NCBI GenBank assembly: GCA_024278765.1
Contig: JAJRSM010000048.1
Span: forward strand, 2,266-66,265
Length of the DNA stretch: 64,000 nt
Source: Deltaproteobacteria bacterium
Lineage (GTDB): Bacteria > Desulfobacterota > GWC2-55-46 > DRQE01
Direction of reading: 5' to 3'
How positions within the stretch are numbered: position 1 is the stretch's first letter; every line of letters begins with the position of its first letter. This document shows, piece after piece, positions 1 to 64,000 of the stretch. A program made the position numbers and the translations under genes. The notes beneath the pieces are model-generated. The model had not been told where the DNA came from and searched no databases. It saw nothing but the letters and a program-made list of their open reading frames with translations.

Positions 1-142
1 GCCCGACTATCATATAAAAAGTAGTTGTCTTTCCAGCACCGTTAGCACCTAAAAGCCCGACGACCTCTCCGGAATTAACCGAGAGACTAACGCCACCAAC
101 TACTGTTCGGCCTTTATAGGCCTTAACGAGCCCGCTGACATT
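1..142 (-). CDS. lptB: LPS export ABC transporter ATP-binding protein LptB, N-terminal part; the gene runs off the window edge
   Basis: The minus-strand translation reads [47 protein letters not shown], which contains a Walker A motif. A GAGGAG ribosome-binding site sits 5 nt upstream of the ATG at 142. The gene lies downstream of lptC-lptA, as in the conserved operon. Confidence 0.8.
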
Positions 143-755
143 GAAACTCCTCACTAATATGCCCTTGTGTCCCGGACGAGCCTTCGCCCGAGCATTCCTT
201 ATTTTCTTTCTGTGGCGTTATAACGGCCCTGACCCTCTTATCGCCGCCCTCAACCATAACATTATCACTATCGAGATAGAAGATAATCTTCTCACCCCTT
301 ACTATATCTCTGCACTGCATTGCAGCGGCATTGCCGGTTATAATCAACTCGCCACCTGCTTTGTCATATACTATCTTATCACCCCTAGCTCTGCTGCCAT
401 CCTGCACAATCCTTGCGTTACCAATGGCCACGATATTCCGTACCTGCTGGCTCTCATCGTAGAAGACATGCAACTCATCGCTGCACATCAGATAGTCCTG
501 CTCTGCGATGACATTACCCCTGAAGATAACTACCCCGTCTGCGCGCAGGCTCTCCATAGTATCGGAGTGAACAGTAACCGGCTTGTCTTTGGCGGCCTTG
601 GTCTTATTACTTGTATCTGCTGCTGATACAAAAGACGGCACAGCAACGCCGTAAGCAATGACCGCTATAACAATTATAGCCCAAACCAGAGCACGAGAGC
701 CGCCAACTGTGACGTTATAAGATAGTACCTTGCTTAAAGACAGTTGACACCTCAC
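123..755 (-). CDS. lptA: LPS transport periplasmic protein LptA (OstA-like fold), with signal peptide
   Basis: 210-aa ORF with an N-terminal hydrophobic signal and an OstA-like beta-jellyroll repeat pattern ([12 protein letters not shown]...[16 protein letters not shown]). Synteny is lptC-lptA-lptB. The true start may be internal. Confidence 0.75.
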
Positions 756-1278
756 TTAAGACCTTTATATTTTCTTTGGCCATATCCATCACCAAACCAC
801 GCCCTGTGACATTGGCGCGCTGCGAGGTCATCTTAAAACGGCCTTTTGTCTGCACAACGCCGCTCTTTGCCGAATACCTGAGGACATCAGTGCTGAGACT
901 AAAATCATCTTTATCCGAGACCACAACGACATCGCCCTTTATAACAATATCCTCGGTCTGCGCGTTATAGCTACCCTCACGCCCAGTCATAGTATATACA
1001 GCACCGTCTTTCATATAGTAAATAACAGTGACATTGGTCAGATTTATATCGTCCCGGCCCTTTACCTGAAAACCCTTATCAGCCTCAAGCTCCCACTCCA
1101 GCCTATCACCACGAGTCCCGGAGTACCTGACCCTATCTATCGTAGAACCCTCGCTCCTTGTAATCGTATAGTCATTGATCGTGACCTCTTTAAAGCCAGA
1201 GCTCACATAGACGGCGACGGCCAACCCCAATATCGAGATGGCGATAAAAATAAATAATAATAATCTTAGACGACGGTT
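715..1278 (-). CDS. lptC: LPS export system protein LptC
   Basis: The ORF 715..1332 has a single N-terminal transmembrane helix (LLLFIFIAISILGLAVAVYV). Size and position between kdsC and lptA fit LptC. The likely start is the M of MNRRLRL at about 1278. Confidence 0.7.
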   Translation of the reverse strand, partial: NRRLRLLLFIFIAISILGLAVAVYVSSGFKEVTINDYTITRSEGSTIDRVRYSGTRGDRLEWELEADKGFQVKGRDDINLTNVTVIYYMKDGAVYTMTGREGSYNAQTEDIVIKGDVVVVSDKDDFSLSTDVLRYSAKSGVVQTKGRFKMTSQRANVTGRGLVMDMAKENIKVLSEVSTVFKQGTIL

Positions 1279-1383
1279 CATTATCCTATTAAAAAACCAA
1301 ACCCCAGCCTGCGCCGTCACGGCACAGGGCATGGGGTTTCCTAGTTAAAATTATAACATCCACCCTATGGGGTGTAAAGGCTT

Positions 1384-1965
1384 TTATACCCTGTAGCACT
1401 CGGTGACTTTTTCCCATTTACCTTGAATTTTCAGAATGATTTCAACAACTTCTCTTACCGCTCCGCCCCCGCCCGGGGCCTGAGTAACACAATCCACAAC
1501 AGCCCTTACCTCTGCCACACCGTCACTTGGCGCAGCCGAGAAACCAGCCCTTACCAGCACCGGCTGATCAATCAGGTCGTCCCCTACATAGGCCGTCTCA
1601 GCCGGGTTCAGACCGAGCTTACCGAGCAGCTCCTCGTAGACTACAAGCTTTGTAAGTGCCCCCTGATATAAGTGCTCAATACCAAGCTCCTTACACCTGC
1701 GCTCTACGATACTTGAGTTACGCGCCGTAATAACGGCGACATCTATACCGGCCCTCATAAGCAGCTTTATCCCGTGACCATCACGTGCGTTAAAACTCTT
1801 ATACTCCCGACCGTCATCGCTATATGTGATCGCCCCGTTTGTAAGGACCCCGTCAACATCTAGGACCAGAAGCTTGATCTCATTTATCTTCTTTATCATA
1901 TCAGCGGAGATCGTATGCGGCGAACCACTATAAGCACCGCCCTCACACTCAATGCCTTCTTTCAT
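1384..1965 (-). CDS. kdsC: KDO 8-phosphate phosphatase KdsC (HAD superfamily)
   Basis: HAD motifs are present: LLVLDVDGVLTNG (motif I), VITARNS and GDDLID. It sits immediately upstream of lptC. Confidence 0.85.
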   Translation of the reverse strand: MKEGIECEGGAYSGSPHTISADMIKKINEIKLLVLDVDGVLTNGAITYSDDGREYKSFNARDGHGIKLLMRAGIDVAVITARNSSIVERRCKELGIEHLYQGALTKLVVYEELLGKLGLNPAETAYVGDDLIDQPVLVRAGFSAAPSDGVAEVRAVVDCVTQAPGGGGAVREVVEIILKIQGKWEKVTECYRV

Positions 1966-2033
1966 CTAAAATACTCCTTATTAATAAACAGTTTTTCAGC
2001 ATAGGCCGCGCTGGCACTTACGACCTTCCGTGA

Positions 2034-4136
2034 TCAGATCGACTCTATCTTCATGGTTATCGTGAATTTATCATCATGGTTTATCAGCTCTTCAACAGCT
2101 ATGAGAAAGATCAGCGAAGACCCTTGATAATTACGCTCAAAACCAGCCTCAGACAAAGACACCGTCTCTACCGGGTAACGCCACAGCGTAGCCGGGCGGC
2201 TTAACTCAAAACCGACCCGCAGCTTTGAATATTCATCGACAAGAACAAAGGACTCTATATCAGGGTCAACTCCCTTCTGCCCGAGGCCGTGCCTAGTGCC
2301 GCTCCCTGCAACCTCCAGAAAACAGGCTGGCCCGCTACACCCGGGCAGACAAATATTAAACTCCACGGCCATCATCACGCCATCTAATGAATCGTCATAC
2401 TCGCCCTTTAACTCATAGGTTGCGCTAAAACCACCTGCATTACCACCCAGATCACCCCCCTTATCAAAAGCCAGGGTCTTGGTTACCCGCAAAGGTCGAC
2501 CATCCAAGAGACCATCTCGCTTTAAGATCAACTCCCTGTCGCCGACCTCATGGGTAAACTCATTATCAAGAAAATCACCCAACTCACCGCAACTGGCCGC
2601 GACGAGGCCATCAAGATCAGTGCCTTTTGGCAAGAAACGCTCGCGCAGAGAGCTTCGCCTAACCTTGTCAAAAGCAAGCCCTTCGCCGAGCCCCTCCTCC
2701 TTCATAACCACGGCCCCGTGAATGCTCTTTGCACCACCATCATCGCTGCCGTTACCTGCGGCCTTGAGCTTTTCATGATACCCCTCGTACCAGCGCGATA
2801 GCGTATTGCCGATATTAATGGCTCCGGGTTTGTAGTCTATCTCATAGATACTACCGCCGTGGCGGGGACTGATATATAGATTAAGCTTACTGCAACTAAC
2901 CTCTACCTCTTCATAGGTATCGGCATCGATATCGGCGACGATAATATTTACCTCCGCGCCGCGGCCCGCCTCCTCAGCCGCTGCCTCTGCCTTTAATATA
3001 TGCGCATAGACGGCGAACCTAAGATGCGGCAGATATAGCCCGCCAAAGACCCCGTGCCAATAGGCATCATTTGCCTGAGCCCGGTAGATATGATCCAGAG
3101 CCTCTGGCGATGCGCCCTTACCAAGCTTCATCGAGGCCAGCAACATCCTCTTATGCATCCAGTCGGCCTCAGGATATTTGGAAAAGAAGTTGCGCCACGT
3201 ACCTCCCATGCAGTACTGTAAGATTCGCTCGCCCTCAGCACCACGCTGCTTTAGCTCTTCATGTAGCTTCGCATAGTCATTGGCGACGACCGGCGGCAGA
3301 GACCACTCACCCATCTCCATATAAGAGGTCGTTGGCAGATAGACCCTGCCAAGTGATTCCTGTGTATCGATCATCTCAGAAAATCTCACAGGCCTTATCC
3401 ACTCCGAGCATTCTTCCAGTTTATCAAGAAAACTATCGATCCAGCCGTCTTCGTAGACCCATTTATTAGTACCTGGCCAAACACCAAACTTCTCACCATC
3501 ATCGGCAAAGATAGCCATGCGACCCTCGCCGCCGTCTTCAAGGCCTCGCATATATTCTTCAAATTTATCAGCTGTATCAAAAGGGATGACATACCTGAGA
3601 CGCTCGCTACCGGGAAAGACCTTCACAGGATATCCAAGCTCTTCGGTAACATAATAGCCATATAGGTCATCCTGCCTGATCCCACTTTTAATGAAATGAT
3701 AATCATCTACAACTACGTACTCAACACCTGCCTGGTGCAGGTCACGAGGCAAAGTCGGGTCCCATACACGCTCGGCGAGCCATATTCCGCGCGGCCTTAC
3801 ATTAAACAACCGCTCGATATTGTCTGCCATAAGCCTTATCTGACCAGCCCTGTCTTGTGCCGGAATAACCGCCAAAACCGGTTCGTAATAACCCCCACCC
3901 ATAACCTCTAGCTGGCCTCTACCAACCATCACGCGCATCTTTTCAATATACTCAGGGTGGACTCGCTCCAGCCACTCCAATAGAAAACCCGTGGTATGAA
4001 GAGAGAACTTTACCGCTGGCCTCTCCAGAAGTTTATCTAGAAATGGCAAGTAAGCCTTTTCATAGGCATCTTCCATTACCTCGTCAAAGTTACCAACGGG
4101 CTGGTGGTTATGTATGCATAAGACAAAATACGTCAT
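2034..4136 (-). CDS. Glycoside hydrolase family 57 4-alpha-glucanotransferase or alpha-amylase
   Basis: 700 aa. The N-terminus LCIHNHQPVGNF...YYEPVLAVIP...WLAERVWDP...VVDDYHF...FADDGEKFGVWPGT follows, from memory, the GH57 4-alpha-glucanotransferase pattern residue by residue. Confidence 0.85.
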   Translation of the reverse strand: MTYFVLCIHNHQPVGNFDEVMEDAYEKAYLPFLDKLLERPAVKFSLHTTGFLLEWLERVHPEYIEKMRVMVGRGQLEVMGGGYYEPVLAVIPAQDRAGQIRLMADNIERLFNVRPRGIWLAERVWDPTLPRDLHQAGVEYVVVDDYHFIKSGIRQDDLYGYYVTEELGYPVKVFPGSERLRYVIPFDTADKFEEYMRGLEDGGEGRMAIFADDGEKFGVWPGTNKWVYEDGWIDSFLDKLEECSEWIRPVRFSEMIDTQESLGRVYLPTTSYMEMGEWSLPPVVANDYAKLHEELKQRGAEGERILQYCMGGTWRNFFSKYPEADWMHKRMLLASMKLGKGASPEALDHIYRAQANDAYWHGVFGGLYLPHLRFAVYAHILKAEAAAEEAGRGAEVNIIVADIDADTYEEVEVSCSKLNLYISPRHGGSIYEIDYKPGAINIGNTLSRWYEGYHEKLKAAGNGSDDGGAKSIHGAVVMKEEGLGEGLAFDKVRRSSLRERFLPKGTDLDGLVAASCGELGDFLDNEFTHEVGDRELILKRDGLLDGRPLRVTKTLAFDKGGDLGGNAGGFSATYELKGEYDDSLDGVMMAVEFNICLPGCSGPACFLEVAGSGTRHGLGQKGVDPDIESFVLVDEYSKLRVGFELSRPATLWRYPVETVSLSEAGFERNYQGSSLIFLIAVEELINHDDKFTITMKIESI

Positions 4137-5443
4137 AAAAGCTCCACTACGTGGACGACCATAGCATCAACGCCGTAACGATGCAGCGCGTCCTTTAGTT
4201 GAATTATACACCCCGGACACGCCGTGGCAACTATATCAGCACCGCTACCCCTTACGCCTTCTGCCTTGATACGCGCAATCTCTATCGACAACTCATAGTT
4301 GGAAAAAGCAAGCCCTCCGCCAAGGCCACAACACTTGCACGGATGCTTCATCCCCACAAGCTCAAGCCCAGAGCTCTCAAGCAATATTCTAGGCTCTTCA
4401 GCTATCCCCTGATAACGCCTCAGATGACAAGGGTCATGATAAGTAACCTTACTGCCATCTTGCGTTATAAGAGGCCTTTCATTATCTTCTATATCTTTAA
4501 CCGGAATATCACCCTCCGGGGCTATCAGTTCGGTTATGTCCCGCACCTTCGCGACAAAAGCATCAACACGTTTTGCCATCTCCGAGTCTTCTTCACCACT
4601 GTCGCAGAGCAGGTCTTTAAATACGTCTTTTAAAGCATGTCCGCAGGTTGCGCAAGAGGTCACGATATAATCGCAGTCTTCTTTTTCAAAGACCTCAAGG
4701 TTTTTAAGGGCATGCTCTCTGGCTGTCTTCTGATCTCCGGCAGAGAGTGCCGGCATGCCGCAACAGCTCTGCGCCTTAGGGATACTCACCGTTGCGCCAC
4801 TTCGCTCCAGAACCCTGACCGTTGCCTCGCCGATATCGGGCAGAAAATAATTAACCCCGCAGCCGACAAAGAAAGATACCTTTGGCTTTGCCGCCCCCTG
4901 CTCGGGACCGCTCTTGCGGGCCTTTGCGGTCTTACTCTCCATAAAAAACCTCTCCGGCAGGTTAGGCACAAGCCTGCCGCCGCCAATAAGCGGAATGGAA
5001 AACCTGCTGACCAGAGCGTGTTCAACAGTACTACCTTTAAAGATTAGGCCTTGCAGCTTTGAGGCGATCTTCATCGATAAAGGACGAAGACGCTCGGAGC
5101 CCAGTAGATTCTTAATAGCCAAAGAGGCAAAAGGAGAGAGACCCTGCTTTGCGATATAACCGGTACGAGCCGCCAGTATCAGTGCCGGAACATCTACGTC
5201 ATTGGGGCAGTTGCTGTGGCAAGAGCCACAGAGCGTGCAGTCCTTTACGTATTTTTGAAATGCCGGGCCGAAAGGAGTGCCACCCATGCCGGCCTCTTTA
5301 AGGCTCGTCTCGGCGAGTGTAACTCGTCCTCGTGGCCCTCCGCCCTCACGCCTGAGTATTTCATAGGACGGACAGAAGCTCTTGCAGGTTCCGCACCTAA
5401 CGCACTTTGAGGCTATATCTAAAAGTTCTTCAACACTCTTCAT
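4133..5443 (-). CDS. glcF: Fe-S oxidoreductase, glycolate oxidase iron-sulfur subunit GlcF-like; two 4Fe-4S motifs plus CCG domains
   Basis: CxxCxxCxxxCP ferredoxin motifs (CVRCGTCKSFCP, CTLCGSCHSNCP) and cysteine-rich CCG motifs (CCGMP, CKCCGLGG). It is adjacent to an FAD-linked oxidase. Confidence 0.75.
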   Translation of the reverse strand: MKSVEELLDIASKCVRCGTCKSFCPSYEILRREGGGPRGRVTLAETSLKEAGMGGTPFGPAFQKYVKDCTLCGSCHSNCPNDVDVPALILAARTGYIAKQGLSPFASLAIKNLLGSERLRPLSMKIASKLQGLIFKGSTVEHALVSRFSIPLIGGGRLVPNLPERFFMESKTAKARKSGPEQGAAKPKVSFFVGCGVNYFLPDIGEATVRVLERSGATVSIPKAQSCCGMPALSAGDQKTAREHALKNLEVFEKEDCDYIVTSCATCGHALKDVFKDLLCDSGEEDSEMAKRVDAFVAKVRDITELIAPEGDIPVKDIEDNERPLITQDGSKVTYHDPCHLRRYQGIAEEPRILLESSGLELVGMKHPCKCCGLGGGLAFSNYELSIEIARIKAEGVRGSGADIVATACPGCIIQLKDALHRYGVDAMVVHVVELL

Positions 5444-5489
5444 AAATAATCAACAATATCCTTTGTACTAAATTACCAGAAAACCCGCA

Positions 5490-6890
5490 TCACCCGGCAG
5501 GGAAGATCTTTCCCGGGTTTAAGATCCCTCTCGGATCAAGTGCTTCTTTTATACGCTTCATCGCCTCTATCGTAGCAGCACCTAACTCCATATTAATATA
5601 AGGCATCTTGGTCGTACCCACTCCGTGCTCACCCGAGATCGTCCCGCCAAGCGAGACCGTCAGCTTAAATACATCTTCTACCGCTTGCAGGCCTTTTGCA
5701 CAGTCTTCTTCGTCATCTTTATCGACCATAATATTTACGTGGATATTGCCGTCGCCTGCGTGACCAAAGCTCGCAATAATAACCCCACGCTCTTTTGATA
5801 TCTGCTCAACACCTGTTATTAGCTCTACTAGCTTTGAACGAGGCACAACGACATCTTCATTTAATTTAAGCGACTTAAGTCTCTTAAGCGCAGGGGATAT
5901 CGAACGCCTGACCTTCCAAAGATCACGCACCTCAAACTTATCCGTAGCAGCCCGAAACTCTGTCGAAGCATTCTCTTTACAGATCCCCTCGATATCAAGT
6001 ACGTCTTTTTCTACGCTCTCGCTACGCCCGTCCACCTCTATAAGCAATACGGCCTCAACGCCACCAAGCCCCATATGGGTAAATTCTTCAACGCAACGTA
6101 GCGATGCGTTATCAATAAGCTCAAGCGTAGAGGGCACAATGCACCGACGGATAATACCGGTAACTGTACGGGCTGCGTCTTCGAGCTTGGCGAATTTAAC
6201 GAGCATCATCTTGCGCGTCTCAGGCTGCGCAATCAGCTTTAGCTGCGCCTTTGTCACAACACCGAGCGTGCCCTCACTGCCAACGATTAGGCGAGTCAGG
6301 TCATAACCAACGACCCCCTTAAGCGTTTTACCGCCGGTCTTTATTATCTCGCCTGTTGGTAAGACGACCTCAAGCCCCAAAACATAATCACGCGTCACAC
6401 CGTACTTAACAGCCCTTGGCCCTCCGGCACACTCGGCGATATTACCACCAATGGTAGAGAACTTAAAACTCGTCGGATCCGGCGGATAAAAAAGCCCGTG
6501 CTTCTCGACCGCTGCCTGAAGGTCTCCGGTTATAACGCCGGGCTCCACCTCTGCCGTAAGATTATCGGTATCTATCTCGATTATCTTCTTCATCCTCTCG
6601 GTCGAGAGAATCAGCCCACCACCGACAGGTAGTGAACCACCGGTAAAGCCCGTCCCAGCACCACGCGCAACAACAGGGAAACCCCTTAAATTGGCAAGTT
6701 TAAGTATGGCGGATATTTCTTCTGGAGTTTCCGGGAAGGCCACGGCCTCGGGAGGGACGATCTTATTTGTAGCGTCATATGAATAACAAAGTATATCCTC
6801 TCTAAGAAAAGAGAGGTTTTCGCGGGCCAGCAAACCCTGCAGTTCTTTCTGTACCGAAGTGGTAATCGGTTTTAAGCTGTCTCTTAGCAT
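5490..6890 (-). CDS. glcD: FAD-binding oxidoreductase, GlcD or D-lactate dehydrogenase family
   Basis: 466 aa. FAD-binding PCMH domain (PPEAVAFPETPEEISAILKLANLRGFPVVARGAGTGFTGGS) and a C-terminal FAD-oxidase domain (HAGDGNIH). It is paired with the glcF-like gene. Confidence 0.8.
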   Translation of the reverse strand: MLRDSLKPITTSVQKELQGLLARENLSFLREDILCYSYDATNKIVPPEAVAFPETPEEISAILKLANLRGFPVVARGAGTGFTGGSLPVGGGLILSTERMKKIIEIDTDNLTAEVEPGVITGDLQAAVEKHGLFYPPDPTSFKFSTIGGNIAECAGGPRAVKYGVTRDYVLGLEVVLPTGEIIKTGGKTLKGVVGYDLTRLIVGSEGTLGVVTKAQLKLIAQPETRKMMLVKFAKLEDAARTVTGIIRRCIVPSTLELIDNASLRCVEEFTHMGLGGVEAVLLIEVDGRSESVEKDVLDIEGICKENASTEFRAATDKFEVRDLWKVRRSISPALKRLKSLKLNEDVVVPRSKLVELITGVEQISKERGVIIASFGHAGDGNIHVNIMVDKDDEEDCAKGLQAVEDVFKLTVSLGGTISGEHGVGTTKMPYINMELGAATIEAMKRIKEALDPRGILNPGKIFPAG

Positions 6891-6953
6891 AGATTAAAAT
6901 CTCCTGACGGTTTTACAGGCACGAAATACAATAAGCACCAAAAAACTAACCGC

Positions 6954-7637
6954 TTACTTTTCGTCAGGTTTTTTAATCACATACCCAACGCCTCTGACCG
7001 TATGAATAAGCTTTTTAGTCGGATCTTTATCGACCTTATTTCTAAGGTGATTTATATATACGTCAACAACATTAGTCTCACTATCAAAGCCCTGATGCCA
7101 GACGTTCTCAGCAATCAGGGTACGAGACAGAACCCGCTCGGGGTTACGCAGGAGATACTCAAGTAAAGAATATTCCTTTAGCGTAAGCTCTATATCCTTA
7201 CCAGCCCGGCTTGCCTTGCGTGTCATTGAATCTAGGCTCAACCCCTCATACTCCAGAACACTTGAAGCAACCTTTGCAGACCCCCTGCGAAGCAACGCCC
7301 TGATCCTTGCAAGCAACTCTTCAAATGCAAAGGGCTTGGTAAGGTAATCATCTGCGCCAAGATTTAAGCCACGCACCCTGTCCTCTACGCTGTCGCGTGC
7401 GGTTAGCAAGATAACAGGTGCCTTTATTCCGTCCTCTTTGACGATCTTTAAGACCTCAAGGCCGTCTTTTTTGGGCAGCATTATATCCAGTATTATCATG
7501 TCATAGCTGCGTGAGAGCGCGAATTCCTCTCCCTCTATGCCATCAACTGCCAGGTCCACGGTATAACCCTCTTGCTCAAGACCTCTCTTTATAAAACCAG
7601 CTACCTTTCTCTCGTCCTCTATTACTAGAAACCTCAT
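6954..7637 (-). CDS. OmpR/PhoB-family DNA-binding response regulator; no kinase gene is adjacent
   Basis: Receiver domain (MRFLVIEDE...DMIILDIMLPKKDG...DDYLTKPF) plus a winged-helix C-terminus (LSRTLIAENVWH...TNVVDVYINHLRNK). The start codon overlaps the upstream M16 peptidase stop (ATGA). Confidence 0.9.
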   Translation of the reverse strand: MRFLVIEDERKVAGFIKRGLEQEGYTVDLAVDGIEGEEFALSRSYDMIILDIMLPKKDGLEVLKIVKEDGIKAPVILLTARDSVEDRVRGLNLGADDYLTKPFAFEELLARIRALLRRGSAKVASSVLEYEGLSLDSMTRKASRAGKDIELTLKEYSLLEYLLRNPERVLSRTLIAENVWHQGFDSETNVVDVYINHLRNKVDKDPTKKLIHTVRGVGYVIKKPDEK

Positions 7638-8920
7638 TTTGATATCCTCTGAGTTGTCTTATTTTTTAGAGATGCCGGTAAGCTCCTGCGCGTTACCTTA
7701 CCGATTGATACAAGTGTCATATCGGCTGGACGAAAGACCTTCGCAGCCGTCGCCTTAATCTGGCGAATCGTCAACTTATCAATAGCTTCTACTACTTCCT
7801 TAACCGGAACGTACCTTCCGTAATAGATCTCATCACGGGCGAGTTTCATCATACGACTATCGCTGGTCTCTAGCCCCAGCAGCATGCCGCCCTTAAGCTG
7901 CTCCTTTGCCCTATTGAACTCAAGCCTGGTAATATCACCGGAGGCAACGGTCTTAAGCTCTTTTAAGATAAGATTGATGACCTTTTTATAGTCCTTGGCC
8001 GAGGTCCCGGCATAGATGACAAAGGCACCTGCGTCACGCACAAGACTCAGATAGGAATAAACCGAATAGGCCAGACCTCGTTTCTCCCTTATCTCTTGGA
8101 AGAGCCTTGAACTCATCCCACCGCCAAGGAGTGTATTTAGAATATAGAGTTTATAGCGATCAGGATGGGTCTGCGAAGTAACAGGTAGCCCCATACACAA
8201 GTGCACCTGCTCTAGCGGTTTTCTTACAAGTTTAATGCCCTTTGTCGGCTCTGGTGGCGTAGTCTTTGCACTATCGTCATTACCGCTTCCAACACCAGCC
8301 ATCGCAACCTTTAATAACTTCATAACACACTTAGGGCTTGTACCGCCAGCAACAGTCACCAGCATATTCTCGGCAAAATAGCGTCGCTTATAAAACTCGA
8401 CAACGTTGTCTCTGGTAAAAGCCCCGACCGTCTTCTCCGTACCAAGTACAGGACGCCCAAGCGGGTGACCCTTCCAGATATTTGCGGCAAAAAGGTCATG
8501 AACAATATCGTCGGGAGTATCATCGACCATGCTTATCTCCTGCAAGATGACAAGCCTTTCACGGTCAAGCTCCCCTTTATCAAAGGTAGAATTAATAACA
8601 ATATCAGAGAGTAGATCAATAGCCAGCGGCAGGTCTTTATTCAGTACTTTCGCGTAGTAGCAGGTATACTCGCGCCCTGTAAAGGCATTAAGCACGCCTC
8701 CGACGCCCTCCAGCTCCCCTGCGATATCCAGAGGCGTTCGACGCTCTGTACCCTTAAAAAGCATATGCTCGATAAAGTGAGAGATCCCCCGATCTTTCAG
8801 TGCCTCGTTTCTTGATCCGTTCTTGACCCAGATACCAACCGTAGTACTAAGAGCGTCATGCATCTGCTCGGTAATAACGGTAACTCCGTTTTCAAGACTG
8901 GCCTTCTCTATGGTAGACAT
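7634..8920 (-). CDS. M16 (pitrilysin) family zinc peptidase
   Basis: Inverted zincin motif HFIEHMLFKGT (HxxEH) near the N-terminus. The 428-aa size is typical of M16. Confidence 0.85.
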   Translation of the reverse strand: MSTIEKASLENGVTVITEQMHDALSTTVGIWVKNGSRNEALKDRGISHFIEHMLFKGTERRTPLDIAGELEGVGGVLNAFTGREYTCYYAKVLNKDLPLAIDLLSDIVINSTFDKGELDRERLVILQEISMVDDTPDDIVHDLFAANIWKGHPLGRPVLGTEKTVGAFTRDNVVEFYKRRYFAENMLVTVAGGTSPKCVMKLLKVAMAGVGSGNDDSAKTTPPEPTKGIKLVRKPLEQVHLCMGLPVTSQTHPDRYKLYILNTLLGGGMSSRLFQEIREKRGLAYSVYSYLSLVRDAGAFVIYAGTSAKDYKKVINLILKELKTVASGDITRLEFNRAKEQLKGGMLLGLETSDSRMMKLARDEIYYGRYVPVKEVVEAIDKLTIRQIKATAAKVFRPADMTLVSIGKVTRRSLPASLKNKTTQRISK

Positions 8921-9000
8921 AATTAATTATCTCCGTATACGCATGGCCCTGTATAAGACGGGCGGCAAAAGACCTCTTCTAAACCAAATATCAACAACAC

Positions 9001-9027
9001 AAAAAAAGGGGGGCCAGGAGGCCCCCC
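9001..9027 (-). terminator. Rho-independent terminator downstream of pnp
   Basis: GGGGGGCC / GGCCCCCC 8-bp GC stem (9008-9015 and 9020-9027) with an AGGA loop. On the minus strand it is followed by a T7 run (plus A7 at 9001-9007). Confidence 0.8.
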
Positions 9028-9087
9028 AGCAATTACTGCTTGGTCAAGATTTATCCGAGTGCTTGCGACACCCTTAAAATCTTTTTG

Positions 9088-11181
9088 CTACGATGGCATC
9101 GTCTCGCCAAGTGCCTCTTTTCTCGAGAGCCTGATCTTTCCGGCCCTATCGATCTCCAGACACTTTACAATAACCTCATCACCTTCTTTAAGGATATCGG
9201 TTACGTTCTCTACACGCTCTTCAGCTAGCTGCGATATATGAACAAGGCCGTCAGTACCCGGGAAGATCTCTACGAATGCGCCAAAGTCCATAATTTTACG
9301 GACAGTACCCATATAGAGCTTGCCTACCTCGGCTTCCTGCGTAAGGGCCTGAACCATCTTTATCGCCTTCTGCGCTGATTCCTCATCGCAAGAAGCAATA
9401 TTGACCTTACCTGTATCATCGATATCTATCTTTACGCCGGTCTCCTGAACAATACCCTTGATATTCTTACCGCCAGGGCCGATGACGTCTTTGATTTTTT
9501 CTGTCTTAACATAGATAGTAATTATCTTCGGAGCGTACTCGGACATCTCGGTCCTCGGTGCTGTTATAGCCTCTTCCATCTTTCCGAGGATATGGATACG
9601 TCCTTCCTTTGCCTGATAAAGGGCCTCGCGCATAAGCTCTGCGCTCACGCCACTTATCTTTATATCCATCTGCAGGGCACTGATGCCTTCTGCCGAACCA
9701 GCAACCTTAAAGTCCATATCTCCAAGATGATCCTCGTCACCGAGGATGTCAGACAATACAGAATAACGCTCGCCTTCCTTGATAAGTCCCATGGCGATTC
9801 CTGCTACGTGGCACTTTACCGGCACACCTGCGTCCATTAAGGATAGCGACGCACCACAGATCGATGCCATCGAAGAAGAACCATTTGATTCAAGTATATC
9901 AGAAACTACCCTTACCGTGTACGGGAACTCTTCTTCCTCACCCGGCATAGACTTTACGACTGCACGTTCTGCAAGAGCACCATGACCGATCTCGCGACGA
10001 CCAGGGCTGCGCATAAACCTTACCTCACCAACAGAGAATGGCGGGAAGTTATAGTGAAGCATAAACTTCTTATAGTCCCAGCCAGAAAGAGCATCTATCT
10101 TCTGCTCGTCATCACTGGTACCAAGCGTCGTGACAACAATTGCCTGCGTCTCGCCACGAGTAAAGAGTGCCGAACCATGGGTGCGGGGAAGTAGTCCTAC
10201 CTCACAAGTTATATCTCTTACCTGCCTGGAGTCTCTGCCGTCAACACGCACGCCTGTAGAAAGTATCGCCTCACGCATCGTCGTATATTTAAGTCTGCCA
10301 AAAGCAGCGGATACGTCAGAGCCACGGCCCTCAAACTCTTCTGCGAGCTCTGCCTTTAGATCGGCCTTTATCTCATCAAGCTTTGCGTAACGCTCCATCT
10401 TGGTTGCAATCTTAAGTGCACAGGCAAGCCTTTCTTCTGTAATCTCTTTTACACGTGCCTCAAGCACGGTATCGACCTCAGGCAGGACGACCTCGATAGC
10501 GGTCTTTCCGCTATCAGTGCGCATCTGCTCCTGGATGGCAAGCACTGGCTTCATGCTCTCCTGCGCAAAACCAAGGGCATCAATCATTACATCTTCGCTG
10601 AGGAAGTCAGCACCACCCTCGACCATCAAGATACCATCGGTAGCACCTGCGACCAAAAGATCAATATCGCTCTCTTTCTGCTGCTCTAGAGTTGGGTTGC
10701 AAATGAGGTTACCGTCGATACGTCCAACGCGGACAGCGGCTATCGGCTTTGTAAAAGGTATATCAGAGATGCGCAGAGCCATCGAGGCACCAACCAGTGC
10801 GCAAAGCTCTGGATCATGCTCGGTATCAGCACTCATTACGGTTGCGATAACCTGCGTCTCATGGGCATAGCCTTCTGCAAATAGAGGCCTTAAAGGCCTG
10901 TCTATCAGCCTTGAACAAAGCACTTCCTTTTCGCCCGGGCGGCCTTCACGCTTAAAGAATCCACCGGGGATCTTACCGGCTGCGTAACGCATCTCTACAT
11001 AGTTAACAGTTAAGGGAAGGAAATCTAGACCTTCTTTAGGCTGAGGTGCGCGACATGCCGTTACGAGCACGACCGTATCGCCGTACCTTACCGTAACCGA
11101 GCCGCCGGTCTGCCTTGCCATCTTACCGGTCTCTATCTTTAAAGTTCTTCCACCAAAATCTACTTCGTAATTTTTCACCAT
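9088..11181 (-). CDS. pnp: Polyribonucleotide nucleotidyltransferase (PNPase)
   Basis: 697 aa. Two RNase PH domains, KH and S1 domains (…[46 protein letters not shown]). Confidence 0.97.
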
Positions 11182-11498
11182 CTTAATTCACACTACTCCT
11201 TAGTTTGTTTTGCCTCTTTTCTGCCGCATATAAAAACGCACCCCTGTACGTCTTTAAAAAAATAAAGGACCACCCGTAACTATCGCAGGGATCAATTGCC
11301 AAGACCACGCGTATTGCATCACGGCGTAGTGCCGGCCTAAACACCTTTATACTACTAGAGAGACTTGCATTAATAAGCCTCCTGTCTTTTTACAGTAAGG
11401 TCACGAGACAACCCTAACCCACGCCATAAAAAAACAGAGACCATATAAAACCACAGGCCTTTACCAGAGATACCCCCCGACAAACGCCACGTGGCGAT
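11182..11498 (-). promoter_or_regulatory. rpsO-pnp intergenic leader (317 nt); by analogy it should hold the rpsO terminator and the pnp autoregulatory leader
   Basis: A long untranslated gap between rpsO and pnp, as in other bacteria where RNase III and PNPase control pnp mRNA. The structure was not resolved by eye. Confidence 0.4.
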
Positions 11499-11765
11499 TT
11501 ATTTTCTTAGACCAAGTTCCTTGATAAGGTTCTTATACCTGGCCAGATCCTTCTTCTTAAGATAATCAAGAAGCCTTCTCCTCTGCCCAACCATCTTAAG
11601 GAGTCCTCTCCTTGAATGATGATCCGCGCGATGCGTCTTAAGATGATCACCAAGATACCCTATCCTACCTGTTAAAAGAGCTACCTGTACCTCAGGTGAA
11701 CCCGTATCCGACTCATGTGTTTTGTACTTGCTAATTACCTCTTTCTTGGTTTCTGCTGTAAACAT
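11499..11765 (-). CDS. rpsO: 30S ribosomal protein S15
   Basis: 88-aa protein [35 protein letters not shown]...[24 protein letters not shown], a clear S15. Confidence 0.97.
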
Positions 11766-11852
11766 TTACCTCTACTGCCTCCCTTCTTTTCTTTCTTTTG
11801 TTTTTGTTTTTATATTATTTAAGACAATGCCGACTCATGGCGGCTTTGTCTA

Positions 11853-12575
11853 TTATTCACTTACTTCTATACTGCCGGGGCTCGATTTAATACCTTCCAG
11901 CAACTCATCAAGCGGCATAACGGCAGATATCAGATCTTGGCGTTTAAGGTTAAGCTCGACGGCATCTTTTATAGTAAAATTGCCGCTTCTGGTCCTCTTA
12001 AGTGTTACCAGATGCGCACCCACTCCGAGCTCTACGCCAGCGTCATGGCATATCGACCGAACATAAGTACCGCGCGAGGTCGCTACCCTGAACTCGACAT
12101 ATGGCATATCTATATCCAAGATCTCTAGCTCAAAGACCTCTACCTGCTTTGCCGCACGTTCAACGACAACGCCTTTCCTTGCCAGCTTATAAAGAGGCAC
12201 TCCGCCCTGCTTAACTGCCGAGAACATAGGAGGCACCTGATCTATCTTACCAATAAAAGCCTTCAAAACTCTCTCGACATCTTCTTTCTTTATATCACCG
12301 ACCTCAGACTCAGCCACGACCTTACCCTGCGCGTCATAGGTATCGGTTGATTCACCAAGCTTCATCCGGGCAATATATTCTTTAACGCCACCCTGGAAGA
12401 CCGTCGCAAACTTGGTCGCGCGGTTTATCACAAGCGGCAAGACCCCTGTAGCCAGAGGATCAAGCGTGCCGAGATGGCCGACCTTCTTTGCGCCAAGCCT
12501 GCGCTTGACCGTCGCAACGACATCATGCGAGGTCATCCCGCCGGGCTTATCAACTACAAGTACACCTTCAATCAT
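11853..12575 (-). CDS. truB: tRNA pseudouridine(55) synthase TruB
   Basis: VLVVDKPGGMTSHDVV...GHLGTLDPLATGVLPL catalytic Asp motif. Synteny with rbfA and rpsO. Confidence 0.95.
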   Translation of the reverse strand: MIEGVLVVDKPGGMTSHDVVATVKRRLGAKKVGHLGTLDPLATGVLPLVINRATKFATVFQGGVKEYIARMKLGESTDTYDAQGKVVAESEVGDIKKEDVERVLKAFIGKIDQVPPMFSAVKQGGVPLYKLARKGVVVERAAKQVEVFELEILDIDMPYVEFRVATSRGTYVRSICHDAGVELGVGAHLVTLKRTRSGNFTIKDAVELNLKRQDLISAVMPLDELLEGIKSSPGSIEVSE

Positions 12576-12608
12576 AACAACAAGACTCCTGAATCCTCTG
12601 AAATTCTT

Positions 12609-13595
12609 CTAGGCCAGTGCCTTATCTACAGCCATTCTAAGCTCGCTTAAAACTCTGGAGCTTACATCATCATAATCGCCTTTAACGGCACAGCCTGCGG
12701 CATTTTTATGACCGCCTCCTCCAAAAGATAGCGCGACACTTGAGACGTCGACTCTCCCCTTGGACCTCATGCTGATCTTAAACGTACCGTCGCCGACCTC
12801 TCTAAAGAGCACACCGACCTCGACATCTTTAATAGCCCTTGCATAGTTGACAAAGCCGTCTACCAGATCCCTATTACCACCGACCTTATCCAAGAGATCA
12901 AGCGTTACCTGCAGACTCGCGATATGACTATCTTCTGATATATCAAGGGTCAGCAACACCAGAGCAAGTGCCTCAAAGCGCTTTGCAGGGAAGTTCTCGT
13001 ATACATTCATCGATACTTCCCAGGGCTTTGCACCGTAACCTACCAGCTCCCCGGCCTTACGAAAGGCCTCGGGTGTGGCCGAACTATAACGAAAAGACCC
13101 TGTATCGGTATGGATCGCAGTATAAAGATTGGTCGCGACATCCTCGGTTATAACGGCATCTGCGGCCCTTAACAGGTCATAGACGACCTCGCCTGCGGCA
13201 CTGGCCGTAGGCTCGACTATATTTAAAACTCCAAAATTATCATTGGTCGCGTGATGGTCAAGGTTTATGAGTTTCCCCTTACCGGCAAAAGCCATAAAGT
13301 TATCACCTAACCGCTCGATCTGACCACAATCAACGGCAAAGGTCACATCAAAAGGGGCTTCGCCATCAAGCGTATGCACGACCGTCTCACTGCCCGGCAA
13401 AAAAGAACATAGATCAGGGATAGGATCTTCCAGATATGCCACCACGTCCTTACCCATCTCTCGCAGAGCAAGGGCAAGCCCTAGGTTTGAGCCTACGGCA
13501 TCTGCCTCAGGGCTTACGTGAGAGACGACCATAAATCTCTGGCCCTTTTCAATCTCTTCTATAATTTCTACAAATCTGTTATCTTCCATATCCAA
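12609..13595 (-). CDS. nrnA: DHH/DHHA1 phosphoesterase, NrnA-like bifunctional oligoribonuclease / pAp phosphatase
   Basis: DHH motifs (VVSHVSPEADAVGS, NLDHHATN) and a DHHA1 C-terminus (GGGHKNAAG). It is inserted between rbfA and truB, as in many genomes. Confidence 0.85.
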   Translation of the reverse strand: MDMEDNRFVEIIEEIEKGQRFMVVSHVSPEADAVGSNLGLALALREMGKDVVAYLEDPIPDLCSFLPGSETVVHTLDGEAPFDVTFAVDCGQIERLGDNFMAFAGKGKLINLDHHATNDNFGVLNIVEPTASAAGEVVYDLLRAADAVITEDVATNLYTAIHTDTGSFRYSSATPEAFRKAGELVGYGAKPWEVSMNVYENFPAKRFEALALVLLTLDISEDSHIASLQVTLDLLDKVGGNRDLVDGFVNYARAIKDVEVGVLFREVGDGTFKISMRSKGRVDVSSVALSFGGGGHKNAAGCAVKGDYDDVSSRVLSELRMAVDKALA

Positions 13596-13606
13596 ACAGG
13601 CAAGAG

Positions 13607-14020
13607 CTATCCCTCTTCCTGCTCCTCTACAACACTGTCGGTGTCACTACCAGGACCATTGCCTTCCATATCATTATTATCTATATCATTAAGTAACTCT
13701 TCAATACGCATCGAGTACTCAAGCGAATCGTCAACCACAAAAGAGATCTCAGGGATGTATTTGAGCTGTACCTTCTTGGCAAGAGTGCGCCTGATATAGC
13801 CACGAGCTCTGTTAAGTGCATGCCCGGTCTGCCTAATTGTTTTTTCATCGCCCATCACGCTAAAATAAATCCTTGCGTGCTTCATATCAGGGCTTAACTT
13901 TACCCGGGTAATGGTTACAAAACCTATCTTTGGGTCTTTGATCTCACCTTGCAGCAACATGGAGGCAACCTCCTGAGCTACAAGATCCCCCACCCTATCC
14001 GAACGTTTATATTTATGCAA
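13607..14020 (-). CDS. rbfA: Ribosome-binding factor A, with an acidic C-terminal tail
   Basis: RSDRVGDLVAQEVASML...FVTITRVKLSPDMKHARIYFSV is a KH-like RbfA fold. An extra acidic tail (DNNDMEGNGPGSDTDSVVEEQEEG) follows. Confidence 0.93.
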   Translation of the reverse strand: MHKYKRSDRVGDLVAQEVASMLLQGEIKDPKIGFVTITRVKLSPDMKHARIYFSVMGDEKTIRQTGHALNRARGYIRRTLAKKVQLKYIPEISFVVDDSLEYSMRIEELLNDIDNNDMEGNGPGSDTDSVVEEQEEG

Positions 14021-14071
14021 CTGCTGCCCCTATCCCCCGGATAACCATTACGCAGCCAACCAAGATCAGCA

Positions 14072-16381
14072 CTAGAGCTTGGCAGCCTCTTCCTTTATAA
14101 TATAGGCCTCGATAACATCGCCGACCTTAATATCATTATATCCCTCAATACCAATACCGCACTCGTAACCCGAGGCGACTTCCTTGGTATCTTCCTTAAA
14201 TCTCTTAAGAGATGAGATAGATCCCTCATAGATAACTACGCTATCTCTTACGAGCCTTACCTTTGCATTCCTCGAGACCTTACCATCGGTAACGTAAGAT
14301 CCTGCGATAGTACCGACCTTGGTCACCCTGAAGACCTCTCGAACCTCTACGGTTCCTATAGTCTCCTCACGGATGATCGGCTCAAGCAGACCTTCCATAG
14401 CATTATGGATATCATCGGTGAGGTTATAGATAATATTATATAACCTCATATCAACGCTCTCTCTGGCGCAGACCTGAGTTGCATTGACATCTGGTCTTAC
14501 GTTAAAGCCGATAATAATAGCATTAGAGGCCGAGGCGAGCATAACATCGCCCTCGTTAATACCACCGACCGCGTTATGAATAACCTTAAGCCCGACCTTC
14601 TCCGTAGAGAGCTTCAGGAGCGCGTCACGAACAGCCTCCATAGAGCCCTGAACATCGGCCTTTAGTACGACATTAAACTCCTTTACCTCACCGGCTGTAA
14701 TCTGCTCGTAAAGATCTGCAAGACTTATCTTCGAGCTCGATGCCTGCTCCAACTCACGCGCCTTTCTCTGACGCATATTGGTTATCTGCCTAGCCGTTGC
14801 TTCATCTTTGACCGCACTGAAAGTATCCCCTGCTGTCGGCACGCCCGAAAGCCCGAGGATCTTGACAGGCATAGAAGGCCCTGCCTCTTTAACGCGATTA
14901 CCCCAATCGCTAATCATAGCTCTTATCTTACCAAAGTGCTCGCCTGCGACACATGTATCACCGACCTTAAGTGTACCGTTCTGGATAAGCACGGTGGCGA
15001 CAGGCCCCTTGCCCTTGTCAAGCCTTGACTCAACAACAATACCACTAGCAGGGATACCTACGTTGGCCTTAAGCTCTAGGATCTCGGCCTGTAGCAGGAT
15101 CATCTCAAGCAAGCCGGTTATATTCTGCTCTTTTTTGGCAGATACCTCAACAAAGATAGTATCTCCGCCCCAGTCCTCACTGACAAGACCGAACTCGGTC
15201 AAAGATTGCCTGATTTTTTCCGGATTTGCCTCAGGAAGGTCTATTTTATTGATTGCCACAATTATCGGAACATCTGCGGCCTTGGCATGATTTATCGCCT
15301 CTATGGTCTGCGGCATCACTCCGTCATTTGCAGCTACAACAAGTACGACTATATCTGTTGCCTTCGCCCCTCTTGCCCTCATTGCGGTAAAGGCCTCATG
15401 GCCCGGAGTATCAAGGAATGTCACATCACCTTTGTCCAGATGCACATGGTACGCACCTATATGCTGGGTGATGCCACCGGCCTCACCGCTTGCAACCGTT
15501 GTCTTACGTATGGCATCCAGCAGCGAGGTCTTACCATGATCGACATGACCCATTACAGTAACGACCGGCGCGCGAAGATCACCCTCGCCGAGGTCTTCAG
15601 GATTAATGCCAGCCTCCAGCAGTGTCTCCTCCTGCAAGGCCACGCTCTCTACTTCATAGTCATAGTTCTGTGCGATTATCGTCGCCGACTCAATATCAAG
15701 GGTCTGATTGACGGTCGCCATGATACCGAGATCCATCAACTTCCTTATAATCTCATTGGCCTTTACACCGATCTTCTGAGAGAACTCAGCGACACTTATG
15801 GCCTCTGCTATCTTTACAACCCTCTTCTCGGTCCTAGTAACCGTAATCTCTGTCTTCTTAAGCTCTCTGGCAGGAGATATATTAGACCTTCTCCTGTTAT
15901 CACGCATCTGATAACGCTTACCCCTGCGATACATCTGTTTGCCGGGGAAGGTCTTATCTACCTTCTTCACCTCTTTATTAAATACCTTTACCTCACGCTT
16001 GGCCTTGCCCTTATCCTTATCACGGCTATCCTCGCGCACACCATCTGCCTGCACAGGCTTTGCCTCAGGCGACTTGCCCGACGTATCGGCCTTCTTTGCA
16101 AAGGCCTTTGCCGGTTTTTCGCCCCGAGCCTCGGTTGCAGAAGGTTGTACGGAAGCCTCTGCGCCCTCGCCTACCTTTGGCTCGACCTCGACCTTCGACT
16201 CTGGCGCAACGACGACCTCTGGGGCAGCTGCTGCAAGTTCCGCAGCTTCTGCCGCCTTAACGGCTTGTTCTGCAGCTGCCTTCTCCTCTGGAGTCGACTT
16301 TACCTTGCGCCTACGTATAACAGTCTTCTTTATACGTTTTTCTACGACCTTACCTTTTAACTCTATCTCTTTTTCAGTCAT
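14072..16381 (-). CDS. infB: Translation initiation factor IF-2
   Basis: 769 aa. Low-complexity K/A/E-rich N-terminus and G-domain motifs ([24 protein letters not shown]). Sits between ylxR and rbfA. Confidence 0.97.
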
Positions 16382-16429
16382 ATCTCTCTTTCCGGCCTGT
16401 ATCCGGAATCATTACAAGCTGATAAAAGC

Positions 16430-16768
16430 CTATCCCTTCAACCTAACCTCTTTTATTTTCTCAGTCTTTAATAGTCCCTTAGTAACGTCCTGCCAAAGTC
16501 GCTCACAAGCTGCTTCTAATAATGTTTTTCCTTCTACGCACAGGCCGGCTACTACTGCCTGCCTTGGCTTAATTTTAAGGGATCTCGCAAATACGTTCTT
16601 TTTAAAGGCCCTTAAAAAACATTCTTTATCATAACAAAGATACGCCCCTCTACCCATAACCAAACCCGAGATATCCGGTAAAAAAGTTCCGTCTTTATTA
16701 ACAAACCTTACAAGCTCCCGCTTTGCCCGCCTCGTGCCACAGCCAACACAGCTGCGCACAGGACCCAT
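16430..16768 (-). CDS. ylxR: YlxR family (DUF448) RNA-binding protein of the nusA-infB operon
   Basis: CVGCGTRRAKRELVRFV...GRGAYLC motif. Located between nusA and infB. Confidence 0.8.
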   Translation of the reverse strand: MGPVRSCVGCGTRRAKRELVRFVNKDGTFLPDISGLVMGRGAYLCYDKECFLRAFKKNVFARSLKIKPRQAVVAGLCVEGKTLLEAACERLWQDVTKGLLKTEKIKEVRLKG

Positions 16769-16770
16769 GG

Positions 16771-18096
16771 CTACTCTTGCCCGCCACCTGCAAAATCACG
16801 TGCTGCGACCTGAATAGCCTCGGCACGCTCCTGATCCAAACCCTCTATAGAGGTAAGCACCGATGGTAATACCTCTATAATTGAACCTATCGTATCATAA
16901 CCGGCAGCTGCCAAAGTCGTTAAAAGTTCTTCATCTAATGCGTCTATTGTAGCAATAACAGAGAGAGTTTCCAAACGCCTTGAGTCTTCCTCGACCTTGG
17001 CTGCAGCGGCCTGTACTTCACGAACAAGGGCCTCGTCCGGCGAGAGCGTCTCAGTGGGGCCGTCTACCTGCTCTGTCTCGGTATGGATATCAATCTTCCA
17101 TCCTGTAAGCTTTGCGGCAAGCCTGACGTTCTGTCCTTTCTTACCAATGGCCAACGAGAGCTGATCATCAGGGACGATGACCTCCATTGAATGTTCTTCC
17201 TCATCCACAACGACCTTTGTTATCTGCGCCGGGCTAAGAGCGTTCTTTGCAAGTACGGCACTCTCATCGGCCCAGTGTATAATATCTATCTTCTCTCCCT
17301 TAAGCTCCTGGACAACGGCCTGAACCCTTGAGCCCTTAACACCCACACAAGCACCGACCGGATCAACATCCATATTATTAGAGAGCACCGCTATCTTGGC
17401 CCTCTCCCCCGGTTCACGCGCGGCCCCTTTTATCTCTACTATCCCCTCATATATTTCAGGGACCTCCATCTGGAAAAGCTTTATAAGAAAACCAGGGTGC
17501 GTCCTGCTTATAACCACCTGCGGCCCTTTTGCATCTTCCCTGACCTCCAGCACCATTCCTCTGACGCGCTCGCCCTGACTATAGCTCTCGCGCCTAACCT
17601 GCTCGCGCTTTGGCAGTAAGGCCTCGGTACGACCGAGATCCACTACCATATCGCCCCTCTCGAAACGCTGAACAATACCAGTAATTATCTCACCCTTCTT
17701 CTCACTATATTCTTTAAATACTATATCACGCTCGGCCTCTCTTATCTTCTGTATAATAATCTGCTTTGCGGTCTGCGCGTCTATCCTGCCAAACTCATTA
17801 GCATTGAGTTTCACACCAAGACTATCGCCAAGCTGCGCCTCTGGATCCAGCTCCAGGCCATCTTCAAGGGTAATATGAAGATCAGGGTCCTCTACAACCT
17901 CAACGACCTCTTTAAAGACAAAGAGCTCTATCTCTCCCAACTCCTCATCATAGTGAGCCTCTATCTCTTTACCGGCACCAAATCTTTTCTCCGCGGCCTT
18001 TAAAAGCGCACTCTCCAGAGCCTCGATAAGAACATCCTTATCTATCCCCTTATCCTTCTCTACCTGCTCTATAATCTGTACTAGATTGGCAAACAT
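16771..18096 (-). CDS. nusA: Transcription termination/antitermination factor NusA
   Basis: 441 aa with S1 and two KH domains (GMVLEVREDAKGPQVVISRTHP..., GACVGVKGSRVQAVVQELKGEKIDI). Confidence 0.97.
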   Translation of the reverse strand: MFANLVQIIEQVEKDKGIDKDVLIEALESALLKAAEKRFGAGKEIEAHYDEELGEIELFVFKEVVEVVEDPDLHITLEDGLELDPEAQLGDSLGVKLNANEFGRIDAQTAKQIIIQKIREAERDIVFKEYSEKKGEIITGIVQRFERGDMVVDLGRTEALLPKREQVRRESYSQGERVRGMVLEVREDAKGPQVVISRTHPGFLIKLFQMEVPEIYEGIVEIKGAAREPGERAKIAVLSNNMDVDPVGACVGVKGSRVQAVVQELKGEKIDIIHWADESAVLAKNALSPAQITKVVVDEEEHSMEVIVPDDQLSLAIGKKGQNVRLAAKLTGWKIDIHTETEQVDGPTETLSPDEALVREVQAAAAKVEEDSRRLETLSVIATIDALDEELLTTLAAAGYDTIGSIIEVLPSVLTSIEGLDQERAEAIQVAARDFAGGGQE

Positions 18097-18145
18097 CTCT
18101 TTGCTCTCCTCCTGCCGCCCTCGGGCGGCCTACGTCTATATAAAA

Positions 18146-18622
18146 TTACAGGACTACTTCTAGCCTTGCTTTATCAATATTGTCAAATTCTACGGTCCAG
18201 TATTCTTCATCTATATCTTTTAACTCTACAGAGCTTTCACCAACGGTCTCGACCGTCACCAGAAAATTACGCCTGTTAAGTACAGGCTCTTTCGTCCTGA
18301 GCTTGATCTTCTTACCCACGGCCTCCAGAAAATCTTCACGTTTCTTAAGCCTTCTATCCAACCCGGGAGAAGATACCTCCAAGTTGTAATGGTCCGGCAC
18401 AATATCATCGACATCAAAGATAGTACTTAACTCGTGGCTAAGATCAGCACAGTTCTCAAGTGTAATACCCTCTGGTGTATCAATAGTTACGCGAAGTATC
18501 TTCCTGCCGTCCTCGCTCGTATACTCGACATCTACAAGCTCCAACCCTAACCCCTGCGCCACTGGTTCAGCGAGCTTAAAGGCCTTATCTTCCAAGACGT
18601 CTGTGTTTACCTGTGTACTCAA
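18146..18622 (-). CDS. rimP: Ribosome maturation factor RimP
   Basis: LAEPVAQGLGLELVDVEY...LEVSSPGLDRRLK matches RimP. The track start at 18673 runs through a terminator hairpin. A TTG at 18622 preceded by GGAGAG is the more likely start. Confidence 0.85.
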   Translation of the reverse strand: MSTQVNTDVLEDKAFKLAEPVAQGLGLELVDVEYTSEDGRKILRVTIDTPEGITLENCADLSHELSTIFDVDDIVPDHYNLEVSSPGLDRRLKKREDFLEAVGKKIKLRTKEPVLNRRNFLVTVETVGESSVELKDIDEEYWTVEFDNIDKARLEVVL

Positions 18623-18660
18623 AAAAACTCTCCGAAAACCTTTAAAAGACCCAATAATGC

Positions 18661-18682
18661 AAAAAGTGGGCAAAAGCCCACT
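18661..18682 (-). terminator. Intrinsic terminator between the capA-family gene and rimP
   Basis: AGTGGGC-aaaa-GCCCACT hairpin (18665-18682). On the minus strand it is followed by TTTTT (plus A5 at 18661-18665). Confidence 0.6.
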
Positions 18683-18831
18683 TCTTAATTAGTCAATCTA
18701 ACACATAACCCCTTTGTCTGCAAGCGGAATTATGGTATCGCAAGCTCAGCCTATATCAACCCGAAAAGTAAAAATACAACACAGAGAAGCCGTAAATAAA
18801 CCGCCCTTTATCCTGCTTTTTATCACTAATC

Positions 18832-20037
18832 TTATCTTACTCTGGCAGCATCGATTATACACTTACGAGCCTCCTGATCAAATACTATAGTCCCGTCAAA
18901 CTCACCGCCGATTTCAACCATAGTACCGAGCCCTGCGGAATCATCAGCAATACGCCCGTATGCCTGCATTGCCAGTAATCCCTCAAGCGGGCGCGGAGCA
19001 AACTGTACGATGCGATTGTCGACCTCAAGCGGAACGACACGCGCCGATGCAATACCATAGCCTGCGTCATGGCCAGTGCCTTGCCGGGTAAAAACAATAT
19101 TCGCGTACATTCCCCCAACCTCTTTAGGGCTATAAAAACCAAATACAAAATTACCAAGGCTATAAAATATAACCCCTGATTTATAGACCTCTACAGGCTG
19201 GATGACATGAGGGTGATGCCCTATAATCACCTGCGCACCACTGTCGATTGCAAGATGTGCGAGCTCGCGCTGATAATCTTTAGGAAGCCTCATCCTCTCC
19301 GCTCCCCAGTGAAAGGCAACTATCACGATATCAGCAGAGGCCCGCGCGGCCTTTATATCTTTAACTAAAAACTTCTTATAACCTGGAGCTGTTCCTGCCC
19401 TATCTTTTGTCGCATAAAACTCTACAGGGAAGGTCTTTGAATACGACAGCACAGCAATCTTTACCGTATCACTGCCAACCTCCTTCACAAAAATCGCAGG
19501 CCTTCTGGCCGCTGCCAGATCCGCACCAGCCCCTGCGTACCCAAGCCCTTCCTTATCCAAAAGCTCTATAGTCTCCAGAAGAGCACTGGCACCGTAGTCC
19601 ACCATATGATTATTAGCAAGAGAGAAGATATCAATGCCAGAGGCCTTAAGGGAGGCAACCGCCGAGGGCGGGGCCTTAAGAATATACTTCTTTTCCATAA
19701 AAGGCTCGTCTGATTCTGTAAGCGGTGATTCCAGATTCCCTATCGCAAGGTCTGCGTCCGTTAAAACGCCACCCATCATTGAGTAAGGATAAGCAGCACC
19801 TTTCTTATCCAGAAAACTCACGGCACGTTCGCCAAGGAAGATATCGCCGACAGCAACTACAGTAATACTACCATCTGGGCCGTAGCCATCACCGGCCTTT
19901 TCGGCAAAGACTACGCCAGCCATCACCAAAACAGAAACAAAGGCCGTAACGACAAAAACGACCCCTACCCTAACACCTGAAAAAAAACAATTGCCGACTC
20001 TGCTGAAAAAAATATTCATCATCTTTAAATTAATCAC
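18832..20037 (-). CDS. CapA/PgsA-family metallophosphatase with an N-terminal membrane anchor
   Basis: VVAVGDIFLGER...NLESPLT...NNHMVDYG...VVAFHWGAE...IIGHHPHVIQP...YSLGNFVF are calcineurin-like CapA motifs. No capB or capC is nearby. Confidence 0.8.
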   Translation of the reverse strand: MINLKMMNIFFSRVGNCFFSGVRVGVVFVVTAFVSVLVMAGVVFAEKAGDGYGPDGSITVVAVGDIFLGERAVSFLDKKGAAYPYSMMGGVLTDADLAIGNLESPLTESDEPFMEKKYILKAPPSAVASLKASGIDIFSLANNHMVDYGASALLETIELLDKEGLGYAGAGADLAAARRPAIFVKEVGSDTVKIAVLSYSKTFPVEFYATKDRAGTAPGYKKFLVKDIKAARASADIVIVAFHWGAERMRLPKDYQRELAHLAIDSGAQVIIGHHPHVIQPVEVYKSGVIFYSLGNFVFGFYSPKEVGGMYANIVFTRQGTGHDAGYGIASARVVPLEVDNRIVQFAPRPLEGLLAMQAYGRIADDSAGLGTMVEIGGEFDGTIVFDQEARKCIIDAARVR

Positions 20038-20052
20038 CCCTCTAAATACATC

Positions 20053-20106
20053 AAAAAAAAACGACGCCTTGGTCTATCAAAGTATAACTGATAACCAAGC
20101 GCGTCG
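20053..20106 (-). terminator. Intrinsic terminator downstream of the first cyclophilin gene
   Basis: Minus-strand CGACGCGCTTGGT...ACCAAGGCGTCG stem of about 12 bp, followed by a T9-10 run (plus A9 at 20053-20061). Confidence 0.65.
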
Positions 20107-20133
20107 CTAATTAAAAACCACTATATATATTTT

Positions 20134-20631
20134 TTAGTCTTCGATGATGACCTTCATCTCGACCCTATCGTCAGGCATATCGCGACTATCTCTAGGCAGT
20201 GCGACGATCTCGTCAGCAACCTCAAGACCACTTGTCAACTCACCAAAAACAGTATACTGACCGTCCAAAAACGAGGCGTCGCCAACAACTACAAAGAACT
20301 GCGAGCCCGCACTGTTGGGGTCGTTACTCCTTGCCATCGATAAGATCCCCTTGCGGTGCGGGGTATCACTGAACTCCGCGTCTACCGTATGATCGGGGCC
20401 TCCCATGCCATAGGTCGCTTTATTGTCGCCCTTTGTATTCGGGTCTCCACCCTGGATCATAAAACCGGGAATAACCCTATGAAATATCGTCCCGTCGTAA
20501 AAGCCCTCTTTAGCCAACTTTATAAAGTTCTCAACATGTTTAGGTGCTTTATCATGGAAAAACCGTGCCTCCATCTTTCCAAACTTTGTCTCTATTGTCG
20601 CTTTTACGTCACTCAACTTCCTTACCTCCAT
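20134..20631 (-). CDS. ppiB: Cyclophilin-type peptidyl-prolyl cis-trans isomerase, cytoplasmic form
   Basis: HRVIPGFMIQGGDPNTKG...FFVVVG cyclophilin signature. No signal peptide. Confidence 0.92.
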   Translation of the reverse strand: MEVRKLSDVKATIETKFGKMEARFFHDKAPKHVENFIKLAKEGFYDGTIFHRVIPGFMIQGGDPNTKGDNKATYGMGGPDHTVDAEFSDTPHRKGILSMARSNDPNSAGSQFFVVVGDASFLDGQYTVFGELTSGLEVADEIVALPRDSRDMPDDRVEMKVIIED

Positions 20632-20733
20632 AAATGTTACTCTACCGATGAAACCTTGCCTAAAGCCAGACCCGAAGCAGTAAAGAAACTTTCATATTTT
20701 AATTTTTATCCGTTAAATATAAATACCCGCCCG

Positions 20734-21330
20734 CTACTTTATTATAACCTTCATCTCGATCCGCTCTCTGGGCATATCTCTGCTATCTCTAGGTAGGGCA
20801 ACTATGCTTTCAGCGACCTCAATGCCGCTGATTAGATCGCCAAAGACAGTGTACTTGCCGTCCAGAAACGACGCATTGCCAACGACTATAAAGAACTGCG
20901 AGCCCGCACTATCAGGGTCGTTACTCCTTGCCATCGACAAAACCCCCTTCTTATGACGAGTATTGGTAAACTCAGCGTCTATCGTATAGCCCGGACCACC
21001 CATACCATAGGTCGCTGTATTAGCTCCCTTTGTATTCGGGTCTCCTCCCTGAATAACAAAACCCGGAATCACCCTGTGAAAGATTGTCCCGTCGTAAAAA
21101 CCCTCTTTGGCCAGCTTTATAAAGTTCTTCACATGGTTAGGTGCTTTATCAGGATAAAACCTAACCTGCATCTTCCCGAACTTTGTCTCTATGATAGCCG
21201 TTGCCTTACCAAGCTGTTTCAGCTCCTTGGCCGTTATATTACCACCCTCTGCCTGGCTCAGTGCGGGGGTAAATACCGCAACAAAACCAAAAAATAAAAC
21301 TACAGCTAAAACCCTTGCAAAACCCCTCAT
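20734..21330 (-). CDS. ppiA: Cyclophilin-type peptidyl-prolyl cis-trans isomerase, periplasmic form with signal peptide
   Basis: Paralog of the upstream gene (about 75% identical core). It carries an N-terminal signal MRGFARVLAVVLFFGFVAVFTPALSQA. Confidence 0.92.
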   Translation of the reverse strand: MRGFARVLAVVLFFGFVAVFTPALSQAEGGNITAKELKQLGKATAIIETKFGKMQVRFYPDKAPNHVKNFIKLAKEGFYDGTIFHRVIPGFVIQGGDPNTKGANTATYGMGGPGYTIDAEFTNTRHKKGVLSMARSNDPDSAGSQFFIVVGNASFLDGKYTVFGDLISGIEVAESIVALPRDSRDMPRERIEMKVIIK

Positions 21331-21377
21331 ATCCTTAGTGCCTCCTTAAGAAAATATAATCAGAACTAATAATCATA

Positions 21378-24143
21378 TCACATCAGCTCTATCTCAATCA
21401 AATTATCATTTCTGGGAATATAACTTCTCTCAATTGCAAACTCAACCAGCTTCTCCTGAATCTCACGATAATCAGAGTCCAGATTGCCCACTGCCATCAT
21501 CATTTGCAGGGCCTCGGCCTGCTCCCCTGCCTGATTATATGCAAGTGCCAACTCATACATAGCCCCGATCCTATCCTGATCACTCATCCCCTTTACAGCA
21601 AGTGCCTTTATATAAAAACCAACAGCATCAATGTACTTACCTATAGCTACAGCGCATTGGCCGAGTCTGGCATAAGAATTAAACTCAAAGGCAGCCTCTT
21701 TGGCAGAAAGCTTAAACTCTCTGATGGCATCGTCAAAGAGCTCCATCTCCATATAGGCTATTCCCAGATTAAAATGCGTCTCTACGTCTTCGCGGCTGAG
21801 TTGCTCACCCATCCCGGCCTTAAACTCCTCGACCATACCGCTTGACTCTTCGCTATCAGACCAACTATCGACCAATTGACCCAGAGCCTCTTCAATACCA
21901 AGCTCCTTGGTAAGATCGATAAAACCTTCGGACTCATCTTTTACATCGACACTCTTATCTTCCGATATAATCGCGCCGTCTTCATCACCGGATAACGCAA
22001 GTTCTTCTTCAGTAAAAATCTGCTCAACATGACCTGAGTCCTCCACACCTTCTTCTTCCGCCTCGTCGGAGTCCTCTGAGCCGACCGTAATAACCTCGGC
22101 CGCATCATCCTTAAATAACTCTTCCAGATCATACCCCCCCCCTTCAAGCAAGGCATCAATACCAGCCTCCTTCAAGGCCTCTTCAGGCTCTAAGGCCTCT
22201 TCAAGCTCTAAATCTATTGACACGGTCTCTAGATCTTCTGAAGGTGCATCAGAGTCTAGGTCATCTTCTTTCATAAAATCTTCTGAGATCTCAACCAAAT
22301 CTTCTTCCGTAGAGTCTAAGGCAGATTCATCCTCCTCAGAAACCTGATCATCAGGCTCTATAACCTGCTCTGGTGGCTCTACTGCCTCTTCAAGCTCCAA
22401 GGCCTCTTCAAGGTCTACAGCCAACTCCTCGGGCTCTAGCACCTCTTCAATCTCTAAACTATCAGCGTCATCCACAATCTCAAGCTCTTCTAGCTCTTCC
22501 ATCTCTGGCGACTCGTCTATATCTTCTAGTTCAATCTTCTGATCTTCTTCTAGTACTTCAGCTACATCTTCTTCAAACTCTGTAACCTCAGGCAGTTCGA
22601 TATCCCCATTCGAGATCTCAGCCCCTAACTGCTCCGCCTCAACCACCCCGGATGCCTCTTCAGACCCTACAGTCTCTTCCCCTACCTCGTCTTTAGGGCA
22701 GTCTATATCTAACTCAACGGACTCTTCTTGCTCATCAAGATCAAAATCTTCTTTAATCTCTACTTCTACCCGATCCTCTCCAGGCTCTATCGTCTTTTCC
22801 TCTGCCTCATCTTCCTTCTCATCAGGATCTAACTCGACAGACTTGCCCTCCAAGTCACTATCAAAATCAATATCTTCCTCAAGCTCTACTTCTGCCTCTT
22901 GTGACTCCAAGGCCGCTACGACCTCTTCAGACTCTGTAGCACCTTTACCCTCTTGCGTCTCTTCAGGAAGCTCATCCTCAAAATCGACCTCAAAGAACTC
23001 GTCTTCGCCATCGGCGTAATCAGAGTCAATCTCGTCTAGGTCAATATCAAAATAAAAATCTTCTTCAACCTCGGCTTCAGCCTCTTCAGGCTCTAAGGCC
23101 GCTTCAGGCTCTAAGGCCGCTTCAGGCTCTAAGGCCACTTCAGACTCTAAGGCCACTTCAGACTCTAAGGCCACTTCAGACTCTAAGGCCACTTCAGACT
23201 CTAAGGCCACTTCAGACTCTAAGGCTTCTTCTGCGGGTTCTTCATCCAGCGTCAGCTTAGAGACCACACTCTTTTCAAGGATCTCATCGATGGTAGCCTC
23301 TTCCACCTCGGCTTCTTCTTGTAAACCGCCAAGCTCGCTCTCAAACGCATCGCACAGGCCATCTATCATGGCTCTGGCCTTTTCATTGTCAGGAGCAGCC
23401 TCTAAAATAGCATGGCAAAGTGCCTCTAATTTATCCAGCTCACCAGCTTCTTTAAAAGCATCTATAAGCTCGCCGCCATAACTGGTAAATTTAGAGACGT
23501 CTTCTCTTTCTTTATTTATACCAACAAGCCCTTCCAGCACCCTCACGTCCTTTGGGTACTCGGCATAAAGATCATTTAAAATATTCTCGGCCTTCTCAAT
23601 CTTACCCTTAGCAAGGAACTTCTGAAAGATCCAGCAATAGAGATCCAGAGCGTCATCGCCGTAACCAAACTTCTTCTGCATATCAGCGAGCCTGATCTTT
23701 AACCCGGCATTCTCTGAGTCAATTTCGACCATCTTCTGCAAGAGCTCAAAGGCCTCGTTAGAGCGGCCCTTCTTTTCGTATGTATTGAGGATATAGCTGT
23801 ATTCACCGATGGCATCGGCAATAAGACGTTGCTTTGTGTAAAGATCGGCTAGTTTATTATGGATTTCCAGGTTGGTCTCGTCAAGCTTTAGTACCTGCTT
23901 GTAGACCGCGATGGCCTTTAGGTAAAAGCCCTTGCCGGTATTATACTTGGCAATACTGGTGTATTCCTTTATTGCCTCTTCCTTAAGACCTGTCTTAACA
24001 TATAACTCCCCAAGCCTGAGACGCAAAGAGATATCCGAAGGATCTAGTAAGACAATAGACTTATACTCGGCAATGGCCTTATCAAAGTACCCTTTAAGTA
24101 CAAACTTCTGGGCCTTCTCTATCTGTTTTTCCTTCTTTGCCAT
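21378..24143 (-). CDS. TPR-repeat protein with a roughly 450-aa hyper-acidic low-complexity core (ESEVAL and EPEAAL hexapeptide repeats)
   Basis: 921 aa. TPR-like helical repeats at both ends (YFDKAIAEYKSIVLLDP..., FNLGIAYMEMELFDDAIREFK...). The centre is dominated by E/D with perfect hexapeptide repeats. No transmembrane helix or signal peptide is visible. Confidence 0.8.
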   Translation of the reverse strand: MAKKEKQIEKAQKFVLKGYFDKAIAEYKSIVLLDPSDISLRLRLGELYVKTGLKEEAIKEYTSIAKYNTGKGFYLKAIAVYKQVLKLDETNLEIHNKLADLYTKQRLIADAIGEYSYILNTYEKKGRSNEAFELLQKMVEIDSENAGLKIRLADMQKKFGYGDDALDLYCWIFQKFLAKGKIEKAENILNDLYAEYPKDVRVLEGLVGINKEREDVSKFTSYGGELIDAFKEAGELDKLEALCHAILEAAPDNEKARAMIDGLCDAFESELGGLQEEAEVEEATIDEILEKSVVSKLTLDEEPAEEALESEVALESEVALESEVALESEVALESEVALEPEAALEPEAALEPEEAEAEVEEDFYFDIDLDEIDSDYADGEDEFFEVDFEDELPEETQEGKGATESEEVVAALESQEAEVELEEDIDFDSDLEGKSVELDPDEKEDEAEEKTIEPGEDRVEVEIKEDFDLDEQEESVELDIDCPKDEVGEETVGSEEASGVVEAEQLGAEISNGDIELPEVTEFEEDVAEVLEEDQKIELEDIDESPEMEELEELEIVDDADSLEIEEVLEPEELAVDLEEALELEEAVEPPEQVIEPDDQVSEEDESALDSTEEDLVEISEDFMKEDDLDSDAPSEDLETVSIDLELEEALEPEEALKEAGIDALLEGGGYDLEELFKDDAAEVITVGSEDSDEAEEEGVEDSGHVEQIFTEEELALSGDEDGAIISEDKSVDVKDESEGFIDLTKELGIEEALGQLVDSWSDSEESSGMVEEFKAGMGEQLSREDVETHFNLGIAYMEMELFDDAIREFKLSAKEAAFEFNSYARLGQCAVAIGKYIDAVGFYIKALAVKGMSDQDRIGAMYELALAYNQAGEQAEALQMMMAVGNLDSDYREIQEKLVEFAIERSYIPRNDNLIEIELM
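23080..23222. repeat. In-frame 18-bp tandem repeat, about 7.5 copies, inside the TPR/acidic gene
   Basis: ggccgcttcaggctctaa appears twice and ggccacttcagactctaa five times, plus partial copies. These encode (EPEAAL)2(ESEVAL)5 on the minus strand. Confidence 0.95.
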
Positions 24144-24146
24144 AAG

Positions 24147-24989
24147 CTAGATAGCACTCACACGACCAAGGCGGCTCGAAGCATCGATCTCGTCTTCGGC
24201 CAACTCTTCCGTGCCCGAGGTATTCCAGGCACTAGTTAAATAACGAGTTCTCTCCAAAGCCCCTATCAATGCCTCTTCCCGGTCGCAGGGCTCAGACTCT
24301 TCCAATTTCACACCCAGTCCAGCTGCGACCTTCTGAGACAGCACCTCTTTTAAATCTTCAATGCTGCTGCCCGTAAACTCCGAGACCCAGGACATACGCT
24401 CTGATGCCCCCTGGCCAAAGACACCGTCGGTCATTGCCTTATCCATACCGAATAAGATCGAACCGTGCTGTAGCAGAGCCCCCTTAAAACGCCTCTGTGA
24501 ACTACCGACGATCTTTCTACCACCGGCCATTACCTCAAACCTTGCCGGTGCGTGAAAGCATGAATCCTTCTTTAACTGCCCTCTGCTGCTGCCGACAAGC
24601 GTTAACTCGGCATCTACCCCTACAACCTGCAAAGCATCAACTATACACTGGCTTATTGCGCGGTAAGCCCCGTGAATTCCATACGAGAAAAGCTCGTGGC
24701 TAGAGTCACATACCACCGAATAAGTAAGCTCCGAGTAATGCAGAACACCGCGCCCGCCTGTTATGCGACGTACTACCGGCAGACCAAAATCATCAATCAC
24801 ACCACGGAGCGACTTAATCGACTGATGACGACCAATCGAGACCGCTGGTCTCTGCCACTCATACAGCCTCAGACACGGCTGCCCACGACCCTGCTCTAAC
24901 CCCCGTAAAATGGCCTCATCCTTTGCCATGTTAAATGGTGCTGACCCCTTACCGTCGACTATCAACCTCCAGCGTCCACTCTCTGTCAT
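24147..24989 (-). CDS. Lipoate-protein ligase / octanoyltransferase family protein (BPL/LPL catalytic domain only)
   Basis: RRITGGRGVLH and KIVGSSQRRFKGALLQHGSIL are LplA/LipB-family catalytic motifs. 280 aa with no C-terminal LplA domain. Confidence 0.75.
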   Translation of the reverse strand: MTESGRWRLIVDGKGSAPFNMAKDEAILRGLEQGRGQPCLRLYEWQRPAVSIGRHQSIKSLRGVIDDFGLPVVRRITGGRGVLHYSELTYSVVCDSSHELFSYGIHGAYRAISQCIVDALQVVGVDAELTLVGSSRGQLKKDSCFHAPARFEVMAGGRKIVGSSQRRFKGALLQHGSILFGMDKAMTDGVFGQGASERMSWVSEFTGSSIEDLKEVLSQKVAAGLGVKLEESEPCDREEALIGALERTRYLTSAWNTSGTEELAEDEIDASSRLGRVSAI

Positions 24990-25032
24990 CTCTTAAACCC
25001 CACCTGCCAACAAAAGATCGCAGACCTACTAA

Positions 25033-26367
25033 CTAAGACCACCTTGAAAGAAAATCAATAGTAACATCTCCGGCTATATAGTCATGGTCCTTCATTATCT
25101 TCAGGTGCAGCGGAATATTGGTCTTGATCCCCTCGATATGAAACTCTTCCAGAGCCGAGGTCATCTTCTTGATAGCATCGCGCCGTGTCTCTGCGTAGAC
25201 GATGAGCTTGGCAATCATCGGATCATAATGCGGCGGCACTTTATAATTACAGTATATAGCAGTATCTACCCTTACACCCGGCCCGCCCGGCACATAAAGC
25301 TCGGTAATCTTACCCGGAGACGGCACATAGGTATTCGGGTCCTCTGCGTTTATACGACACTCGATGCTATGGCCTTTAAAACGAACTTCCTTCTGCTTCA
25401 TCAAAACCTTATGCCCTGCCGCAAGCTTTATCTGCTCCTTTAAGATATCAATGCCCGTAACCTCTTCGGTTACCGGATGCTCAACCTGCACCCTCGTATT
25501 CATCTCCATAAAGTAAAACTTCTTATCCTCATCAACAAGATACTCAATCGTACCAACACCGACGTAACCTATAGCCTTACATAGCTTGACCGAGGCATCG
25601 CCCATCTTCTCTCTCAGTTTTGGATCGACAAAGAGCGAAGGTGCTTCTTCCAGTATTTTCTGATGACGCCTCTGGATTGAGCATTCACGCTCGCCAAGAT
25701 GGATGACATTGCCATGTTCATCGGCAAGGATCTGAATCTCAATATGGCGCGGCTTTATACAGTACTTCTCAAGAAAGACCTCGGCATCGCCGAAGATACT
25801 CAACGCCTCACGTCTTGCCAAATGAAAAGAACTCGCAAGCGCAGCCTGAGTATGAACAAGCTTCATTCCCCTGCCGCCCCCGCCACTTGAGGCCTTTATT
25901 ATCAAAGGAAAGCCGATCTTCTTTGAGACCTCCAAGGCCTCTTTCTCGTCTTCAATCGGCTTTTCGCTCCAAGGCAGCACCGGCACACCGGCACGCTCGG
26001 CCTCTTTTTTGGCACTAACTTTATTACCCATCAAACGTATTATCTGGGAGGTCGGTCCGATAAACTTCACACCGCTATTTTCGCAGACCTCTGCAAAAGC
26101 GGCATTCTCAGATAAGAAACCATATCCCGGATGCAGAGCACCGGCATCGGCGATCTCCACCGCACTTATGATGGACGACACATTCAGGTAACTATCAGCA
26201 CTATTTGCGGGCCCTATACACAAAGCACCATCGGCGAGCCGAGTATGCAACGCATCTCTATCTTCTTCAGAGAAGACAGCAACCGTCCGCTCACCTAGCT
26301 CTTTACATGCCCTTATGATCCTTACGGCAATCTCACCCCTGTTGGCTATCAAAATTTTATTAAACAT
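25033..26367 (-). CDS. accC: Acetyl-CoA carboxylase biotin carboxylase subunit
   Basis: MFNKILIANRGEIAVRIIRACKELG... ATP-grasp biotin carboxylase. Adjacent to accB. Confidence 0.96.
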   Translation of the reverse strand: MFNKILIANRGEIAVRIIRACKELGERTVAVFSEEDRDALHTRLADGALCIGPANSADSYLNVSSIISAVEIADAGALHPGYGFLSENAAFAEVCENSGVKFIGPTSQIIRLMGNKVSAKKEAERAGVPVLPWSEKPIEDEKEALEVSKKIGFPLIIKASSGGGGRGMKLVHTQAALASSFHLARREALSIFGDAEVFLEKYCIKPRHIEIQILADEHGNVIHLGERECSIQRRHQKILEEAPSLFVDPKLREKMGDASVKLCKAIGYVGVGTIEYLVDEDKKFYFMEMNTRVQVEHPVTEEVTGIDILKEQIKLAAGHKVLMKQKEVRFKGHSIECRINAEDPNTYVPSPGKITELYVPGGPGVRVDTAIYCNYKVPPHYDPMIAKLIVYAETRRDAIKKMTSALEEFHIEGIKTNIPLHLKIMKDHDYIAGDVTIDFLSRWS

Positions 26368-26424
26368 CTACACCTTTTTGTCTAAATTTTTTTTAAAAAT
26401 ATCCATTCAACAAGTTGCCTAAAA

Positions 26425-26865
26425 TCAGACTTCGACATTAAAGAGCGGCTCGCCGTACTCTACTGGCTGTCCGTTCTCGACCAGTATAGCCACAACCTTC
26501 CCTGTTACATCCGAGTCGATCTCATTCATTATCTTCATCGCCTCGATTATGCAGACGACCTCACCTGATTTAACCTGACTACCCATCTCAACAAAGGACG
26601 GAATATCCGGCGAGGCAGCACCGTAGAAAGTACCAACCATCGGCGAGGTTACTGTCTTTATATTCGACTTGGCCTCGGCCTTACTCTTTTCAGCCTCGGC
26701 ACTCTCACCCAGCACCGTAGCGGGTACAAAACTCACAGCCGCACCGTCCGCGCCAACCACGCCGCGCTTTAGCTTCACCTTACCTCTCTTATCCTCCAGT
26801 TCCAGTTCGACAATGTCCGTGCCCTTTAAAAACCTGTAAAGGGCCTTTATATCTTTCAAATCCAT
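26425..26865 (-). CDS. accB: Biotin carboxyl carrier protein
   Basis: EAMKIMNEI biotinyl-lysine motif in a lipoyl-like domain. 146 aa. Confidence 0.95.
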   Translation of the reverse strand: MDLKDIKALYRFLKGTDIVELELEDKRGKVKLKRGVVGADGAAVSFVPATVLGESAEAEKSKAEAKSNIKTVTSPMVGTFYGAASPDIPSFVEMGSQVKSGEVVCIIEAMKIMNEIDSDVTGKVVAILVENGQPVEYGEPLFNVEV

Positions 26866-26882
26866 AATTCCTCCTATTCTAA

Positions 26883-27962
26883 CTATCTAAGAATTCTAAG
26901 TTCCTGAAGCCCTTCTGCCAGGACCTCACAGCCGCATCCTTTTACAAGGACCATATCCTCTATACGAACCCCACCCCACCCGGGGATATAAATACCTGGC
27001 TCTATCGTTATAACCATGCCTTCTCTCAAAATATCTTTGCTCTTCGGGCCAAGCCCCGGGCCTTCGTGGACATCAAGACCTACGCCGTGCCCCGTGCCGT
27101 GGCCAAAATACTTACCATAACCAGCCTTTTTTATAACCTTCCTTGCTGCCGCATCAACTGCACTTGCCACAACACCAGCACTGACCGCCCCTACCGCACG
27201 GTCATGAGCCTCCTTAACCACACCGTATATATCCCGGTGCCTTTTTGTGGGCTCTCCAACGCAGAAGGTACGGGTCTCATCACTTTTATAACCGCCAAGA
27301 GATACCCCCATATCTATCGTCAAAAAACCTTTCTTAATAGCTCTGTTAGTTGGCATGGCATGCGGCAGTGCCGTTCTCTTGGCAGAGGCCACAATCGTAG
27401 AGAAACTCATTGACTCAGCACCTTCGCTCTTAACCACCATCTCAATACGACTGGCCAGTTCAGCCTCGGTCATCTTTAAAATCTCAGCATTCTCTACGCT
27501 CTCAAAGCCCTTGGTCGCCACCGCAATAGCACGGCGTATCGCCCTGAGCTCACCTTTGTCTTTGACTATTCTGCGTTTTTCAACAAGGCCTGCTACTGGC
27601 TTTAAGCTTACTCCTTTAAAAGCCTTTTTAAGAGCCCTGTAACCGTCGTAACTTACGCCACTACCCTCAAAGCCTAGCTTCTTCACACTAGCCTTTTCTA
27701 TAATCCGACCTAGCTCAAGATTGGCCGTCTTACAGATACGAAGTCTTACGCCACTACTACCCTTAATCTCGGCAGCAGCTTGTAACTTATAGCGCGAATC
27801 CGTTAATAGATAACCACCCCTGCTACCAAGGAAAAACCTTGCGCTACTACCGCTGAAACCAGTCAGATACCTGATATTTGCAAGATCTGTTATAAGCATG
27901 GCATCAATGCCATGCTTATCGAGCTCTTTGCCAAGTTCTCGTGCCCTTACGTTTACTGCCAC
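26883..27962 (-). CDS. pepP: M24 family Xaa-Pro aminopeptidase
   Basis: Creatinase N-terminal domain plus M24 motifs (HGTGHGVGLDVHE, ITIEPGIY, GGVRIED). Confidence 0.88.
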   Translation of the reverse strand: MAVNVRARELGKELDKHGIDAMLITDLANIRYLTGFSGSSARFFLGSRGGYLLTDSRYKLQAAAEIKGSSGVRLRICKTANLELGRIIEKASVKKLGFEGSGVSYDGYRALKKAFKGVSLKPVAGLVEKRRIVKDKGELRAIRRAIAVATKGFESVENAEILKMTEAELASRIEMVVKSEGAESMSFSTIVASAKRTALPHAMPTNRAIKKGFLTIDMGVSLGGYKSDETRTFCVGEPTKRHRDIYGVVKEAHDRAVGAVSAGVVASAVDAAARKVIKKAGYGKYFGHGTGHGVGLDVHEGPGLGPKSKDILREGMVITIEPGIYIPGWGGVRIEDMVLVKGCGCEVLAEGLQELRILR

Positions 27963-27972
27963 CGCGCCCCCC

Positions 27973-28368
27973 TTACTCTGTTATCTGCTTACGAGCCTTC
28001 ATAACAGAGCTCTTCATAACAAAACGGGCCTTACCAACCATCGCCGCATTCTCCAGAAGTAAGGCTATAAAATACTCTGGCGTTACCAGCCGCATAAGAA
28101 CTACGACGTCTTCTAGGTTGACGTCTTCCAGATTAAGGGTAACGTCCCTGAGCTTACCCAGACGCAGCACCTCCGAGGCCTTTACTATCTCACCCAAGAT
28201 CTTACCGTACTCGACTCCAATTGGTTCGATATCATTGCCACCGGTATCTTCACCATCACCGTTTGCAGGGAAGCATGCAAGCGGAATACCATCCATCCCC
28301 ATAAGAGTAGCTGCCACAGCACCTGGGGCAACCGAGACCAAGTCTTTTAATATATCTTCAAAATCCAT
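27973..28368 (-). CDS. Roadblock/LC7 (MglB-like) domain protein
   Basis: 131 aa with the alpha-beta-alpha pattern typical of Roadblock/LC7. No small GTPase gene is adjacent. Assigned by pattern and size only. Confidence 0.5.
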   Translation of the reverse strand: MDFEDILKDLVSVAPGAVAATLMGMDGIPLACFPANGDGEDTGGNDIEPIGVEYGKILGEIVKASEVLRLGKLRDVTLNLEDVNLEDVVVLMRLVTPEYFIALLLENAAMVGKARFVMKSSVMKARKQITE

Positions 28369-28397
28369 AACTATTCAAACCAAATAACAACGGCACT

Positions 28398-28616
28398 CTA
28401 ACGAACACGCCGTGCCTTTCTGGCACCCCTTTTACGCATGGCTAGTACCTTTAAATCACGCACCTTGCTAGAGAGGGCTTCATCCTCAGGGGCTGCTGCT
28501 GCAAGTATTTTATATATAGTAAAGGCATCTTCCATCTGCCCCTGATCTTCCAGAAGACTGGCCATTGTGTGTGTGAAAAATATATCATCCTCAGGTCTTA
28601 CAATCGGCTTGGTCAT
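28398..28616 (-). CDS. Hypothetical 72-aa protein with a basic C-terminal tail
   Basis: GGAG-type ribosome-binding site about 10 nt upstream. Helical sequence ending RKRGARKARRVR. It precedes the Roadblock gene on the same strand. Confidence 0.4.
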   Translation of the reverse strand: MTKPIVRPEDDIFFTHTMASLLEDQGQMEDAFTIYKILAAAAPEDEALSSKVRDLKVLAMRKRGARKARRVR

Positions 28617-28736
28617 TAAAATATTCGCTCCGCTCTAAATAATATTCACTCCAGTTCTAGTGTCCTTAAATACTACCATCAATTACCTGCCCCGACTTGT
28701 AAAACATACCCCCCCCTAACAGAGACCGCCTAGGAC

Positions 28737-29864
28737 CTAGTCTGCCGAAGAGGTCGCTGCCTTGATACAAGCCCTTATCTCCTGCTCACCGACCGTCTTC
28801 AAGACGACCTTACCGGCCTGCTCAAGTAAGATAAAACGTATACAACCATCCTTTACCTTTTTATCCATATGAAGTGCCACGACAAGTTCATCGGCTGACA
28901 TACGCTCTGGCAATTTGGTAGGCAACCCGAAGGCTATAAGTAGTTTTTCAATCCTGCGAGCAAGTGCCTCGTCTGATAACCCCATTGAAGCAGAAAGATC
29001 AGCGGCCATAACCATACCAATAGCCAGTGCCTCGCCGTGCTTGTACTCTTTATATTGGGTCAAGGCCTCTATTGCATGACCAAAGGTATGGCCGAAGTTA
29101 AGGATCGTACGAAGCCCGGCCTCGCGCTCGTCTTCACCTACTATCCCGGCCTTTATCGTGCAGGAACAATCTATGGCCGAGGCTATCGCATCGGGGTTTA
29201 ACAGAAGCATCTGCTCTGCGTTATCCTCAATAAAACTAAAAAAAGAATCGTCCCAGATCACTCCGTGCTTAACTACCTCTGCGAGCCCGGCACGCAGCTC
29301 TCTATCGTCAAGGGTAGAGAGCAAGGTCGGGTCAATATATACGGCACGAGGCTGATAAAAAGCACCTATGAGGTTTTTTCCAAGTTCATGGTTAACCCCT
29401 GTTTTGCCGCCCACAGAGCTATCGACCTGAGCAAGTAAGGTAGTAGGGATCTGAATAAAAGGAACGCCGCGCAGATAGGTAGCAGCGACGTAGCCTGCCA
29501 TATCTCCGATAACGCCGCCGCCAAGGGCAATTATAGGAGAGGTTCTCTCAAACCGCTCAGTTAAAAGCTGATCATATACACGTGATATCTCTTCCAGGTT
29601 CTTGTAGGTCTCACCGTCAGGGATATTAATAACAATAGCACTGATACCAGCACCCTCTAGCGAGGTAATGAGTCGTTCCAGATAAAGCCCACCAACGGTC
29701 GGATTGGTAATGACAGCACACCTGTGCGTACCCAGTCCCAAACCCACAAGACGCTCGCCGACCTTATCCAAGATACCCGGCTCTATTGTTATGACGTAAG
29801 AACGGTCTGCATTTCTCCCGTCCAGATCTACATCAATCTTCCGCTCTGAAACCATATCTGCCAT
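28737..29864 (-). CDS. aroB: 3-dehydroquinate synthase
   Basis: GGGVIGDMAGYVAATYLRG nucleotide-binding region and FGHTFGHAIE metal-binding motif. Confidence 0.95.
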   Translation of the reverse strand: MADMVSERKIDVDLDGRNADRSYVITIEPGILDKVGERLVGLGLGTHRCAVITNPTVGGLYLERLITSLEGAGISAIVINIPDGETYKNLEEISRVYDQLLTERFERTSPIIALGGGVIGDMAGYVAATYLRGVPFIQIPTTLLAQVDSSVGGKTGVNHELGKNLIGAFYQPRAVYIDPTLLSTLDDRELRAGLAEVVKHGVIWDDSFFSFIEDNAEQMLLLNPDAIASAIDCSCTIKAGIVGEDEREAGLRTILNFGHTFGHAIEALTQYKEYKHGEALAIGMVMAADLSASMGLSDEALARRIEKLLIAFGLPTKLPERMSADELVVALHMDKKVKDGCIRFILLEQAGKVVLKTVGEQEIRACIKAATSSAD

Positions 29865-29875
29865 GCCCCTCCTTC

Positions 29876-30379
29876 CTACGCCTTAACTAGTGCCAGAATA
29901 TCTACTACGACCTCGTCGATGCTCTTGCCATCGGTTATGACCGTAAATTCGGCTGTAGCATAAAGACCACGTCGCTCTCCGAGGACTTTCTCCAATGAAC
30001 CTCTTATATCAGTATCGTCTATAAGGGGTCTGGTACTAGTCTGGTCAAGACGCCTGATTATTTCATCGATGCCGGCACTTAGGGTAATAACCGTTCCCCA
30101 TTTGGCAAGCAGCTCTCTATTGGCAGAGCTTATGACTACGCCGCCGCCTGTTGCAAGCACAACGCCGTGCATTGAAGAGGTTATACTTTTAATCAGTTGC
30201 TCTTCTACGGAGCGAAAATAAAGCTCGCCCTCGCAATCAAAGACCTCTGATATCGCTCGCCCCTCTTGCTCTTCAATAAGCTTGTCGGTATCGACAAAAT
30301 CAAGGCCAAGCGCACTAGCCAGCCTCTTACCCACCGAACTCTTGCCAGTACCCATTAAACCGGTCAGAACTATATTCAT
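29876..30379 (-). CDS. aroK: Shikimate kinase
   Basis: MNIVLTGLMGTGKSSVGKRLA is the P-loop. The track ORF extends 14 codons further upstream, to 30421. Confidence 0.93.
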   Translation of the reverse strand: MNIVLTGLMGTGKSSVGKRLASALGLDFVDTDKLIEEQEGRAISEVFDCEGELYFRSVEEQLIKSITSSMHGVVLATGGGVVISSANRELLAKWGTVITLSAGIDEIIRRLDQTSTRPLIDDTDIRGSLEKVLGERRGLYATAEFTVITDGKSIDEVVVDILALVKA

Positions 30380-30510
30380 ATCACTCGTATATAGATTACA
30401 CGTTATAAGGGTTAAGGGCAAGTAGAATGGATAACAAATAAAGCAAAAAAGTTATAAAAACAGACCGAAACACCATTAAAACGCATAAAAAGCCCATAAA
30501 ACCATCAAAC

Positions 30511-31710
30511 TTAAAAACGTTTAATCTGCGCCAAGTACCCCCTATAGTTTCTTTTTATCTCACTGATGGAGTCGCCACCGAACTTATCAAGAAAAAGTGC
30601 GGCAAGCTCAAAGGCCACCACAGCCTCTCCTATTACCGATGCCGCAGGCACTGCACAGACGTCACTTCTCTCCACGCTCGCCTCAAAACCTTTTTTTGTC
30701 TTCATATCAACGCTTAAAAGTGGCTTGTATAAAGTCGGTATCGGCTTCATGGCAGCACTCAATATAATAGGTTCGCCATTGCTCATCCCGCCCTCGATAC
30801 CGCCTGCATTATTTGTTTTCCGGTAGAACCTCTTCTTCGGCGGCCAGAACTCAGCATCTTTGCGAGACGCCGCACCATAGAAGATCTCATCATGGACGCG
30901 CGAGCCGGGGAGCTTACCGACCTCAGCCCCCATACCTACCTCTACCGACTTTATCGCCTGCACGCTCATAAGAGCCATCGCAAGTTTACCGTCCAGCTTT
31001 CGGTCCCACTGAACGTGACTACCAAGCCCCGGCGGCACCCCTGTGGCGACAACACGAAAGATCCCTCCCACACTATCGCCACGCTTTTTAAGCTGATCTA
31101 TCCTGCGCTTCATCCTTTCAGAGACCCCCTGATCAGGACATCTTACCTCTGAGCCCTCGGCCATACCATGCAGCATCTCAGGACTTCCCGTGCCTTCACT
31201 ATAACCAACCCCGCCGATCTCAAAGACCCAACTAAGGACATTTATACCAAACTCGGATAAGAGCCTCTTGGCAAGCCCGCCTACGGCGACCCTGACGGCT
31301 GTCTCTCTTGCGCTGGAACGCTCCAGAATATCTCTGGCATCGGCTCTGGCGTATTTAAGGACACCGGTTAGGTCGGCATGCCCGGGCCTTGGACGCGTAA
31401 CCTTCACCCCTGCTTCTTTCGGCGTAACACGCGCCTCACTCATCTTTTCATTCCAGTTCTCCCAGTCCCTGTTTGCAACTATAAGAGATACAGGTGAGCC
31501 AAGTGTCTGCCCGTGCCTGATACCAGAGTTCAAGAGAACCCTGTCCTTCTCTATCGCCATCCTACCGCCGCGCCCGTAACCGCATTGACGACGCGCAAGA
31601 TCCTTATCAATATCAGAGGCCTCAATATTAAGCCCCGATGGCATCCCCTCAACAATTGCCACAAGTGAACGTCCGTGCGACTCACCTGCTGTAAGATATC
31701 TCAACATTTT
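30511..31710 (-). CDS. aroC: Chorismate synthase
   Basis: MLRYLTAGESHG... is the canonical AroC N-terminus. The track's upstream extension to 31770 runs through the pilQ terminator, so the start was trimmed to the M at about 31710. Confidence 0.95.
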   Translation of the reverse strand, partial: KMLRYLTAGESHGRSLVAIVEGMPSGLNIEASDIDKDLARRQCGYGRGGRMAIEKDRVLLNSGIRHGQTLGSPVSLIVANRDWENWNEKMSEARVTPKEAGVKVTRPRPGHADLTGVLKYARADARDILERSSARETAVRVAVGGLAKRLLSEFGINVLSWVFEIGGVGYSEGTGSPEMLHGMAEGSEVRCPDQGVSERMKRRIDQLKKRGDSVGGIFRVVATGVPPGLGSHVQWDRKLDGKLAMALMSVQAIKSVEVGMGAEVGKLPGSRVHDEIFYGAASRKDAEFWPPKKRFYRKTNNAGGIEGGMSNGEPIILSAAMKPIPTLYKPLLSVDMKTKKGFEASVERSDVCAVPAASVIGEAVVAFELAALFLDKFGGDSISEIKRNYRGYLAQIKRF

Positions 31711-31755
31711 ACTATTCCTATTATTTGTTTTTTTGGTTATGCAAAGTATTGCAGT

Positions 31756-31790
31756 AAAAAAAAAGTGCACCCTTATAAAGGTGCACTTTT
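31756..31790 (-). terminator. Strong intrinsic terminator after pilQ, flanked by A/T runs on both sides
   Basis: AAGTGCACC (31763-31771) and GGTGCACTT (31780-31788) form a perfect 9-bp stem with an 8-nt loop. The minus strand has T9 after it; the plus strand has T4. Confidence 0.8.
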
Positions 31791-31807
31791 CTAGGTTTAT
31801 ATCTTAA

Positions 31808-34800
31808 TTATCCTTCCTCTCCACCACTTTCAAGTATCGTAGGCGTAATAAATATCAAGAGCTCTGTCTGCGAGTCAGAGATAGATTTCGCCTTAAAGAG
31901 CCATCCCAGGAATGGAATCTCTTTCAAGTACGGTATGCCTCTCTCACTACTGTTCGTATCCGATACTATGATACCACCCATAACAGTTGTCTCGCCATTT
32001 CTAACCAAGACATGTGTTGATGCCTCTTTCGTATTAATACTCGGCTCTCCAATGGAATTTCTAAAACTACCTATCGAGTTACGAGTCGCCTTTATAGCCA
32101 TCAGCACACTGCCATCCGGAGTTATCTGCGGCGTTACGGTCAAACTCAGGTTAGCATCAATAAAGGTCGTTGCCGTACCCTCTACAGTAGCGGTCTCAAA
32201 CGGTATGGACTCACCCTGCTCAATCTTCGCTTCTTTATTATTCATCGTGATAATACGCGGCCTTGATATAGTCTTTACCAGGCCTTGCTGCTCACCAGCC
32301 GAGATACGCAGATCCAGTATCATCGGATTGGCACCGGTCTTACCGAGTATAAAGCCAAGAGCTCCGAGTGTACCCGCAGTACCCGTAGCAGGCAGGTTAA
32401 CCGCGTAGTTGGTAACACCGGCCTGTGCCAAAAACCCCTTCTTATCCACATTAACCGCGCCACCACTAACAATTGTCCCGGTTTGCTGAGACGGATTCGC
32501 CGCCCACTGACCAAACTTCTCATCCACACTACCAAAGCTTGAGGTAGTCATCTGGTTGCCAACGCTCTGAATATCAACACCCCATTGCACTCCAAGGTCA
32601 CGAGCAAAACTAGAGGTAGCCTCTACGATACGAGCCTCGATAAGTACCTGCGCGATAGGAATATCAACCTTCTTTATATAGCTCTTTACATCCTCAATTG
32701 CTATTGATATATCCCTGACAACTATGGTATTGGTTGGCTTGTGTACTATAATTGATCCCCTGTCGCTCAAGAGAGTCTCAAGTTGGACGCTCAGCGAAGC
32801 AGCTTTATCATAGTTAATCCTTATGTATTCTGTCTTGACATCCTCCAGTTTAGTAGCCGCCTTCTTGGCAGCAAGTGCACCCTCACGCTCTTCTCTAATC
32901 CTGGCTGCCGGGGCCACACGCACGACATTGCCCTCCTGAATACTGCCAAGCCCCCTGGTCTTCAATATAAGATCAAAGGCCTGATCCCAAGGGACATTTT
33001 TCAACCTAAGTGTTATCTTACCGGCCACCTCGCCGGAAGCGATTATATTAAGGTCACTCACCTCGGCAAGAAGCTTGAGCATATCTGTCACCTCAGCATC
33101 GACCATATCGATATTAATCTTACGTCCGGTGTACCTTAAATCACTTGTCTCTTCTTTAGTATCTATATCAAAATCATCTTCTTCTTCACTAAAGGCAATC
33201 TCTTCATCTAAACCCTCAATATCGCTCTCGGCATTAGCCCTGTCATCCTCAACCCAAGTCATAAGAGGAAAGTCCATATTTATGACATTACCACTGCGAC
33301 TGATATCATAAGAAACCCGCGCATTAAGTTTAACCACAACCCTGACATTACCAACAGGGTCGGTATGGGCCTGATAAGAACTTATCGTTACAACCGGTGA
33401 ATCAAGAGCCCCGGCATCAAGCGTACTCTGAAGATTATCCGGAATAAAGGCGTTAAATATATCAAGACTCAAGACCTTACCGTCCTTACTCTCCTTTACT
33501 CTGAACTTTGCAACATCAGAATTGGTTATGGCAAGCCTTGCAACATCCCCCATGAGTCTGAACTCTACATTCTCTACATCGACAGAATCTTTGCGAACAA
33601 TGACATTTAAATCTTGATCAACAGAGGCTTTCTGGCCCAGAGTAGTCGCAGCTGCCGGGATGGCCTTAGATGCCGGGACGGTCTTAGATGACTGCGCCGA
33701 CTCTTGTGCTTCCTCTTCGCCAGCCTCGATCTCAGCGAGCTCTAGATCTTCCTGACCTTCAAAGTCATCGGGTAAAACTTCTGGGGGTAAAACTTCTGAC
33801 AAAAGATCGGACTCGGGCTCGGTGCTTGCCTCTACCACCTCGGAGGCAGGGGCAAGTGGAGCGGACTCAACAATCTCAACGACCTCTTCTGTCGGAACAA
33901 CCGCTACCTGTGCTGCTGGCGCAGTAGGAAGCTCTACTGGCTCGCCTCCAGCCTCTTTCATAGCCTGATCCTCTTCACCTGCTTCTTCAGCAACCTCAGC
34001 CGCCTCTTCTATTGGAAGATTCCACGGATTGCTATCTTCAGTAGTAGCTTTCTCTAGGCCGGCAATAACAAAACTATCTTCTTGCGGCTCACTGAGGGGC
34101 TTACTACTAAGGGTAACTACCAGCGAATCGCCGTCTTTTCTAACGCTGTAATAAGGAACTTCGACCCCTGAAGAATCAAAGACAAACCGTACCTTATCGT
34201 CATGGGTACCAAGGCGCACCCTCTCTAATATTTCAGAATCTACTTTTACGGTATCATCATAAAGAGAACTATCTATTCCCCATATATCAACAACCACACG
34301 CGTGGGGTCATCAAGGGCGAAGGCGTTGTAATTACCCACCTCGCCATCGGTAATAATGCGGACAACGGTCTTTTCATCGTCACTGGCAAGCTTAAGATCC
34401 ACAACCGTAGTGGCGGGCTGCATCAAAACCACTTGCGCCTCGTCATATTCAGAGTCCAAGTCCTCACCATCAAGCATGGAAAAACCATCTATTATCTCCT
34501 GCTCACCCTCACTCTCAAGATCCCACGGACCAAGCCCTGAGTCTTCTAGCGCAGCAGAGTCAGCTCCTTTAGTGTCTTCAGCAATACCACTGAGTACAAT
34601 AAGAAGACTATCCTCTCCGGCCTTTACCTCATAATCTACACCCTCATGCAACCCTACCTCGATACGTCCAATAAGGTCCTCGCCATCACCATAAAACGAA
34701 GTGGTTATGTTTGTAATATAATCATTATTAACATCTATAGGACTTTGTACCTTATCTATACTAACGGAAGGAAGATCAATAATTACCCTGGAAGGTCCGG

Positions 34801-35038
34801 CCAGCCTAAAAGAAGTGTATTTAAAAGGACCATCTGCCTCTATAAGCACAGCGTCGCCCATCCTGACGACACTGATAAGCTCAACAGAACTCATTGCCTC
34901 ACCAGCGATACCGTCAGGCGATACAAGCTCTGAGTCAGGCTTTGTCTTATTGGCCGTACACCCGACAGTAAGCAGGAAGGCTATGGCAAAGACCCAAAGA
35001 AAACAGGCAACCCTCTTTTTTATCTTAACAATCCTCAT
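31808..35038 (-). CDS. pilQ: Type IV pilus secretin PilQ with tandem AMIN domains and an acidic linker
   Basis: 1076 aa. Lipoprotein-like signal. Three AMIN-like beta domains, an acidic disordered stretch of about 150 aa, an N0 domain, and a C-terminal secretin (IPYLKEIPFLGWLFK...LLIFITPTIL). Confidence 0.93.
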   Translation of the reverse strand: MRIVKIKKRVACFLWVFAIAFLLTVGCTANKTKPDSELVSPDGIAGEAMSSVELISVVRMGDAVLIEADGPFKYTSFRLAGPSRVIIDLPSVSIDKVQSPIDVNNDYITNITTSFYGDGEDLIGRIEVGLHEGVDYEVKAGEDSLLIVLSGIAEDTKGADSAALEDSGLGPWDLESEGEQEIIDGFSMLDGEDLDSEYDEAQVVLMQPATTVVDLKLASDDEKTVVRIITDGEVGNYNAFALDDPTRVVVDIWGIDSSLYDDTVKVDSEILERVRLGTHDDKVRFVFDSSGVEVPYYSVRKDGDSLVVTLSSKPLSEPQEDSFVIAGLEKATTEDSNPWNLPIEEAAEVAEEAGEEDQAMKEAGGEPVELPTAPAAQVAVVPTEEVVEIVESAPLAPASEVVEASTEPESDLLSEVLPPEVLPDDFEGQEDLELAEIEAGEEEAQESAQSSKTVPASKAIPAAATTLGQKASVDQDLNVIVRKDSVDVENVEFRLMGDVARLAITNSDVAKFRVKESKDGKVLSLDIFNAFIPDNLQSTLDAGALDSPVVTISSYQAHTDPVGNVRVVVKLNARVSYDISRSGNVINMDFPLMTWVEDDRANAESDIEGLDEEIAFSEEEDDFDIDTKEETSDLRYTGRKINIDMVDAEVTDMLKLLAEVSDLNIIASGEVAGKITLRLKNVPWDQAFDLILKTRGLGSIQEGNVVRVAPAARIREEREGALAAKKAATKLEDVKTEYIRINYDKAASLSVQLETLLSDRGSIIVHKPTNTIVVRDISIAIEDVKSYIKKVDIPIAQVLIEARIVEATSSFARDLGVQWGVDIQSVGNQMTTSSFGSVDEKFGQWAANPSQQTGTIVSGGAVNVDKKGFLAQAGVTNYAVNLPATGTAGTLGALGFILGKTGANPMILDLRISAGEQQGLVKTISRPRIITMNNKEAKIEQGESIPFETATVEGTATTFIDANLSLTVTPQITPDGSVLMAIKATRNSIGSFRNSIGEPSINTKEASTHVLVRNGETTVMGGIIVSDTNSSERGIPYLKEIPFLGWLFKAKSISDSQTELLIFITPTILESGGEEG

Positions 35039-35139
35039 TACTACCTCCGTATGCTTAACCCTATAAAACCCGTAGAGACCAACCTAGAATCAGATCACAT
35101 CACTTATAATACCGGTTCACTGAGACCTGACTCAGCTCG

Positions 35140-35655
35140 TTAGTCCTTTTTCGTACCTGCACTGGGCAGACGAAGCTCCACCCTTGTCCTAATCATCTTG
35201 CCGCTCTTCTCGTCCTTAACAAGCTCATCGACTATAAGACCCTTTGGAGTAATAGCATAGACCCGGCCCTCTCTAGAGCCTATAAGGTCTCCCTTCCCAA
35301 CATCATATCTCTTGCCATCAGGGCTGACAATACGTACTCTGGAATCCTCGATCCCACTGATTATAGCCATAATCCTGAAGACCTGGAGATCACAACACTC
35401 AAGAGCAGTCCTTACCCTTCCTTCGCCAACCACCTCTTCCAAGGCCAGATAACTCTTAAATGGGTTACGATTCAAGGCAATAGATGAGTCGACTATTACC
35501 TTGCCGGGGTTTTTATCAACTACCTCAATGGTCTTTTCAGGAATTGCAGTCCTTTTAAGCTGCACATCTTCTTCTTGCTCACCACCGCATGCGGCTAAAA
35601 GCACAACAACAAAGAAAAAGGCCATATATATATAAGCTCTTTTCTTCATCTTCAC
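35140..35655 (-). CDS. pilP: Type IV pilus assembly lipoprotein PilP
   Basis: Lipobox LLAAC|GG. 171 aa. Located between pilO and pilQ. Confidence 0.8.
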   Translation of the reverse strand: MKMKKRAYIYMAFFFVVVLLAACGGEQEEDVQLKRTAIPEKTIEVVDKNPGKVIVDSSIALNRNPFKSYLALEEVVGEGRVRTALECCDLQVFRIMAIISGIEDSRVRIVSPDGKRYDVGKGDLIGSREGRVYAITPKGLIVDELVKDEKSGKMIRTRVELRLPSAGTKKD

Positions 35656-36290
35656 CTCTTACCCCGCGCCTTGGCAGCATTTGCCTTCTGCTCTGCCTCA
35701 GGTATAAATCTAAAGGTTGTGGCAACAAAGGTAGCTTTAATTATAGGAATGTTATTATATGTCTTTCCCGAGTCGCTGACCTTCACGCTTATGCCCTCGA
35801 CATTAACTATCCTCGACAGCTCGCTAACCTTCTTGCAAAAGTTATAGATACTCTCATACGTACCCTCGACATTCATATCCACCGGAACCTCTGCGTAAAA
35901 ACCTCTAGGCACATCAGGGCGCGGCCTAAAGAGCAGAATCTTTAACCCGGCGTCCTTGCCAGCATTACTTATACTCTCAATAAGGTTCGGTATCTCTTTA
36001 TCATTAGGCAACTGAGAGAGTGCCTGCTTAAGCTTTATCTCAAGCTCTTCCTTCTCTCTCTGAAACCTTGGGATATCTTTGGCAATAAACCTGTTTTCCT
36101 CTAACTTTATAGATATAGCAACAGACTCGACACTGAGCTTGGTCATCTCCTTAAGCATTGGCTTAACCATGAATTGACCAAAAAAGGCCGCAATAATCGC
36201 ACTTATACCGACCAGTATCAGCACCTTCTTTATAAACGAAAGTTTTAAGATAAAATCAAGCTTTAAAATTTTTTTAACGTCAAGGTCCAT
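35652..36290 (-). CDS. pilO: Type IV pilus assembly protein PilO
   Basis: Single transmembrane helix plus coiled coil. Position in the pilMNOPQ operon. Confidence 0.8.
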   Translation of the reverse strand: MDLDVKKILKLDFILKLSFIKKVLILVGISAIIAAFFGQFMVKPMLKEMTKLSVESVAISIKLEENRFIAKDIPRFQREKEELEIKLKQALSQLPNDKEIPNLIESISNAGKDAGLKILLFRPRPDVPRGFYAEVPVDMNVEGTYESIYNFCKKVSELSRIVNVEGISVKVSDSGKTYNNIPIIKATFVATTFRFIPEAEQKANAAKARGKR

Positions 36291-36293
36291 CGT

Positions 36294-36839
36294 CTAGTCC
36301 AGTTTAAATACCTGTATTGTAAAGTTCACAAAGCTTCTCCCTGCAATCTGCCCCTCGGTAGTCTTTGCAACGACCAGGTCCACCCGAGTAAAGTCCTTAA
36401 AGGCCTGAAGTGCCCGCATAAAAGCCGCAACATCTTCCTCAGCAGCCGCTACTCCGACAAGAGTAATTATCCTGCCCTGATCCCGCATTGTACTTAACCA
36501 GGCCCTCTCGGGAATAGCAGATGATATCTTGGCAAAGAGCAGGGTTGGCCCCTTACGTGCGCCCTCAAGACGGCTGACAACATCAAGCTTACTCTGCACG
36601 ATACGCTTCTGTTCCTTTATCTTCGAAAGCTTGCCGACCTTTCTCTTTAGCTGGACAAGTTCCATCTGGGAAGCTGCAAGGTCTTCCTTCATCATAGATA
36701 TGTCACTGCTAAGTTTAAGGGTAACGACTATGGATATGGATAAAACCAGAAATATAATCAGTGCGCCGACCGTAACCTGAAACCTTAAAGACTCCTTTTT
36801 TTTCGCAGCCCTGACGGGCAGAAGATTTATGCGTATCAT
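36294..36839 (-). CDS. pilN: Type IV pilus assembly protein PilN
   Basis: MIRINLLP N-terminal motif and one transmembrane helix. Position in the operon. Confidence 0.85.
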   Translation of the reverse strand: MIRINLLPVRAAKKKESLRFQVTVGALIIFLVLSISIVVTLKLSSDISMMKEDLAASQMELVQLKRKVGKLSKIKEQKRIVQSKLDVVSRLEGARKGPTLLFAKISSAIPERAWLSTMRDQGRIITLVGVAAAEEDVAAFMRALQAFKDFTRVDLVVAKTTEGQIAGRSFVNFTIQVFKLD

Positions 36840-37900
36840 CTATCCCCCATGGCTCTGGTGGCAAGTCCCACGGCGACCCCAAAGTACGGGGCCATCTCTT
36901 CTATAAAGCCAGGCTCAAAGTCCTGAGAATTACAAGATATATCATTTAACGGGTTGGCGACCTCAACAGCCAAAGCCATGCTTTCCTGCATAATATCTAC
37001 AAGCCTTGAGGTTCTGGCCCCTCCACCACAGAGAAAAATCTTACTTACGATCACCCCTGGGTTTGCACCAAGGAAGAAGTCAATCGAACGCTTCACCTCC
37101 ATACTGAGGTTACTAGAGACGCCATCTATAACCTGAGCAAGCTCATCTTCCTCTACGCTCTCGCTAACGCTGCCAAGTTTTGTATCTTCAGCCTCTTTAA
37201 AACTTATATTAAAGTTCCTCTGTATCTCCTCGGTATACTGATTACAGCCCATCGGGATCGAGCGTGTAAAAGAGGTTACCCCGCCCACTATAACGCTTAT
37301 GCTCGTTACACTTGCGCCGACATTTACCATGGCTATATTCTCGCCCGGAGCAAAGGTGTAGTTGACCTCCAGCATATTTTCCAGAGCAAAAGAATCCACA
37401 TCCATGACAACAGGGTTAAGTCTCGCTTCTTTTATGACATTTATATAGTCATTGATGACCTCTTTTTTCACGGCAACCAGCATAACATCCATCTGGCCTC
37501 TACCTTCGACGTCTTCACCCAGGATCTGAAAATCAATATTAACGTCTGTCATGGGAAAGGGTATATACTGCTCGGCCTCCCACTGTATACTCTCGGCAAG
37601 CTCTTCTTCGGTCATGGCAGGAAGACTGACCCGCTTAATAATAACGGAATGCCCGGTAAGCGAGCTTACGGTATCTTTAATCTTAAGATTATTCTGCTTT
37701 AAAAGGTCTGTTATGGCATTGGTAACACTCATGGAATCTATTATAGAGCCATCAACAATGGCCTCAGGCGGAAGATAAGCAATGGCGAGCTTAACCAGCT
37801 CCCAGCCCTTCTTCGCCTGCTTTAGCTGGACAAGCTTGATTGAGTTAGAGCCGACATCCAGGGCTATAACCTCTTTTTTCTTACCTAAAGTAAATGCCAT
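36836..37900 (-). CDS. pilM: Type IV pilus assembly ATPase-fold protein PilM
   Basis: Actin-like fold, ALDVGSNSIKLV N-terminus. 354 aa. Confidence 0.9.
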   Translation of the reverse strand: MAFTLGKKKEVIALDVGSNSIKLVQLKQAKKGWELVKLAIAYLPPEAIVDGSIIDSMSVTNAITDLLKQNNLKIKDTVSSLTGHSVIIKRVSLPAMTEEELAESIQWEAEQYIPFPMTDVNIDFQILGEDVEGRGQMDVMLVAVKKEVINDYINVIKEARLNPVVMDVDSFALENMLEVNYTFAPGENIAMVNVGASVTSISVIVGGVTSFTRSIPMGCNQYTEEIQRNFNISFKEAEDTKLGSVSESVEEDELAQVIDGVSSNLSMEVKRSIDFFLGANPGVIVSKIFLCGGGARTSRLVDIMQESMALAVEVANPLNDISCNSQDFEPGFIEEMAPYFGVAVGLATRAMGDR

Positions 37901-37959
37901 TAGTGATACCCCTTACAAAAACCTTACTCTTAAAAAAAGACTCAGTGCGTAGAGATTAG

Positions 37960-38172
37960 TTAATAAAAGACCTTTTCCTTCTCACTAAGCTTAAGACCCA
38001 GGGCCTCAATTATCTTTCTCTTCGTATCAAGCCTACAGGCAAAGCCCTTCTCCACGCGATCAATAGTAAGAGGAGAGACCCCTGCCTTGCGGGCAAGCTC
38101 GGACTTAGAGAGGAGCATCTCCTCTCTAATACTTCTCAGGTTATTTTTATTGTTTGTACCCATAGTTAGCAT
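37960..38172 (-). CDS. XRE-family helix-turn-helix transcriptional regulator, 70 aa
   Basis: LSKSELARKAGVSPLTIDRVEKG is a classic Cro/C1 HTH. It sits 59 bp upstream of pilM. Confidence 0.8.
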   Translation of the reverse strand: MLTMGTNNKNNLRSIREEMLLSKSELARKAGVSPLTIDRVEKGFACRLDTKRKIIEALGLKLSEKEKVFY

Positions 38173-38652
38173 AACACCTTGCAGTATAAGTCAAATTACC
38201 GCAATCTCAACTGATTAGTAACTCTGCCACGAAGCCGCCCCAAAAAAAAAGATTAACTATTATAATAAAATCTACTTTCTAAGAACTATTTTGTTAAGTT
38301 TATTATAATTATGCATAATTGTATATAAATTATAATCGAAAGTGCAAAAAAAACGATATCTTCGCTACGCTGCTCCCCTTAAACAGGCAAAGCAGTTAAT
38401 TTGCGAAAGATAATCGCGAAAAACCTATAAAATCAGTTTAAGACAATGATTTATTCCTATTTTTTAACTTCGGCGAGGTTGGAGAAAACTTGAGTACAAT
38501 ATAGGATACTACCAGATGTATTCTATAACCATTTATTACGGTCGAGACAAACTCTTTTGAAGGCTCTCAAATATAACAGGTCTTCCGACTATAAAGAGTT
38601 CTTACAATAATACCGGCCCGTGCAAAGACCACGGCAATGAGCAACAACGTCA
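38173..38652 (-). promoter_or_regulatory. AT-rich 480-bp promoter region upstream of the XRE-pilMNOPQ operon
   Basis: Largest non-coding gap in the window and strongly AT-rich. No ORF or recognisable RNA gene. Confidence 0.4.
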
Positions 38653-39153
38653 TCACTCGATACGTATCATACCGACAGTCAAACTCACGGCCAGCTTATA
38701 GCGCAGATTATTATCCAGATCGTTTATACATATCGTATCGACAGCGGCATCTGCCGTGCCGTTAGGATTGAACTCTATATTCACATCCGCAGTACCGTTA
38801 CAGGCACTGCCTGTAGACCAATTCACAAACTGATTAATGTCTATCCACGGCTTCTCTTCTACCCAGACCGTACTGCCAAAAGGCACATTGCCCTTGGTCA
38901 ACCTGTACCGTCTGCCATCTATATCGAATTCAAGTCTGAACTCAAGATTATTATTGGCAGCCAACTGCCGGCCATACCTGCCCATACCGACAATATCCCA
39001 TGCAACCTCTTTACTCCTTATAGATTTGCGCCACTGCAGGAAGTTAGGAATGGCAATAGCCGTAATGATAGCCATAATAGATACCACTACCAACAGCTCA
39101 ACCAGTGTGAAGCCTGCACAGAGCCGTCTCATATGGTTTAAAGGACCCTTCAT
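38653..39153 (-). CDS. Type IV minor pilin, FimT/FimU (GspH-like)
   Basis: Prepilin leader ...MRRLCAG|FTLVELLVVVSIMAIITAIAIP has a class III signal with Glu at +5. 166 aa. It is the last gene of the minor-pilin operon. Confidence 0.8.
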   Translation of the reverse strand: MKGPLNHMRRLCAGFTLVELLVVVSIMAIITAIAIPNFLQWRKSIRSKEVAWDIVGMGRYGRQLAANNNLEFRLEFDIDGRRYRLTKGNVPFGSTVWVEEKPWIDINQFVNWSTGSACNGTADVNIEFNPNGTADAAVDTICINDLDNNLRYKLAVSLTVGMIRIE

Positions 39154-39166
39154 ACTCCTACTCTCC

Positions 39167-40093
39167 CTATATGCCTATATTTAACTCATAACGCTGGGTA
39201 TCAACTCCGCCGCGACCGTCATCTACCTCTATCTCCACGCTATGATTGCCTGCACTTCCTTTCCTTATCTCCCAGGTTATCATGCCGCCGCTATCGATCT
39301 CCATGCCTTCAGGGGCCTCAAGCAGCCTGAAACCGACGACGTCTCCATCCGGGTCCTCAACCTCGACCTGATAGAGATAACCCCACCCCTGAAACGCCTG
39401 CGGCGGCCTTGATATTATCTCAGGATGGGCATTGGCGACTACAAAAACAGGCGTAGTATAAGAATTGCCGACGGCCTCGTCGTCGCTTACCCTTACCCTT
39501 ACCGAGACGCTGTCCCCTCGCTCAAACTCCTTACCGCTTAAACGGCTAAAGATATTTAACAGAGACTCTTGCCCGTTGATTATCCACTGATAATCAAAAT
39601 GTAAAAAGTCCCCGTCTACATCCTCGCCTTCTGCGCTTGCACGGACCGATGTCCCCCTGCGCGGGGATTGCGGCAAAACAGTAACACTCTTTATCAAAGG
39701 AGGCGTATTACCTATTACAATTCCTAAACTGGCGCGCTCTGCGCCGGTGCTGACCGTCACAACAACCTCGTCGCCTTTTATAAAACCGGTACCTGCAAGC
39801 GTCGGTGAAAGAGCACCGGGGATTTCTTCACCGTTATGCTGCCACTCGTAACTAAGGCTGCGGGCCACGCCTTTTACTGTTACCTGAAGCTCCTGGCCGA
39901 CCCGTGGACTGTGAGGCAATATACGTAAAGAAATAGCAGAAGTGCCCGTGCCCCCTGAAGGGCCGGACGATCTATCCGCGTCCTTATTCTCCTCTTTATC
40001 TCCTGTGCAGCCAGCTGCAAAAACAATAAAACAAAGGAGCATCATAGAGATAATAAATGACCGCCCGGGGTGTTTTATCATGAAAAATCCCAC
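39167..40093 (-). CDS. Lipoprotein with three tandem Ig-like domains of about 80 aa, in the minor-pilin operon
   Basis: Lipobox FAAGC. Repeated Y-x-W-x-x-NG (YEWQHNGEE, YQWIINGQE, ITWEI) and VxVxV beta patterns. 13 bp separate it from the pilin start. Confidence 0.6.
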   Translation of the reverse strand: MGFFMIKHPGRSFIISMMLLCFIVFAAGCTGDKEENKDADRSSGPSGGTGTSAISLRILPHSPRVGQELQVTVKGVARSLSYEWQHNGEEIPGALSPTLAGTGFIKGDEVVVTVSTGAERASLGIVIGNTPPLIKSVTVLPQSPRRGTSVRASAEGEDVDGDFLHFDYQWIINGQESLLNIFSRLSGKEFERGDSVSVRVRVSDDEAVGNSYTTPVFVVANAHPEIISRPPQAFQGWGYLYQVEVEDPDGDVVGFRLLEAPEGMEIDSGGMITWEIRKGSAGNHSVEIEVDDGRGGVDTQRYELNIGI

Positions 40094-40104
40094 TCCTTAA
40101 CAGG

Positions 40105-40470
40105 TCAAGGTGTTTTCATGAAAGGATACTCCGACCTCTCATCAACTTTAATATAGTTCGGCAAGAGATAAATAGACTTCGCCTCGACATTACCGTAACT
40201 ATCTATCGGCCCTTCTACATAGACCCATTTATGCCCCTTGAGATCACCTTGGGGAAGCTCTTTTTCCGAGCTGCTAAAGACCTTCGTATCAGAAAAAACA
40301 AAGACCTTCACATGTTCATTTAGGGTAAAGCCCTCGACCGTCTCCATGGAAGCAACACCCTGAGCAAGATAATAGGGTTTATTATCTTCCGCAAAGGCCG
40401 CGCTAAAAGATGAGAGCAAAACCAAAAAGGCTATAAATCCAGCTATTTTTATCTTCTTATAAATTACCAT
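40105..40470 (-). CDS. Small secreted hypothetical protein, 121 aa, in the PilY2 position
   Basis: Signal peptide MVIYKKIKIAGFIAFLVLLSSFSAAFA. Lies between pilY1 and the lipoprotein, overlapping the pilY1 stop. Confidence 0.55.
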   Translation of the reverse strand: MVIYKKIKIAGFIAFLVLLSSFSAAFAEDNKPYYLAQGVASMETVEGFTLNEHVKVFVFSDTKVFSSSEKELPQGDLKGHKWVYVEGPIDSYGNVEAKSIYLLPNYIKVDERSEYPFMKTP

Positions 40471-43400
40471 ACCTCCCTCCAGTATGTTGGTATAGTGCTT
40501 CCGGTATCAATGATATCAGGAGTGACGAGTGCGCCGCCTGTCCCGACTATCGCCGATATTCCACCGGCACTTATACTGATGACAAGCCCTGATGGTATAC
40601 CGGTGCCGACAACAGTGGATCTATCGCTTATATCCAAGACTTCCACAGCAGTATCATTAGACGAGTCCCAGTTATACGCAGCCGCTGCGGTAAGGTACTT
40701 TACCGCATAAATTGTCGCCGTTCCCCTATTTCCAACCTCGCACGGATCTGTCGTGCCACCGGACGAGACAAAGGGTGTATAGGTCGTATAGTAGGCGATC
40801 CCGCTTATAACAGAGGCCGGTGCGAGCGATTTCTCACCGGAGCTCGAAGAAAGCCGTATATACCAGCCGTATGTACTCGTGATATCGACACTGTTAGTGC
40901 TTGTCGCATCAACAAGGTCCGTCTCGGTCTTCGTGCTTGTCTGCCCTAGATCTTTCACCGCATAGAGCCTGTCCACCCCTCCGATAAGTGTCGGATGAGC
41001 CCTGTCACCTGTAGCAAAAAAGAGCATCTCATAACCGTTTTCCAGGGTTACGACCGGCCTGTATAATATCTTCCTGCCCAAAGCACTCTGGAATATCTTG
41101 GTTACCGTCCAATTTGAGGGTTGGGTATCCGTCATATCCAACCTCCACATATTTCCACCGGTATCCCCCACATAACCCCTGTCCGCATACCCGTTATCGT
41201 CTATATCCAGCACAGAGACAACACTCGGGATAGAGCTTGCAAGGCCGCTTGTGTAACCCCAGACCTTATAACCGCTATAAGAAAAGGACGGTACACCGCC
41301 GCTGCTAAGAGTGGCTATCTCTACGGCATATATCGCCCGGCCCTTGGTATTTGTTAGGGGCGGCACGACATCTTCATTAATATTATCATATCCTCCCCCT
41401 ATAAAGGCAACCACCTTTGTCTCCACAGAGGACGAAGGGCTGCTCTGGTAACGAATACGAGCAAATTGAGGCTCGGACCAGCTCTGGCCAAGCTCCGCGT
41501 AATCGGTATTGATCGTTGAAGGACTCTCCGTTGCGCTGAGGCGCCACATATAGGCCGGGCTTGTCGGATCAGTAACATTAAGAGCATAGTAGTAGTCGCC
41601 GCCCCTCCTCTGACCGAAGATAATAATAACCTTATCCCCCGACTCTATAATACCGTTGCCATTGGCATCATATATATAAGGCTTTGGCGAGGAATCAACC
41701 ATATAGCCATGGATATCGCCTGGCAGATTTTTAAGGTAATCGAGATGGTCCTGTGGAATAAATGCCCAGGCCTCACTACCATCACAGTCCTTATAGGCAT
41801 GAAGCATACCATCGTTGCCGCCTACGTATATCATCGTCTTATTGACAGAACAATCGGTCTCGAAACTGAGAGAATAGGTGCTGTAATTCACGACGAGCGG
41901 CTTGGAATGCAGTATATCCCCCAGGATCCAATCTCTATTCTCAGTGGTTGTGCCGTTACCATCGTCATCATAGGCGTCCTTACCATGGACATAGTTTATA
42001 AGGCTGTCTTTCTCCGCACTATCGGCCACAGCCAGCAGTGTAGGAGTTATAGCGGTATTGGCCGTTGTAAACGCATTAGTAGTGTCGGTAAGATTCAAGC
42101 TTGAACCTGTATAGGTATAGATATTTCTCGCTGCAGACCTGCTTATGAGCAGGGCGCCAACCCCGCCGGCGGCAACATCAGGGCCGTCAGCGGTAGTACT
42201 CCAGTAGGAGATGGCATTATCCTTTATAGAACCGTCCGCATTGGTAGCTGCCGCACCGTTCTTATCCAGTATATTGCCGCTTGAATCAAGCCCGTATTTT
42301 TTAAGGTTGCCATACCAGAAGGCCCCGCTCTGCGGCTTAAAGAAGCCCATATAAAGACGGCTGCCGGAAAAAGTCCTGTTCTCCGGACTTACCGGAAGGA
42401 CAGGGGCGACATACGAAGTATTGTCCTCGACAATAGTAGCAAGTATCTGCCTGAGAGATTCACTAAGGTCCGCGGTTGAAGAGGCCAGGTAAGCGACGCC
42501 GCCGCCGTTAAAAGCCGTCTCCTGAAGCAGTTCCGTAGCAGAGGCATTGCCCCCCAGTCCGAAACCTATCGTATGGGTAATGACATTCTGCTTACCGTGC
42601 GTCTTTACATCCGAACCGCTGTCGGGAAGAAGGTCGGTATCATAAAGGTACTTTGCCACATCATCAAGATAATCCGAACCATCGGAGCCATAACTCTTGC
42701 TAGGGTCGCTGCCGGGTTCGTAACCATCGCCGTCACAGTCGCCATTGGAACATAAAGTCATAAGCACATTGTTCCGGTCCAGCGTGGACATACCGTCGGT
42801 TATAATAATAGCGTAGTTCTGCTGGCAGCTATACTGTATGGGCGTAGTATAGGTACCGCTTCCGCCAAAGTACACATCATCACCCTCGAAGTATTGCAAA
42901 CCCTCATAGAGCGTCTCGGCAAGAGGGGTCCACGTATCGGCATTTACATTATTTATAGTAGCTATAAGCGCTGTTTTGTTAGTGGTCGTGCCTACAAAGA
43001 TATCATTCATATCCTTTACATACGCATCGTATTCGCTCCCGTTCTCGGAGTAGCCATAGCTGTCGCCAACTCCGGCTATATAGCCGCCCTCATTATCGCT
43101 GTTAAATAACATAAGACCAAACCTCACGCCGTCGGTAGAGAGTATAAGGTCTTCCAGGACCTCCTTTGCAACGTCTATCTTTGGCCTGAGCCCGCCGGAG
43201 GTGGCAAGCCAGTTTATATAGTTACCCGTTGCAAAGCTAGCCAGGGTCTGTGAACACGAACCATTTGATGACCTCAACCATCCCTGATAAATACCGCTGG
43301 TAGTCAAGGCGGTAGACGCGCTTGAACAAGTTACGTTGCTTACATTACTCATATGCTGAAGCCAGGTAAAATAGTACCACCTGTAGACCGCATTCGAAGA

Positions 43401-43658
43401 ACAAGCAGACCACCAACAATTGTTAGTAGTAGGATATGTAACACTTGGGTCATAGGCGATGCCGGTCACGACATCACCTGTCATAGAGCCTGAGTTATCG
43501 AGGAGAATAAGGACATTAGGTTCAATAGTCTCCGTAGAGAGCCCGTATATCTCAGTATCTCCGGGATACTGGTCAGGGGCGGCAAAAAGACTTCCCCTTA
43601 AAGCGAAAAACGAGACTAGCAGAAATATACTTGTAATGATTTTTTTTCTCATAGCCAC
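40464..43658 (-). CDS. pilY1: Type IV pilus tip adhesin PilY1 (N-terminal vWA domain, C-terminal beta-propeller)
   Basis: 1064 aa. Signal peptide. MIDAS motif LILLDNSGSMTGD. The C-terminal propeller-like region is rich in G/D/Y/W. Follows pilX. Confidence 0.88.
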   Translation of the reverse strand: MAMRKKIITSIFLLVSFFALRGSLFAAPDQYPGDTEIYGLSTETIEPNVLILLDNSGSMTGDVVTGIAYDPSVTYPTTNNCWWSACSSNAVYRWYYFTWLQHMSNVSNVTCSSASTALTTSGIYQGWLRSSNGSCSQTLASFATGNYINWLATSGGLRPKIDVAKEVLEDLILSTDGVRFGLMLFNSDNEGGYIAGVGDSYGYSENGSEYDAYVKDMNDIFVGTTTNKTALIATINNVNADTWTPLAETLYEGLQYFEGDDVYFGGSGTYTTPIQYSCQQNYAIIITDGMSTLDRNNVLMTLCSNGDCDGDGYEPGSDPSKSYGSDGSDYLDDVAKYLYDTDLLPDSGSDVKTHGKQNVITHTIGFGLGGNASATELLQETAFNGGGVAYLASSTADLSESLRQILATIVEDNTSYVAPVLPVSPENRTFSGSRLYMGFFKPQSGAFWYGNLKKYGLDSSGNILDKNGAAATNADGSIKDNAISYWSTTADGPDVAAGGVGALLISRSAARNIYTYTGSSLNLTDTTNAFTTANTAITPTLLAVADSAEKDSLINYVHGKDAYDDDGNGTTTENRDWILGDILHSKPLVVNYSTYSLSFETDCSVNKTMIYVGGNDGMLHAYKDCDGSEAWAFIPQDHLDYLKNLPGDIHGYMVDSSPKPYIYDANGNGIIESGDKVIIIFGQRRGGDYYYALNVTDPTSPAYMWRLSATESPSTINTDYAELGQSWSEPQFARIRYQSSPSSSVETKVVAFIGGGYDNINEDVVPPLTNTKGRAIYAVEIATLSSGGVPSFSYSGYKVWGYTSGLASSIPSVVSVLDIDDNGYADRGYVGDTGGNMWRLDMTDTQPSNWTVTKIFQSALGRKILYRPVVTLENGYEMLFFATGDRAHPTLIGGVDRLYAVKDLGQTSTKTETDLVDATSTNSVDITSTYGWYIRLSSSSGEKSLAPASVISGIAYYTTYTPFVSSGGTTDPCEVGNRGTATIYAVKYLTAAAAYNWDSSNDTAVEVLDISDRSTVVGTGIPSGLVISISAGGISAIVGTGGALVTPDIIDTGSTIPTYWREVW

Positions 43659-43668
43659 ACCACCTTAA

Positions 43669-44118
43669 CTACGGCTTCGGCACTATTCTTACGACGCTGG
43701 ACTCAAGCCCTAACGTTGAATTACTCCTGCCGGTACCGGTTACTTTTATTAAATAATAATTACCCTGAAACATCGTCGCATCAACACCCAACCCTTTGGG
43801 AGGATTTCCACTTGCCAGAAACTCCACAGTGCCTGTCGCATCAGAGGCGCCTGCCGCCAGGCTCGCACCGCCAACCGGGATATCAATAGTGCCAAGCCCT
43901 ATGGCCGTATATATATTGGCGTCGGTCTGCGCGTACTCCACACCACTGTCAGCCGCGTAGAAGGCATCCTGGCGCCACGAATGATTCCTGGATATCTGCA
44001 TCTCATGGTCAGTCACTTTAAACAAGATAGTCCCCAGTACACTCATCAACATCAGCATGACAAGTGCCATTACCAGGGCCATACCTCTCTCATCTTTTAA
44101 GCCGTCTTTAAAACGCAT
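43669..44118 (-). CDS. pilX: Type IV minor pilin PilX
   Basis: ERGMALVMALVMLMLMSVLG N-terminal helix typical of PilX. 149 aa. Confidence 0.8.
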   Translation of the reverse strand: MRFKDGLKDERGMALVMALVMLMLMSVLGTILFKVTDHEMQISRNHSWRQDAFYAADSGVEYAQTDANIYTAIGLGTIDIPVGGASLAAGASDATGTVEFLASGNPPKGLGVDATMFQGNYYLIKVTGTGRSNSTLGLESSVVRIVPKP

Positions 44119-44122
44119 CAGA

Positions 44123-45082
44123 TCACCTGTTCCTCAGCTTAACAATATTGGTCAACTCCCTGCTCTTTGGCGCACTGGAGAGTCCTGCGGTATCAAATGT
44201 CTCGCCGGTCATTGTAATCCTCATCGCCCTGACAAGAGAAAGGTCGCCAGGGGCATTCGACTCGGTCAGCCCCGTATTGTCAAGAATATACGTTAACTGA
44301 AGATCTTCAATATTTGTGGCAACCACACTGTCATCACCAGGAGTGGCATTGACTATCCTCATAAGACACTTCTGTCCTGTCGGACATTTGGTTACGGAAG
44401 GGGCGCAATCGACGTTCGGCCCAACACAATACAAGACGGTATTAGGATAAGGATCAAGCGCGGAACTACCGGTCTTGGCGACCAGGTTCCCCCTCATAAA
44501 CTTCACAGATCCGGCGGTCGCAGCGGGCGTAAGCGTCAGGCTCGGCGTTGCGGTATTTTTACCCTCTACGATAAAGATGGTCGCTGCCGGCTGACTCTTC
44601 TCCGAAGGGTTTACGATCCTTACCGCATCGCCCAAACTGAACATATCGGCCTCAGTAGCCGAGCCCACGATAAAGACTATTGGTGTGCCGCCTACTACCG
44701 AGACCGACAAGGTCACATCTATTATCGTAAAGACGCCGTCGGCCGATGCATTATTAAATGTCACCAGATCCGCGCCGTCAAGACCGGTATTATTAGATAC
44801 GGCGTTTACGGGATTTATACCTGAACTCACCGCGATGCCGGCCATAGTCACATCCCTTGACAAAATATCTACGGCTACCCTCAGGTTCTGCTGTACCTCT
44901 ATAACATCTTCCTCTATATGGACCGTCTTCAACTGCGTATTATAAAGCGCGTAGACAGCGGCGATCACCATAAGAAATATAGCCATGACCACCAGAAGTT
45001 CCAGGAGCGAAAACCCCCTCTCGCCGCGGTCCGCACCCCGAAGAGGCCTAAAATCACTTATCTTGTGCGCTATACTTTTCAT
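44123..45082 (-). CDS. pilW: Type IV minor pilin PilW
   Basis: Prepilin signal RG|FSLLELLVVMAIFLMVIAAVYALY. 319 aa. Confidence 0.85.
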   Translation of the reverse strand: MKSIAHKISDFRPLRGADRGERGFSLLELLVVMAIFLMVIAAVYALYNTQLKTVHIEEDVIEVQQNLRVAVDILSRDVTMAGIAVSSGINPVNAVSNNTGLDGADLVTFNNASADGVFTIIDVTLSVSVVGGTPIVFIVGSATEADMFSLGDAVRIVNPSEKSQPAATIFIVEGKNTATPSLTLTPAATAGSVKFMRGNLVAKTGSSALDPYPNTVLYCVGPNVDCAPSVTKCPTGQKCLMRIVNATPGDDSVVATNIEDLQLTYILDNTGLTESNAPGDLSLVRAMRITMTGETFDTAGLSSAPKSRELTNIVKLRNR

Positions 45083-45489
45083 ATGCTCCTCTTAAAAGAA
45101 GTCATGTTCAGGGTTCTGCCACCGCCACCTACCGAGATATCCAGCCTCACCATGCCGGTGACGGGGTCACTCGTAGTTATAGAGTAGGTGGCCGAGTATG
45201 TAATGCCCTGCACAACGCGCGTCGTAGCACCGCCAGAAGAGTCAAGGTCATAGACTACATCAGTTACAGCTGTATTAAAGACGGTATCGCTTGCATCCCT
45301 TGCCATAAATTCATCCATGACAGAGTGCACTATACCGCTCTCAACGGTCACCCTGTTTGACAAACGGTTACCACCAATACCCGAGGCCATCATCGAAGCG
45401 GTCCCCAGAAGACCGACGGCCAAAATAAAGATGGCGATAAGCAACTCGACCAGCGTAAAACCGCTATTGTCCATAAGTTGATTCTTCAT
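45079..45489 (-). CDS. pilV: Type IV pilus modification protein PilV (minor pilin)
   Basis: SG|FTLVELLIAIFILAVGLLGTASMMAS is a prepilin signal with the conserved PilV LG...M motif. The track's TTG start at 45519 lies inside the sigma-54 promoter. The ATG at 45489 or 45474 is more likely the real start. Confidence 0.85.
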   Translation of the reverse strand: MKNQLMDNSGFTLVELLIAIFILAVGLLGTASMMASGIGGNRLSNRVTVESGIVHSVMDEFMARDASDTVFNTAVTDVVYDLDSSGGATTRVVQGITYSATYSITTSDPVTGMVRLDISVGGGGRTLNMTSFKRSI

Positions 45490-45501
45490 GCCTATAACAA
45501 C

Positions 45502-45517
45502 ATGCAAATAACATGCC
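45502..45517 (-). promoter_or_regulatory. Sigma-54 (RpoN) -24/-12 promoter of the minor-pilin operon
   Basis: Minus strand reads TGGCAT-gttat-TTGCA, matching the consensus TGGCAC-N5-TTGCW. It ends about 13 nt before the pilV ATG and is 60 bp downstream of the NtrC-family pilR gene. Confidence 0.7.
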
Positions 45518-45582
45518 AAAAGATAAGTATTTGATTTTAAAGGAATTCTTTATTTAGGAGGGGGGGTTACTATGAAAACATT

Positions 45583-46932
45583 TCATAGTTCGTAATTTTT
45601 TATCTTATAAAGTAAGGCTCTGTGGCTTATTTCAAGCAGCTCTGCGGCACGCGTCCTATTGCCGCCGGTTGTCTCAAGGGCCTTTTGTATAAGGTCTCGC
45701 TCCATAACTTCCTGCCCCTTCTTTATAGAAAGGCCGGTCTTTGAAACCTCTCTACCGAGACCAGCCCCTTTGCCAGCCCCTTTAAAGATCGGGAGCCTCT
45801 CTTGACCTATGCTCTGACCATCCTCTAATATAACGGCCCTCTCTATTATATTTTCAAGCTCTCTGACATTGCCCGGCCACTGATAGGCCCTGAGCATTGC
45901 CATCGCCTCTTCAGTGATCTCCACAATCGGTTTTGAGTAGCGCGTTGCAAACTCCTTAACAAAGAGTCTTGATAGCCCGACTATATCGCTCCTCCTCTCT
46001 CGAAGTGGCGGGACCTTGATGATAATGACATTAAGTCTATAATAAAGATCTTCTCTAAAGCTGCCGCCCTTGACCTCTTCTTCCAGGTCCTTCGCGGTAG
46101 CTGCCAGGATCCTTGCATTGATCTTTATTGATTTTGTATCCCCGACCCTTCTGATCTCTCCTTCCTGAAGTACTCGCAAGAGTTTTACCTGTAGTTCGCG
46201 CGGCAACTCACCGATCTCATCGAGAAAGATAGTTCCTCCGTCGGCCTCTTTAAAGAGTCCGGCGTGTGAACTCACCGCACCTGTAAAAGCACCCTTTGCG
46301 TGACCAAAGAGCTCACTCTCCATAAGGTTTGCAGGGATCGCGCCACAGTTAACCGCAATAAAAGGGCCATCCCTGCGCGAACCCTCCTGATGTATCGCAC
46401 GTGCGACCAGCTCCTTACCCGTACCGGTCTCGCCCGTGATAAGAACGGTCGTATCATAGGACGCGACCTTTCCTATAAGCTCGCGCAGTTCTTGCATTGA
46501 CGAATCCGTGCCATAAAGACTATTAGAGCTGCGCTCTGCCTCTGCTCGAAGCCTTTTGTTTTCACGCTTGAGGCTTTCACGCTCAGCGGCCTTCTTGATG
46601 GTCAAGACGACCTCGTCGGGCTTGAAGGGCTTTGATATATAGTCATAAGCACCAAGCTTCATGCACTCAATTGCACTATCCATACTGCCGTAGGCACTCA
46701 TCATTATCACAGGTGCGCTCTGACCTCTCTGACCAAGCTCTTTTAAAAAACCAATACCTCCAAGGCCCGGCATCTTTATATCGCTCAGGATGAAATCAAA
46801 GTCTTCACTACCCAGCAGTTCCAGAGCCAGATCGGCATCAGCGGCAGTCGCAGTGGAATACCCTTCTTTTTTAAGTATCACCGAGAGCATATGCCTCATG
46901 CTCTCTTCATCATCGACAACAAGTACTCTCAT
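45583..46932 (-). CDS. pilR: Sigma-54-dependent response regulator PilR (NtrC family)
   Basis: Receiver domain (VLVVDDEESMRHML...D at position 54), AAA+ sigma-54 activator domain (GETGTGKELVARAIH, GAFTGA, ESELFGH), and a C-terminal Fis-type HTH. Confidence 0.92.
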   Translation of the reverse strand: MRVLVVDDEESMRHMLSVILKKEGYSTATAADADLALELLGSEDFDFILSDIKMPGLGGIGFLKELGQRGQSAPVIMMSAYGSMDSAIECMKLGAYDYISKPFKPDEVVLTIKKAAERESLKRENKRLRAEAERSSNSLYGTDSSMQELRELIGKVASYDTTVLITGETGTGKELVARAIHQEGSRRDGPFIAVNCGAIPANLMESELFGHAKGAFTGAVSSHAGLFKEADGGTIFLDEIGELPRELQVKLLRVLQEGEIRRVGDTKSIKINARILAATAKDLEEEVKGGSFREDLYYRLNVIIIKVPPLRERRSDIVGLSRLFVKEFATRYSKPIVEITEEAMAMLRAYQWPGNVRELENIIERAVILEDGQSIGQERLPIFKGAGKGAGLGREVSKTGLSIKKGQEVMERDLIQKALETTGGNRTRAAELLEISHRALLYKIKNYEL

Positions 46933-46979
46933 CTACAACTCCTCTCGCAGTTACTCTACACTAATCGGCTATGGCAAAT

Positions 46980-48590
46980 CTATGCGGAAAAACCACCAGC
47001 CTTATACGGTATTATTACGGTAAATGAACTACCCTTTCCCAGCTCGCTCTTGACCTCGATACTTCCGCCAAAGGCCTTTATCATGCTTGCCGAAACAAAA
47101 AGACCAAGGCCAGTACCACTGCCCGGCTCCTTTGTAGTAAAGAACGGCTCAAAAACCCTGCCGGTGTCTTCAGCCTTTATACCACAGCCTTTATCAATAA
47201 AGGTAACGGCAACGGCCTCGGTCGTCCTGCGCCTCTGTACAGGCCGCTTATCAGCGTCCCCTTTTCGCACACGCTGCTCTAACCCAGCATCCACACTATA
47301 ACGCCGAAGACCATTTAGTGCTGTAACGAGCCTACTCTCTACTATTACCTCGCCACTGCCTTCCATTGCATCGGCTGCATTCAGCAATAGATTGGTAAAG
47401 ACCTGCCTGAGCCTTCCTTCGTCAATAATAACAGGCAGGGGCTCTTTATTCAAATCAAGATTTATTGTCACGTTGCGCCCCCTGCTGTGATGGCCGAACA
47501 TAATAGCGGTCTCTTCTACAAGGGCGTTAATGTCGAACTCCTCCTGCTCGTCCTTCGTAGGCCTTGCTATATCAAGGAACTCTCTGAGGATCCTATCCAT
47601 ACGCCCAAGCTCTTTGCCGGCACGCTCTATTATCTCCGCCTCTTCGTCTTTATCTGTGATCCCCTTTCCGAGGATATCTACATAACCACTAACGGCCCCC
47701 AGAGGATTGCCTATCTCGTGCGCAAGGCCTGCGGCAAGGCTGCCTACGGCAGCGAGAGCACCGGCACGCAGGAGCTCTGCCTGAGTATCGTGCAACTCTA
47801 CATTCAACCTCTCAAGCCTATTGATCTCAGCACCGAGTCTATCGGCCATTGTATTGAACCTGCCTGCAAGTCGCCCGATTTCATCATCGTTCTCGACCAC
47901 GGCTCTAAGCGCAAGATCACCTTCTGCAATCTTGGTTGCCGTACCCTCAAGCCTTCTGATAGGACTCATTACAATAGCCGATAAAAAATAGAACCCAAGA
48001 GCAATAATGATAATACTATCTGCGATACCAAAGATAATTATAAAAGAACGCATAGAGGCCAGATCCGACGCTATATCACGCAGCGAAAGCGTAAAGGCCG
48101 CGCTAAACTGCTTCTTCGTCCCGGGCTTCGGCCCTATCTCTACATATAAAAACCTGCCCGGCCCCTTAAACCACCCGGACTCTCCAACACTGCTTATCTT
48201 TATCCCGTCGTCAAAGAAGATCAACCTGGACAGCTCGCCGCTGGCTGCCCTCTCACCACCGCCGGGCAGAAGTCCGTAAGTAAAGAGCACCTCACCCTTG
48301 GCGTCATTTACCCTGAGTGCGCCGACCGAAGCTATCCTCATCAGCCGCATTGAACGCTCTTTGATATCAAGGCCGCTGAAGTGCGCACGCCCTGTACTGC
48401 TTTGCAGGAACAACTCCTCAAGGCTCACCCTGATAAGGCTCGCCACGCGGCTGGCCTCCTGGACGCGCCCCGTAATGGCATGGTTCTGAACGATAGATAC
48501 ACTCAGCACACCGATAAAACCGATGGCCGCAAAGGTAAGGATCAACACAGCGGCTATAAGCTGAGTCCTTATGCCAAGCGATCTTTTCAT
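46980..48590 (-). CDS. pilS: Sensor histidine kinase (PilS-like) with HAMP domain
   Basis: Two transmembrane segments, HAMP, H-box (LAAGLAHEIGNPL), and a HATPase_c domain with G-boxes (DKGCGI, GTGLGL). Confidence 0.88.
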   Translation of the reverse strand: MKRSLGIRTQLIAAVLILTFAAIGFIGVLSVSIVQNHAITGRVQEASRVASLIRVSLEELFLQSSTGRAHFSGLDIKERSMRLMRIASVGALRVNDAKGEVLFTYGLLPGGGERAASGELSRLIFFDDGIKISSVGESGWFKGPGRFLYVEIGPKPGTKKQFSAAFTLSLRDIASDLASMRSFIIIFGIADSIIIIALGFYFLSAIVMSPIRRLEGTATKIAEGDLALRAVVENDDEIGRLAGRFNTMADRLGAEINRLERLNVELHDTQAELLRAGALAAVGSLAAGLAHEIGNPLGAVSGYVDILGKGITDKDEEAEIIERAGKELGRMDRILREFLDIARPTKDEQEEFDINALVEETAIMFGHHSRGRNVTINLDLNKEPLPVIIDEGRLRQVFTNLLLNAADAMEGSGEVIVESRLVTALNGLRRYSVDAGLEQRVRKGDADKRPVQRRRTTEAVAVTFIDKGCGIKAEDTGRVFEPFFTTKEPGSGTGLGLFVSASMIKAFGGSIEVKSELGKGSSFTVIIPYKAGGFSA

Positions 48591-48591
48591 A

Positions 48592-49476
48592 TCAGTTAGG
48601 GCCTATCATTATCAAAGAAAGATACCATGAAATAATACTCCTGCCGAAAAATATATAAAGCAATGCCCCCATAGATAAAAACGGCCCGAAGGGTACGGCG
48701 TATTTAGCACCCTTTCCCCTGAAGGTCATAATAAATACCCCTATAACAGCACCGGCGACCGAGCCGGTAAAGATCGTAAAGAGCACTCCCTTCCACCCGA
48801 CAAAGGCCCCGATCATTGCCAAAAGCTTTACATCGCCAAAGCCAAGGCCTTCTCTGCCGGTCAACACATAATATCCAAACGATATCAAGAATAAAAACCC
48901 GCCGCCAAGCACAACCCCGATAGCCGCATCTATTACAGAAGGATATAACGCCTCCGCCCCGCCTGCCGGAAGGACAAAACCAAACAGGCAGGCAATACCA
49001 AAGCCAACAACAATCCCGGGCAGACTTATGACGTTCGGTATTATCTTATGATCCAGGTCTATAAAGGCTACGGTCGCCAATGCTACGGTAAAGGCCGCGT
49101 AGGCAAAGAACTCAGGGGCAAAGGCAAAACGCCAGTAAAGGGCAGCTCCAAGCAAGGCAACCAATAATTCGACCATTGCGTAGCGCACGGAAAAGGTCGC
49201 CTTACAGCTTCGACACCGCCCGCCCAAAATAAAATAACTGATTATCGGGATATTATCAAAGCTACGCACAGGTGCGCTACAACTCGGACAACGCGAACCG
49301 GGCGTTACTACAGACAGATGCTCCGGAAGCCTATAGATACAAACATTCAGAAAGCTCCCGATACAGGCACCTATTATAAAGACAACTACTAAGTATATCG
49401 CCTCTGGCAATGGAAACCTCTCGTTTTCAAGATGGTTAAAGACACCTAAAGCAAGTACGCTAGTAGCACTGAGCAA
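48592..49476 (-). CDS. pilD: Prepilin peptidase PilD (A24 family)
   Basis: CPSC...CRSC zinc-binding tetracysteine motif, two catalytic Asp in polytopic membrane helices. 294 aa. Confidence 0.9.
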   Translation of the reverse strand: MLSATSVLALGVFNHLENERFPLPEAIYLVVVFIIGACIGSFLNVCIYRLPEHLSVVTPGSRCPSCSAPVRSFDNIPIISYFILGGRCRSCKATFSVRYAMVELLVALLGAALYWRFAFAPEFFAYAAFTVALATVAFIDLDHKIIPNVISLPGIVVGFGIACLFGFVLPAGGAEALYPSVIDAAIGVVLGGGFLFLISFGYYVLTGREGLGFGDVKLLAMIGAFVGWKGVLFTIFTGSVAGAVIGVFIMTFRGKGAKYAVPFGPFLSMGALLYIFFGRSIISWYLSLIMIGPN

Positions 49477-49642
49477 AGCATATTACCCGGCAACTCGGAA
49501 AGACAACAGCCCTTCACTAACTTTAGAACTATATTATATATTTTCGGGGATTTTCCAGATAGCTTTAGGACTACCCTTGGCAGCTTAACAGCTATCAACA
49601 GGTAGTCCCAACTTATCGAAAAAGACTTTGGGTCGATTCTAT

Positions 49643-49742
49643 ATGGCTACGGACCATCCCAGATGGCTACGGACCACCCCAGGTGGCTTCGGACCATCCC
49701 AGATGGCTGCGGGCTATCTCAGATAGTTTCGGGCATATATTC
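49643..49742. repeat. 20-bp tandem direct repeat array, about 4-5 units
   Basis: atggctacggaccatcccag, atggctacggaccaccccag, gtggcttcggaccatcccag, atggctgcgggctatctcag, then a decaying copy. The core GATGG-N7-CCATC is palindromic. Confidence 0.9.
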
Positions 49743-50141
49743 TTTTCTTGCGGCCTCTACGGCCCTTATAATATCTCCGGCAACTACGATTGCCTCTCTG
49801 GCATCGCGCTCTATTATGACCTCCGATGGTATCCCACCTGGAAGACTATCAGGGAAGCGGGAGGTCTTATAGTGTATATCAAGCCTGCCGGAGGGGCTGA
49901 TAAACTGTTTAAAGGCCTCTTCGTATGTAACGGCACGTTCGAGGAGTTCAACAACAGACTTGGTCTCGTGTGTATCTTCTTTTTTCAGGAAGAGATATGC
50001 ACGAAGTGACTTTGCCGCTCCCTGCTGCGCAAGAAAACATGCAGGTGCAAAAAAACCACCTTCCAGATTCCAATCAGCTGCCTTTAGATCGTACTCGGCC
50101 TGCCTTAACCAGCGTGCCGATTCCTTTGCAAGAACTTCCAT
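49719..50141 (-). CDS. HEPN domain protein with no adjacent nucleotidyltransferase
   Basis: 140-aa all-helical protein (EYDLKAADWNLEGGFFAPACFLAQQGAAKSLRAYLF...). A candidate R-x(3-4)-H HEPN motif is at GRLDIHY. No MNT partner ORF was found within 300 bp on either side. Confidence 0.55.
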   Translation of the reverse strand: MEVLAKESARWLRQAEYDLKAADWNLEGGFFAPACFLAQQGAAKSLRAYLFLKKEDTHETKSVVELLERAVTYEEAFKQFISPSGRLDIHYKTSRFPDSLPGGIPSEVIIERDAREAIVVAGDIIRAVEAARKEYMPETI

Positions 50142-50276
50142 TGTAGGACCTCCGTAAAGACTAGATTGCTTCGTCGTCTTGCCCCATCGCTACGCTCGGG
50201 GTTGCGACTCCTCGCAATGATAATGAATAAAAAAACATCTTAAATCACCCTGAAGACCCAGACTGAATTTTAAGAT

Positions 50277-51512
50277 CTAACTTCTATAGGCCGAGTTAAG
50301 CTCGACGTATCCGTGGCCGAGATCGGTCGTCCAGAGCCGGCGCGTAGCCTTTCCAGCCTTAAGGTCTACCACGACCTTGACCTCTTTCTTCTTCATAGCC
50401 TTTGCAGCTACTTGCTCACGCCCCGTATCAAGGCCGTCTTTTGCAACCATCACACCACCAAAGCTTATATCTACCTTATCAGGGTTAAACCTTATACCGG
50501 CAGCACCGAGTGCCGCCATTATGCGCCCCCAGTTCGGGTCACCGCCAAAGAACGCCGTCTTAACAAGCATCGAGGTCGCCAGAGTCCTTGCGGCCCTGTC
50601 GGCCTCTACAAGGCTTGCTGCCCCGACAATATCCAGCTCTATAAAGCGGGTCGCGCCCTCACCATCCTTGACTATCATCTTTGCCAGGTCGATAGAGAGA
50701 AGACGGAGTAGATTTTTAAAAGAGGCAAATCCCTCTGTTCCTGCCTTGTAAGTTACCCCTGAAACACCACTTGCAAAAGCCAGCACGGTATCATTGGTAG
50801 AGGCATCGTTATCAACGACGATGCTATTGAATGAGGCGTCAACGACCTCTTTAAGGGCCTTCTGCAAAAGCGCGCGGCTGATTGCCACGTCGGTCATAAA
50901 AAACACAAGCAGAGTCGCCATATTCGGGCAGATCATCCCCGCGCCCTTGGCAATCCCTGTTATCTTTACGGTTTTACTCCCAACCTTTACCGAACCAGTT
51001 ACAGTCTTCGAGAAAGCATCGGTCGTCATTATGGCTCTAGAGAAATCCTCAAGGCCACCGGCGGCGAGACTACCAGTAAGCACCGGTGCGGCCTCTATTA
51101 TTTTATCAATTGGCAGAGGCACGCCGATAACCCCTGTAGAGCAGACTAGCAACTCTCCGACCTTAAGCCCCAGTACGCCTTCAATGACATCTACCGTTGT
51201 TCTGGCGTCCTGCTCTCCCTGCTTCCCCGTACAGGCATTAGCATTACCGCTATTGACGACAACGCCTCGGACTTTCACCTTAGCCCCGACCCTCTCTTTT
51301 GATAAAATAAGCGGCGCTGCCTTGACACTATTCTCGGTAAAGACCCCTGCAACGGTTACGGGCACGTCACTTATGATAAGCCCCAGATCCAGCTCGGCGT
51401 GGCAACCAGCCCCAGACCCTTTATTTTTTTTTATTCCTGCGGCGACCCCAGAGGCCTGAAAGCCCGGCACTCCTAAATTTAAAGAACCACTCACTCCGAG
51501 GCTCCGCAACAC
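50277..51512 (-). CDS. argJ: Bifunctional glutamate N-acetyltransferase / amino-acid acetyltransferase ArgJ
   Basis: 411 aa. Conserved ATLL/TND region ([13 protein letters not shown]...DASTNDTV) holding the autoproteolytic Thr. Confidence 0.92.
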
Positions 51513-54307
51513 TTCTTATATTTTTTACCGCTATCGCAAGGGCACGGCTCATTACGCCCGATCTTTGGTGCGCCGCGAATTATCGGTGTATGCGTATGAG
51601 CGGCTTCTCCGTCGCCTTCACTATGATCGTCGCCGCCTTCTCCCGCATAGAAATCGCTCTGGTCTTCCAGCGTAGGCCCGCCGGCCACGCCGCCGCCTTC
51701 TTCGCCTCTGCCCAGCACCATATTCCGTTCATCGGTCGGACGCTCGGCATCGGCCTCATCCAGCACCTCGCCGTCGCCTTCTTTTATCTGAACCTTAAAG
51801 AGACGCTCTACGACATCACATTTAAAGGCCGTTAACATTCCGGCAAAGAGCTCAAAGCCCTCTCTCTTATACTCATTTAACGGATTCTGCTGCGCATATC
51901 CCCTGAGCCCTATTCCGCCCTTCAGATGATCCATCGTTAGCAGATGATCCTTCCACAGATTATCAAGCGTATGCAAGGTCATTATACGTTCGACCTGCGG
52001 CATAAGCTCCGGACCGATCTCGACGACCCTATGCTGATACACATCCCATGCTCTGCTCGTAAGCATCTCGGTTACGGCCTGCCTGCCGCCACCGCTGCCT
52101 ATATCTTCCTTGCCTATTCCTTCAATACCAAACTGCTTATCTATAGCCTCGATAAGGGCTTCAACCTCTGCCTCTTCTACCCCGCTCTTTTCATCTACAT
52201 GGTTAGAGACCAGTACCTCTGCGGCCTCACCGACAAACTCCTGCACCATATCCCTGAGCCCGATCTCGCCAAGGATCTGACGGCGGTACTCATAGACGAT
52301 ATTACGTTGCTGATTCATAACATCATCATACTCTATAAGATGCTTTCTCATATCAAAGTTATGTGCCTCAACCTTCTTCTGCGAGTTCTCAACGGCCTTG
52401 GAGATAATACTGTGCTCAATCGGCACGCCCTCCTCCATACCAAGCTTGCTCATAACCGCAGCGACCTTATCACTACCAAAGATCCTCATCAAGTCGTCTT
52501 CCAGAGACATATAAAAACGGGACTCACCCGGGTCTCCCTGACGCCCTGACCTTCCGCGAAGCTGGTTATCAATACGTCTTGACTCGTGACGCTCGGTGCC
52601 TATGATGTAGAGCCCGCCAAGTTCCAGAACCTGCTGCTTTTCCGCTTCACAGCTACGCTGCACCTCTGCAAGTGCTGCGTCATATTTCTCGCCTATGGTC
52701 GCGCCGCCTGCAAGGGCTATAGCCATAAAGCTAGGGTTACCGCCAAGGACGATATCAGTGCCTCGCCCTGCCATATTGGTAGAAAGAGTAATGGAATTTA
52801 AACGTCCGGCCTGAGCCACGATCTCTGCCTCACGCTCATGCTGCTTGGCATTAAGGACGTTATGCTTTACTCCCTGCTTTTTAAGCATAACGGATAACTG
52901 CTCTGAGTCATCGATTGATATAGTACCTACGAGCACGGGCCGCCCGCTTGCCGCGCATCCCTTAATATCTTCTATAACAGCCAGAAACTTCTCCCGCTTG
53001 GTCTTGTAGACCAGATCAACCCTGTCATCTCTGATCATAGGCTTATGTGTCGGCACTACCAGCACATCCAGCTTATAGATCGACATAAACTCCGGGGCCT
53101 CGGTCTCGGCCGTTCCTGTCATACCGGCAAGCTTATCGTACATCCTGAAGTAGTTCTGAAATGTAATCGTCGCAAGCGTCTGGTTCTCGTTCTCTATCTT
53201 GACCTTTTCCTTGGCCTCGACGGCCTGATGCAGCCCGTCGCTCCAGCGACGTCCGTCCATAAGACGCCCTGTAAACTCATCCACTATAACGACTGCGCCG
53301 TCTTTGACGACATAATCGACATCCTTACTAAAGAGAACATGGGCGCGCAAGCCCTGCCCTACGTGATGAAGCGTCTCGATGTTGCGAGGGTCATAGAGGT
53401 TTTCGATCTTTAATAGCTCCTCGACCTTTGTGACACCATCGTCGGTAAGGTGCGCCTGCTTTGCCTTCTCGTCGATTGTATAGTGCTTATCGGCCTTTAA
53501 AAAAGGAATTATCCCGTCTATCGTATAATATTTATCGGTCGATGCCTCGGCAGGCCCGGAGATAATAAGCGGGGTACGTGCCTCATCGACCAGAATGGAA
53601 TCGACCTCATCAACTATGGCAAAATTAAGCTCACGCTGGCAGTACTCGTCCATGCTGAACTTCATATTATCGCGCAGGTAATCAAAACCGTATTCATTGT
53701 TGGTGCCGTATGTGATATCAGCTCTGTAGGACTCACCGCGCGAACAGTCCAGCATCGGAATAATCGCACCCAAAGGCGTATCCGGCAGCTTCGGGTCTGC
53801 TATCAGGTTTATCTCATGCTGGATAACTCCGAGGCTCATACCAAGGGCGTGATAGACCGGGGCCATCCACTGTGCATCACGCTTTGCCAGATAATCATTT
53901 ACCGTAACTACATGGACGCCGCGCCCACTGATGGCATTTAGATATACCGGCAACGTAGCTGCAAGTGTTTTACCCTCACCGGTCCTCATCTCTGCTATCT
54001 TGCCTTCGTGCAGGGTTATACCGCCTATAAGCTGTACATCAAAGTGGCGCATACCAAGCTTACGCTTGGAGGACTCACGAACCGCCGCAAAGGCCTCAGG
54101 TAGTATATCATCCAGGGTCTCGCCGCCATCAAGCCTGGCTTTAAGTTTTGAGGTAAGCGCAAAGAGTTCTTCATCACTTAATGCCTCAAACTGCTGCTCC
54201 AGACTGTTTATCTTATCTACAAGCGGGGTTAATCGCTTTACCTCCCGAGCTACCTTAGTACCGAAGACCTTCTTTAATACTGAACCGAACATTTCACCTT
54301 TTCCCAC
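51491..54307 (-). CDS. secA: Preprotein translocase ATPase SecA
   Basis: 938 aa. DEAD-like motor domains and the C-terminal zinc finger [14 protein letters not shown]. Confidence 0.97.
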
Positions 54308-54438
54308 AGATCACGATCTTTAGGCAATGCCACTGAAGACAATGCCGCTGGCCGGCCTGAATTTTAGTTGTTTTGTAAAGAGCTAAATAATACATCAATC
54401 TAACACATTACCGTCCTTAATTCCAACTGCAAAAAACC

Positions 54439-54471
54439 AAAAAAAACCCCATCGGAGATAGACCGAGAGGG
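54439..54471 (-). terminator. Putative intrinsic terminator after the M23 peptidase gene
   Basis: Minus-strand CCCUCUCGG...CCGAUGGGG stem of about 8 bp with one mismatch, followed by a U8 run (plus A8 at 54439-54446). Confidence 0.45.
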
Positions 54472-54587
54472 TTTATAATAGGCAACTACTTAATTTATTG
54501 TCATGATTGTTTTTTCCGATACGCCGTTTACGTCGCTTATCCCCTTTAACCCGTTATCCCCGTTTGCACATAAGCAGAGAGCCCTGC

Positions 54588-55499
54588 TTAGTTGACTATG
54601 TACTTATAAGGATTGACGTGTACGCCGTTTACGACTATTTCATAATGGACGTGAGGTCCTGTTGAGCGTCCTGTATTTCCCATTGCGGCTATCTTCTCAC
54701 CGCGCTTTATCTTCTGACCGACCTTTACATTTATCTTTGAGAGATGCCCGTAGCGGGTCTTTGTACCGTAACCATGATTTATCTCGACCATCTTTCCAAA
54801 CTGCGGAAGCCTTGCTACCCGAGTAATAATACCATCGGCTGGTGCAAGTATTGGTGTGCCTATCCTGTTGGCGACGTCAACACCTTTATGTTTATGCTTA
54901 CGCCCTGTAAACGGGTCTTTTCTCTTTCCGAATGTAGATGTAACCCAGCCACGCGCAGGCATAATAGAAGGGGTAGAGGCGAGGATTGAAGATTGGCTCA
55001 AGAGGTGCTCCTGAAGCTCGGTAAAGCTCCTCTCCTGCAATCTAGTCTCGCCCTCCAGAGAGCTTATATCCGAGCGCATGTTTTCTATTAAGATCTTTTT
55101 CTTCTCTTCAACCGAGAGAAAAAAGGCCTGATCCGGAGCTGGCCCACCCATGCCGGTAAGGCCCTGATCTACTGTCTCGACAGGGGTCTCGATATTTGCA
55201 AGTATTCTGAGTTTTTTATCAAAGGTCTTGAGCTTTGCCATGCGGGTCTCAACATCATTAACGCGAGAAGACAAGGCCTGTAACTCTATTTTCTGTGAGG
55301 TATTTTCTTTGCGAAGCTCGCCATGATCCCGTACCTGTAGCTTCATAGTCCCGTAGTCTACTACGACATAGGCACATATAACCAGGAAGACGGCAAAAGC
55401 TACACTGCCTGCCCTGAATAAGTTTTGAGAAACCTTTATCTTCTTTGACTTTGAGGAGTCGCTTGGCAGGACTATAAAAGTTAAAGAACGCTTATTCAA
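54588..55499 (-). CDS. M23 family metallopeptidase (EnvC/NlpD-like murein endopeptidase) with N-terminal coiled coil
   Basis: HKGVDVA...G...DG and GNTGRSTGPHVHYEI are LytM-domain motifs. N-terminal transmembrane segment plus coiled coil. Confidence 0.88.
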   Translation of the reverse strand: MNKRSLTFIVLPSDSSKSKKIKVSQNLFRAGSVAFAVFLVICAYVVVDYGTMKLQVRDHGELRKENTSQKIELQALSSRVNDVETRMAKLKTFDKKLRILANIETPVETVDQGLTGMGGPAPDQAFFLSVEEKKKILIENMRSDISSLEGETRLQERSFTELQEHLLSQSSILASTPSIMPARGWVTSTFGKRKDPFTGRKHKHKGVDVANRIGTPILAPADGIITRVARLPQFGKMVEINHGYGTKTRYGHLSKINVKVGQKIKRGEKIAAMGNTGRSTGPHVHYEIVVNGVHVNPYKYIVN

Positions 55500-55859
55500 A
55501 ACTACAATCTCCTACAGGCCCTCAACCAAAGACCCGGAAAGTCTTAAGATCAAAGAACCCGAAACTGTTAGACCAGCTATAAGTTAATAACGCTTTATAT
55601 AAAGACCCGGCTTAATCTAAAATGTCTACTGTCTGCCTTATATATCGGTTGGTTCTGGAAAAACTTCAACACATCTACTACATTTACTACCTAAGTGTTA
55701 CAAGGCTTAATGAACAACTTGTAATAGTAATAGGTGCAACTCAGACTAAAACGGTTATAGATTGTCACAAAGCCCTTGAATTGTCAAGGTCTTTAGCTCT
55801 CCAGAGTTGACAAAAGAACAGGCCTAAAAGCCCCTTAGAGCTCTAAAGCTTACTTGTTA

Positions 55860-55888
55860 TTGACTTCGTAAGATTAACCATGTAAATT
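55860..55888 (+). promoter_or_regulatory. Candidate sigma-70 promoter for tolQ
   Basis: TTGACT-N17-TAAATT, about 100 bp upstream of the tolQ ATG. Confidence 0.3.
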
Positions 55889-55986
55889 ATGTAGATACAG
55901 TTAAAAGACTATAAACCGTTAGGATAAGAACAAAGGTTGTCAAAAACGGCACAGGCCGCTAGTGACAAAAGGAGATTATCTTTATT

Positions 55987-56691
55987 ATGAATGAAATTGC
56001 CTCGCACGGAAGAATCTGGGATATGGTCGTTGCGGCAGGACCAATGGTCAAGATGGTCTTGATCCTGCTGGTCGTCTTATCTATCGTCTCATGGGCTATT
56101 ATACTCTATAAAGTACTAATGCTGAGAAAGATAGAAAAAGACAGCTCCGCATACTACGACCTCTTCTGGCAGAAGAAAGACCTTGCGCATATGCTAAACG
56201 TAGCAAGCCAGTTTCCCTCTACCCCGATGACAAAACTCGTTAAAGGTGCTCACGACGAAGCAGCCCCGCTAATTAGCAAACTACGCGCTGGCTACGACGG
56301 CTCTGTAGTAGAAGAAGGTCTTGACTATATAGAACGAGTACTAAAAAAGACCATTACTATGGAACGTGCCGCAATGGAGAAGACAACGGCCTTTCTGGCC
56401 ACCACCGGCAGCACCGCACCATTTATCGGGCTCTTCGGTACGGTCTGGGGGATAATGAATACCTTCCGTGCCATTGGCACGCAAGGGGCGGCAAACCTGG
56501 CGGTCGTTGCCCCGGGTATCTCCGAGGCACTAATCGCCACAGCTCTTGGCCTTGTAGCTGCCATACCAGCTGTCGTCGGCTATAACTACATCATCTCTCG
56601 CACAGACAGGATAACAAAAGAGATGGAGGCCTTTAGCTCGGACCTGACCAATATACTGGAAAAATCGCTTAGGCACGCCTCTAAAAAATAA
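55987..56691 (+). CDS. tolQ: Tol-Pal system protein TolQ (MotA/TolQ/ExbB proton channel)
   Basis: Three transmembrane helices and the conserved TTGSTAPFIGLFGTVWGIM segment. Confidence 0.92.
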   Translation: MNEIASHGRIWDMVVAAGPMVKMVLILLVVLSIVSWAIILYKVLMLRKIEKDSSAYYDLFWQKKDLAHMLNVASQFPSTPMTKLVKGAHDEAAPLISKLRAGYDGSVVEEGLDYIERVLKKTITMERAAMEKTTAFLATTGSTAPFIGLFGTVWGIMNTFRAIGTQGAANLAVVAPGISEALIATALGLVAAIPAVVGYNYIISRTDRITKEMEAFSSDLTNILEKSLRHASKK

Positions 56692-56786
56692 TATAAAGGC
56701 TACCTCAACCAGCTCGGACCACTTAAGCGGCCTGAGCCACCGGGACGGATTTAAGCATTACAAGCCTATACCAAGGAAAAAGACCA

Positions 56787-57197
56787 ATGGCCGATAACAG
56801 AATGCTATCTAGTATTAACGTAACGCCTTTTGTGGATGTCATGCTGGTGCTACTCGTGATCTTTATGGTTACGACCCCTTTAATGGAGACAGGCATTGAC
56901 GTAAACCTGCCTGAAGTCGAGGCTGGCTCGGTCGAGGGTCGAGACGAACCCATTATAGTATCGGTCGATAAAAAAGGTGACGTCTTCATCAACAAAAAAA
57001 AGGTAAGCCTCAGTAAACTCAGAGGCAACCTTACCGCTATCGTAAAGAGAAGAAAAGACAAGACCGTCTACCTGAGAGCAGACGAAGCTGTCCCGTACGG
57101 CAAGGTAGCAAGAACAATGGCAACCATTCGCTCATCAGGGATAAAAAAGATAGCAATGATTACAGAAACTCCGACAGGTGGCAGTAACAGAAAATAA
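56787..57197 (+). CDS. tolR: Tol-Pal system protein TolR (ExbD/TolR family)
   Basis: INVTPFVDVMLVLLVIFMVT is the conserved transmembrane segment carrying the Asp. 136 aa. Confidence 0.92.
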   Translation: MADNRMLSSINVTPFVDVMLVLLVIFMVTTPLMETGIDVNLPEVEAGSVEGRDEPIIVSVDKKGDVFINKKKVSLSKLRGNLTAIVKRRKDKTVYLRADEAVPYGKVARTMATIRSSGIKKIAMITETPTGGSNRK

Positions 57198-57213
57198 CAG
57201 ATCAGCCACCCTA

Positions 57214-57385
57214 GATGGTTCAAGCCATCAGTCGATGGTTCAAGCCATCAGTCGATGGTTCAAGCCATCAGTCGATGGTTCAGGCCATCAGTCGATGGTT
57301 CAGGCCATCAGTCGATGGTTCAGGCCATCAGGCGATGGTTCAGGCCATCAGGCGATGGTTCAGGCCATCAGGCGATGGTTCAGGG
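57214..57385. repeat. 20-bp tandem direct repeat array, about 8.5 units, in the tolR-tolA intergenic region
   Basis: gatggttcaagccatcagtc x3, gatggttcaggccatcagtc x3, gatggttcaggccatcaggc x2 plus a partial copy. The core GATGG-N6-CCATC is palindromic. Variants appear in ordered blocks of three. Confidence 0.95.
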
Positions 57386-57441
57386 GCTACCTTAGCAGGT
57401 GACGGCTAAGGCCATTAAGGTCAGGTGGCAGGAGTTCTGGT

Positions 57442-58404
57442 TTGCAAAGCATACTCAACCAACAACAACCCGGGCTAAAGAAGTTTATTACAGCCTCGGT
57501 CATCATACATATAATAATACTCTTTCTCGGGCTCTTCTTTGCCAAGACCAATCCAGCCAGAGTCCTCTCGGCACCAACCTACACAACGGTAGAGCTAGTC
57601 TCGCCGCCTGCCAGGAGGGGTTCGTCAAAAAAAAGAACCGCCAGCAAACGCATCCTGAAAAAACCAGCTCCAATTAAAAACACCGCAAAGGCCACCAAGC
57701 CTGCCACCTCAAAAAAAGTAAGAATTAAAAAAACAACAAAAGTAAGAGCCAAAAAGACCTCGACCAAGGTCATCATACCCGGCACAACAAAGGCCAAGCC
57801 CACCACCACCGCCCAAAAGATCAAAGAGCTTGACAGCGTAAGTGCTGCTATCGCAGCGCTTCAGCAAACAGAGACCGAACGCTCAGAGGATGAACTCATA
57901 GAGCAGCGCATACAGGAGCTTGCCGGTAATACGCAGAGCCAGGCGGATATAGACGACGAGTTGGCAGGGCTCAGGGCCGAGATACTAGAGAACGGGATAA
58001 GCGTAGACGTATTTTCCGGGGATCTGGCTGGAGATCAGGCAGGTGCCGGCAGACCAGACGGCACTGGGGTAAGGTTCGGTGGCGGGTCGAGTTCAGTCAA
58101 TATAAATCAACTCGATATAGCATTTATAGAGTACTATAATACGGTAGGTTCGATGGTACGCTCGGAGTGGATCTTCCCGGGCCAGGCCGTACCTGGGCTC
58201 CAGGCCATCGTTACGATAAAGATAGCGCCTGACGGAAAGCTCTTGGCAATGAGAGTAGAACGCGCCTCAGGCAATACCCTCTTTGATCAATCTGCGATAA
58301 AGGCAGTTGAGAAGGTCGGTGATTTTCCGCCCCTGCCTGAAGATATCGACAAAGATTACCTTGAGATAGGAATACGATTTTGTCCCGGAGGTTGCAAACA
58401 ATAA
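57442..58404 (+). CDS. tolA: Tol-Pal system protein TolA
   Basis: N-terminal transmembrane anchor, a K/A/T-rich extended region, and a C-terminal TonB/TolA domain. Confidence 0.85.
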   Translation: MQSILNQQQPGLKKFITASVIIHIIILFLGLFFAKTNPARVLSAPTYTTVELVSPPARRGSSKKRTASKRILKKPAPIKNTAKATKPATSKKVRIKKTTKVRAKKTSTKVIIPGTTKAKPTTTAQKIKELDSVSAAIAALQQTETERSEDELIEQRIQELAGNTQSQADIDDELAGLRAEILENGISVDVFSGDLAGDQAGAGRPDGTGVRFGGGSSSVNINQLDIAFIEYYNTVGSMVRSEWIFPGQAVPGLQAIVTIKIAPDGKLLAMRVERASGNTLFDQSAIKAVEKVGDFPPLPEDIDKDYLEIGIRFCPGGCKQ

Positions 58405-59819
58405 TGGTGTTGCAAAAAATAAAGACACTGCACGCTATGCTAAGATCAGGTGCGGCAATCAGAAGATACAAAAAAATATGGTTACTGCCCTTACTCCTTG
58501 TCATTGTTACGACTATGGCGACCGCTGCCAACGCCAAGGTCTATATAGATATCGATTCACCAAGCGGCAAGCTCTTACCACTTGCCATCCAGCGGATAGC
58601 AGACCTGAAGCCGCCGGGCAAGAACATCAACCCTATAGGCACAGCGGCCCTTGAAGACGCTGCGGCATATAAACTCAAGTACATCATACTGGATACCCTG
58701 AAGGGCGACATCGAGTTCTCAGGCTTTTTTGAACTGCTCAATCAAGATGCCTTTATCGAGGAGCTGGCTGACTCCGGGCTTACCAGAAAGGAGACAGACT
58801 TCTCACTCTGGCGTATTATCGATACAGAACTTCTAATAAAAGGAGGAATACGACTGGACGGAGAAAAGCTCACCGCCGAGTTCCGGCTCTTTGATACAAC
58901 CCGCGAGACAGAGCTGCTGGCAAAGAGATACGTCGGGAGCAAGGACTCGCCAAGACTCCTGGCCCACCGCTTTGCCGATGACCTGATAAAAAAACTTACC
59001 GGTAAAAAAGGCATATACTCAACCAAGATTGCCTTTATCTCAGGGATCGGCGGCTCAAAAGAGGTCTATCTGGCAGACTACGACGGCCATAACATCAGGC
59101 AGGTCACCAGCAATGGATCGATTAATATTTCGCCTCGCTGGTCGCCGGACAGGAGAAAAATCCTCTACACCTCGTATATGACAGGACATCCCTCGATCTT
59201 CGAGCAAGAGCTGATTACCGGGCGCATCTCTGTCGTCTCCGATAAAAAGGGCTCTAATATCGGAGGACGCTGGTCACCTGACGGCACAAGCATAGCCTAT
59301 ACCGCAACAGGTAAGCACAGCCCTGAACTATACGTAAAAAAGAACGGCTCACGCAGGCCGAAACAACTAACGAACAACTACTCAATCGATGTATCCCCTG
59401 TCTGGTCACCCGATGGCAAGCACCTGGCCTTCGTATCTGATAGGGCTGGAAACCCACATATCTATATGATAAAATCGACAGGGGGTAAAGTCCGCAGGGT
59501 AACCTACAAAGGAAAATACAACACAGACCCAGATTTTTCACCAGACGGGCGGACCATAGCCTTTACCCGTCTTGACAAGACCGGCACCAATGTCTGGACC
59601 ATCCGCAGCGATGGCTCAGGGCTTAAGCAGCTCACCTTTGAGGGCAATAATCAGTCGCCCTCCTGGTCTCCAGATGGTCGTTATCTGGTATTCAGCCGCC
59701 AGTGGGCGGGCAAGGTCCAGCGGCTATATATAATACGTCAAGATGGCTCCGGCATGAAGCGCATTAAGATAAAAATAGGAAAGACCTCGGCACCATCGTG
59801 GTCTCCCTATAGACGATAG
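58404..59819 (+). CDS. tolB: Tol-Pal system beta-propeller protein TolB
   Basis: Repeated SPxWSPDG propeller blades. The likely start is the ATG overlapping the tolA stop as TAATG. The track ORF starts at 58380. Confidence 0.92.
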   Translation: MVLQKIKTLHAMLRSGAAIRRYKKIWLLPLLLVIVTTMATAANAKVYIDIDSPSGKLLPLAIQRIADLKPPGKNINPIGTAALEDAAAYKLKYIILDTLKGDIEFSGFFELLNQDAFIEELADSGLTRKETDFSLWRIIDTELLIKGGIRLDGEKLTAEFRLFDTTRETELLAKRYVGSKDSPRLLAHRFADDLIKKLTGKKGIYSTKIAFISGIGGSKEVYLADYDGHNIRQVTSNGSINISPRWSPDRRKILYTSYMTGHPSIFEQELITGRISVVSDKKGSNIGGRWSPDGTSIAYTATGKHSPELYVKKNGSRRPKQLTNNYSIDVSPVWSPDGKHLAFVSDRAGNPHIYMIKSTGGKVRRVTYKGKYNTDPDFSPDGRTIAFTRLDKTGTNVWTIRSDGSGLKQLTFEGNNQSPSWSPDGRYLVFSRQWAGKVQRLYIIRQDGSGMKRIKIKIGKTSAPSWSPYRR

Positions 59820-59870
59820 ATTACTCACGGAAACTGCAGTGGCCCGTGCCTTCTGGCAAATACCCTCTTA

Positions 59871-60845
59871 TTGAAAAAGGTGACTAACTTGAAAAAGACT
59901 ATTTTATCTTTAGCACTGGTGGCAATATTCGTTCTTGGTTGTTTTGACTACAGCTCGGCCCTAACCATTAAAAGGAAATCTCTTAGAAAGACAGTCGAAG
60001 AGATGGGGTTGCAGGTCAAAGCAGGGGCTGAAAGAAACGAACGGGCCGACGGCGCGATAGCAGATATAGGTGCGGATATAGATGTAATGCGCCAAGACCT
60101 GACGACCATGAACGGACAGCTTGAGGAAAAGGTATTTGATATGGAGCAGCTACGCGAGAATATCGATTTGCTGAGCCAGACCCTACAGAGACTGGAAGAG
60201 AGAATAAAGGCTCTAGAGACTCCTTCGCAGGATGCCATTAATAAAGAGATCAACGAGGCCCTGCAAAAGGAAGAACAAGAAAAAGCTCAGGCCGAGTTGT
60301 TCGCCTCACTAAAGACCGCTATCGAGGCACTTATCATAAGAGTTGATGCCATAGACGGTCTGGACGAAGACAGCGCAACCAAAGAGACCAATACAAAAAA
60401 GGACTCGACAATAACAGATCAATATATGACAGGGCTCGACCTCGTACGGGTAAAGAAAGACTACGCAAAGGCATTAATAGTCTTCAAGAGCTTTCTTAAG
60501 GAAAACCCCAAGCACGAACTGGCAGACAATGCCCGCTACTGGATCGGCGAGATACACTACGTACGCGGTGAATTCGGCAAGGCAGTCCTAGAGTTTAATA
60601 AGGTAATCAAAAATCACCCCGACGGCGATAAGGTCGCCGCCGCGATACTAAAACAGAGCTACTCCTTTGAAAAGCTCGGCTCTACAAAAGAAGCAGGCAT
60701 GCTTCTAAGAAAGGTCATCAAGAAGTATCCTAATAGCACCGAGGCTGAGATAGCCAAAGAACACCTAGAGAATCTCAAAAAAAAGAAGGAAACTATAAAG
60801 CCTGAGAAGGCAGTAGAACCTGCGAAGGCAGCTGGGGATAAGTAG
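59871..60845 (+). CDS. cpoB: Tol-Pal system protein CpoB/YbgF (coiled-coil plus C-terminal TPR)
   Basis: Signal peptide or lipobox, a coiled coil of about 100 aa, and a C-terminal TPR (ARYWIGEIHYVRGEFGKAVLEFNKVIKNHP). Confidence 0.75.
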   Translation: MKKVTNLKKTILSLALVAIFVLGCFDYSSALTIKRKSLRKTVEEMGLQVKAGAERNERADGAIADIGADIDVMRQDLTTMNGQLEEKVFDMEQLRENIDLLSQTLQRLEERIKALETPSQDAINKEINEALQKEEQEKAQAELFASLKTAIEALIIRVDAIDGLDEDSATKETNTKKDSTITDQYMTGLDLVRVKKDYAKALIVFKSFLKENPKHELADNARYWIGEIHYVRGEFGKAVLEFNKVIKNHPDGDKVAAAILKQSYSFEKLGSTKEAGMLLRKVIKKYPNSTEAEIAKEHLENLKKKKETIKPEKAVEPAKAAGDK

Positions 60846-60847
60846 GC

Positions 60848-61996
60848 TTGAGTATCATGACTACCGACGTATCCATAGTAAGGTGCGAGAGCTACGAGAT
60901 AGACCTTGTAAGACGCGCTGTAGAGGAATCTATCGAGTTAATCGGCGGTGTGGAGCGGTTTGTAAAGCGTGGAGAGCGACTTCTACTCAAACCTAATATG
61001 CTTGCCGCAAAAGAAGTCTCAGCTGCCGTCACTACGAATCCGGCTATAGTCCGTGCCGTGGCCGAGATTGTAAAAGACGCAGGTGGTATACCTGTAATAG
61101 GAGACAGCCCCGGAATGGGCTCAGCCCTTAAGGTCGGTAAGAAGTGCGGTATTTTCGAAGTTGCAGAAGAGCTCGCAATTGAATTTACTCCACTCTCAAC
61201 ACCTGTGGATGTCGAGGCCTCTGAAGGTGCTATCTTCAAACGTCTGGAGATCGCCAAAGAGGCTCTAGAAGTAGATGGTATAATAAACCTGCCAAAGTTT
61301 AAGACTCACGCGCAGATGTTCCTGACTATGGGGGTTAAGAATATCTTCGGCTGCGTGCCGGGCAAGCGTAAGCTCCAATGGCACTTTAGCGCAGGCATTG
61401 ACTCAACACATTTCGCAGGGATGATCCTCGACCTATACCTCTACCTGCGCCCTCGCCTTACCATCATGGATGCTATTATATCCCTGGAAGGTAACGGCCC
61501 TATGAGCGGAGACCCCAGGCAAACCAACTTTATCGCGGCCTCACCAGAGGCGATAGCACTGGACCGGGTCATGATAGAGCTAGTGGGTAGAAAGGTAGCT
61601 GAAGTACCTATAATTCAGAACGCAGAGTGGCGCGGCATTAAGGCAGCAAAACTTGAAAACATAAAGATCCGTGGCGCGGGTATAGACGACTTTTGGATCA
61701 AGGACTTTAAAGTACCTCCGACCTTGCATACCAACTTTGCTAATTCGCTACCTAATTTTTTAGAGAAGAGACTCCGGAAATCCATCACCTCGCGCCCACA
61801 GATCAAGCAATCGCAGTGCACAAAGTGTGGCCTATGCATAAAAGTATGCCCGCTTGATATCATCAACAGAATTGAAGGCAGTATATATATAAACCATACG
61901 GATTGCATCAGGTGCTTCTGCTGCCAAGAAATGTGCCCGTGGAAGGCCATCGATATAAAAGAAGGCTGGCTTAAAAAGATATTACCCGGACTATAA
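60848..61996 (+). CDS. DUF362 domain protein fused to a 2x[4Fe-4S] ferredoxin domain
   Basis: The DUF362 N-terminal pattern (LLKPNM...GDSPG) is assigned from memory. C-terminal CTKCGLCIKVCP and CIRCFCCQEMCP motifs. Confidence 0.65.
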   Translation: MSIMTTDVSIVRCESYEIDLVRRAVEESIELIGGVERFVKRGERLLLKPNMLAAKEVSAAVTTNPAIVRAVAEIVKDAGGIPVIGDSPGMGSALKVGKKCGIFEVAEELAIEFTPLSTPVDVEASEGAIFKRLEIAKEALEVDGIINLPKFKTHAQMFLTMGVKNIFGCVPGKRKLQWHFSAGIDSTHFAGMILDLYLYLRPRLTIMDAIISLEGNGPMSGDPRQTNFIAASPEAIALDRVMIELVGRKVAEVPIIQNAEWRGIKAAKLENIKIRGAGIDDFWIKDFKVPPTLHTNFANSLPNFLEKRLRKSITSRPQIKQSQCTKCGLCIKVCPLDIINRIEGSIYINHTDCIRCFCCQEMCPWKAIDIKEGWLKKILPGL

Positions 61997-62105
61997 AAAC
62001 CTCTAAGGTTTTATGGCCTTAGAGCCGAATTAGTCATAGATACCACTCTAGGAAACCGCCGTGACAACTACGCTAAGGCGGAGGCTTGATCTTACTTAAG
62101 AGCTT

Positions 62106-62220
62106 GTCTGTCCATGACAGTTTGATCCGCCCACGGCGGTTTTGATCCGTCCACGACGGTTTTGGTCCGTCCACGGCGATTTTGATCCGTCCACGGCGAT
62201 TTTGATCCGCCACGACAGTT
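62106..62220. repeat. 20-bp tandem direct repeat array, about 5.5 units, directly abutting the asmA ribosome-binding site
   Basis: tttgatccgcccacggcggt, tttgatccgtccacgacggt, tttggtccgtccacggcgat, tttgatccgtccacggcgat, tttgatccgccacgacagt. The array ends 1 nt before GGAG at 62221-62224 and the TTG at 62231. Confidence 0.9.
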
Positions 62221-62230
62221 GGAGACGACC

Positions 62231-64000
62231 TTGCTGCATCCAATAAGACATCTAAAGAAGAAGCCCATCTCTATCTTTATAGTATTCTTACTCATTGCGG
62301 GTACATTTCTCTTATTTTCTTATATAAGTATCGATATAACTGCGCACAAGGCATCGATAAAAGCCCACATTGAAGAAAATATTAACGCAACGATTGAGTT
62401 TGATAAAGCAATGGTTCGCCTACTGCCGTACCCAACGGTCACGGTAACAGAGCTTGCGATCTTTAGCAAAGGAGACGCTATTATAAGGAGCGGATCTTTA
62501 AAGATCTCAGTCTCTCCTATTGCCCTTCTAAAAAAACAAATCAATATAAAACGTCTAATTGTAAAAGACGGTGTAGCCCTGATAAAAAGATATAAAGACG
62601 GCAGCATTAATCTCTCTAAACTCAGGAAAGAGACCACAGGGACGGGGACGGTAGGGTTTCGTCCTGAAGAATTCAGGCTCATCGGTGGGCACTTTCTCTT
62701 TATCGATGAAAAAACAGAGAACGGCGGCCTTGAGATCTCAGAGGTCAGAGCCTACCTGCATAGCACCGGGCGCGGCTATACCTTCAGCCTCGGCGGTATC
62801 CTTGGCAAAGAATCGACCTTCATTCTATCCGGCCTTACCTCGCCGGAGCAGACAGGGCCGCGCGTATCCGGCACTATGGACCTGACAAATATAGAGGTTG
62901 CTACCATAAGACCATACTTGCACAAGGCCGTCGCAGATATCGCGACAGAAGGCTCGCTCGGAGCAAGCCTTGATTTTTCCTTTTCAGGCACCGAGGCTCA
63001 ACTAAACAGCGGTACGATCAAAGGCTCACTCTCATCAAAACGCATAGTACTCGCCCCTCCATATCCAATCAAAGAAAAACTGCATTCTCCAAGTAGCAGT
63101 GCCAATCTGGAGGTCGCCTGGAGTGCCGAGAACTTCCTATTTGCCCTCAATGATATCAGCGTTAAAGTAGCAGACCCCGAGACACACATCAGGCAAATTG
63201 AGCTCGGCGGCAAAGTCAAACTCAGTACCACCAAGGCACATGACTCAGGGATGATAGAGGCCGACCTGTATACCTCAGAGGTCGAGACAAAGTACCTGAA
63301 AAATCTAATCGACCTGAATAGCGCGCCCGTGGGTATTCGTCGTACCTTGGCTAACCTAAAAGAGGTCGAAGGCAAGGTAGCGATAAGACGACTTATAGTC
63401 TTATCGAGCTTAAGCCCACGCGTAAAAACCGGCAGGCGTGATAAAAAAATAGCACTCAAGCTGGAGTTGCTGGATGCAGGAATTACGCACAATGCCCTAG
63501 GCCATAAAGTCACCAGCCTAAGCGGTCATATTACCTATAAAGACGGCGAGCTGAAGCTGCTGGAGATAAAAGGACGCTACGGCGAGGAAGCCATAAAATC
63601 ACTGAATGGATCGATCTCTATTGGCCATGAACCGACTGTCAAACTCTCTCTTAACGCAGATCTAGATGCTGACGCGATCCTCAAAGAACTTAGAGCTTCA
63701 GGAAATATCCTACAGAAAAAATACATAAGAGCAAAAGGGCTTATCGGTATAAAACTGGAACTGGACGGCTCGCTTGCGCAGCTTAAATTCGGCAACTCAA
63801 AAGATAAAAAAACACAAAACACTAGAAAACTTCTTATCAACAGCACTCTGGACCTTACGCACACACACCTTGAGCTTGGTAACGGGCTAGACAAAGAGAT
63901 GGACTTCCCCTTGATCATCGAGGCAAAGACCCATGTCAAGGCAGGTACGATTACCAGCAATGCTCAGATCACAGCAGGCAGTTCGTCGGCAAAGGTCAAA
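62231..64000 (+). CDS. asmA: AsmA-family outer-membrane biogenesis protein; the gene runs off the window edge at 64000
   Basis: Open frame from the TTG at 62231 to the window edge (more than 590 codons). N-terminal transmembrane helix ISIFIVFLLIAGTFLLF, then an AsmA-like N-terminus (IKAHIEENINATIEFDKAMVRLLPYPTVTVTELAIF...LSVSPIALLKKQINIKRLIVKDGVALIKRYKDGSINLSKL). The ORF track lists no ORF that runs off the window edge. Confidence 0.75.
   Translation, partial: MLHPIRHLKKKPISIFIVFLLIAGTFLLFSYISIDITAHKASIKAHIEENINATIEFDKAMVRLLPYPTVTVTELAIFSKGDAIIRSGSLKISVSPIALLKKQINIKRLIVKDGVALIKRYKDGSINLSKLRKETTGTGTVGFRPEEFRLIGGHFLFIDEKTENGGLEISEVRAYLHSTGRGYTFSLGGILGKESTFILSGLTSPEQTGPRVSGTMDLTNIEVATIRPYLHKAVADIATEGSLGASLDFSFSGTEAQLNSGTIKGSLSSKRIVLAPPYPIKEKLHSPSSSANLEVAWSAENFLFALNDISVKVADPETHIRQIELGGKVKLSTTKAHDSGMIEADLYTSEVETKYLKNLIDLNSAPVGIRRTLANLKEVEGKVAIRRLIVLSSLSPRVKTGRRDKKIALKLELLDAGITHNALGHKVTSLSGHITYKDGELKLLEIKGRYGEEAIKSLNGSISIGHEPTVKLSLNADLDADAILKELRASGNILQKKYIRAKGLIGIKLELDGSLAQLKFGNSKDKKTQNTRKLLINSTLDLTHTHLELGNGLDKEMDFPLIIEAKTHVKAGTITSNAQITAGSSSAKVK

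Follow-up and report, generated by a model that had tools for sequence, protein, structure and literature searches.

Several described systems come close to short tandem hairpins in bacterial spacers. In the bacterial VNTRs or minisatellites, especially the MIRU of Mycobacterium, units lie head to tail in or between co-directional genes, copy number varies among close relatives and stop codons are overlapped; the MIRU units are 46–101 bp long (PMC3184786). Small ORFs of MIRU overlap the flanking stop and start codons. The REP/BIME and SMAG elements are short G+C-rich extragenic palindromes of transcribed spacers, which occur as monomers or small clusters with compensatory stems and are documented to affect how stable the upstream mRNA is (PMC3184786). 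REPs come in hundreds of dispersed, near-identical copies, usually as inverted pairs, and are RAYT-associated. Iterons of plasmids and chromosomes and tandem operator arrays are direct repeats of about 20 bp, that is, about two helical turns. Finally, template switching at quasipalindromes is documented to create and maintain hairpins, with perfect arms and paired "compensatory" changes, without selection (PMC7202029, PMC8794818). It has been described for single hairpins, not as a driver of tandem arrays.

We analysed 64,000 nt of the genome of a Deltaproteobacteria bacterium (GCA_024278765.1; GTDB lineage Bacteria; Desulfobacterota; GWC2-55-46; DRQE01), namely positions 2,266–66,265 of the forward strand of contig JAJRSM010000048.1, hereafter the window. 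Between a HEPN-domain gene and pilD the window carries a 20-bp array, A1, that fits fully neither the MIRU-type VNTRs nor the REP/BIME/SMAG palindromes, its closest known kin. Its copies are head to tail and its period of 20 falls within the 10–100 bp of VNTR units. Unlike the MIRU, the arrays described here have units of 19–21 bp with a mini-hairpin maintained in each, and no ORF runs from A1 to pilD. Unlike REPs, the units are tandem and direct, are seeded locally and are found nowhere else in the 64 kb. They differ from iterons in having no rep gene or origin context, in that the unit sequence is not conserved and the half-sites covary, and in being dispensable in syntenic relatives. A search of the literature on Deltaproteobacteria or Thermodesulfobacteriota for tandem repeats of hairpins in intergenic DNA gave no specific report. 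We consider A1 to be, with reasonable probability, a clade-specific minisatellite of variable copy number, which is built of 20-bp units, each a mini stem-loop with 5 bp in the stem and 3 nt in the loop, joined to a 7-nt linker, and which was seeded at a hairpin over the HEPN stop codon and grew by slippage.

The array between the HEPN gene and pilD

The initial annotation had claimed a tandem array at 49643–49742, and the array is real. TRF finds 4.1–4.4 head-to-tail copies of 20 bp at 49643–49724/49734 (82–85% matches, score 115). Since none of 20 dinucleotide-preserving shuffles of the window scored above 64, A1 is not a product of chance. A CRISPR array is ruled out, as the units abut without spacers. 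In-register alignment of the copies and hairpin parsing place A1 (also called alpha) at 49634–49733 on the minus strand. Read on the sense strand of HEPN and pilD, the unit consists of a 5-nt stem arm, a 3-nt loop, the other 5-nt arm and a 7-nt linker. The array opens with the linker CCCGAAA, which is still HEPN coding sequence, and continues with five hairpin-and-linker modules: CTATC-TGA-GATAG (49714–49726) with linker cccgcag, CCATC-TGG-GATGG (49694–49706) with tccgaag, CCACC-TGG-GGTGG (49674–49686) with tccgtag, CCATC-TGG-GATGG again (49654–49666), also with tccgtag, and a degenerate terminal module, CCATA-TAG-AATCG (49634–49646). Four of the hairpins are thus perfect 5-3-5 structures, which use three different stems among them, and the fifth is decayed.

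The phase in which the dyad is read matters. Across the loop the four hairpins pair at 5, 5, 5 and 5 of 5 positions, versus 4, 4, 4 and 4 of 5 for the linker-spanning dyad on which the initial annotation had built an ATGG...CCAT core. That core, as ATGG-N7-CCAT, is intact in one copy only. The "progressive decay" of the copies is mostly a set of paired compensatory changes in the other phase, CCAYC-TGG-GRTGG, which break ATGG-N7-CCAT; the third module, for example, carries a compensated double change relative to its neighbours. Over the whole family of arrays described below, the loop- and linker-spanning dyads are nearly equal (84% vs. 81%), because the arrays are mostly homogeneous and only heterogeneous ones like A1 discriminate between the two.

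The overlap of A1 with the end of the HEPN gene (140 aa, 49719–50141, minus strand; Pfam PF05168, E 1.4e-21) was noted correctly: the stop codon, 49719–49721, lies inside the array. The last codons and the stop, ACT ATC TGA, supply the 5′ arm and the loop of the first module, the loop being the stop codon itself, and CTATC pairs with the downstream GATAG. The founding unit of A1 is therefore local sequence, the 3′ end of the HEPN gene. The HEPN C-terminus, ...YMPETI*, is kept in homologues that have no array. To call the gene a solo HEPN, as had been done, is misleading, since its place beside argJ and pilD is conserved in synteny across Thermodesulfobacteriota. Pfam confirms the neighbours of the arrays as HEPN, PilD, ArgJ, SecA, TolQ, TolR, TolA, TolB, a DUF362 Fe-S protein and an AsmA/DUF748 protein; an exact-sequence look-up of the window's HEPN and TolR proteins found neither on record.

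On the other side of the spacer lies the prepilin peptidase gene pilD (48592–49410, minus strand; Pfam). The array had been placed about 170 bp upstream of it, which holds for the longest ORF (start 49476) only. As PilD homologues have 272 aa, the true start is the TTG at 49410, behind GAGAGG and 233 bp from A1. The intervening DNA holds two relic modules of a second type, beta, CTACC-TGTT-GATAG and CTGCC-AAG-GGTAG, with TCCTAAAG (49571–49605, minus strand). In relatives the beta modules form arrays of 4–6 copies of 20–21 bp at this place, between A1 and a conserved core. The unit is CTACC-AGA-GGTAG TCCTAAAG (21 bp) in L028 and L040, and CTGCC-GGA/AGG-GGCAG TCC(C)AAAG (20–21 bp) in L041 and L042.

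The core follows immediately on the last beta module; its sequence is CTATC TGGAAA-18 nt-TATAGT (49528–49562, minus strand), and it is kept in all in-clade loci. It is a sigma-70-like match (9/12) and, judged by its sequence, probably the pilD promoter. The string with which the core opens, ...AAAG CTATC TGA, is also that of the HEPN end, so that the whole spacer has the look of a single array fixed to functional sequence at either end. The core is part of a block of about 45 nt, GGTAGTCCTAAAGCTATCTGRAAAATCCCCGAAAATATATAATATAG, which is also present in L027, L028, L029, L031, L040, L041 and L042 and is conserved down to relatives with PilD 75% identical; the repeat module adjoining this block is the only invariant one.

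It should be noted that mechanically called ORFs run through the arrays on the plus strand, at 49663–49872 and 49683–50009 (antisense to HEPN) and at 57178–57402 and 57215–57409 (tolR–tolA). Relatives do not keep them, and automatic gene callers will probably be misled by them; in L028 and L040 a gene of 71 aa has been called across the beta array.

Turnover of the spacer among relatives

The number of units and their sequence change between close relatives. L040, whose HEPN is 98% identical, has six A1 units; their interior differs from that of the window while both ends are the same, down to the terminal CCATA-TAG-AATCA. Its array opens with a near-exact duplicate of the HEPN end, ...CCCGAAACTATCTGA followed by GATAGCCCGAAACTATCTAA..., which can also be written as CCCGAAACTATCTGA followed by GATAG CCCGAAACTATCTAA. 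L041 and L042 (HEPN 94%) have about 3–4 units with a period of 21. Copy number is thus variable, as in a VNTR: five units in the window, six in L040 and about 3–4 of 21 bp in L041 and L042. The stems, too, differ among these homologous arrays. The third base of the Thr codon at the HEPN end changes together with the 3′ arm, ACC ATC TGA GATGG in L041 and L042 vs. ACT ATC TGA GATAG in the window and L040, which means that a synonymous coding site covaries with a non-coding arm.

Farther away the array is missing. L029 and L031 keep the order ArgJ-HEPN-PilD and the ...YMPETI* terminus and have no array; L044 and L047 (HEPN 75–76%) have the same gene order and likewise no arrays in their spacers of 150 and 47 nt. 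A comparison of orthologous spacers, which the initial annotation had proposed as a check, thus finds homologous arrays in close relatives and none in more distant ones of the same gene order. At L031 6990–7040 the HEPN stop codon lies within the 5′ arm of a long terminator-like composite hairpin, ACCATCTA-G-GGCGGC-TTG-GCCGTC-T-TAGATGGT. The mini-hairpin amplified in the lineage of the window may plausibly derive from such a long hairpin. In L028 and L043 the contig stops at the edge of the A1 position, and in L027 it begins inside the neighbouring array, as repeats break short-read assemblies.

Slippage is the most economical account of how A1 grew. The array would grow and shrink by slipped-strand mispairing during replication, and the hairpins, by bringing neighbouring linkers together, could aid the mispairing. 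Selection may keep the stems paired, acting on a stem-loop of the HEPN 3′ UTR upstream of the pilD promoter, or template switching within the hairpin may do so. Any effect of the array would be expected on the structure of a transcript 3′ end or leader, as with REP and SMAG, or on spacing, and not through operator occupancy.

Arrays of the same grammar at other loci

Two more arrays of the window invite comparison with A1. The first, A2, lies between tolR and tolA (57214–57393, plus strand) and has 8.6 modules of CCATC-AGTC/AGGC-GATGG with TTCAAG/TTCAGG; TRF reports 8.6 copies of 20 bp with 98% matches at 57214–57384. Its copies stand in blocks of identical neighbours, in the order AAA-BB-CCC, which indicates local expansion. 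In L001 the place of A2 is taken by two modules of 19 bp between nearly identical flanks. ORFs that would couple the flanking genes through A2 in the manner of MIRU are ruled out, as they are not conserved in L001. The second array, A3, lies between a DUF362 gene and an AsmA/DUF748 gene (62108–62220, plus strand; TRF, 4.8 copies of 20 bp at 62121–62214) and is built of CCGCC-CAC-GGCGG, CCGTC-CAC-GACGG and further modules with the linker TTTTGAT. A unique flanking hairpin, CTGTC-CAT-GACAG (62108–62120), is probably its seed. L001 has 3–4 degenerate modules of A3.

The A1 unit does resemble that of tolR–tolA, as had been claimed. The cyclic, both-strand, gapped alignment of the two units scores 13, which 23–26 of 2000 shuffles reach (p ~0.012 before correction for three pairs). 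The similarity of A1 to A3 and of A2 to A3 is not significant against shuffles, so that alignment of all three arrays leaves one pair modestly above chance. The resemblance does not extend to a common operator. The proposed consensus, GATGGTYC-N3-RGCCAT, has no match on either strand of the whole window. A2 fits it with N1 (8 copies) and A1 with N2 (1 copy), and the spacing of the supposed common dyad is 6 at one locus vs. 7 at the other. A motif scan of the 64 kb found no GATGG-N5-8-CCATC outside the arrays, and neither this motif nor ATGG-N5-8-CCAT is enriched there.

What the arrays share is a grammar: two stem arms of 5 nt enclose a loop of 3 nt (4 nt in A2), and a linker of 6–8 nt follows. 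Arrays with CYRYC-N3-GRYRG stems are present in the tolQ–tolR and tolR–tolA spacers, in the leaders of secA and tolQ and ahead of the asmA-like gene, those of the tolQ–tolR spacer and of the two leaders being found in relatives. Related modules occupy in all 5–6 spacers within about 15 kb, plus those of relatives. The CYRYC rule was defined solely on the arrays of the HEPN–pilD spacer and then tried on other loci, where it holds at 6/7 vs. 1.9% of 1493 control hairpins (p ~3e-10; with no more than four sites taken as independent, 1e-7). The family has ten distinct perfectly paired stems, all of which fit YYRYC and differ by transitions only. Over 48 units, 89.6% of the cells are paired vs. 77.1 ± 1.2 in shuffles (0/500 reach the observed value), and double-sided changes number 49 vs. 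20.7 ± 3.0, counts for which registers were set by eye and in which copies within one array are related rather than independent. Slid registers pair at 17–61%. Hairpins of the family occur at 3.5 per 10 kb in the clade vs. 0.3 and 0.8 in two control sets (4–10x); the other intergenic regions of the 64-kb window have none.

The kinship among the arrays is thus real, and it lies in structure and grammar, not in operator sequence. The initial annotation had argued for a shared cause rather than independent slippage events, and this was half right. The arrays are related and follow one grammar, yet each was seeded locally and then expanded locally, and neither a shared sequence-specific DNA-binding protein nor a role as iterons finds support. 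Plain slippage, for its part, does not account for the CYRYC rule and the similar linkers (TYC-N-AAG) in unrelated spacers.

Some observations on neighbouring repeats may be added. In the secA leader of relatives (L041 5841–5920, L031 2425–2480, L029 4760–4880) there are 3–4 hairpin modules, such as CCGCC-TGA-GACGG ATCACCA and TCGCC-AGT-GGCGA ATCACAGC, downstream of a conserved promoter-like TTGCAG-16-TAATGT; the window has only relics there (54308–54400, minus strand). Just after the M23 peptidase gene, L041 (5649–5694) and L029 (4557–4616) have 3–4 copies of a 15-bp repeat, GCCTCTGTTGTCTCG, without a hairpin, so not every array of the clade obeys the grammar. Repeats of another kind than the 20-bp spacer arrays are the 18-bp in-frame coding repeats at 22174–22422 and 23080–23225 (up to 8.1 copies, 97% identity), within a 921-aa ORF (21378–24143, minus strand). 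Repeats of 18 bp, CCGGCAGAGGGTCTGCTT, are present in 2.6–5.4 copies, a number that varies, at L041 14419–14479, L042 7517–7614 and L029 13636–13683. They lie inside the gene that follows the histidine-kinase gene and that in L029 is called as a sigma-54 response regulator. Outside the clade, the JGI contigs L034 (515–555), L035 (3583–3650) and L037 (752–792), from unrelated high-GC organisms, have 20-bp arrays of CCATC-ACGA/ACTT-GATGG with a 6-nt linker in 2–3.4 copies; two of these units are 15/20 identical to each other.

What makes and keeps the arrays

Among the alternatives to a slippage-grown minisatellite, an RNA-level role is the least improbable, though we regard it as unlikely. The tandem stem-loops would be a cis-acting motif in the 3′ UTRs, leaders and spacers of envelope and secretion genes (secA, tolQRA, pilD, the asmA-like gene), either bound by one RNA-binding protein or buffering mRNA decay, with copy number tuning the effect. 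All the arrays do lie in spacers that are co-directional and probably transcribed, and stem changes that are compensatory and restricted to transitions are what a structured RNA would show. On the sense strand 44/46 units have a purine at the centre of the triloop, the modules that are conserved are the one nearest the promoter and the one at the stop codon, and REP and SMAG are known to affect the stability of upstream transcripts (PMC3184786). The mismatches tell otherwise: A.C combinations number 16 on the sense strand vs. 6 G.T (G.U) wobbles, the opposite of what constraint on a sense RNA would lead one to expect. Moreover, the A3 linker fits the family in reverse orientation only, and some relatives with the same operons are entirely without modules. 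Rfam covariance models gave no match at the gathering score in the whole window and none at E ≤ 1 in 49350–49800, which speaks against a known RNA family. A CsrA/Rsm sponge, with GGA in the hairpin loops, was rejected as well, as by inspection GGA is found in some units only and in none of A2.

Folding energy adds little to the case for RNA. The A1 RNA folds no better than shuffles (z = -1.2), and the same is true of A3 (z = 0.0). A2 folds into one long imperfect hairpin (57200–57420, -103 kcal/mol, z = -8.7), which is significant because the whole array is self-complementary; we dropped folding energy as evidence for the arrays, since it is significant for A2 only. The long hairpin of A2 between tolR and tolA could matter for tolA expression.

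A rather unlikely reading, which would cover the cross-locus grammar, is that the modules (CYRYC-N3-GRYRG with a linker of about 7 nt) are an undescribed, clade-specific class of tandemly propagating stem-loops, which colonises the transcribed spacers of operons for envelope and secretion functions. They would be made or kept by a factor specific for structure, whether a DNA enzyme that recognises hairpins or an RNA-binding protein, and the HEPN stop-codon hairpin would be one progenitor.

Quite improbable is a mobile family of the REP type, in which a hairpin-specific enzyme, for instance a RAYT or an IS200-type Y1 transposase, would recognise the CYRYC-N3-GRYRG hairpins and spread copies of them both in place and from locus to locus. 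A common stem rule and similar linkers at several loci of one clade, and the 13-mer CCGCCTGAGACGG at three different loci in three genomes, are consistent with such copying. The arrays trace to local sequence instead, A1 to HEPN codons and A3 probably to its flanking hairpin, and the units are direct head-to-tail repeats, not inverted pairs. The window's other intergenic regions hold no member, and no transposase was found among 19 ORFs scanned with Pfam, mostly from 38.6–64 kb of the window. GTAG/CTAC, the hallmark tetranucleotide of REPs (PMC3184786), does occur in the beta stems, but there GTAG is part of the stem, and it is absent from the alpha, A2 and A3 units.

Highly improbable, finally, is the explanation of the initial annotation, by which a shared sequence-specific DNA-binding protein would occupy ATGG...CCAT half-sites as iterons or operators at both loci: the palindromic units spaced 20–21 bp (about two helical turns), the position of the alpha and beta arrays, which adjoin the -35 of the conserved promoter-like core on its upstream side, and the two-component pair adjoining pilD (a histidine kinase and a sigma-54 activator with an HTH_8 domain) would suit it, but the consensus and its spacing fail as described, no sites exist outside the arrays in 64 kb, the half-sites covary rather than stay conserved (three stem variants in A1, ten in the family), the other arrays lie inside operons or leaders and not at promoters (A2 is intercistronic), copy number, period and unit sequence differ between relatives with HEPN 94–98% identical, syntenic relatives do without arrays, no rep gene, DnaA-box cluster or origin signature is nearby, and the A2 architecture, when looked for in all JGI metagenomes, turned up at 8 unrelated loci only, about chance among 20-bp arrays. 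A transcription-factor or iteron role of A1 is thus not supported.

The window does have a switch of gene strand (all 50 ORFs of 1–55499 are on the minus strand, all of 55987–64000 on the plus strand in an ORF-based map), with a GC skew of about -0.2 to its left and about 0 to its right and a cumulative minimum near 56–58 kb. Iterons of an oriC were considered on account of the strand switch at 55.5–56 kb and the skew minimum, and rejected: there is no DnaA-box cluster, so that no origin can be called, and the divergent arrangement of tolQ and M23-secA is kept in distant relatives.

In closing, the minisatellite reading of A1 carries a general lesson, that an apparent signal of iterons or a shared operator can be a hairpin-based minisatellite and that apparent decay of an array can be compensatory change. 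The arrays are ready-made markers for strain typing, and they explain why short-read contigs break at these spacers. The recurrence of one stem and linker grammar across spacers is the only part with real potential for novelty. If a dedicated factor were behind this cross-locus grammar, the arrays would correspond, in tandem form, to the REP elements, here in an uncultured lineage of hydrothermal vents, and would offer a natural system for following the birth of hairpins from coding 3′ ends and their subsequent amplification.

Follow-up and report, generated by a model that had tools for sequence, protein, structure and literature searches.

Tandem hairpin modules with a 20-bp period in operon spacers of an envelope gene block: probable minisatellites of a Thermodesulfobacteriota lineage

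How do three tandem repeat arrays of the same 20-bp period come to lie within a single 13-kb gene block, and do they serve the genes between which they are placed? The preliminary description of this DNA regarded them as one family of iterons, each at the 5' side of an envelope gene, and took the open reading frames (ORFs) across them to be spurious. In the window, i.e., the whole analysed stretch of 64 kb from an uncultured bacterium of the Thermodesulfobacteriota, arrays were called by Tandem Repeats Finder, with a lag scan across the full length as cross-check. The only strong non-coding tandem repeats were arrays A, B and C (Table 1), all of them with period 20 and a GC content of 0.52-0.65. 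Strong self-match at lag 20 was likewise restricted to these arrays, accompanied by multiples of 20 at B. Moreover, three of the 19 intergenic gaps of at least 60 bp exceeded shuffled controls, namely those holding A, B and C, with 36-40 of 40 matches at lag 20 vs a shuffle 95th percentile of 22. The arrays were thus confirmed as real and non-random by the repeat finder, the lag scan and the shuffled gaps. The other strong site in the whole-window lag scan was an 18-bp coding repeat at 23065-23246. Besides, degenerate modules close to array A, designated D, were matched by a covariance model (21.9 bits, E=0.007).

Table 1. Positions of the arrays and their flanking genes in the window.
Feature	Position	Strand	Remarks
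pilD, prepilin peptidase	48592-49410	-	next gene downstream of arrays A and D
Degenerate D modules	49564-49605	-	~2 units, CTACC-TGTT-GATAG and CTGCC-AAG-GGTAG
Array A	49643-49734	-	Tandem Repeats Finder: 4.1-4.4 copies, 82-85% matches; ~4.5 units of 20 bp
HEPN-domain gene	49719-50141	-	PF05168, E=1.4e-21
tolR/exbD	56787-57197	+	PF02472; upstream of array B
Array B	57214-57384	+	Tandem Repeats Finder: 8.6 copies, 98% matches, score 300
tolA/TonB-like gene	57442-58404	+	downstream of array B
DUF362 / 4Fe-4S gene	60848-61996	+	upstream of array C
Array C	62121-62214	+	Tandem Repeats Finder: 4.8 copies, 90% matches; 62108-62214 with founder hairpin
AsmA/DUF748 family gene	62231-64000	+	downstream of array C; TTG start; runs past window end

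All arrays sit between same-strand genes. Array A extends over the HEPN stop codon, and the pilD start, which was set at the TTG at 49410 by homologs of 272 aa, follows 233 bp downstream. Array B occupies the tolR-tolA spacer and lies 58 nt ahead of the first codon of the tolA-like gene, whose AGGAG ribosome-binding site and start region are invariant across all relatives; no predicted terminator was found between tolR and tolA. Between the end of array C and the GGAG ribosome-binding site of the AsmA/DUF748 gene, there are 4 nt. A sigma-54 promoter look-alike (TGG-N9-TTGC) at this end of C coincides in part with that ribosome-binding site and with the sole usable start codon and was judged coincidental. 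The described placement at the 5' side of an envelope gene is therefore literally true, although each array lies equally at the 3' side of the preceding same-strand gene. The 13-kb block holding the arrays is made up entirely of envelope and secretion genes, and the association of arrays with envelope genes is inseparable from this neighbourhood. Arrays occur in 3 of the 7 spacers within 49.4-62.3 kb vs 0 of 12 elsewhere (Fisher P ~0.04), and the envelope operons elsewhere in the window (pilQ, pilMNOP, minor pilins, PGA_cap) are all devoid of them.

Common to A, B and C is a module in which the arms of a perfect 5-bp inverted repeat, YYRYC at the 5' side, enclose a loop of 3-4 nt and are followed by a spacer of 6-8 nt. 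Read in the direction of the flanking minus-strand genes, array A has the unit CCATC-TGG-GATGG-TCCGTAG, with perfect 13-nt hairpins starting at 49654, 49674, 49694 and 49714. The unit of array B, CCATC-AGKC-GATGG-TTCARG, is arranged in three blocks of identical units (variant structure 3+3+3); the arms of A and B are identical (CCATC/GATGG). Array C features a founder hairpin, CTGTC-CAT-GACAG at 62108, followed by about five units of CCGYC-CAC-GRCGG-TTTTGAT. In relatives, the same module builds up three further arrays (D, E and F), which lie in other spacers of this gene block. In each of the six arrays, with periods of about 20 bp (19-21), the unit has a single perfect 5-bp inverted repeat whose loop measures 3-4 nt and whose arm is YYRYC, whereas such an inverted repeat occurs in 3-10% of shuffled units and, with the YYRYC arm, in 0.02-0.4%. 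The arm variants share a common purine/pyrimidine pattern and differ by transitions only.

The pairing of the arms was evaluated for 37 hairpins, imperfect ones included. Paired cells amounted to 90.8% vs 77.5% in shuffles and double-change cells to 42 vs 17, with none of 500 shuffles as high in either measure, and pairing fell to 23-33% when the hairpin registers were shifted by 1-2 columns. Variant units of array A (CCACC-TGG-GGTGG and CTATC-TGA-GATAG) retain the short-loop register, the only two positions that distinguish units 1 and 2 of array C form a pair with one another, and a compensated change (CTATC/GATAG vs CTACC/GGTAG) is present in the D hairpin at a fourfold-site divergence of ~0.5. 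Stem changes within arrays comprise roughly 4-5 compensated vs about 12 single ones. Because the variant units keep the stem via paired changes, the preserved feature is a nucleic-acid hairpin. A longer-loop register, GATGG-N6/7-CCATC, was rejected as the relevant hairpin, being broken by the variant units that keep the 3-nt-loop register. Likewise, a dependence of spacer orientation on transcription was dismissed: leave-one-site-out analysis favoured sense for A, B, D, E and F and antisense for C and was not significant. CCATC is the BccI recognition site; the idea of restriction sites was discarded, with the pentamers being present at expected frequency elsewhere in the window.

The claim of a single array family holds for the module architecture, but not for the unit sequences, which are no more alike than shuffled ones. 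The units of A, B and C reach at best 10/20 matches (P ~0.5), and in a second similarity test only the pair A-B was borderline (P=0.05, one of ten tests). All arrays can therefore not be read by a single regulator or initiator that recognises a specific sequence, which speaks against the earlier proposal of phased sites for one regulator. More generally, sites of this kind (iterons or operators), at which an envelope-stress regulator, a nucleoid protein or an initiator would bind as one dimer per 13-bp palindrome and thus every two helical turns, are highly improbable. They would suit palindromes of 13 bp at a 19-21 bp period, i.e., about two helical turns, a layout that resembles the iterons of lambda-type origins and the centromere repeats of plasmids. 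The position of the arrays, which precede pilD, tolA and asmA in the window and tolR and secA in relatives, would suit such sites as well. However, symmetric compensated changes in both half-sites are not expected from a sequence-reading dimer, the arrays are absent or copy-variable in close relatives and missing from the other envelope operons, and B lies inside an operon at short distance from a start codon.

The term iteron in its replication sense was not sustained either. The tandem direct repeats (period 20, 4.4-8.6 copies) do fall into the range of ~17-22 bp, and they share with theta-plasmid and lambda-type iterons and with centromere repeats a unit of ~20 bp, sometimes with dyad, spanning two helical turns. 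Nevertheless, iterons are positioned at an origin beside the cognate initiator gene and an AT-rich unwinding region and have one sequence, none of which applies here. Neither rep, dnaA, par, adjacent regulator nor transposase genes were found in the 64 kb window, which carries chromosomal housekeeping and envelope genes, and an AT-rich element and a single consensus were likewise missing from it. Since there is no rep gene, no AT-rich origin and no sign switch of the replication-related GC skew in the window, the arrays do not represent replication iterons. A replication origin at the strand switch near 55.7 kb was considered and rejected, as the GC-skew decomposition shows no switch.

Comparison with relatives revealed a pronounced variability. 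Array B, with its 8.6 units here, comprises 2 units in L003, ~3-4 degenerate ones in L001 and 2-3 in L009/L025, and is absent from L023, L024, L012 and L006; in L024, tolR and tolA are only 25 nt apart. Since the units of B are 98% identical, its expansion is probably very recent. Array C has ~39 extra nt (about two units) compared to relatives, array A about 4.5 units vs 2-3 in the L025 ortholog, and the D site ~2 units here, 3.4 x 21 bp in L025 and 4.1 x 21 bp in L011. The start of contig L011 coincides with the edge of array A. At fourfold sites, the relatives with arrays are only ~0.2 diverged, and more distant relatives with the same gene order carry no arrays. This absence and the copy-number differences argue against a conserved class of cis-regulatory elements; an undescribed class of cis elements had been suggested initially. 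Across relatives, the modules occupy six sites in five spacers of one 13-kb block. Four relatives still have an array or degenerate units where B and C are located, a finding that would also fit some function having been kept.

The arrays were shown to derive from pre-existing local sequence, as A grows from the 3'-terminal codons of the HEPN gene, its stop codon included, and D is a conserved single hairpin in more distant relatives. Those HEPN codons constitute the first and most degenerate unit of A, and the matching HEPN 3' end is present without an array in L012 and L014; in L006, the HEPN gene is likewise without array A. In our estimation, with a probability of about 0.6, the arrays are lineage-specific, copy-number-variable hairpin minisatellites in operon spacers that originate from hairpin-assisted slippage. 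Each array would be the tandem amplification of a local mini-hairpin of 13-14 nt (5-bp stem, YYRYC arm) together with a spacer of 6-8 nt. Slippage, which we infer from the pattern and not from direct observation, would start from a hairpin formed in single-stranded DNA during replication, allowing the nascent strand to re-anneal one module back. Slipped-strand mispairing would then gain or lose whole modules, and the common period of ~20 bp would follow from the length of one module (about 13 + 7 nt). The complementarity of the arms may be kept by intra-hairpin template switching, by selection on the stem or by both. The arrays would be transcribed inside polycistronic mRNAs, and an effect on expression via a longer and more structured intercistronic spacer would be a by-product without conserved function.

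With VNTRs and minisatellites, the arrays share head-to-tail intergenic units of 10-100 bp, variable copy number at a locus among close relatives, near-identical newest units and degenerate edges. Unlike in these, arrays unrelated in sequence share one module design, a period of 19-21 and the YYRYC arm and cluster in a single 13-kb gene block. Intergenic regions of prokaryotes are, in general, enriched in tandem repeats (PMC12418385). The same module type, at copy numbers that vary (CCGTCAATGACGGCGAGTTA x4, x2, x2.3), was also found in viral contigs unrelated to this DNA, and in the viral contig L033, for which ORFs are listed, the array overlaps the stop codon of a gene. A viral scan for the CCATC module gave 0 matches, and a metagenome scan for GATGG-N6-CCATC-N4 doublets gave 8 loci, all unrelated and none orthologous. 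The YYRYC arm pattern and the excess of compensated changes exceed simple neutral slippage and could reflect selection on the structure or a hairpin-specific enzyme. Furthermore, slippage leaves the clustering of the arrays in 49.4-62.3 kb unexplained.

Such an enzyme is central to the improbable reading as a small mobile or enzyme-propagated element, for which a RAYT or an IS200/IS605-type HUH enzyme would recognise YYRYC-N3-GRYRR and copy modules locally as well as from one spacer to another nearby. The identical arms of A and B, the arm variants differing by transitions only and the six sites within one block are in line with it. Still, the arms of A stem from coding sequence that existed before, and within the about 170 kb of clade sequence covered by the module searches, the modules are not dispersed. 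A two-module covariance model detected no further copies in the remaining 49 kb of the window, in a 21-kb pilus and aromatic-amino-acid gene region of a relative or in outgroups. In addition, the window has no transposase gene and the arrays run strictly head-to-tail, unlike the inverted pairs typical of REPINs. The same features set them apart from REP/BIME/REPIN and GTAG-type palindromes (SMAG), which are likewise small GC-rich extragenic hairpins between same-strand genes and can cluster. Those elements are scattered over the genome as tens to hundreds of copies that share a family consensus and a conserved GTAG, have a cognate RAYT gene and usually form inverted pairs, whereas the present arrays have stems of 5 bp and an own sequence per array, and no unit or module was found outside the arrays in the window or the loci of relatives (~170 kb). 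GTAG occurs in some A and D units, varies to GAAG, GCAG or AAAG, and appears not to be conserved next to the hairpins.

Concerning coding capacity, the ORFs named in the preliminary description exist, those of 64-74 aa spanning A and B, and were rightly taken to be spurious. They gave no Pfam match above the curated cut-off, and their exact translations are absent from a collection of 15 billion proteins, in which TolR of the same 68.6-kb contig is present. As 20 and 3 are coprime and a unit of B is free of stop codons in every frame, the repeat ORFs are a mechanical by-product of the array. It is hardly credible that they encode a repetitive small protein despite their length, or that the arrays are assembly artefacts. 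A period that is no multiple of 3 and missing ribosome-binding sites argue against a protein; moreover, the repeat ORFs are not conserved because the spacers of relatives differ by large indels. Repeats can indeed be mis-sized by short-read assemblers, but the same modules were recovered at the same sites in independent assemblies from several samples, and array B possesses its internal 3+3+3 structure.

It is possible, although unlikely, that the modules are selected intercistronic elements at the RNA level. Tandem stem-loops in the tolQRA-B, DUF362-asmA and HEPN-pilD messages would tune the balance of expression between upstream and downstream genes by stopping 3'-5' exonucleases, by providing cleavage sites for RNase III or RNase E, or by uncoupling translation. 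In E. coli, REP/BIME elements influence expression within operons in this manner, and the alteration of mRNA stability by REP sequences is a possible mode for the present arrays as well. The same-strand genes at every array, the tolR-tolA spacer without predicted terminator, the paired changes preserving stems and the persistence of hairpin units at the B, C and D sites across relatives, with a compensated change in D, are consistent with such a role. Array B as RNA folds at -114.8 kcal/mol, far better than shuffles (z=-9.2). On the other hand, the folds of A and C are matched by shuffles (z=-1.2 and 0.0), a sense-strand wobble bias is not apparent (7 G.U vs 10 C.A mismatches), copy number varies freely and the spacer is dispensable, given the relatives lacking array B. 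Whole-array RNA stability was not retained as evidence for function, as only B is exceptional and unit-shuffle controls were mostly non-significant. Additionally, Rfam gave no match at gathering score, the only hit near an array being a chance mir-434 match of 25.8 bits vs a gathering score of 100.

Other RNA-based systems were compared as well. Type III toxin-antitoxin ToxI-like RNAs and CsrB/RsmZ sponge RNAs also consist of tandem short structured units, and A adjoins a HEPN (RNase-fold) gene. In contrast, ToxI-type repeats measure 34-40 nt and precede the toxin gene, whereas A lies downstream of the HEPN gene, overlapping its stop codon, and B and C are without toxin. A CsrA sponge was suggested by GGA in some loops of A and C and was rejected, as loops are variable, alternating between TTCAAG and TTCAGG in B, GGA is not conserved in the A units and Rfam is empty. 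Unlike in CRISPR, the 6-8 nt between hairpins are themselves repeated within each array. Tandem intrinsic terminators do not fit stems of 5 bp and the missing T-run in A, B and D; two C units match a loose terminator pattern, whose T-run is lost in L001 and L003. A doubtful extension is that the modules are undescribed structured cis elements of this Thermodesulfobacteriota lineage, with copy number as a tunable dial of expression. A 13-nt CYRYC-N3-GRYRG mini-hairpin with a tail of 6-8 nt, selected for complementarity, could then spread between nearby operon spacers and could adjust tolA, asmA, pilD and secA through mRNA processing, mRNA decay or a hairpin-binding factor.

For the minisatellites that we favour, several consequences arise. 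Annotation should not list the ORFs that cross the arrays as proteins, short-read assemblies can be interrupted or given a wrong length at these sites, and the arrays could be used to tell strains of this hydrothermal lineage apart. If they are products of slippage only, their practical value is limited to these aspects of annotation, assembly caution and strain typing. The convergence of sequence-unrelated arrays on one hairpin-plus-spacer module and period suggests a structural "ruler" for the birth of minisatellites in operon spacers. If, in turn, the stems are selected at the RNA level, changes in copy number would offer a simple and evolvable way to rebalance expression in tol and pil/sec operons.

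The three period-20 arrays of the window, A, B and C, are real, as Tandem Repeats Finder, a lag scan and shuffle controls over the intergenic gaps agree. In the whole-window lag scan, strong self-match was limited to these arrays, at lag 20 and its multiples, besides one 18-bp coding repeat, and shuffled controls were exceeded in three of 19 intergenic gaps of at least 60 bp, which are exactly the A, B and C sites. Every array is flanked by two genes on one strand. Array A overlaps the stop codon of the HEPN gene, 58 nt separate array B from the downstream tolA start, and array C abuts the asmA ribosome-binding site. The preliminary description, which had reported the arrays as a family of tandem iterons located 5' of envelope genes, correctly warned that the ORFs called across them are spurious; repeat ORFs as translated proteins were rejected. 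The 18-bp repeat lies inside a TPR protein gene and is thus a 6-residue coding repeat; similar ones occur in the cpoB-like and pilQ genes of relatives.

Coordinates of arrays and neighboring features (window positions unless a related or viral contig is named)
Feature	Position	Details
Array A	49643-49734	HEPN-pilD; about 4.4 copies, period 20, 82-85% matches (Tandem Repeats Finder)
Array B	57214-57384	tolR-tolA; 8.6 copies, period 20, 98% matches (Tandem Repeats Finder)
Array C	62121-62214	DUF362-asmA; 4.8 copies, period 20, 90% matches (Tandem Repeats Finder)
Array D remnant	49564-49605	upstream of pilD
pilD mechanical ORF	48592-49476	294 aa, TTG at 49476
pilD-upstream motif	49527-49569, minus strand	TCCTAAAGCTATCTGRAAAWWYCCCGAAA(A)TATATAATATAG, about 40 nt
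HEPN-domain gene	49719-50141	
HEPN-argJ palindrome	50150-50235	GATTGCTTCG...CTCGCAATGA
Same, relatives	L009 60-130; L025 3053-3530; L026	14-bp tandem duplication, GCTTCGCTCCGTGG x2.2
M23-secA spacer	54308-54587	
9-bp repeat	54537-54564	M23-secA
15-bp repeat	L012 4557-4616	M23-secA; 4 copies
Array F, 21 bp	L014 2435-2481	M23-secA; 2.2 copies
tol cluster	55987-61996	tolQ-tolR-tolA-tolB-cpoB-like, then DUF362/4Fe-4S gene
8-bp-stem hairpin	62001-62024	just past DUF362 stop codon
18-bp repeat	23080-23225 (lag scan 23065-23246)	8.1 copies, 97% matches
18-bp repeat, further sites	22174-22211; 22376-22422	
TPR protein gene	21378-24143, minus strand	921 aa
Viral arrays	L032 1677-1756; L033 8159-8198; L034 4668-4713	4, 2 and 2.3 copies

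The DNA of the window is chromosomal and belongs to an uncultured Thermodesulfobacteriota bacterium, the title carried by a TolB locus with 90% identity; close homologs originate from hydrothermal-vent metagenomes. The minus-strand order is pilR, pilS, pilD, arrays D and A, HEPN, argJ, secA and M23 peptidase, and the plus-strand order tolQ, tolR, array B, tolA-like, tolB, cpoB-like, DUF362/4Fe-4S, array C and asmA/DUF748, while the remaining 49 kb comprise housekeeping and pilus genes. The window contains neither tRNAs nor Rfam families at gathering score, and the sole Rfam match near an array, mir-434, is due to chance (25.8 bits vs. a gathering score of 100). A pal gene (OmpA-family lipoprotein) is absent between tolB and cpoB; downstream of asmA, the related contigs L006 and L025 feature a MotA/ExbB gene and a MotB/OmpA gene. 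The HEPN gene is solitary, without an adjacent nucleotidyltransferase (MNT) partner, and its position between argJ and pilD is constant in all relatives, out to L006. All close homologs of pilD are shorter (272 aa) than the mechanical ORF, and the start is likely the TTG at 49410, preceded by GAGAGG.

Whether the arrays form a family depends on the level of comparison. By sequence they do not, as the unit consensuses of A, B and C resemble each other about as much as shuffled units (best circular match 10/20, P about 0.5; in gapped comparison only A-B reached P = 0.05, one of 10 tests). By architecture, the family claim holds, and it extends to three arrays of the relatives: D, which L011 and L025 carry upstream of pilD, E in the tolQ-tolR spacer of L012, and F. 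Every array with a period of about 20 bp has one, and only one, perfect 5-bp inverted repeat; its loop measures 3 nt (4 nt in B), and a spacer of 6-8 nt comes next. All 5' arms match YYRYC (CCATC, CCACC, CTATC, CCGCC, CCGTC, CTGTC, CTACC or TCGCC). Shuffled units feature such an inverted repeat in 3-10%, and one with a YYRYC arm in 0.02-0.4%.

Among 37 hairpins, imperfect ones included, 90.8% of cells were paired vs. 77.5% in shuffles, and 42 cells vs. 17 were changed on both sides, values reached by none of 500 shuffles; in registers slid by 1-2 columns, pairing drops to 23-33%. Variant A units retain the short-loop stem (e.g., CCACC-TGG-GGTGG, CTATC-TGA-GATAG), and the only two differing positions between units 1 and 2 of array C are paired with each other. 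Since these variants keep the short-loop stem and break the alternative register with a 6-7-nt loop, a real nucleic-acid hairpin is preserved in the arrays, at the RNA or DNA level. By our count, sense-strand G.U wobbles (7) are not in excess of C.A mismatches (10), and RNA folding was better than in shuffles for B (z = -9.2) and no better for A (z = -1.2) and C (z = 0.0). A selected role at the RNA level, similar to REP/BIME elements, is a possible, though rather unlikely, alternative.

The compensated, symmetric changes are unfit for a dimer reading the sequence. Together with the sequences differing from array to array and the lack of a cognate gene or an origin, this makes protein-binding iterons or operators highly unlikely, and the proposed binding of an envelope regulator is not sustained. 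GC skew is strong (-0.2 to -0.3) across an unbroken run of 47 genes on the minus strand and near 0 across the plus-strand tol/asmA genes, a pattern that implies a constant replication component and no origin/terminus switch. AT skew rises to +0.18 at the right side of the window. The skews fit biases of the coding strand and the replication strand that are similar in size, with a tol operon running head-on to replication.

The arrays differ in copy number among relatives. Divergence from the window at fourfold-degenerate sites is about 0.2 for L001, L003 and L009, about 0.5 for L012 and 0.6-0.7 for L006. At site B, L003 has two 19-bp units, L001 about 3-4 that are degenerate and L009 and L025 2-3, and no array occurs in the close relatives L023 and L024, the latter with a spacer of just 25 nt, or in the more distant L012 and L006. 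At site C, about 39 extra nt in the window correspond to two units; L001 and L003 have fewer units, L006 none, and L025 three hairpins with differing stems (TGTCTG/CAGACA, CTGTC/GACAG, CCGCC/GGCGG). Site A features about 4.5 units in the window, 2-3 in L025 and none in the more distant L012, L014 and L006, and site D about two degenerate units in the window, 3.4 in L025, 4.1 in L011 and a single hairpin in L012 and L014, with a compensated change in L014 (CTATC/GATAG vs. CTACC/GGTAG). The 3' end of HEPN (GCCCGAAACTATCTGAGATA) is the first unit of array A, and the matching coding sequence is present in L012 and L014 without any array. The start of the L011 contig coincides exactly with the edge of array A, as is usual when a repeat breaks an assembly. 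The arrays are therefore young and arise from local sequence, and the turnover of their copy number far outpaces point substitution.

The HEPN-argJ palindrome appears to be a small dispersed element of MITE/REP-like type, not related to the 20-bp arrays; in L025 this spacer has grown to 477 bp with about three copies. The motif upstream of pilD, directly downstream of the D hairpin, is kept even in L012 and L014 (fourfold divergence about 0.5) and probably serves as promoter or operator of pilD-pilS-pilR. The M23-secA spacer is a hot spot for differing repeats; conserved features there are a terminator-like hairpin with a T-run and one further stretch (TTGCAGTTGGAATTAAG...). The hairpin past the DUF362 stop codon, conserved in L001 and L003, has its T-run on the minus strand only and thus looks like a terminator for the strand without an incoming gene.

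A covariance model built of two modules (E < 0.05) hit only A, B, C and the D remnant in the window and was confined to the same five spacers in relatives; it found nothing on outgroup loci or on 21 kb of the L025 contig (pilus and aromatic-amino-acid gene region). The arrays cluster in one 13-kb block, occupying three of seven spacers vs. none of 12 elsewhere in the window (own calculation, Fisher P about 0.04). As this block consists almost wholly of envelope and secretion genes, a location upstream of envelope genes is inseparable from one in this neighborhood; arrays are absent from the other envelope operons of the window (pilQ, pilMNOP, minor pilins, PGA_cap). Two scans of public data contributed little. 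The eight loci with B-type doublets in a metagenome scan were all unrelated. Scanning viral sequences for the C-type module revealed three related viral contigs with CCGTCAATGACGGCGAGTTA (20 bp, CCGTC-AAT-GACGG-CGAGTTA); in L033, the only one with ORFs listed, array and stop codon of a 1463-aa ORF overlap, and the array borders an AT-rich region containing 9-bp repeats. Module design and copy-number variation of this kind thus arise elsewhere, in an unrelated host. A mobilizing enzyme specific for the hairpin is even less likely than the RNA-level role.

The best-supported interpretation is that the arrays are minisatellites of bacterial intergenic DNA, with small extragenic hairpins as their building blocks. 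A mini-hairpin with a short tail, already located in an intercistronic spacer or a gene 3' end, would be the starting point, from which whole modules may be duplicated and lost via slipped-strand mispairing. The period of about 20 bp would be set by the module size, and arm complementarity might be kept by template switching within the hairpin or by mild selection. This reading as hairpin-module minisatellites does not account for the YYRYC-stem module that the arrays share or for their regional clustering. Geobacter repeats, being 7-8 bp tandem repeats, differ in design from the arrays of the window (PMC2700814). The minisatellite interpretation fits the general enrichment of prokaryotic intergenic DNA in tandem repeats (PMC12418385) as well as the abundance of intergenic multicopy sequences in Geobacter and other former Deltaproteobacteria (PMC2700814).

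Follow-up and report, generated by a model that had tools for sequence, protein, structure and literature searches.

A hairpin minisatellite in the tolR-tolA spacer of a Deltaproteobacteria bacterium, probably a recent slippage expansion of a conserved stem-loop

The window analysed here, a stretch of 64,000 nucleotides, carries a tol cluster in which an M23 peptidase gene is divergent from a run of genes for TolQ, TolR, TolA, TolB, a CpoB-like TPR protein and DUF362. A Pfam scan, which covered nine genes near the arrays described below, identifies tolQ (55987-56691, plus strand; MotA/TolQ/ExbB family, PF01618, E = 5.6e-37) and tolR (56787-57197, plus strand; ExbD/TolR family, PF02472, E = 7.7e-33), whose TAA stop codon occupies 57195-57197. 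The tolA-type gene (57442-58404, plus strand) is recognised by its TonB_2/TonB_C C-terminal domain in Pfam and by its homologues (P0001-P0012). It starts with TTG at 57442, with AGGAG 8 nt upstream; all relatives have GTG or ATG at the aligned position. A first reading of this DNA, made from the sequence only, took tolR and tolA to be normally separated by a few bases. This is not the case, as the gap measures 64 bp in E. coli K-12 and 32-148 bp in relatives from this clade of uncultured Desulfobacterota.

The 244-nt tolR-tolA spacer of the window contains a tandem array of 171 bp (57214-57384, plus strand). Tandem Repeats Finder (TRF) assigns it a period of 20, 8.6 copies, 98% matches, a score of 300 and the consensus unit GATGGTTCAGGCCATCAGTC, in agreement with the earlier description of about 8.5 head-to-tail 20-bp units filling a 244-bp gap. 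A degenerate first unit (AGCCACC-CTA-GATGGTT-CA; 57204-57222, plus strand), which has one stem mismatch and is a covariance-model match of 22.5 bits, precedes the annotated start of the array. In the comparison with relatives the window counts ~9.5 units, 98% identical to each other. Motif searches find the 16-nt core GATGGTTCARGCCATC eight times within the array; shuffles of the window contain on average 0.36 matches to this 16-mer, and none of 100 shuffles reaches 10. The units abut with no unique spacers between them, and so the array lacks the make-up of a CRISPR array, in which repeats of 23-50 bp are separated by unique spacers.

Variant units are arranged in blocks. Variant a (..CAAGCCATCAGTC) occurs three times, variant b (..CAGGCCATCAGTC) twice and variant c (..CAGGCCATCAGGC) three times, after which an 11-nt partial unit ends the array at 57384. 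In the other reading register, the same stretch consists of (A/G)GCCATC-AG(T/G)C-GATGGTT-CA units at 57223-57382. The order a-a-a-b-b-c-c-c is thus 3+2+3, rather than the 3+3+3 blocks originally perceived. Expansion by duplication of 60 bp, as proposed with those blocks, would leave the variants interleaved, and no 60-bp period is reported by TRF. Identical neighbouring units in blocks instead indicate slippage by single 20-bp units. Nor do all copies lie on one face of the helix as had been supposed, since 20 bp corresponds to 1.9 turns of B-DNA and successive units drift by ~34 degrees.

The two ends of the spacer are kept everywhere in the spacer comparison, with AAATAAC.GA after tolR and GGCAGGAGTTCTGGT(G/A/T)TG at tolA. 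Directly after the tolR stop codon lies a 5' outer arm, CAGAUC-AGCCACC (57198-57210, plus strand), which is predicted from minimum free energy (MFE) structures and the spacer comparison to pair with 57424-57439 (plus strand). The latter segment holds the 3' outer arm GGUGGC (57424-57429), the Shine-Dalgarno sequence (SD) AGGAG (57430-57434) and UCUG (57436-57439). The AGCCRYC 5' arm is conserved in all relatives, and the block GGCAGGAGTTCTGG at 57424-57439 is invariant in all of them.

What lies between these ends differs among the eleven further assemblies across which the spacer was compared. The closest public contig belongs to a Thermodesulfobacteriota/Desulfobacterota MAG (TolB 90% identical, DNA ~89-90% identical), and one more distant relative comes from a hydrothermal-vent metagenome. 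In L029, whose TolA is 57% identical to that of the window, the spacer is 32 nt long and consists of a single hairpin, AGCCGTC-CGA-GGCGGC, directly 5' of AGGAG. Four relatives with 62-68% TolA identity (L008, L009, L010 and L028) have a G+C-rich, structured spacer of 75 nt. The spacer of L006 (TolA 81%) has 148 nt and five to six degenerate units of ~20 nt, while that of L005 (TolA 85%) has 92 nt and ~3 GATGG/CCATC units, two of which form an inverted doublet. Three independent assemblies of a sister species (L001, L004 and L020; DNA ~89-90% identical to that of the window, TolA 88% in L004) have a spacer of 97 nt with two units, GATGGTTAAAGCCATC. The L005 doublet (9909-10000) is exact, CCATCGTTGATGGCC ... 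GGCCATCAACGATGG, and makes a REPIN-like hairpin of ~20 bp.

The array therefore shows the VNTR behaviour for which a comparison with relatives had been suggested (1, 2, 3 and 5-6 units, against ~9 in the window), and with 8.6 versus 2 copies between flanks that are ~90% identical it has the properties of a bacterial VNTR or minisatellite. Because relatives carry the unit at the tolR-tolA site in other numbers, the long array is a young slippage expansion. It had been described as inserted between tolR and tolA; in fact the unit is ancestral at the site and only its copy number is new. The sequence-only reading also held that absence from close genomes with the same flanks would mark the array as a recent slippage artefact. 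The long array is indeed absent from genomes with near-identical flanks, but the unit itself is conserved there. As judged from the aligned spacers, the ancestral state is shown to be one hairpin, AGCCGUC-CGA-GGCGGC, directly 5' of AGGAG, and by the same comparison the long array postdates a split of ~10% nucleotide divergence. A separate hairpin, CCUUAGC-AGGUGACG-GCUAAGG (as DNA, CCTTAGC-AGGTGACG-GCTAAGG), is predicted between the array and the tolA SD (57390-57411, plus strand) from the MFE structure and the alignment to L001. Its 5' arm falls within GGCTACCTTAGC, a stretch of 13 nt that the sister species lacks, and consequently the window differs from L001 by more than copy number.

The array is not the only one of its kind in the window. 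Its units belong to a clade-specific superfamily of 19-21-nt stem-loops with the form (A)RCCRYC - loop 3-4 - GRYGG(T/A)T - CA. A second array, AGCCAYC-TGG-GRTGGTC-CGN (49643-49734, minus strand; x4.4 and period 20 by TRF, 19-20.5 bits by the covariance model), extends from the stop codon of a HEPN gene and lies upstream of a prepilin peptidase gene; one of its units has a compensatory CCACC/GGTGG stem. A third (62121-62214, minus strand; x4.8 and period 20 by TRF) lies between the DUF362 gene and an AsmA/YhdP-like gene, and ends ~10 nt before GGAG and a TTG start; in L001 the copy number is different by two units. Both of these arrays occupy spacers whose flanking genes are co-directional. The superfamily model recognises the units of the third array antisense to the genes (18.6-19.9 bits on the minus strand versus 12-14 bits on the plus strand), and L011 has a sense version at that site. 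The corresponding scores for the 57214 array are 21-23 bits on the plus strand and 10-12 bits on the minus strand.

The model was built from 30 aligned units, with the 62121 units excluded from training, and was run unfiltered over the window. Every match with E < 0.1 falls inside the three arrays, including the untrained one at 62121, and no single dispersed units were found at this threshold in the other ~51 kb of the window. The three arrays lie within 13 kb. Relatives also carry arrays of 18-21-nt units in their HEPN-pilD, DUF362-asmA, tolQ-tolR and secA-M23 spacers, so that their units occupy five spacer classes of one neighbourhood, with a unit sequence that depends on the species. The secA-M23 peptidase spacer of the window (54308-54587, minus strand) has in addition a conserved terminator-like hairpin with a T-run, AAACCCTCTCGG...CCGATGGGGTTTTTTTT. 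It is followed by a block of ~60 nt, TTGCAGTTGGAATTAAGGACGGTAATGTGTTAGATT, that is conserved in all relatives and may be the M23 promoter or leader.

When a collection of metagenomes was scanned for pairs of adjacent units, the expanded array did not turn up a second time, and L020 was the only further genomic site with the unit. Of the 15 loci that matched the pattern, L020 is the one tolR-tolA spacer; the others were put down to an unrelated 21-bp repeat or to coincidental matches within coding sequence. On two unrelated metagenome contigs (L024 503-531 and L025 2265-2293), four 21-bp direct repeats with a GATGG...CCATC dyad, GATGGTCAGTTGCCATCCGTC twice and then GATGGACTTTTTCCATCCGTC twice, sit just upstream of a divergently oriented gene. 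These look iteron-like or operator-like and are unrelated to the tol locus.

Exact-protein look-ups with TolR, TolA and TolQ found no second assembly of the window strain. The one TolA identical to that of the window lies on a 68.6-kb NCBI contig, and the source is probably a metagenome-derived contig, so that the exact copy number could be an assembly estimate. That the copy number or the whole expansion is an artefact of short reads assembled through a repeat nevertheless seems to us barely credible. The usual error of assembly is collapse, not expansion, and the two other arrays of the window also differ from relatives by whole units. Further, the ordered variants a3 b2 c3 leave <=60 identical bases and so break the array into stretches that ordinary k-mers or reads can span.

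Comparison of units across sites indicates what has been conserved in them. Our covariation set, chosen by eye, drew 30 distinct units from eight assemblies and five classes of spacer. In this set 85.7% of cells are paired, against 15-47% in controls with the partner shifted by 1-3 columns. At pair 5:15 we count 17 A-U, 11 G-C, 2 G-U and no unpaired units, and at pair 6:14 we count 16 U-A, 6 C-G and 7 C.A. In 500 shuffles neither the observed covariation score nor the percentage paired was attained. These statistics are generous because the units were picked by eye and those within an array share descent. Four stem versions occur (CCATC/GATGG, CCACC/GGTGG, CCGTC/GACGG and CCGCC/GGCGG), some of them inside single arrays such as the tolQ-tolR array of L008 and the HEPN array of the window. 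Compensatory substitutions (A-U to G-C) preserve the palindromic core of 5 bp, while loops and linkers drift. Compensatory stem changes together with variable loops and linkers suggest a structural constraint on a single strand, not a double-stranded recognition sequence. The evidence points to a constraint on single-strand structure in either RNA or single-stranded DNA, and the inner five pairs show no sense-strand wobble bias (6 G.U vs 10 C.A).

As RNA, each unit is predicted to form a hairpin with a stem of 6-7 bp, which answers the suggestion that the array be folded. The unit hairpin GAUGGU-UCAG-GCCAUC has a predicted energy of -7.7 kcal/mol, and the hairpin that crosses unit boundaries, (A/G)GCCAUC-AGUC-GAUGGUU, one of -8.0 to -8.1 kcal/mol, compared with -5.9 kcal/mol for the antisense. 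These two registers are equally supported by the heterogeneous arrays. The full spacer folds far better than its shuffles (MFE -114.8 kcal/mol, z = -8.5), and its ensemble is highly diffuse, as every 5' arm has every 3' arm as a possible partner. For the tolR-tolA spacer, sense RNA exceeded antisense RNA in stability in six of six species, in a comparison that used mononucleotide shuffles.

These features bear on the suggestion that the array provides iteron-like protein-binding sites, with a dimeric DNA-binding protein on GATGG-N6-CCATC every 20 bp repressing or organising the tol operon. Plasmid iterons are likewise direct repeats of ~20 bp at regular spacing. Their sequence is conserved, they are located at replication origins or promoters, and the cognate Rep protein is encoded close by. 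The perfect dyads of the array are regularly spaced, and the GATGG-N6-CCATC dyad recurs in the HEPN-pilD spacer of both the window and L005, as binding sites might. Unlike iterons, however, the units drift in sequence under a pairing constraint: the stem exists in four versions, altered by compensatory substitutions, and loops and linkers vary. From one to nine copies occupy the same site, the spacer has no promoter to regulate, and the 20-bp period puts each unit out of helical phase with the last. This is an intercistronic segment of a chromosome whose neighbours are tol, secA, argJ, pilD and DUF362 genes, with no Rep gene adjacent and no dedicated regulator gene adjoining the arrays. We conclude that the array is a hairpin minisatellite and not a protein-binding iteron array; a regulatory role of the kind just described is highly improbable.

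MFE structures of the window, L001, L006 and L028 share an outer-arm helix in which AGCCACC (57204-57210) and CAGA pair with GGUGGC and UCUG. One pair of this helix is A-U in the window, L001, L005 and L020, A.C in L006, and G-C in L008, L010, L028 and L029; no covariation is seen in the CAGA/UCUG part. The outer helix and the single hairpin of L029 together suggest that the array grew by duplication inside an ancestral stem-loop running from stop codon to SD. The predicted folds indicate that the array is an apical insert of a closed RNA domain whose base is unchanged. Complementarity of the outer arms is, however, automatic for any tandem array of a palindromic unit.

Searches for established features returned little. 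There are no Rfam matches in the window at gathering thresholds, in line with the earlier statement that no annotated feature type explains the array; searching the spacer by E-value gave only spurious microRNA-precursor matches within the array, far below threshold. ARAGORN found no tRNA or tmRNA. A likeness of GAUGG-UUCAAG-CCAUC to a T-arm was dropped, as the loop has 6 nt and ARAGORN is silent, and a CsrA/RsmA sponge was rejected, as the unit lacks a GGA motif. ORFs of 46-74 aa cross the array in all three plus-strand frames, and a coding reading was also rejected, since with a 20-bp period that is not a multiple of 3 such ORFs are by-products of the repeat. No sigma-70-like promoter was found in the tolR-tolA spacer, and no terminator-like site on the plus strand of 56692-57441, where each unit is followed by CA and the next stem and not by a U-run. 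As the genes are co-directional members of one cluster, with no promoter or terminator in or near the array, the array is very probably transcribed with tolQRA, as had been supposed when it was placed inside the tol transcription unit.

We consider it reasonably likely that the array is a hairpin minisatellite produced by recent 20-bp slippage expansion of a stem-loop kept between the tolR stop codon and the tolA SD, probably with an effect on expression like the tuning exerted by REP clusters. The tolQRA mRNA would carry the array as a string of 6-7-bp hairpins or as interchangeable nested pairings. With its outermost arms still able to pair, the array would form an apical expansion segment that leaves the geometry from stop codon to SD little changed. 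By stopping 3'-to-5' exonucleases and impeding read-through or re-initiation to some degree, its hairpins would favour expression of tolQ-tolR over that of tolA. TolQ and TolR are needed in excess over TolA (~4-6:2:1), and a hairpin barrier at the tolR-tolA junction would make sense for this reason. Copy number would then be a coarse tunable dial of little selective weight. We speculate that a terminating ribosome would melt the ancestral single hairpin, which begins 4-6 nt past the stop codon and reaches to the SD, and that the hairpin could in this way contribute to translational coupling as well. A precedent for such an arrangement is the REP325 cluster in the yjdM-yjdN spacer of E. coli, which terminates transcription in part and stabilises the mRNA upstream of it; across the genome, REPs that lie between tandem genes are accompanied by upstream-biased expression (bioRxiv 10.64898/2026.03.23.713779).

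A stronger effect, in which the array is a transcription attenuator or terminator that separates tolQR from tolAB, is improbable. The mRNA would contain a string of stable hairpins, and REP clusters in E. coli can cause partial, Rho-dependent termination (bioRxiv 10.64898/2026.03.23.713779). Yet no hairpin is followed by a U-run, the scan of the plus strand of the spacer finds no terminator, and the sister species manages with 2 units. Since the spacer has no promoter-like site for tolA, strong termination would abolish expression of TolA, TolB and CpoB. Of the earlier proposal that small RNA hairpins attenuate tolA-tolB, the hairpins are retained as predictions, while attenuation in the form of a strong terminator is made improbable by the missing U-run and tolA promoter.

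Two facts qualify a functional interpretation of the expansion itself. Copy number is not conserved, so the long array may be neutral, and the third array, at 62121, is antisense to its genes, making it a poor fit to an RNA function. The main rival reading, conceivable if on balance unlikely, is that the units are selfish, REP/REPIN-like mobile or self-amplifying DNA hairpins without a role in tol expression. Their palindrome would persist either because slippage is driven by hairpins in single-stranded DNA or because these are recognised by a transposase such as RAYT. Consistent with this, the superfamily occupies five spacers in both orientations (antisense at 62121, sense in L011), the inverted doublet of L005 resembles a REPIN, the core pairs without wobble bias towards the sense strand, copy number turns over rapidly, and the lineage also expands 18-bp coding repeats. 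Against it, the stems lack the unpaired GTAG or CGTC tag that flanks a REP stem (PMC3733652), CGTC and GTAG being present only inside some stems and loops, and there are no singletons in the ~51 kb of the window outside the arrays. In addition, arrays are found at orthologous positions down to 55-57% TolA identity, with outer arms that stay in place beside the stop codon and the SD, as if a constrained site were being inherited vertically.

Set beside known systems, the preferred hairpin minisatellite would work like one family and looks like another. Like REP/BIME elements, the units are small extragenic palindromes that form RNA hairpins after a stop codon between co-directional genes, in clusters with strain-variable copy number, and REP elements also vary in sequence while keeping their structure (PMC3733652). 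With 19-21 nt and a 5-7-bp stem, all in spacers, they reach only the lower limit of the 20-40 bp of such palindromes. They differ from REP elements in being shorter, untagged and strictly head-to-tail, without the alternating orientation of BIMEs and REPINs except in the single inverted doublet of L005. They also have no dispersed single copies in 64 kb, and no RAYT is known for them (as far as the Pfam scan of nine genes near the arrays extends).

The MIRU-VNTRs of mycobacteria are reportedly tandem direct repeats in intercistronic operon spacers, in one orientation and with polymorphic copy number; MIRUs are said to measure 46-101 bp and to contain small ORFs overlapping the flanking stop and start codons, and not to be simple hairpins. 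The array resembles them as an intercistronic series of direct tandem repeats whose copy number is polymorphic between close relatives. It differs in that the unit is a 20-bp stem-loop, with a period that is not a multiple of 3 and no embedded mini-ORFs. We conclude that the array would act in the manner of a REP/BIME cluster and has the appearance of an intercistronic VNTR of the MIRU type, and belongs to neither group. In the same phylum, short multicopy elements between genes make up many families in Geobacter metallireducens, among them palindrome-containing predicted RNA elements and tandem 7-8-nt repeats (PMC2700814). As described, these are set apart by other unit sequences and periods, and no 20-nt hairpin arrays are reported among them (PMC2700814). 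The literature searched contained nothing specific on tolR-tolA repeats or 20-nt hairpin arrays in Desulfobacterota.

A more ambitious version of the RNA interpretation is also worth stating, doubtful as we consider it. The units may constitute a hitherto undescribed class of clade-specific cis-acting RNA modules, perhaps read by a dedicated RNA-binding protein or RNase, in which slippage changes the number of copies and so adjusts translational coupling and the stability of mRNA segments in envelope-maintenance operons. Such modules may lie between a stop codon or leader and the next ribosome-binding site in the tolQ-tolR, tolR-tolA, secA-M23, HEPN-pilD and DUF362-asmA spacers.

If the number of hairpins tunes the ratio of tolQR to tolA, the array would represent natural tuning of expression by a slippage-prone RNA array in an essential envelope operon. 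It would also provide a REP-like system of direct tandem repeats in a phylum where such elements have hardly been described. If the array is neutral, it would still be a useful VNTR for strain typing. In either case the relatives offer an evolutionary series of 1 to 2 to 6 to 9 hairpins, in which an intercistronic stem-loop grows into a minisatellite, and a clade-wide habit of setting such hairpins just upstream of ribosome-binding sites. For annotation, the message is the same either way: the array is neither a set of binding sites nor a new gene.

Repeats with an 18-bp period also occur in the neighbourhood. The CpoB-like TPR protein ranges from 324 to ~463 aa among relatives (window 59871-60845; L001 5869-7260; L006 8224-9408; L008 6745-7947). 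This is due to K/P/E/A-rich repeats of 18 bp close to the C-terminus, which give the operon a further fast-evolving repeat, in this case a coding one. In L010 (13355-13521 and 14673-14779), the 18-bp array that directly follows the DUF362 stop codon is the reverse complement of the 18-bp coding repeat which the cpoB-like gene, 1.15 kb upstream, carries at its 3' end; two inverted copies of one 18-bp minisatellite therefore flank the DUF362 gene. Elsewhere in the window, an ORF on the minus strand (21378-24143) encodes an extremely acidic TPR-containing protein of 921 aa, in which an 18-bp repeat (23080-23225; x8, 97% matches) codes for (ALESEV)n and further 18-bp repeats lie at 22174-22422.

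Follow-up and report, generated by a model that had tools for sequence, protein, structure and literature searches.

The tandem array that lies directly upstream of an asmA-family gene in the window (the whole stretch of DNA analysed here, 64,000 nucleotides long) looks like a REP-like hairpin minisatellite and not like a dedicated platform for the control of asmA. Its units belong to a family built on a 13-nt hairpin with the stem CCRYC/GRYGG, followed by a linker of 6-8 nt, which recurs in three arrays of the window and in intergenic gaps of related genomes. The reading that we favour, with a probability of about 0.55, is that the array arose by local amplification of this lineage-specific hairpin unit, and that it is probably transcribed and possibly modulates read-through or mRNA stability.

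Results

Position and units of the array preceding asmA

The array (array 3) is non-coding and consists of six head-to-tail units of about 20 bp at positions 62108-62220 of the plus strand; TRF called it at 62121-62214 with a period of 20, 4.8 copies, 90% matches and a score of 146. Both this call and the register of the units bear out the first-pass annotation of the DNA, which had placed a 20-bp array directly 5' of the ribosome-binding site and TTG start of an asmA-family gene. The features are:

62108-62120, plus strand: unit U1, CTGTC-CAT-GACAG
62127-62139, plus strand: unit U2, CCGCC-CAC-GGCGG
62147-62159, plus strand: unit U3, CCGTC-CAC-GACGG
62167-62179 and 62187-62199, plus strand: units U4 and U5, both CCGTC-CAC-GGCGA
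62207-62218, plus strand: unit U6, degenerate, CCGCCACGACAG, abutting the ribosome-binding site
62221-62233, plus strand: ribosome-binding site and start block, GGAG and TTG of the AsmA/DUF748-family gene

The consensus unit combines a hairpin of 5 bp and a 3-nt loop, CYGYC-CAY-GRCRG, with a T-rich linker of 6-7 nt (TTTGAT, TTTTGAT or TTTTGGT), a typical unit being a CCGYC-CAC-GRCGG hairpin followed by TTTTGAT. Downstream of U6 come TT, the GGAG ribosome-binding site (62221-62224) and the TTG start (62231), and the ORF opening at this TTG matched DUF748 with an E value of 9e-14 and AsmA with an E value of 5.5e-7, the latter at 29.2 bits, slightly below the Pfam cut-off of 29.8. The block CCACGACAGTTGGAGACGACCTTG at the asmA ribosome-binding site and start is conserved in the window and in the relatives L001 and L004 (L004 having a single substitution); of this block, L006 also has the 3' part, GACAGTTGGAGACGACCTTG.

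Upstream of the array lies a DUF362/4Fe-4S gene (60848-61996), the last one in a tolQ-tolR-tolA-tolB-cpoB-like cluster. The leader between this gene and the first unit carries two more hairpins:

62001-62024: 8-bp hairpin, CTCTAAGG-N8-CCTTAGAG, directly 3' of the DUF362 stop codon
62056-62081, plus strand: leader hairpin CCGCC-N16-GGCGG, with the stem class of the repeat units

The hairpin behind DUF362 is conserved in L001, L004 and L010 and, read from 62024 to 62001, is followed by the U-run GUUUUUAUAG on the minus strand only; it could be the terminator of an antisense transcript, and no gene annotated on the minus strand ends there. The leader hairpin shows paired stem changes, namely CCUCCG/CGGAGG in L010 and CCCCG/CGGGG in L001. 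In L006 and L012 the leader is absent.

One hairpin family behind three arrays

TRF also recovered the two further 20-bp arrays that had been reported for the window, and domain matches identified the genes that the three arrays precede as pilD, a TonB_C/TolA-like gene and an asmA-family gene, in agreement with the earlier assignment to pilD, tolA and asmA. Both arrays, like array 3, lie between co-oriented genes:

49643-49734, minus strand: array 1, gap between a HEPN gene and pilD, CYAYC-TGR-GRTRG + TCCGWAG
57214-57384, plus strand: array 2, gap between tolR and the tolA-like gene, 8.6 units of CCATC-AGKC-GATGG + TTCARG

In the direction of the genes beside them, array 1 reads CCATC-TGG-GATGG + TCCGTAG and array 2 reads CCATC-AGTC-GATGG + TTCAAG. 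The unit of array 3 had been described as different from the other two, a distinction that does not survive the comparison, all three arrays sharing the hairpin core CCRYC-N3-4-GRYGG, in which positions 3 and 4 change together. Perfect copies of this core numbered 16 in the window against 0.30 in shuffled sequence, an enrichment that is partly circular given that the motif was derived from these arrays; the fact that three arrays with supposedly different units fall into one stem class of 1 in 256 is not circular. Each clade locus contained 1-5 perfect copies and each of five outgroup loci 0-1. Judged from the common core, the units of the different loci are homologous, and their shared descent accounts for the common 20-bp period, for which neither helical phasing nor any other physical constraint is needed.

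Array 2 is built of blocks of identical variants (3 x TTCAAG/AGTC, 2 x TTCAGG/AGTC and 3 x TTCAGG/AGGC), which indicate recent stepwise duplication. In array 1 the TGA stop codon of the HEPN gene constitutes the loop of the first hairpin. This solitary gene (49719-50141, minus strand) encodes a protein 94-96% identical to its orthologs in L004 and L006, compared with a protein identity of only 79-84% for pilD and argJ beside it.

Covariation of the stem arms

In 37 distinct units the three variable stem positions make up 111 pairs, of which 97 are Watson-Crick, where independent arms would give 56.7 +/- 5.3; none of 10,000 arm shuffles, which overstate the independence of units that are related by duplication, reached this count. 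Eight stem variants differing by transitions occur (CCATC, CCACC, CCGTC, CCGCC, CTGTC, CTGCC, CTATC and CTACC), all of them as perfect hairpins, and this diversity requires several independent paired changes. The same picture emerged when 35 units, taken from six related Thermodesulfobacteriota genomes, were aligned: paired cells amounted to 94.9% (84.2% in shuffles), the covariation score was 0.530 against 0.310 (none of 500 shuffles scored as high) and four of the five pairs had changes on both sides; when the partners were slid by 1-3 columns as a control, 18-51% of cells were paired. We conclude from this pattern of substitutions that it is the hairpin or palindrome that has been preserved. 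Stem mismatches comprise 4 G.U pairs on the sense strand and 10 on the antisense strand, with no preference for sense-strand G.U, and the aligned units show a preserved dyad symmetry that does not single out a strand or a molecule. Paired changes of the arms could also be generated in the absence of selection by templated quasi-palindrome correction.

Copy number and turnover in related genomes

Relatives were recovered by TolB-, DUF362- and GH57-based searches. The gene order of the window is found in a small, uncultured clade of Thermodesulfobacteriota (L001, L004, L006, L010/L011, L012 and L017-L020), several members of which come from hydrothermal-vent metagenomes. The DUF362-asmA spacer holds the following units, as counted in metagenome assemblies, in which short tandem repeats can be mis-sized:

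Window: 6 units, CAC/CAT loops
L001: 4 units, the first and last in common with the window
L004: 5 units, including CTGCC-CAC-GGCAG, the first and last in common with the window
L010/L011: 3 units with TAA loops, CTGTC-TAA-GACAG and CCGCC-TAA-GGCGG
L006: 2 units
L012: 3.5 units, CCGCC-TGA-GGCGG-ATCAAAG, beginning at the DUF362 stop codon

Spacer lengths across the genomes are 234, 198, 221, 175, 174 and 159 nt. In L012 the array fills the whole spacer, and its linker ATCAAAG is oriented as the reverse complement of the TTTTGAT of the window.

Other gaps of the cluster vary in the same way. L001 and L010 have about 3 units in the tolR-tolA gap, where the window has 8.6; L004 and L006 lack units there and have arrays in the tolQ-tolR gap instead, and L004 also carries four units 5' of secA and two arrays 5' of pilD. 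One unit type, CCGCC-TGA-GRCGG-ATCA, is present at non-orthologous gaps, namely 5' of secA in L004, between tolQ and tolR in L004 and L006, and 5' of asmA in L012. No family units were found in L005 and L013-L016, whose DUF362 is about 47-61% identical and which keep the DUF362-asmA pair, or in the available sequence of the TolB outgroup L002, the contig of which ends before asmA. Since relatives have 2-6 units and outgroups none, the expression of asmA is independent of a particular array.

At the fourfold-degenerate sites of DUF362, identity to the window is 75% for L001, 70% for L004 and 81% for L010, compared with 48% for L006 and 40% for L012, where these sites are saturated. In the close set the leader from DUF362 to the first unit has an identity of 78-81%, about that of the fourfold sites; its conservation was accordingly rejected as a sign of constraint, identity in the four close genomes being near neutral, and the units shared by the window, L001, L004 and L010 may be a matter of simple inheritance. 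Between these close genomes copy number has shifted two- to three-fold and the L010 loops have changed together from CAC to TAA, a turnover of units that is concerted and minisatellite-like. The comparison demonstrates that copy number, loops and linker orientation turn over fast, the pattern being that of growth and shrinkage by slippage or unequal recombination with homogenisation by conversion. Units nevertheless persist at the asmA and tol gaps of L006 and L012 despite the saturated silent sites, which suggests long-term maintenance or repeated re-seeding.

Several other repeats and irregularities were observed along these loci. In the tolR-tolA spacer of L010 (6431-6475) the neighbouring CCATCGTTGATGG and CCATCAACGATGG are exact reverse complements, so that the loop is flipped, which suggests an inversion or inverted duplication between the hairpin arms as the possible origin. 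The second array 5' of pilD in L004 (1426-1517; GCTGCC-GGA-GGCAGT + CCCAAA, period 21, 4.4 copies) has GGA loops that recall CsrA/RsmA-binding hairpins; in the window this place holds a single degenerate unit. In L006, arrays of an 18-bp hairpin-forming unit stand on either side of the DUF362 gene in inverted orientation (12426-12592 and 13744-13850): CCTGAAAAGGCCTCTAAG is repeated 9.3 times at the 3' end of the cpoB-like gene and its reverse complement about six times directly 3' of the DUF362 stop, in place of the leader of the window; similar 18-bp (six-codon) repeats are found at the cpoB 3' ends of L004, L010 and L012. In L001, runs of about 100 N (1518-1620, 4266-4385, 6987-7089, 14177-14279 and 15637-15739) mask the tolA-tolB junction (one run) and the cpoB 3' end (one run), where repeats are not assessable. 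Finally, silent-site identity between the window and L004 is 0.49 in tolR (56787-57197) and 0.70 in DUF362 (60848-61996), and the divergence from L004 is therefore mosaic along the cluster, possibly through recombination.

Distribution in the window

Family units are located between 49.6 and 62.2 kb, with a single outlier at 18.1 kb:

18115-18128, minus strand: solitary family-type hairpin CCGCC-N4-GGCGG in the rimP-nusA gap, just 5' of the nusA ribosome-binding site

This hairpin apart, the other 50 kb or so of the window has no family units, and none were found in about 10 kb of extra flank beyond its left edge, as covered by three relatives. Searches with each array's own motif returned no dispersed solitary copies above chance. 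Chains of at least four regularly spaced hairpins were confined in the window to the three arrays, and chains of three occurred at chance level; in L001 the N-masked runs gave artefactual chains with this detector. The arrays had earlier been tied to envelope genes, and this link is lost when the window is taken as a whole, its lptA/lptC genes and its entire type IV pilus cluster (pilQ, pilM, pilN, pilY1, pilX and minor pilins) being devoid of arrays. The family is concentrated in a neighbourhood of about 13 kb (pilD, secA, tol and asmA) and is, in the sequence available, not a repeat spread over the chromosome, nor does it mark envelope genes in general.

No transposase was detected among the roughly 45 window genes scanned against Pfam, a set that leaves out about ten genes (at approximately 24.1-31.8 kb and a few others). 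Rfam 15 covariance models gave no match in the window at gathering thresholds and, at E<=10, a single chance CRISPR-DR match (E = 8.2) in 61900-62350. Exact-protein look-ups with the DUF362 and TolR proteins of the window returned no match. The window also has a repeat of another kind, 8.1 copies (97% identical) of an 18-bp unit at 23080-23225, inside a gene for a 921-aa TPR protein (21378-24143, minus strand), where by frame reading it codes for six residues, LESEVA-like.

Curvature, promoter, folding and terminator predictions

Array 3 of the window contains four T4 tracts, whose summed phasing at 10.5 bp reaches 79% of the perfect value. Among the orthologous arrays those of L001, L006, L010 and L012 have no such tract and that of L004 has one, and the intrinsic curvature formerly proposed from the T-runs is a side effect found in the window genome alone. 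No sigma-70-like promoter was predicted in the DUF362-asmA spacer, and in L012 there is no room for one because the array fills the spacer from the DUF362 stop codon. Moreover, the stems vary at three of their five positions and are therefore a poor fit to a sequence-specific DNA-binding site; the divergent promoter region at 55.5-56 kb contains no units. These results speak against the array as a regulatory platform, the first role that had been suggested for it. The other suggested role, a structural element of the 5'-UTR, fared better: the data are compatible with structure in a leader or intercistronic RNA, but not with an element of fixed size, the number of units being variable.

Folded singly as RNA, the hairpins of array 3 are predicted to have free energies of -2.5 to -7.0 kcal/mol at 37 C, and the array as a whole folds no better than its shuffles (z = 0.01). 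The good score of array 2 stems solely from its alternating inverted arms, which can nest, and such folds are uninformative on a defined structure. A terminator consensus scan flagged U2 and U3 (two of the six units, with a stem followed by TTTT), and terminator-like sites numbered 14 in the region against 16.0 in shuffles. The U-tract is not conserved, the L012 linker being ATCAAAG and the other arrays likewise lacking a U-run. Four further candidates were rejected: CsrA-type GGA loops are present in one L004 array only, GATC/Dam sites occur in some arrays only, the loops do not fit ANTAR dual hairpins, and the lengths of the DUF362-asmA spacer are not frame-preserving, as a coding repeat would have them.

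Discussion

Array 3 as an intercistronic hairpin array and the alternatives

Since no promoter is evident and the L012 array fills the spacer, array 3 is probably transcribed within a tolQRAB-cpoB-DUF362-asmA message. In this RNA its units would fold into consecutive weak stem-loops with U-rich single-stranded linkers in between, and the series would end at the asmA ribosome-binding site; hairpins of the same class stand last before a ribosome-binding site elsewhere as solitary examples, such as that of the rimP-nusA gap. A REP-like effect would be the likeliest outcome, in which the hairpins, as barriers or sites of processing, would determine how stable the upstream mRNA segment is relative to the downstream one. 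The orientation hairpin-then-UUUU might in addition bring about a weak attenuation of read-through into asmA, additive per unit. Exact copy number would not be critical for either effect. It is tempting to go further and to regard the arrays as a previously undescribed class of RAYT-independent, locally spreading hairpin minisatellites co-opted as copy-number rheostats, in which each unit would add a weak stem-loop (attenuator or processing site) and slippage would heritably tune the expression ratios of neighbouring genes of envelope biogenesis (tolQ/R/A, secA, pilD and asmA) in this clade; we hold this extension to be doubtful.

Second in our rating, and a clearly less probable explanation than the transcribed, modulating array, is a neutral minisatellite that grew out of one functional hairpin, an intercistronic hairpin having been amplified by slippage into a functionless passenger whose arms are restored by template switching. 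The two- to three-fold changes in copy number at 70-81% silent-site identity, the identical-variant blocks of array 2, the L010 loops flipping to their reverse complement, the lack of a G.U bias on the sense strand, the unremarkable whole-array fold and the outgroups that do without arrays are all in keeping with neutrality. What such a passenger leaves less well explained is the persistence of units at the asmA and tol gaps of L006 and L012 (silent sites at 0.40-0.48), the same orientation of the units relative to transcription in five of six loci, the retention of at least two hairpins at most occupied gaps and the maintenance of all eight stem variants as perfect hairpins. The units might instead be genuine REP/BIME elements, non-autonomous palindromes spread by a RAYT encoded elsewhere in the genome. 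Near-identical units in non-orthologous gaps of different genomes would be expected from mobility, two units of array 1 have GTAG directly 5' of the hairpin, and the complementary stem sub-variants, tiny loops and clustered reiteration match the published descriptions of REPs (PMC3733652). We nonetheless consider this origin unlikely in view of the absence of a conserved GTAG or CGTC tag, the head-to-tail arrangement, which is reported as rare for REPs (PMC3733652), the confinement of the family to about 13 kb and the lack of a transposase among the roughly 45 window genes scanned.

The features on the minus strand raise the question of an sRNA gene in the DUF362-asmA spacer, antisense to the asmA leader and ending at the hairpin behind DUF362. 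On that strand alone GUUUUUAUAG follows the hairpin (62024 to 62001), the units read as hairpin plus ATCAAAA, which is the orientation of other loci, and the alignment fold includes a helix with G.U pairs that are A.C on the plus strand. Such a gene is most improbable all the same, as no minus-strand promoter was predicted within 330 nt, single-sequence folds do not favour the minus strand, the alignment consists of four close sequences with little covariation, the leader is missing from L006 and L012, and Rfam gave no match. To a DNA-level regulatory platform for asmA, made of phased protein-binding sites or of DNA curved by T-runs, we give the least credence of all. A period of 20 bp is near two helical turns, the four T4 tracts of the window reach 79% of full phasing and each unit is a 13-bp dyad resembling a dimer-binding site; against these points, T4 tracts number 0-1 in all five orthologous arrays, stems vary at three of five positions and loops differ among genomes, the arrays are intercistronic and stay out of the divergent promoter region at 55.5-56 kb, and beside array 3 no promoter is predicted, with no room for one in L012.

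Significance and comparison with known systems

If the units act in RNA, they would provide a compact and naturally tunable setting of expression ratios inside operons, as well as a clean natural case of stem covariation maintained in a tandem repeat. If they are neutral, they would show how a 13-nt palindrome seeds fast minisatellites that spread between neighbouring intergenic gaps, serve as a useful strain marker in an uncultured, vent-associated lineage and caution against inferring 'regulatory platforms' from periodic DNA. Either way, they have no bearing on a long-standing open question. Our literature search on tandem stem-loop repeats in Deltaproteobacteria found nothing that matches them.

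The closest parallel is offered by REP sequences, whose superfamilies have stems of 5-13 bp, loops of 2-3 nt, sub-families with complementary stems and tandem-reiterated clusters (Di Nocera et al., PMC3733652); one family with a 5-bp stem is mostly clustered and was found via a tandem-repeat database, a GTAG/CGTC tag marks more than 90% of the members of most families, and REPs mostly form inverted (HH/TT) dimers, head-to-tail arrangements being rare (PMC3733652). The units described here resemble REP/BIME elements (PMC3733652; REPINs, PMC3116915) in being short GC-rich extragenic or intercistronic palindromes with tiny loops in tandem clusters. Further likenesses are the complementary stem sub-variants, a copy number that varies between strains and the stem-loops expected in polycistronic mRNA, and the palindromy that defines REPs is evident from the 5-bp stems, the eight complementary variants, the 94.9% pairing and the intergenic location of all units. 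They differ from REP/BIME elements in consisting of a 13-nt hairpin only and in being strictly head-to-tail, with a period of 19-21, instead of forming HH/TT dimers. Also unlike in REPs, GTAG stands 5' of the stem in just one of 35 distinct aligned units (two physical copies, in array 1). The commonest class of the four bases at this place is NAAG (about a third), with NCAG, ACCA and TGAT common too, and the tetranucleotides found besides GTAG are GAAG, GCAG, CAAG, AAAG, TAAG, ACAG, ACCA and TGAT. Another difference is that the units occupy a neighbourhood of about 13 kb and are not dispersed in the available sequence, with no RAYT seen there.

REP sequences in the malE-malF, puf and pap operons act as intercistronic stem-loops that set segmental mRNA stability, and intercistronic hairpins flanking a single-stranded linker protect upstream 3' and downstream 5' ends, with partial attenuation possible. 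Array 3 shares with such elements a location between genes that are probably co-transcribed, the A/U-containing single-stranded linkers between hairpins and a last hairpin just 5' of the downstream ribosome-binding site; it differs in that those elements usually consist of one or two stable hairpins, whereas up to nine weak ones make up a homogeneous array here. U2 and U3 resemble intrinsic terminators in having a GC-rich 5-bp stem, a 3-nt loop and UUUU, but their hairpins are far weaker (-2.5 to -7 kcal/mol) and the U-run is only 4 nt long. A CRISPR array was dismissed, the 6-8 nt linkers being themselves repeated, with no unique spacers (CRISPR spacers measure about 26-72 bp). In iteron- or centromere-like arrays, such as the 20-bp parC repeats, constant repeats are bound by a protein encoded nearby, and this class was set aside as well, the stems being variable at three of their five positions and the vicinity lacking par and rep genes. 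Bacterial minisatellites or VNTRs, for their part, have in common with the arrays the head-to-tail repeats of 18-21 bp, the fast change of copy number and the concerted evolution of units; the present family stands apart in that the repeated unit is a palindrome whose arms covary and that units of the family are found at several gaps close together.
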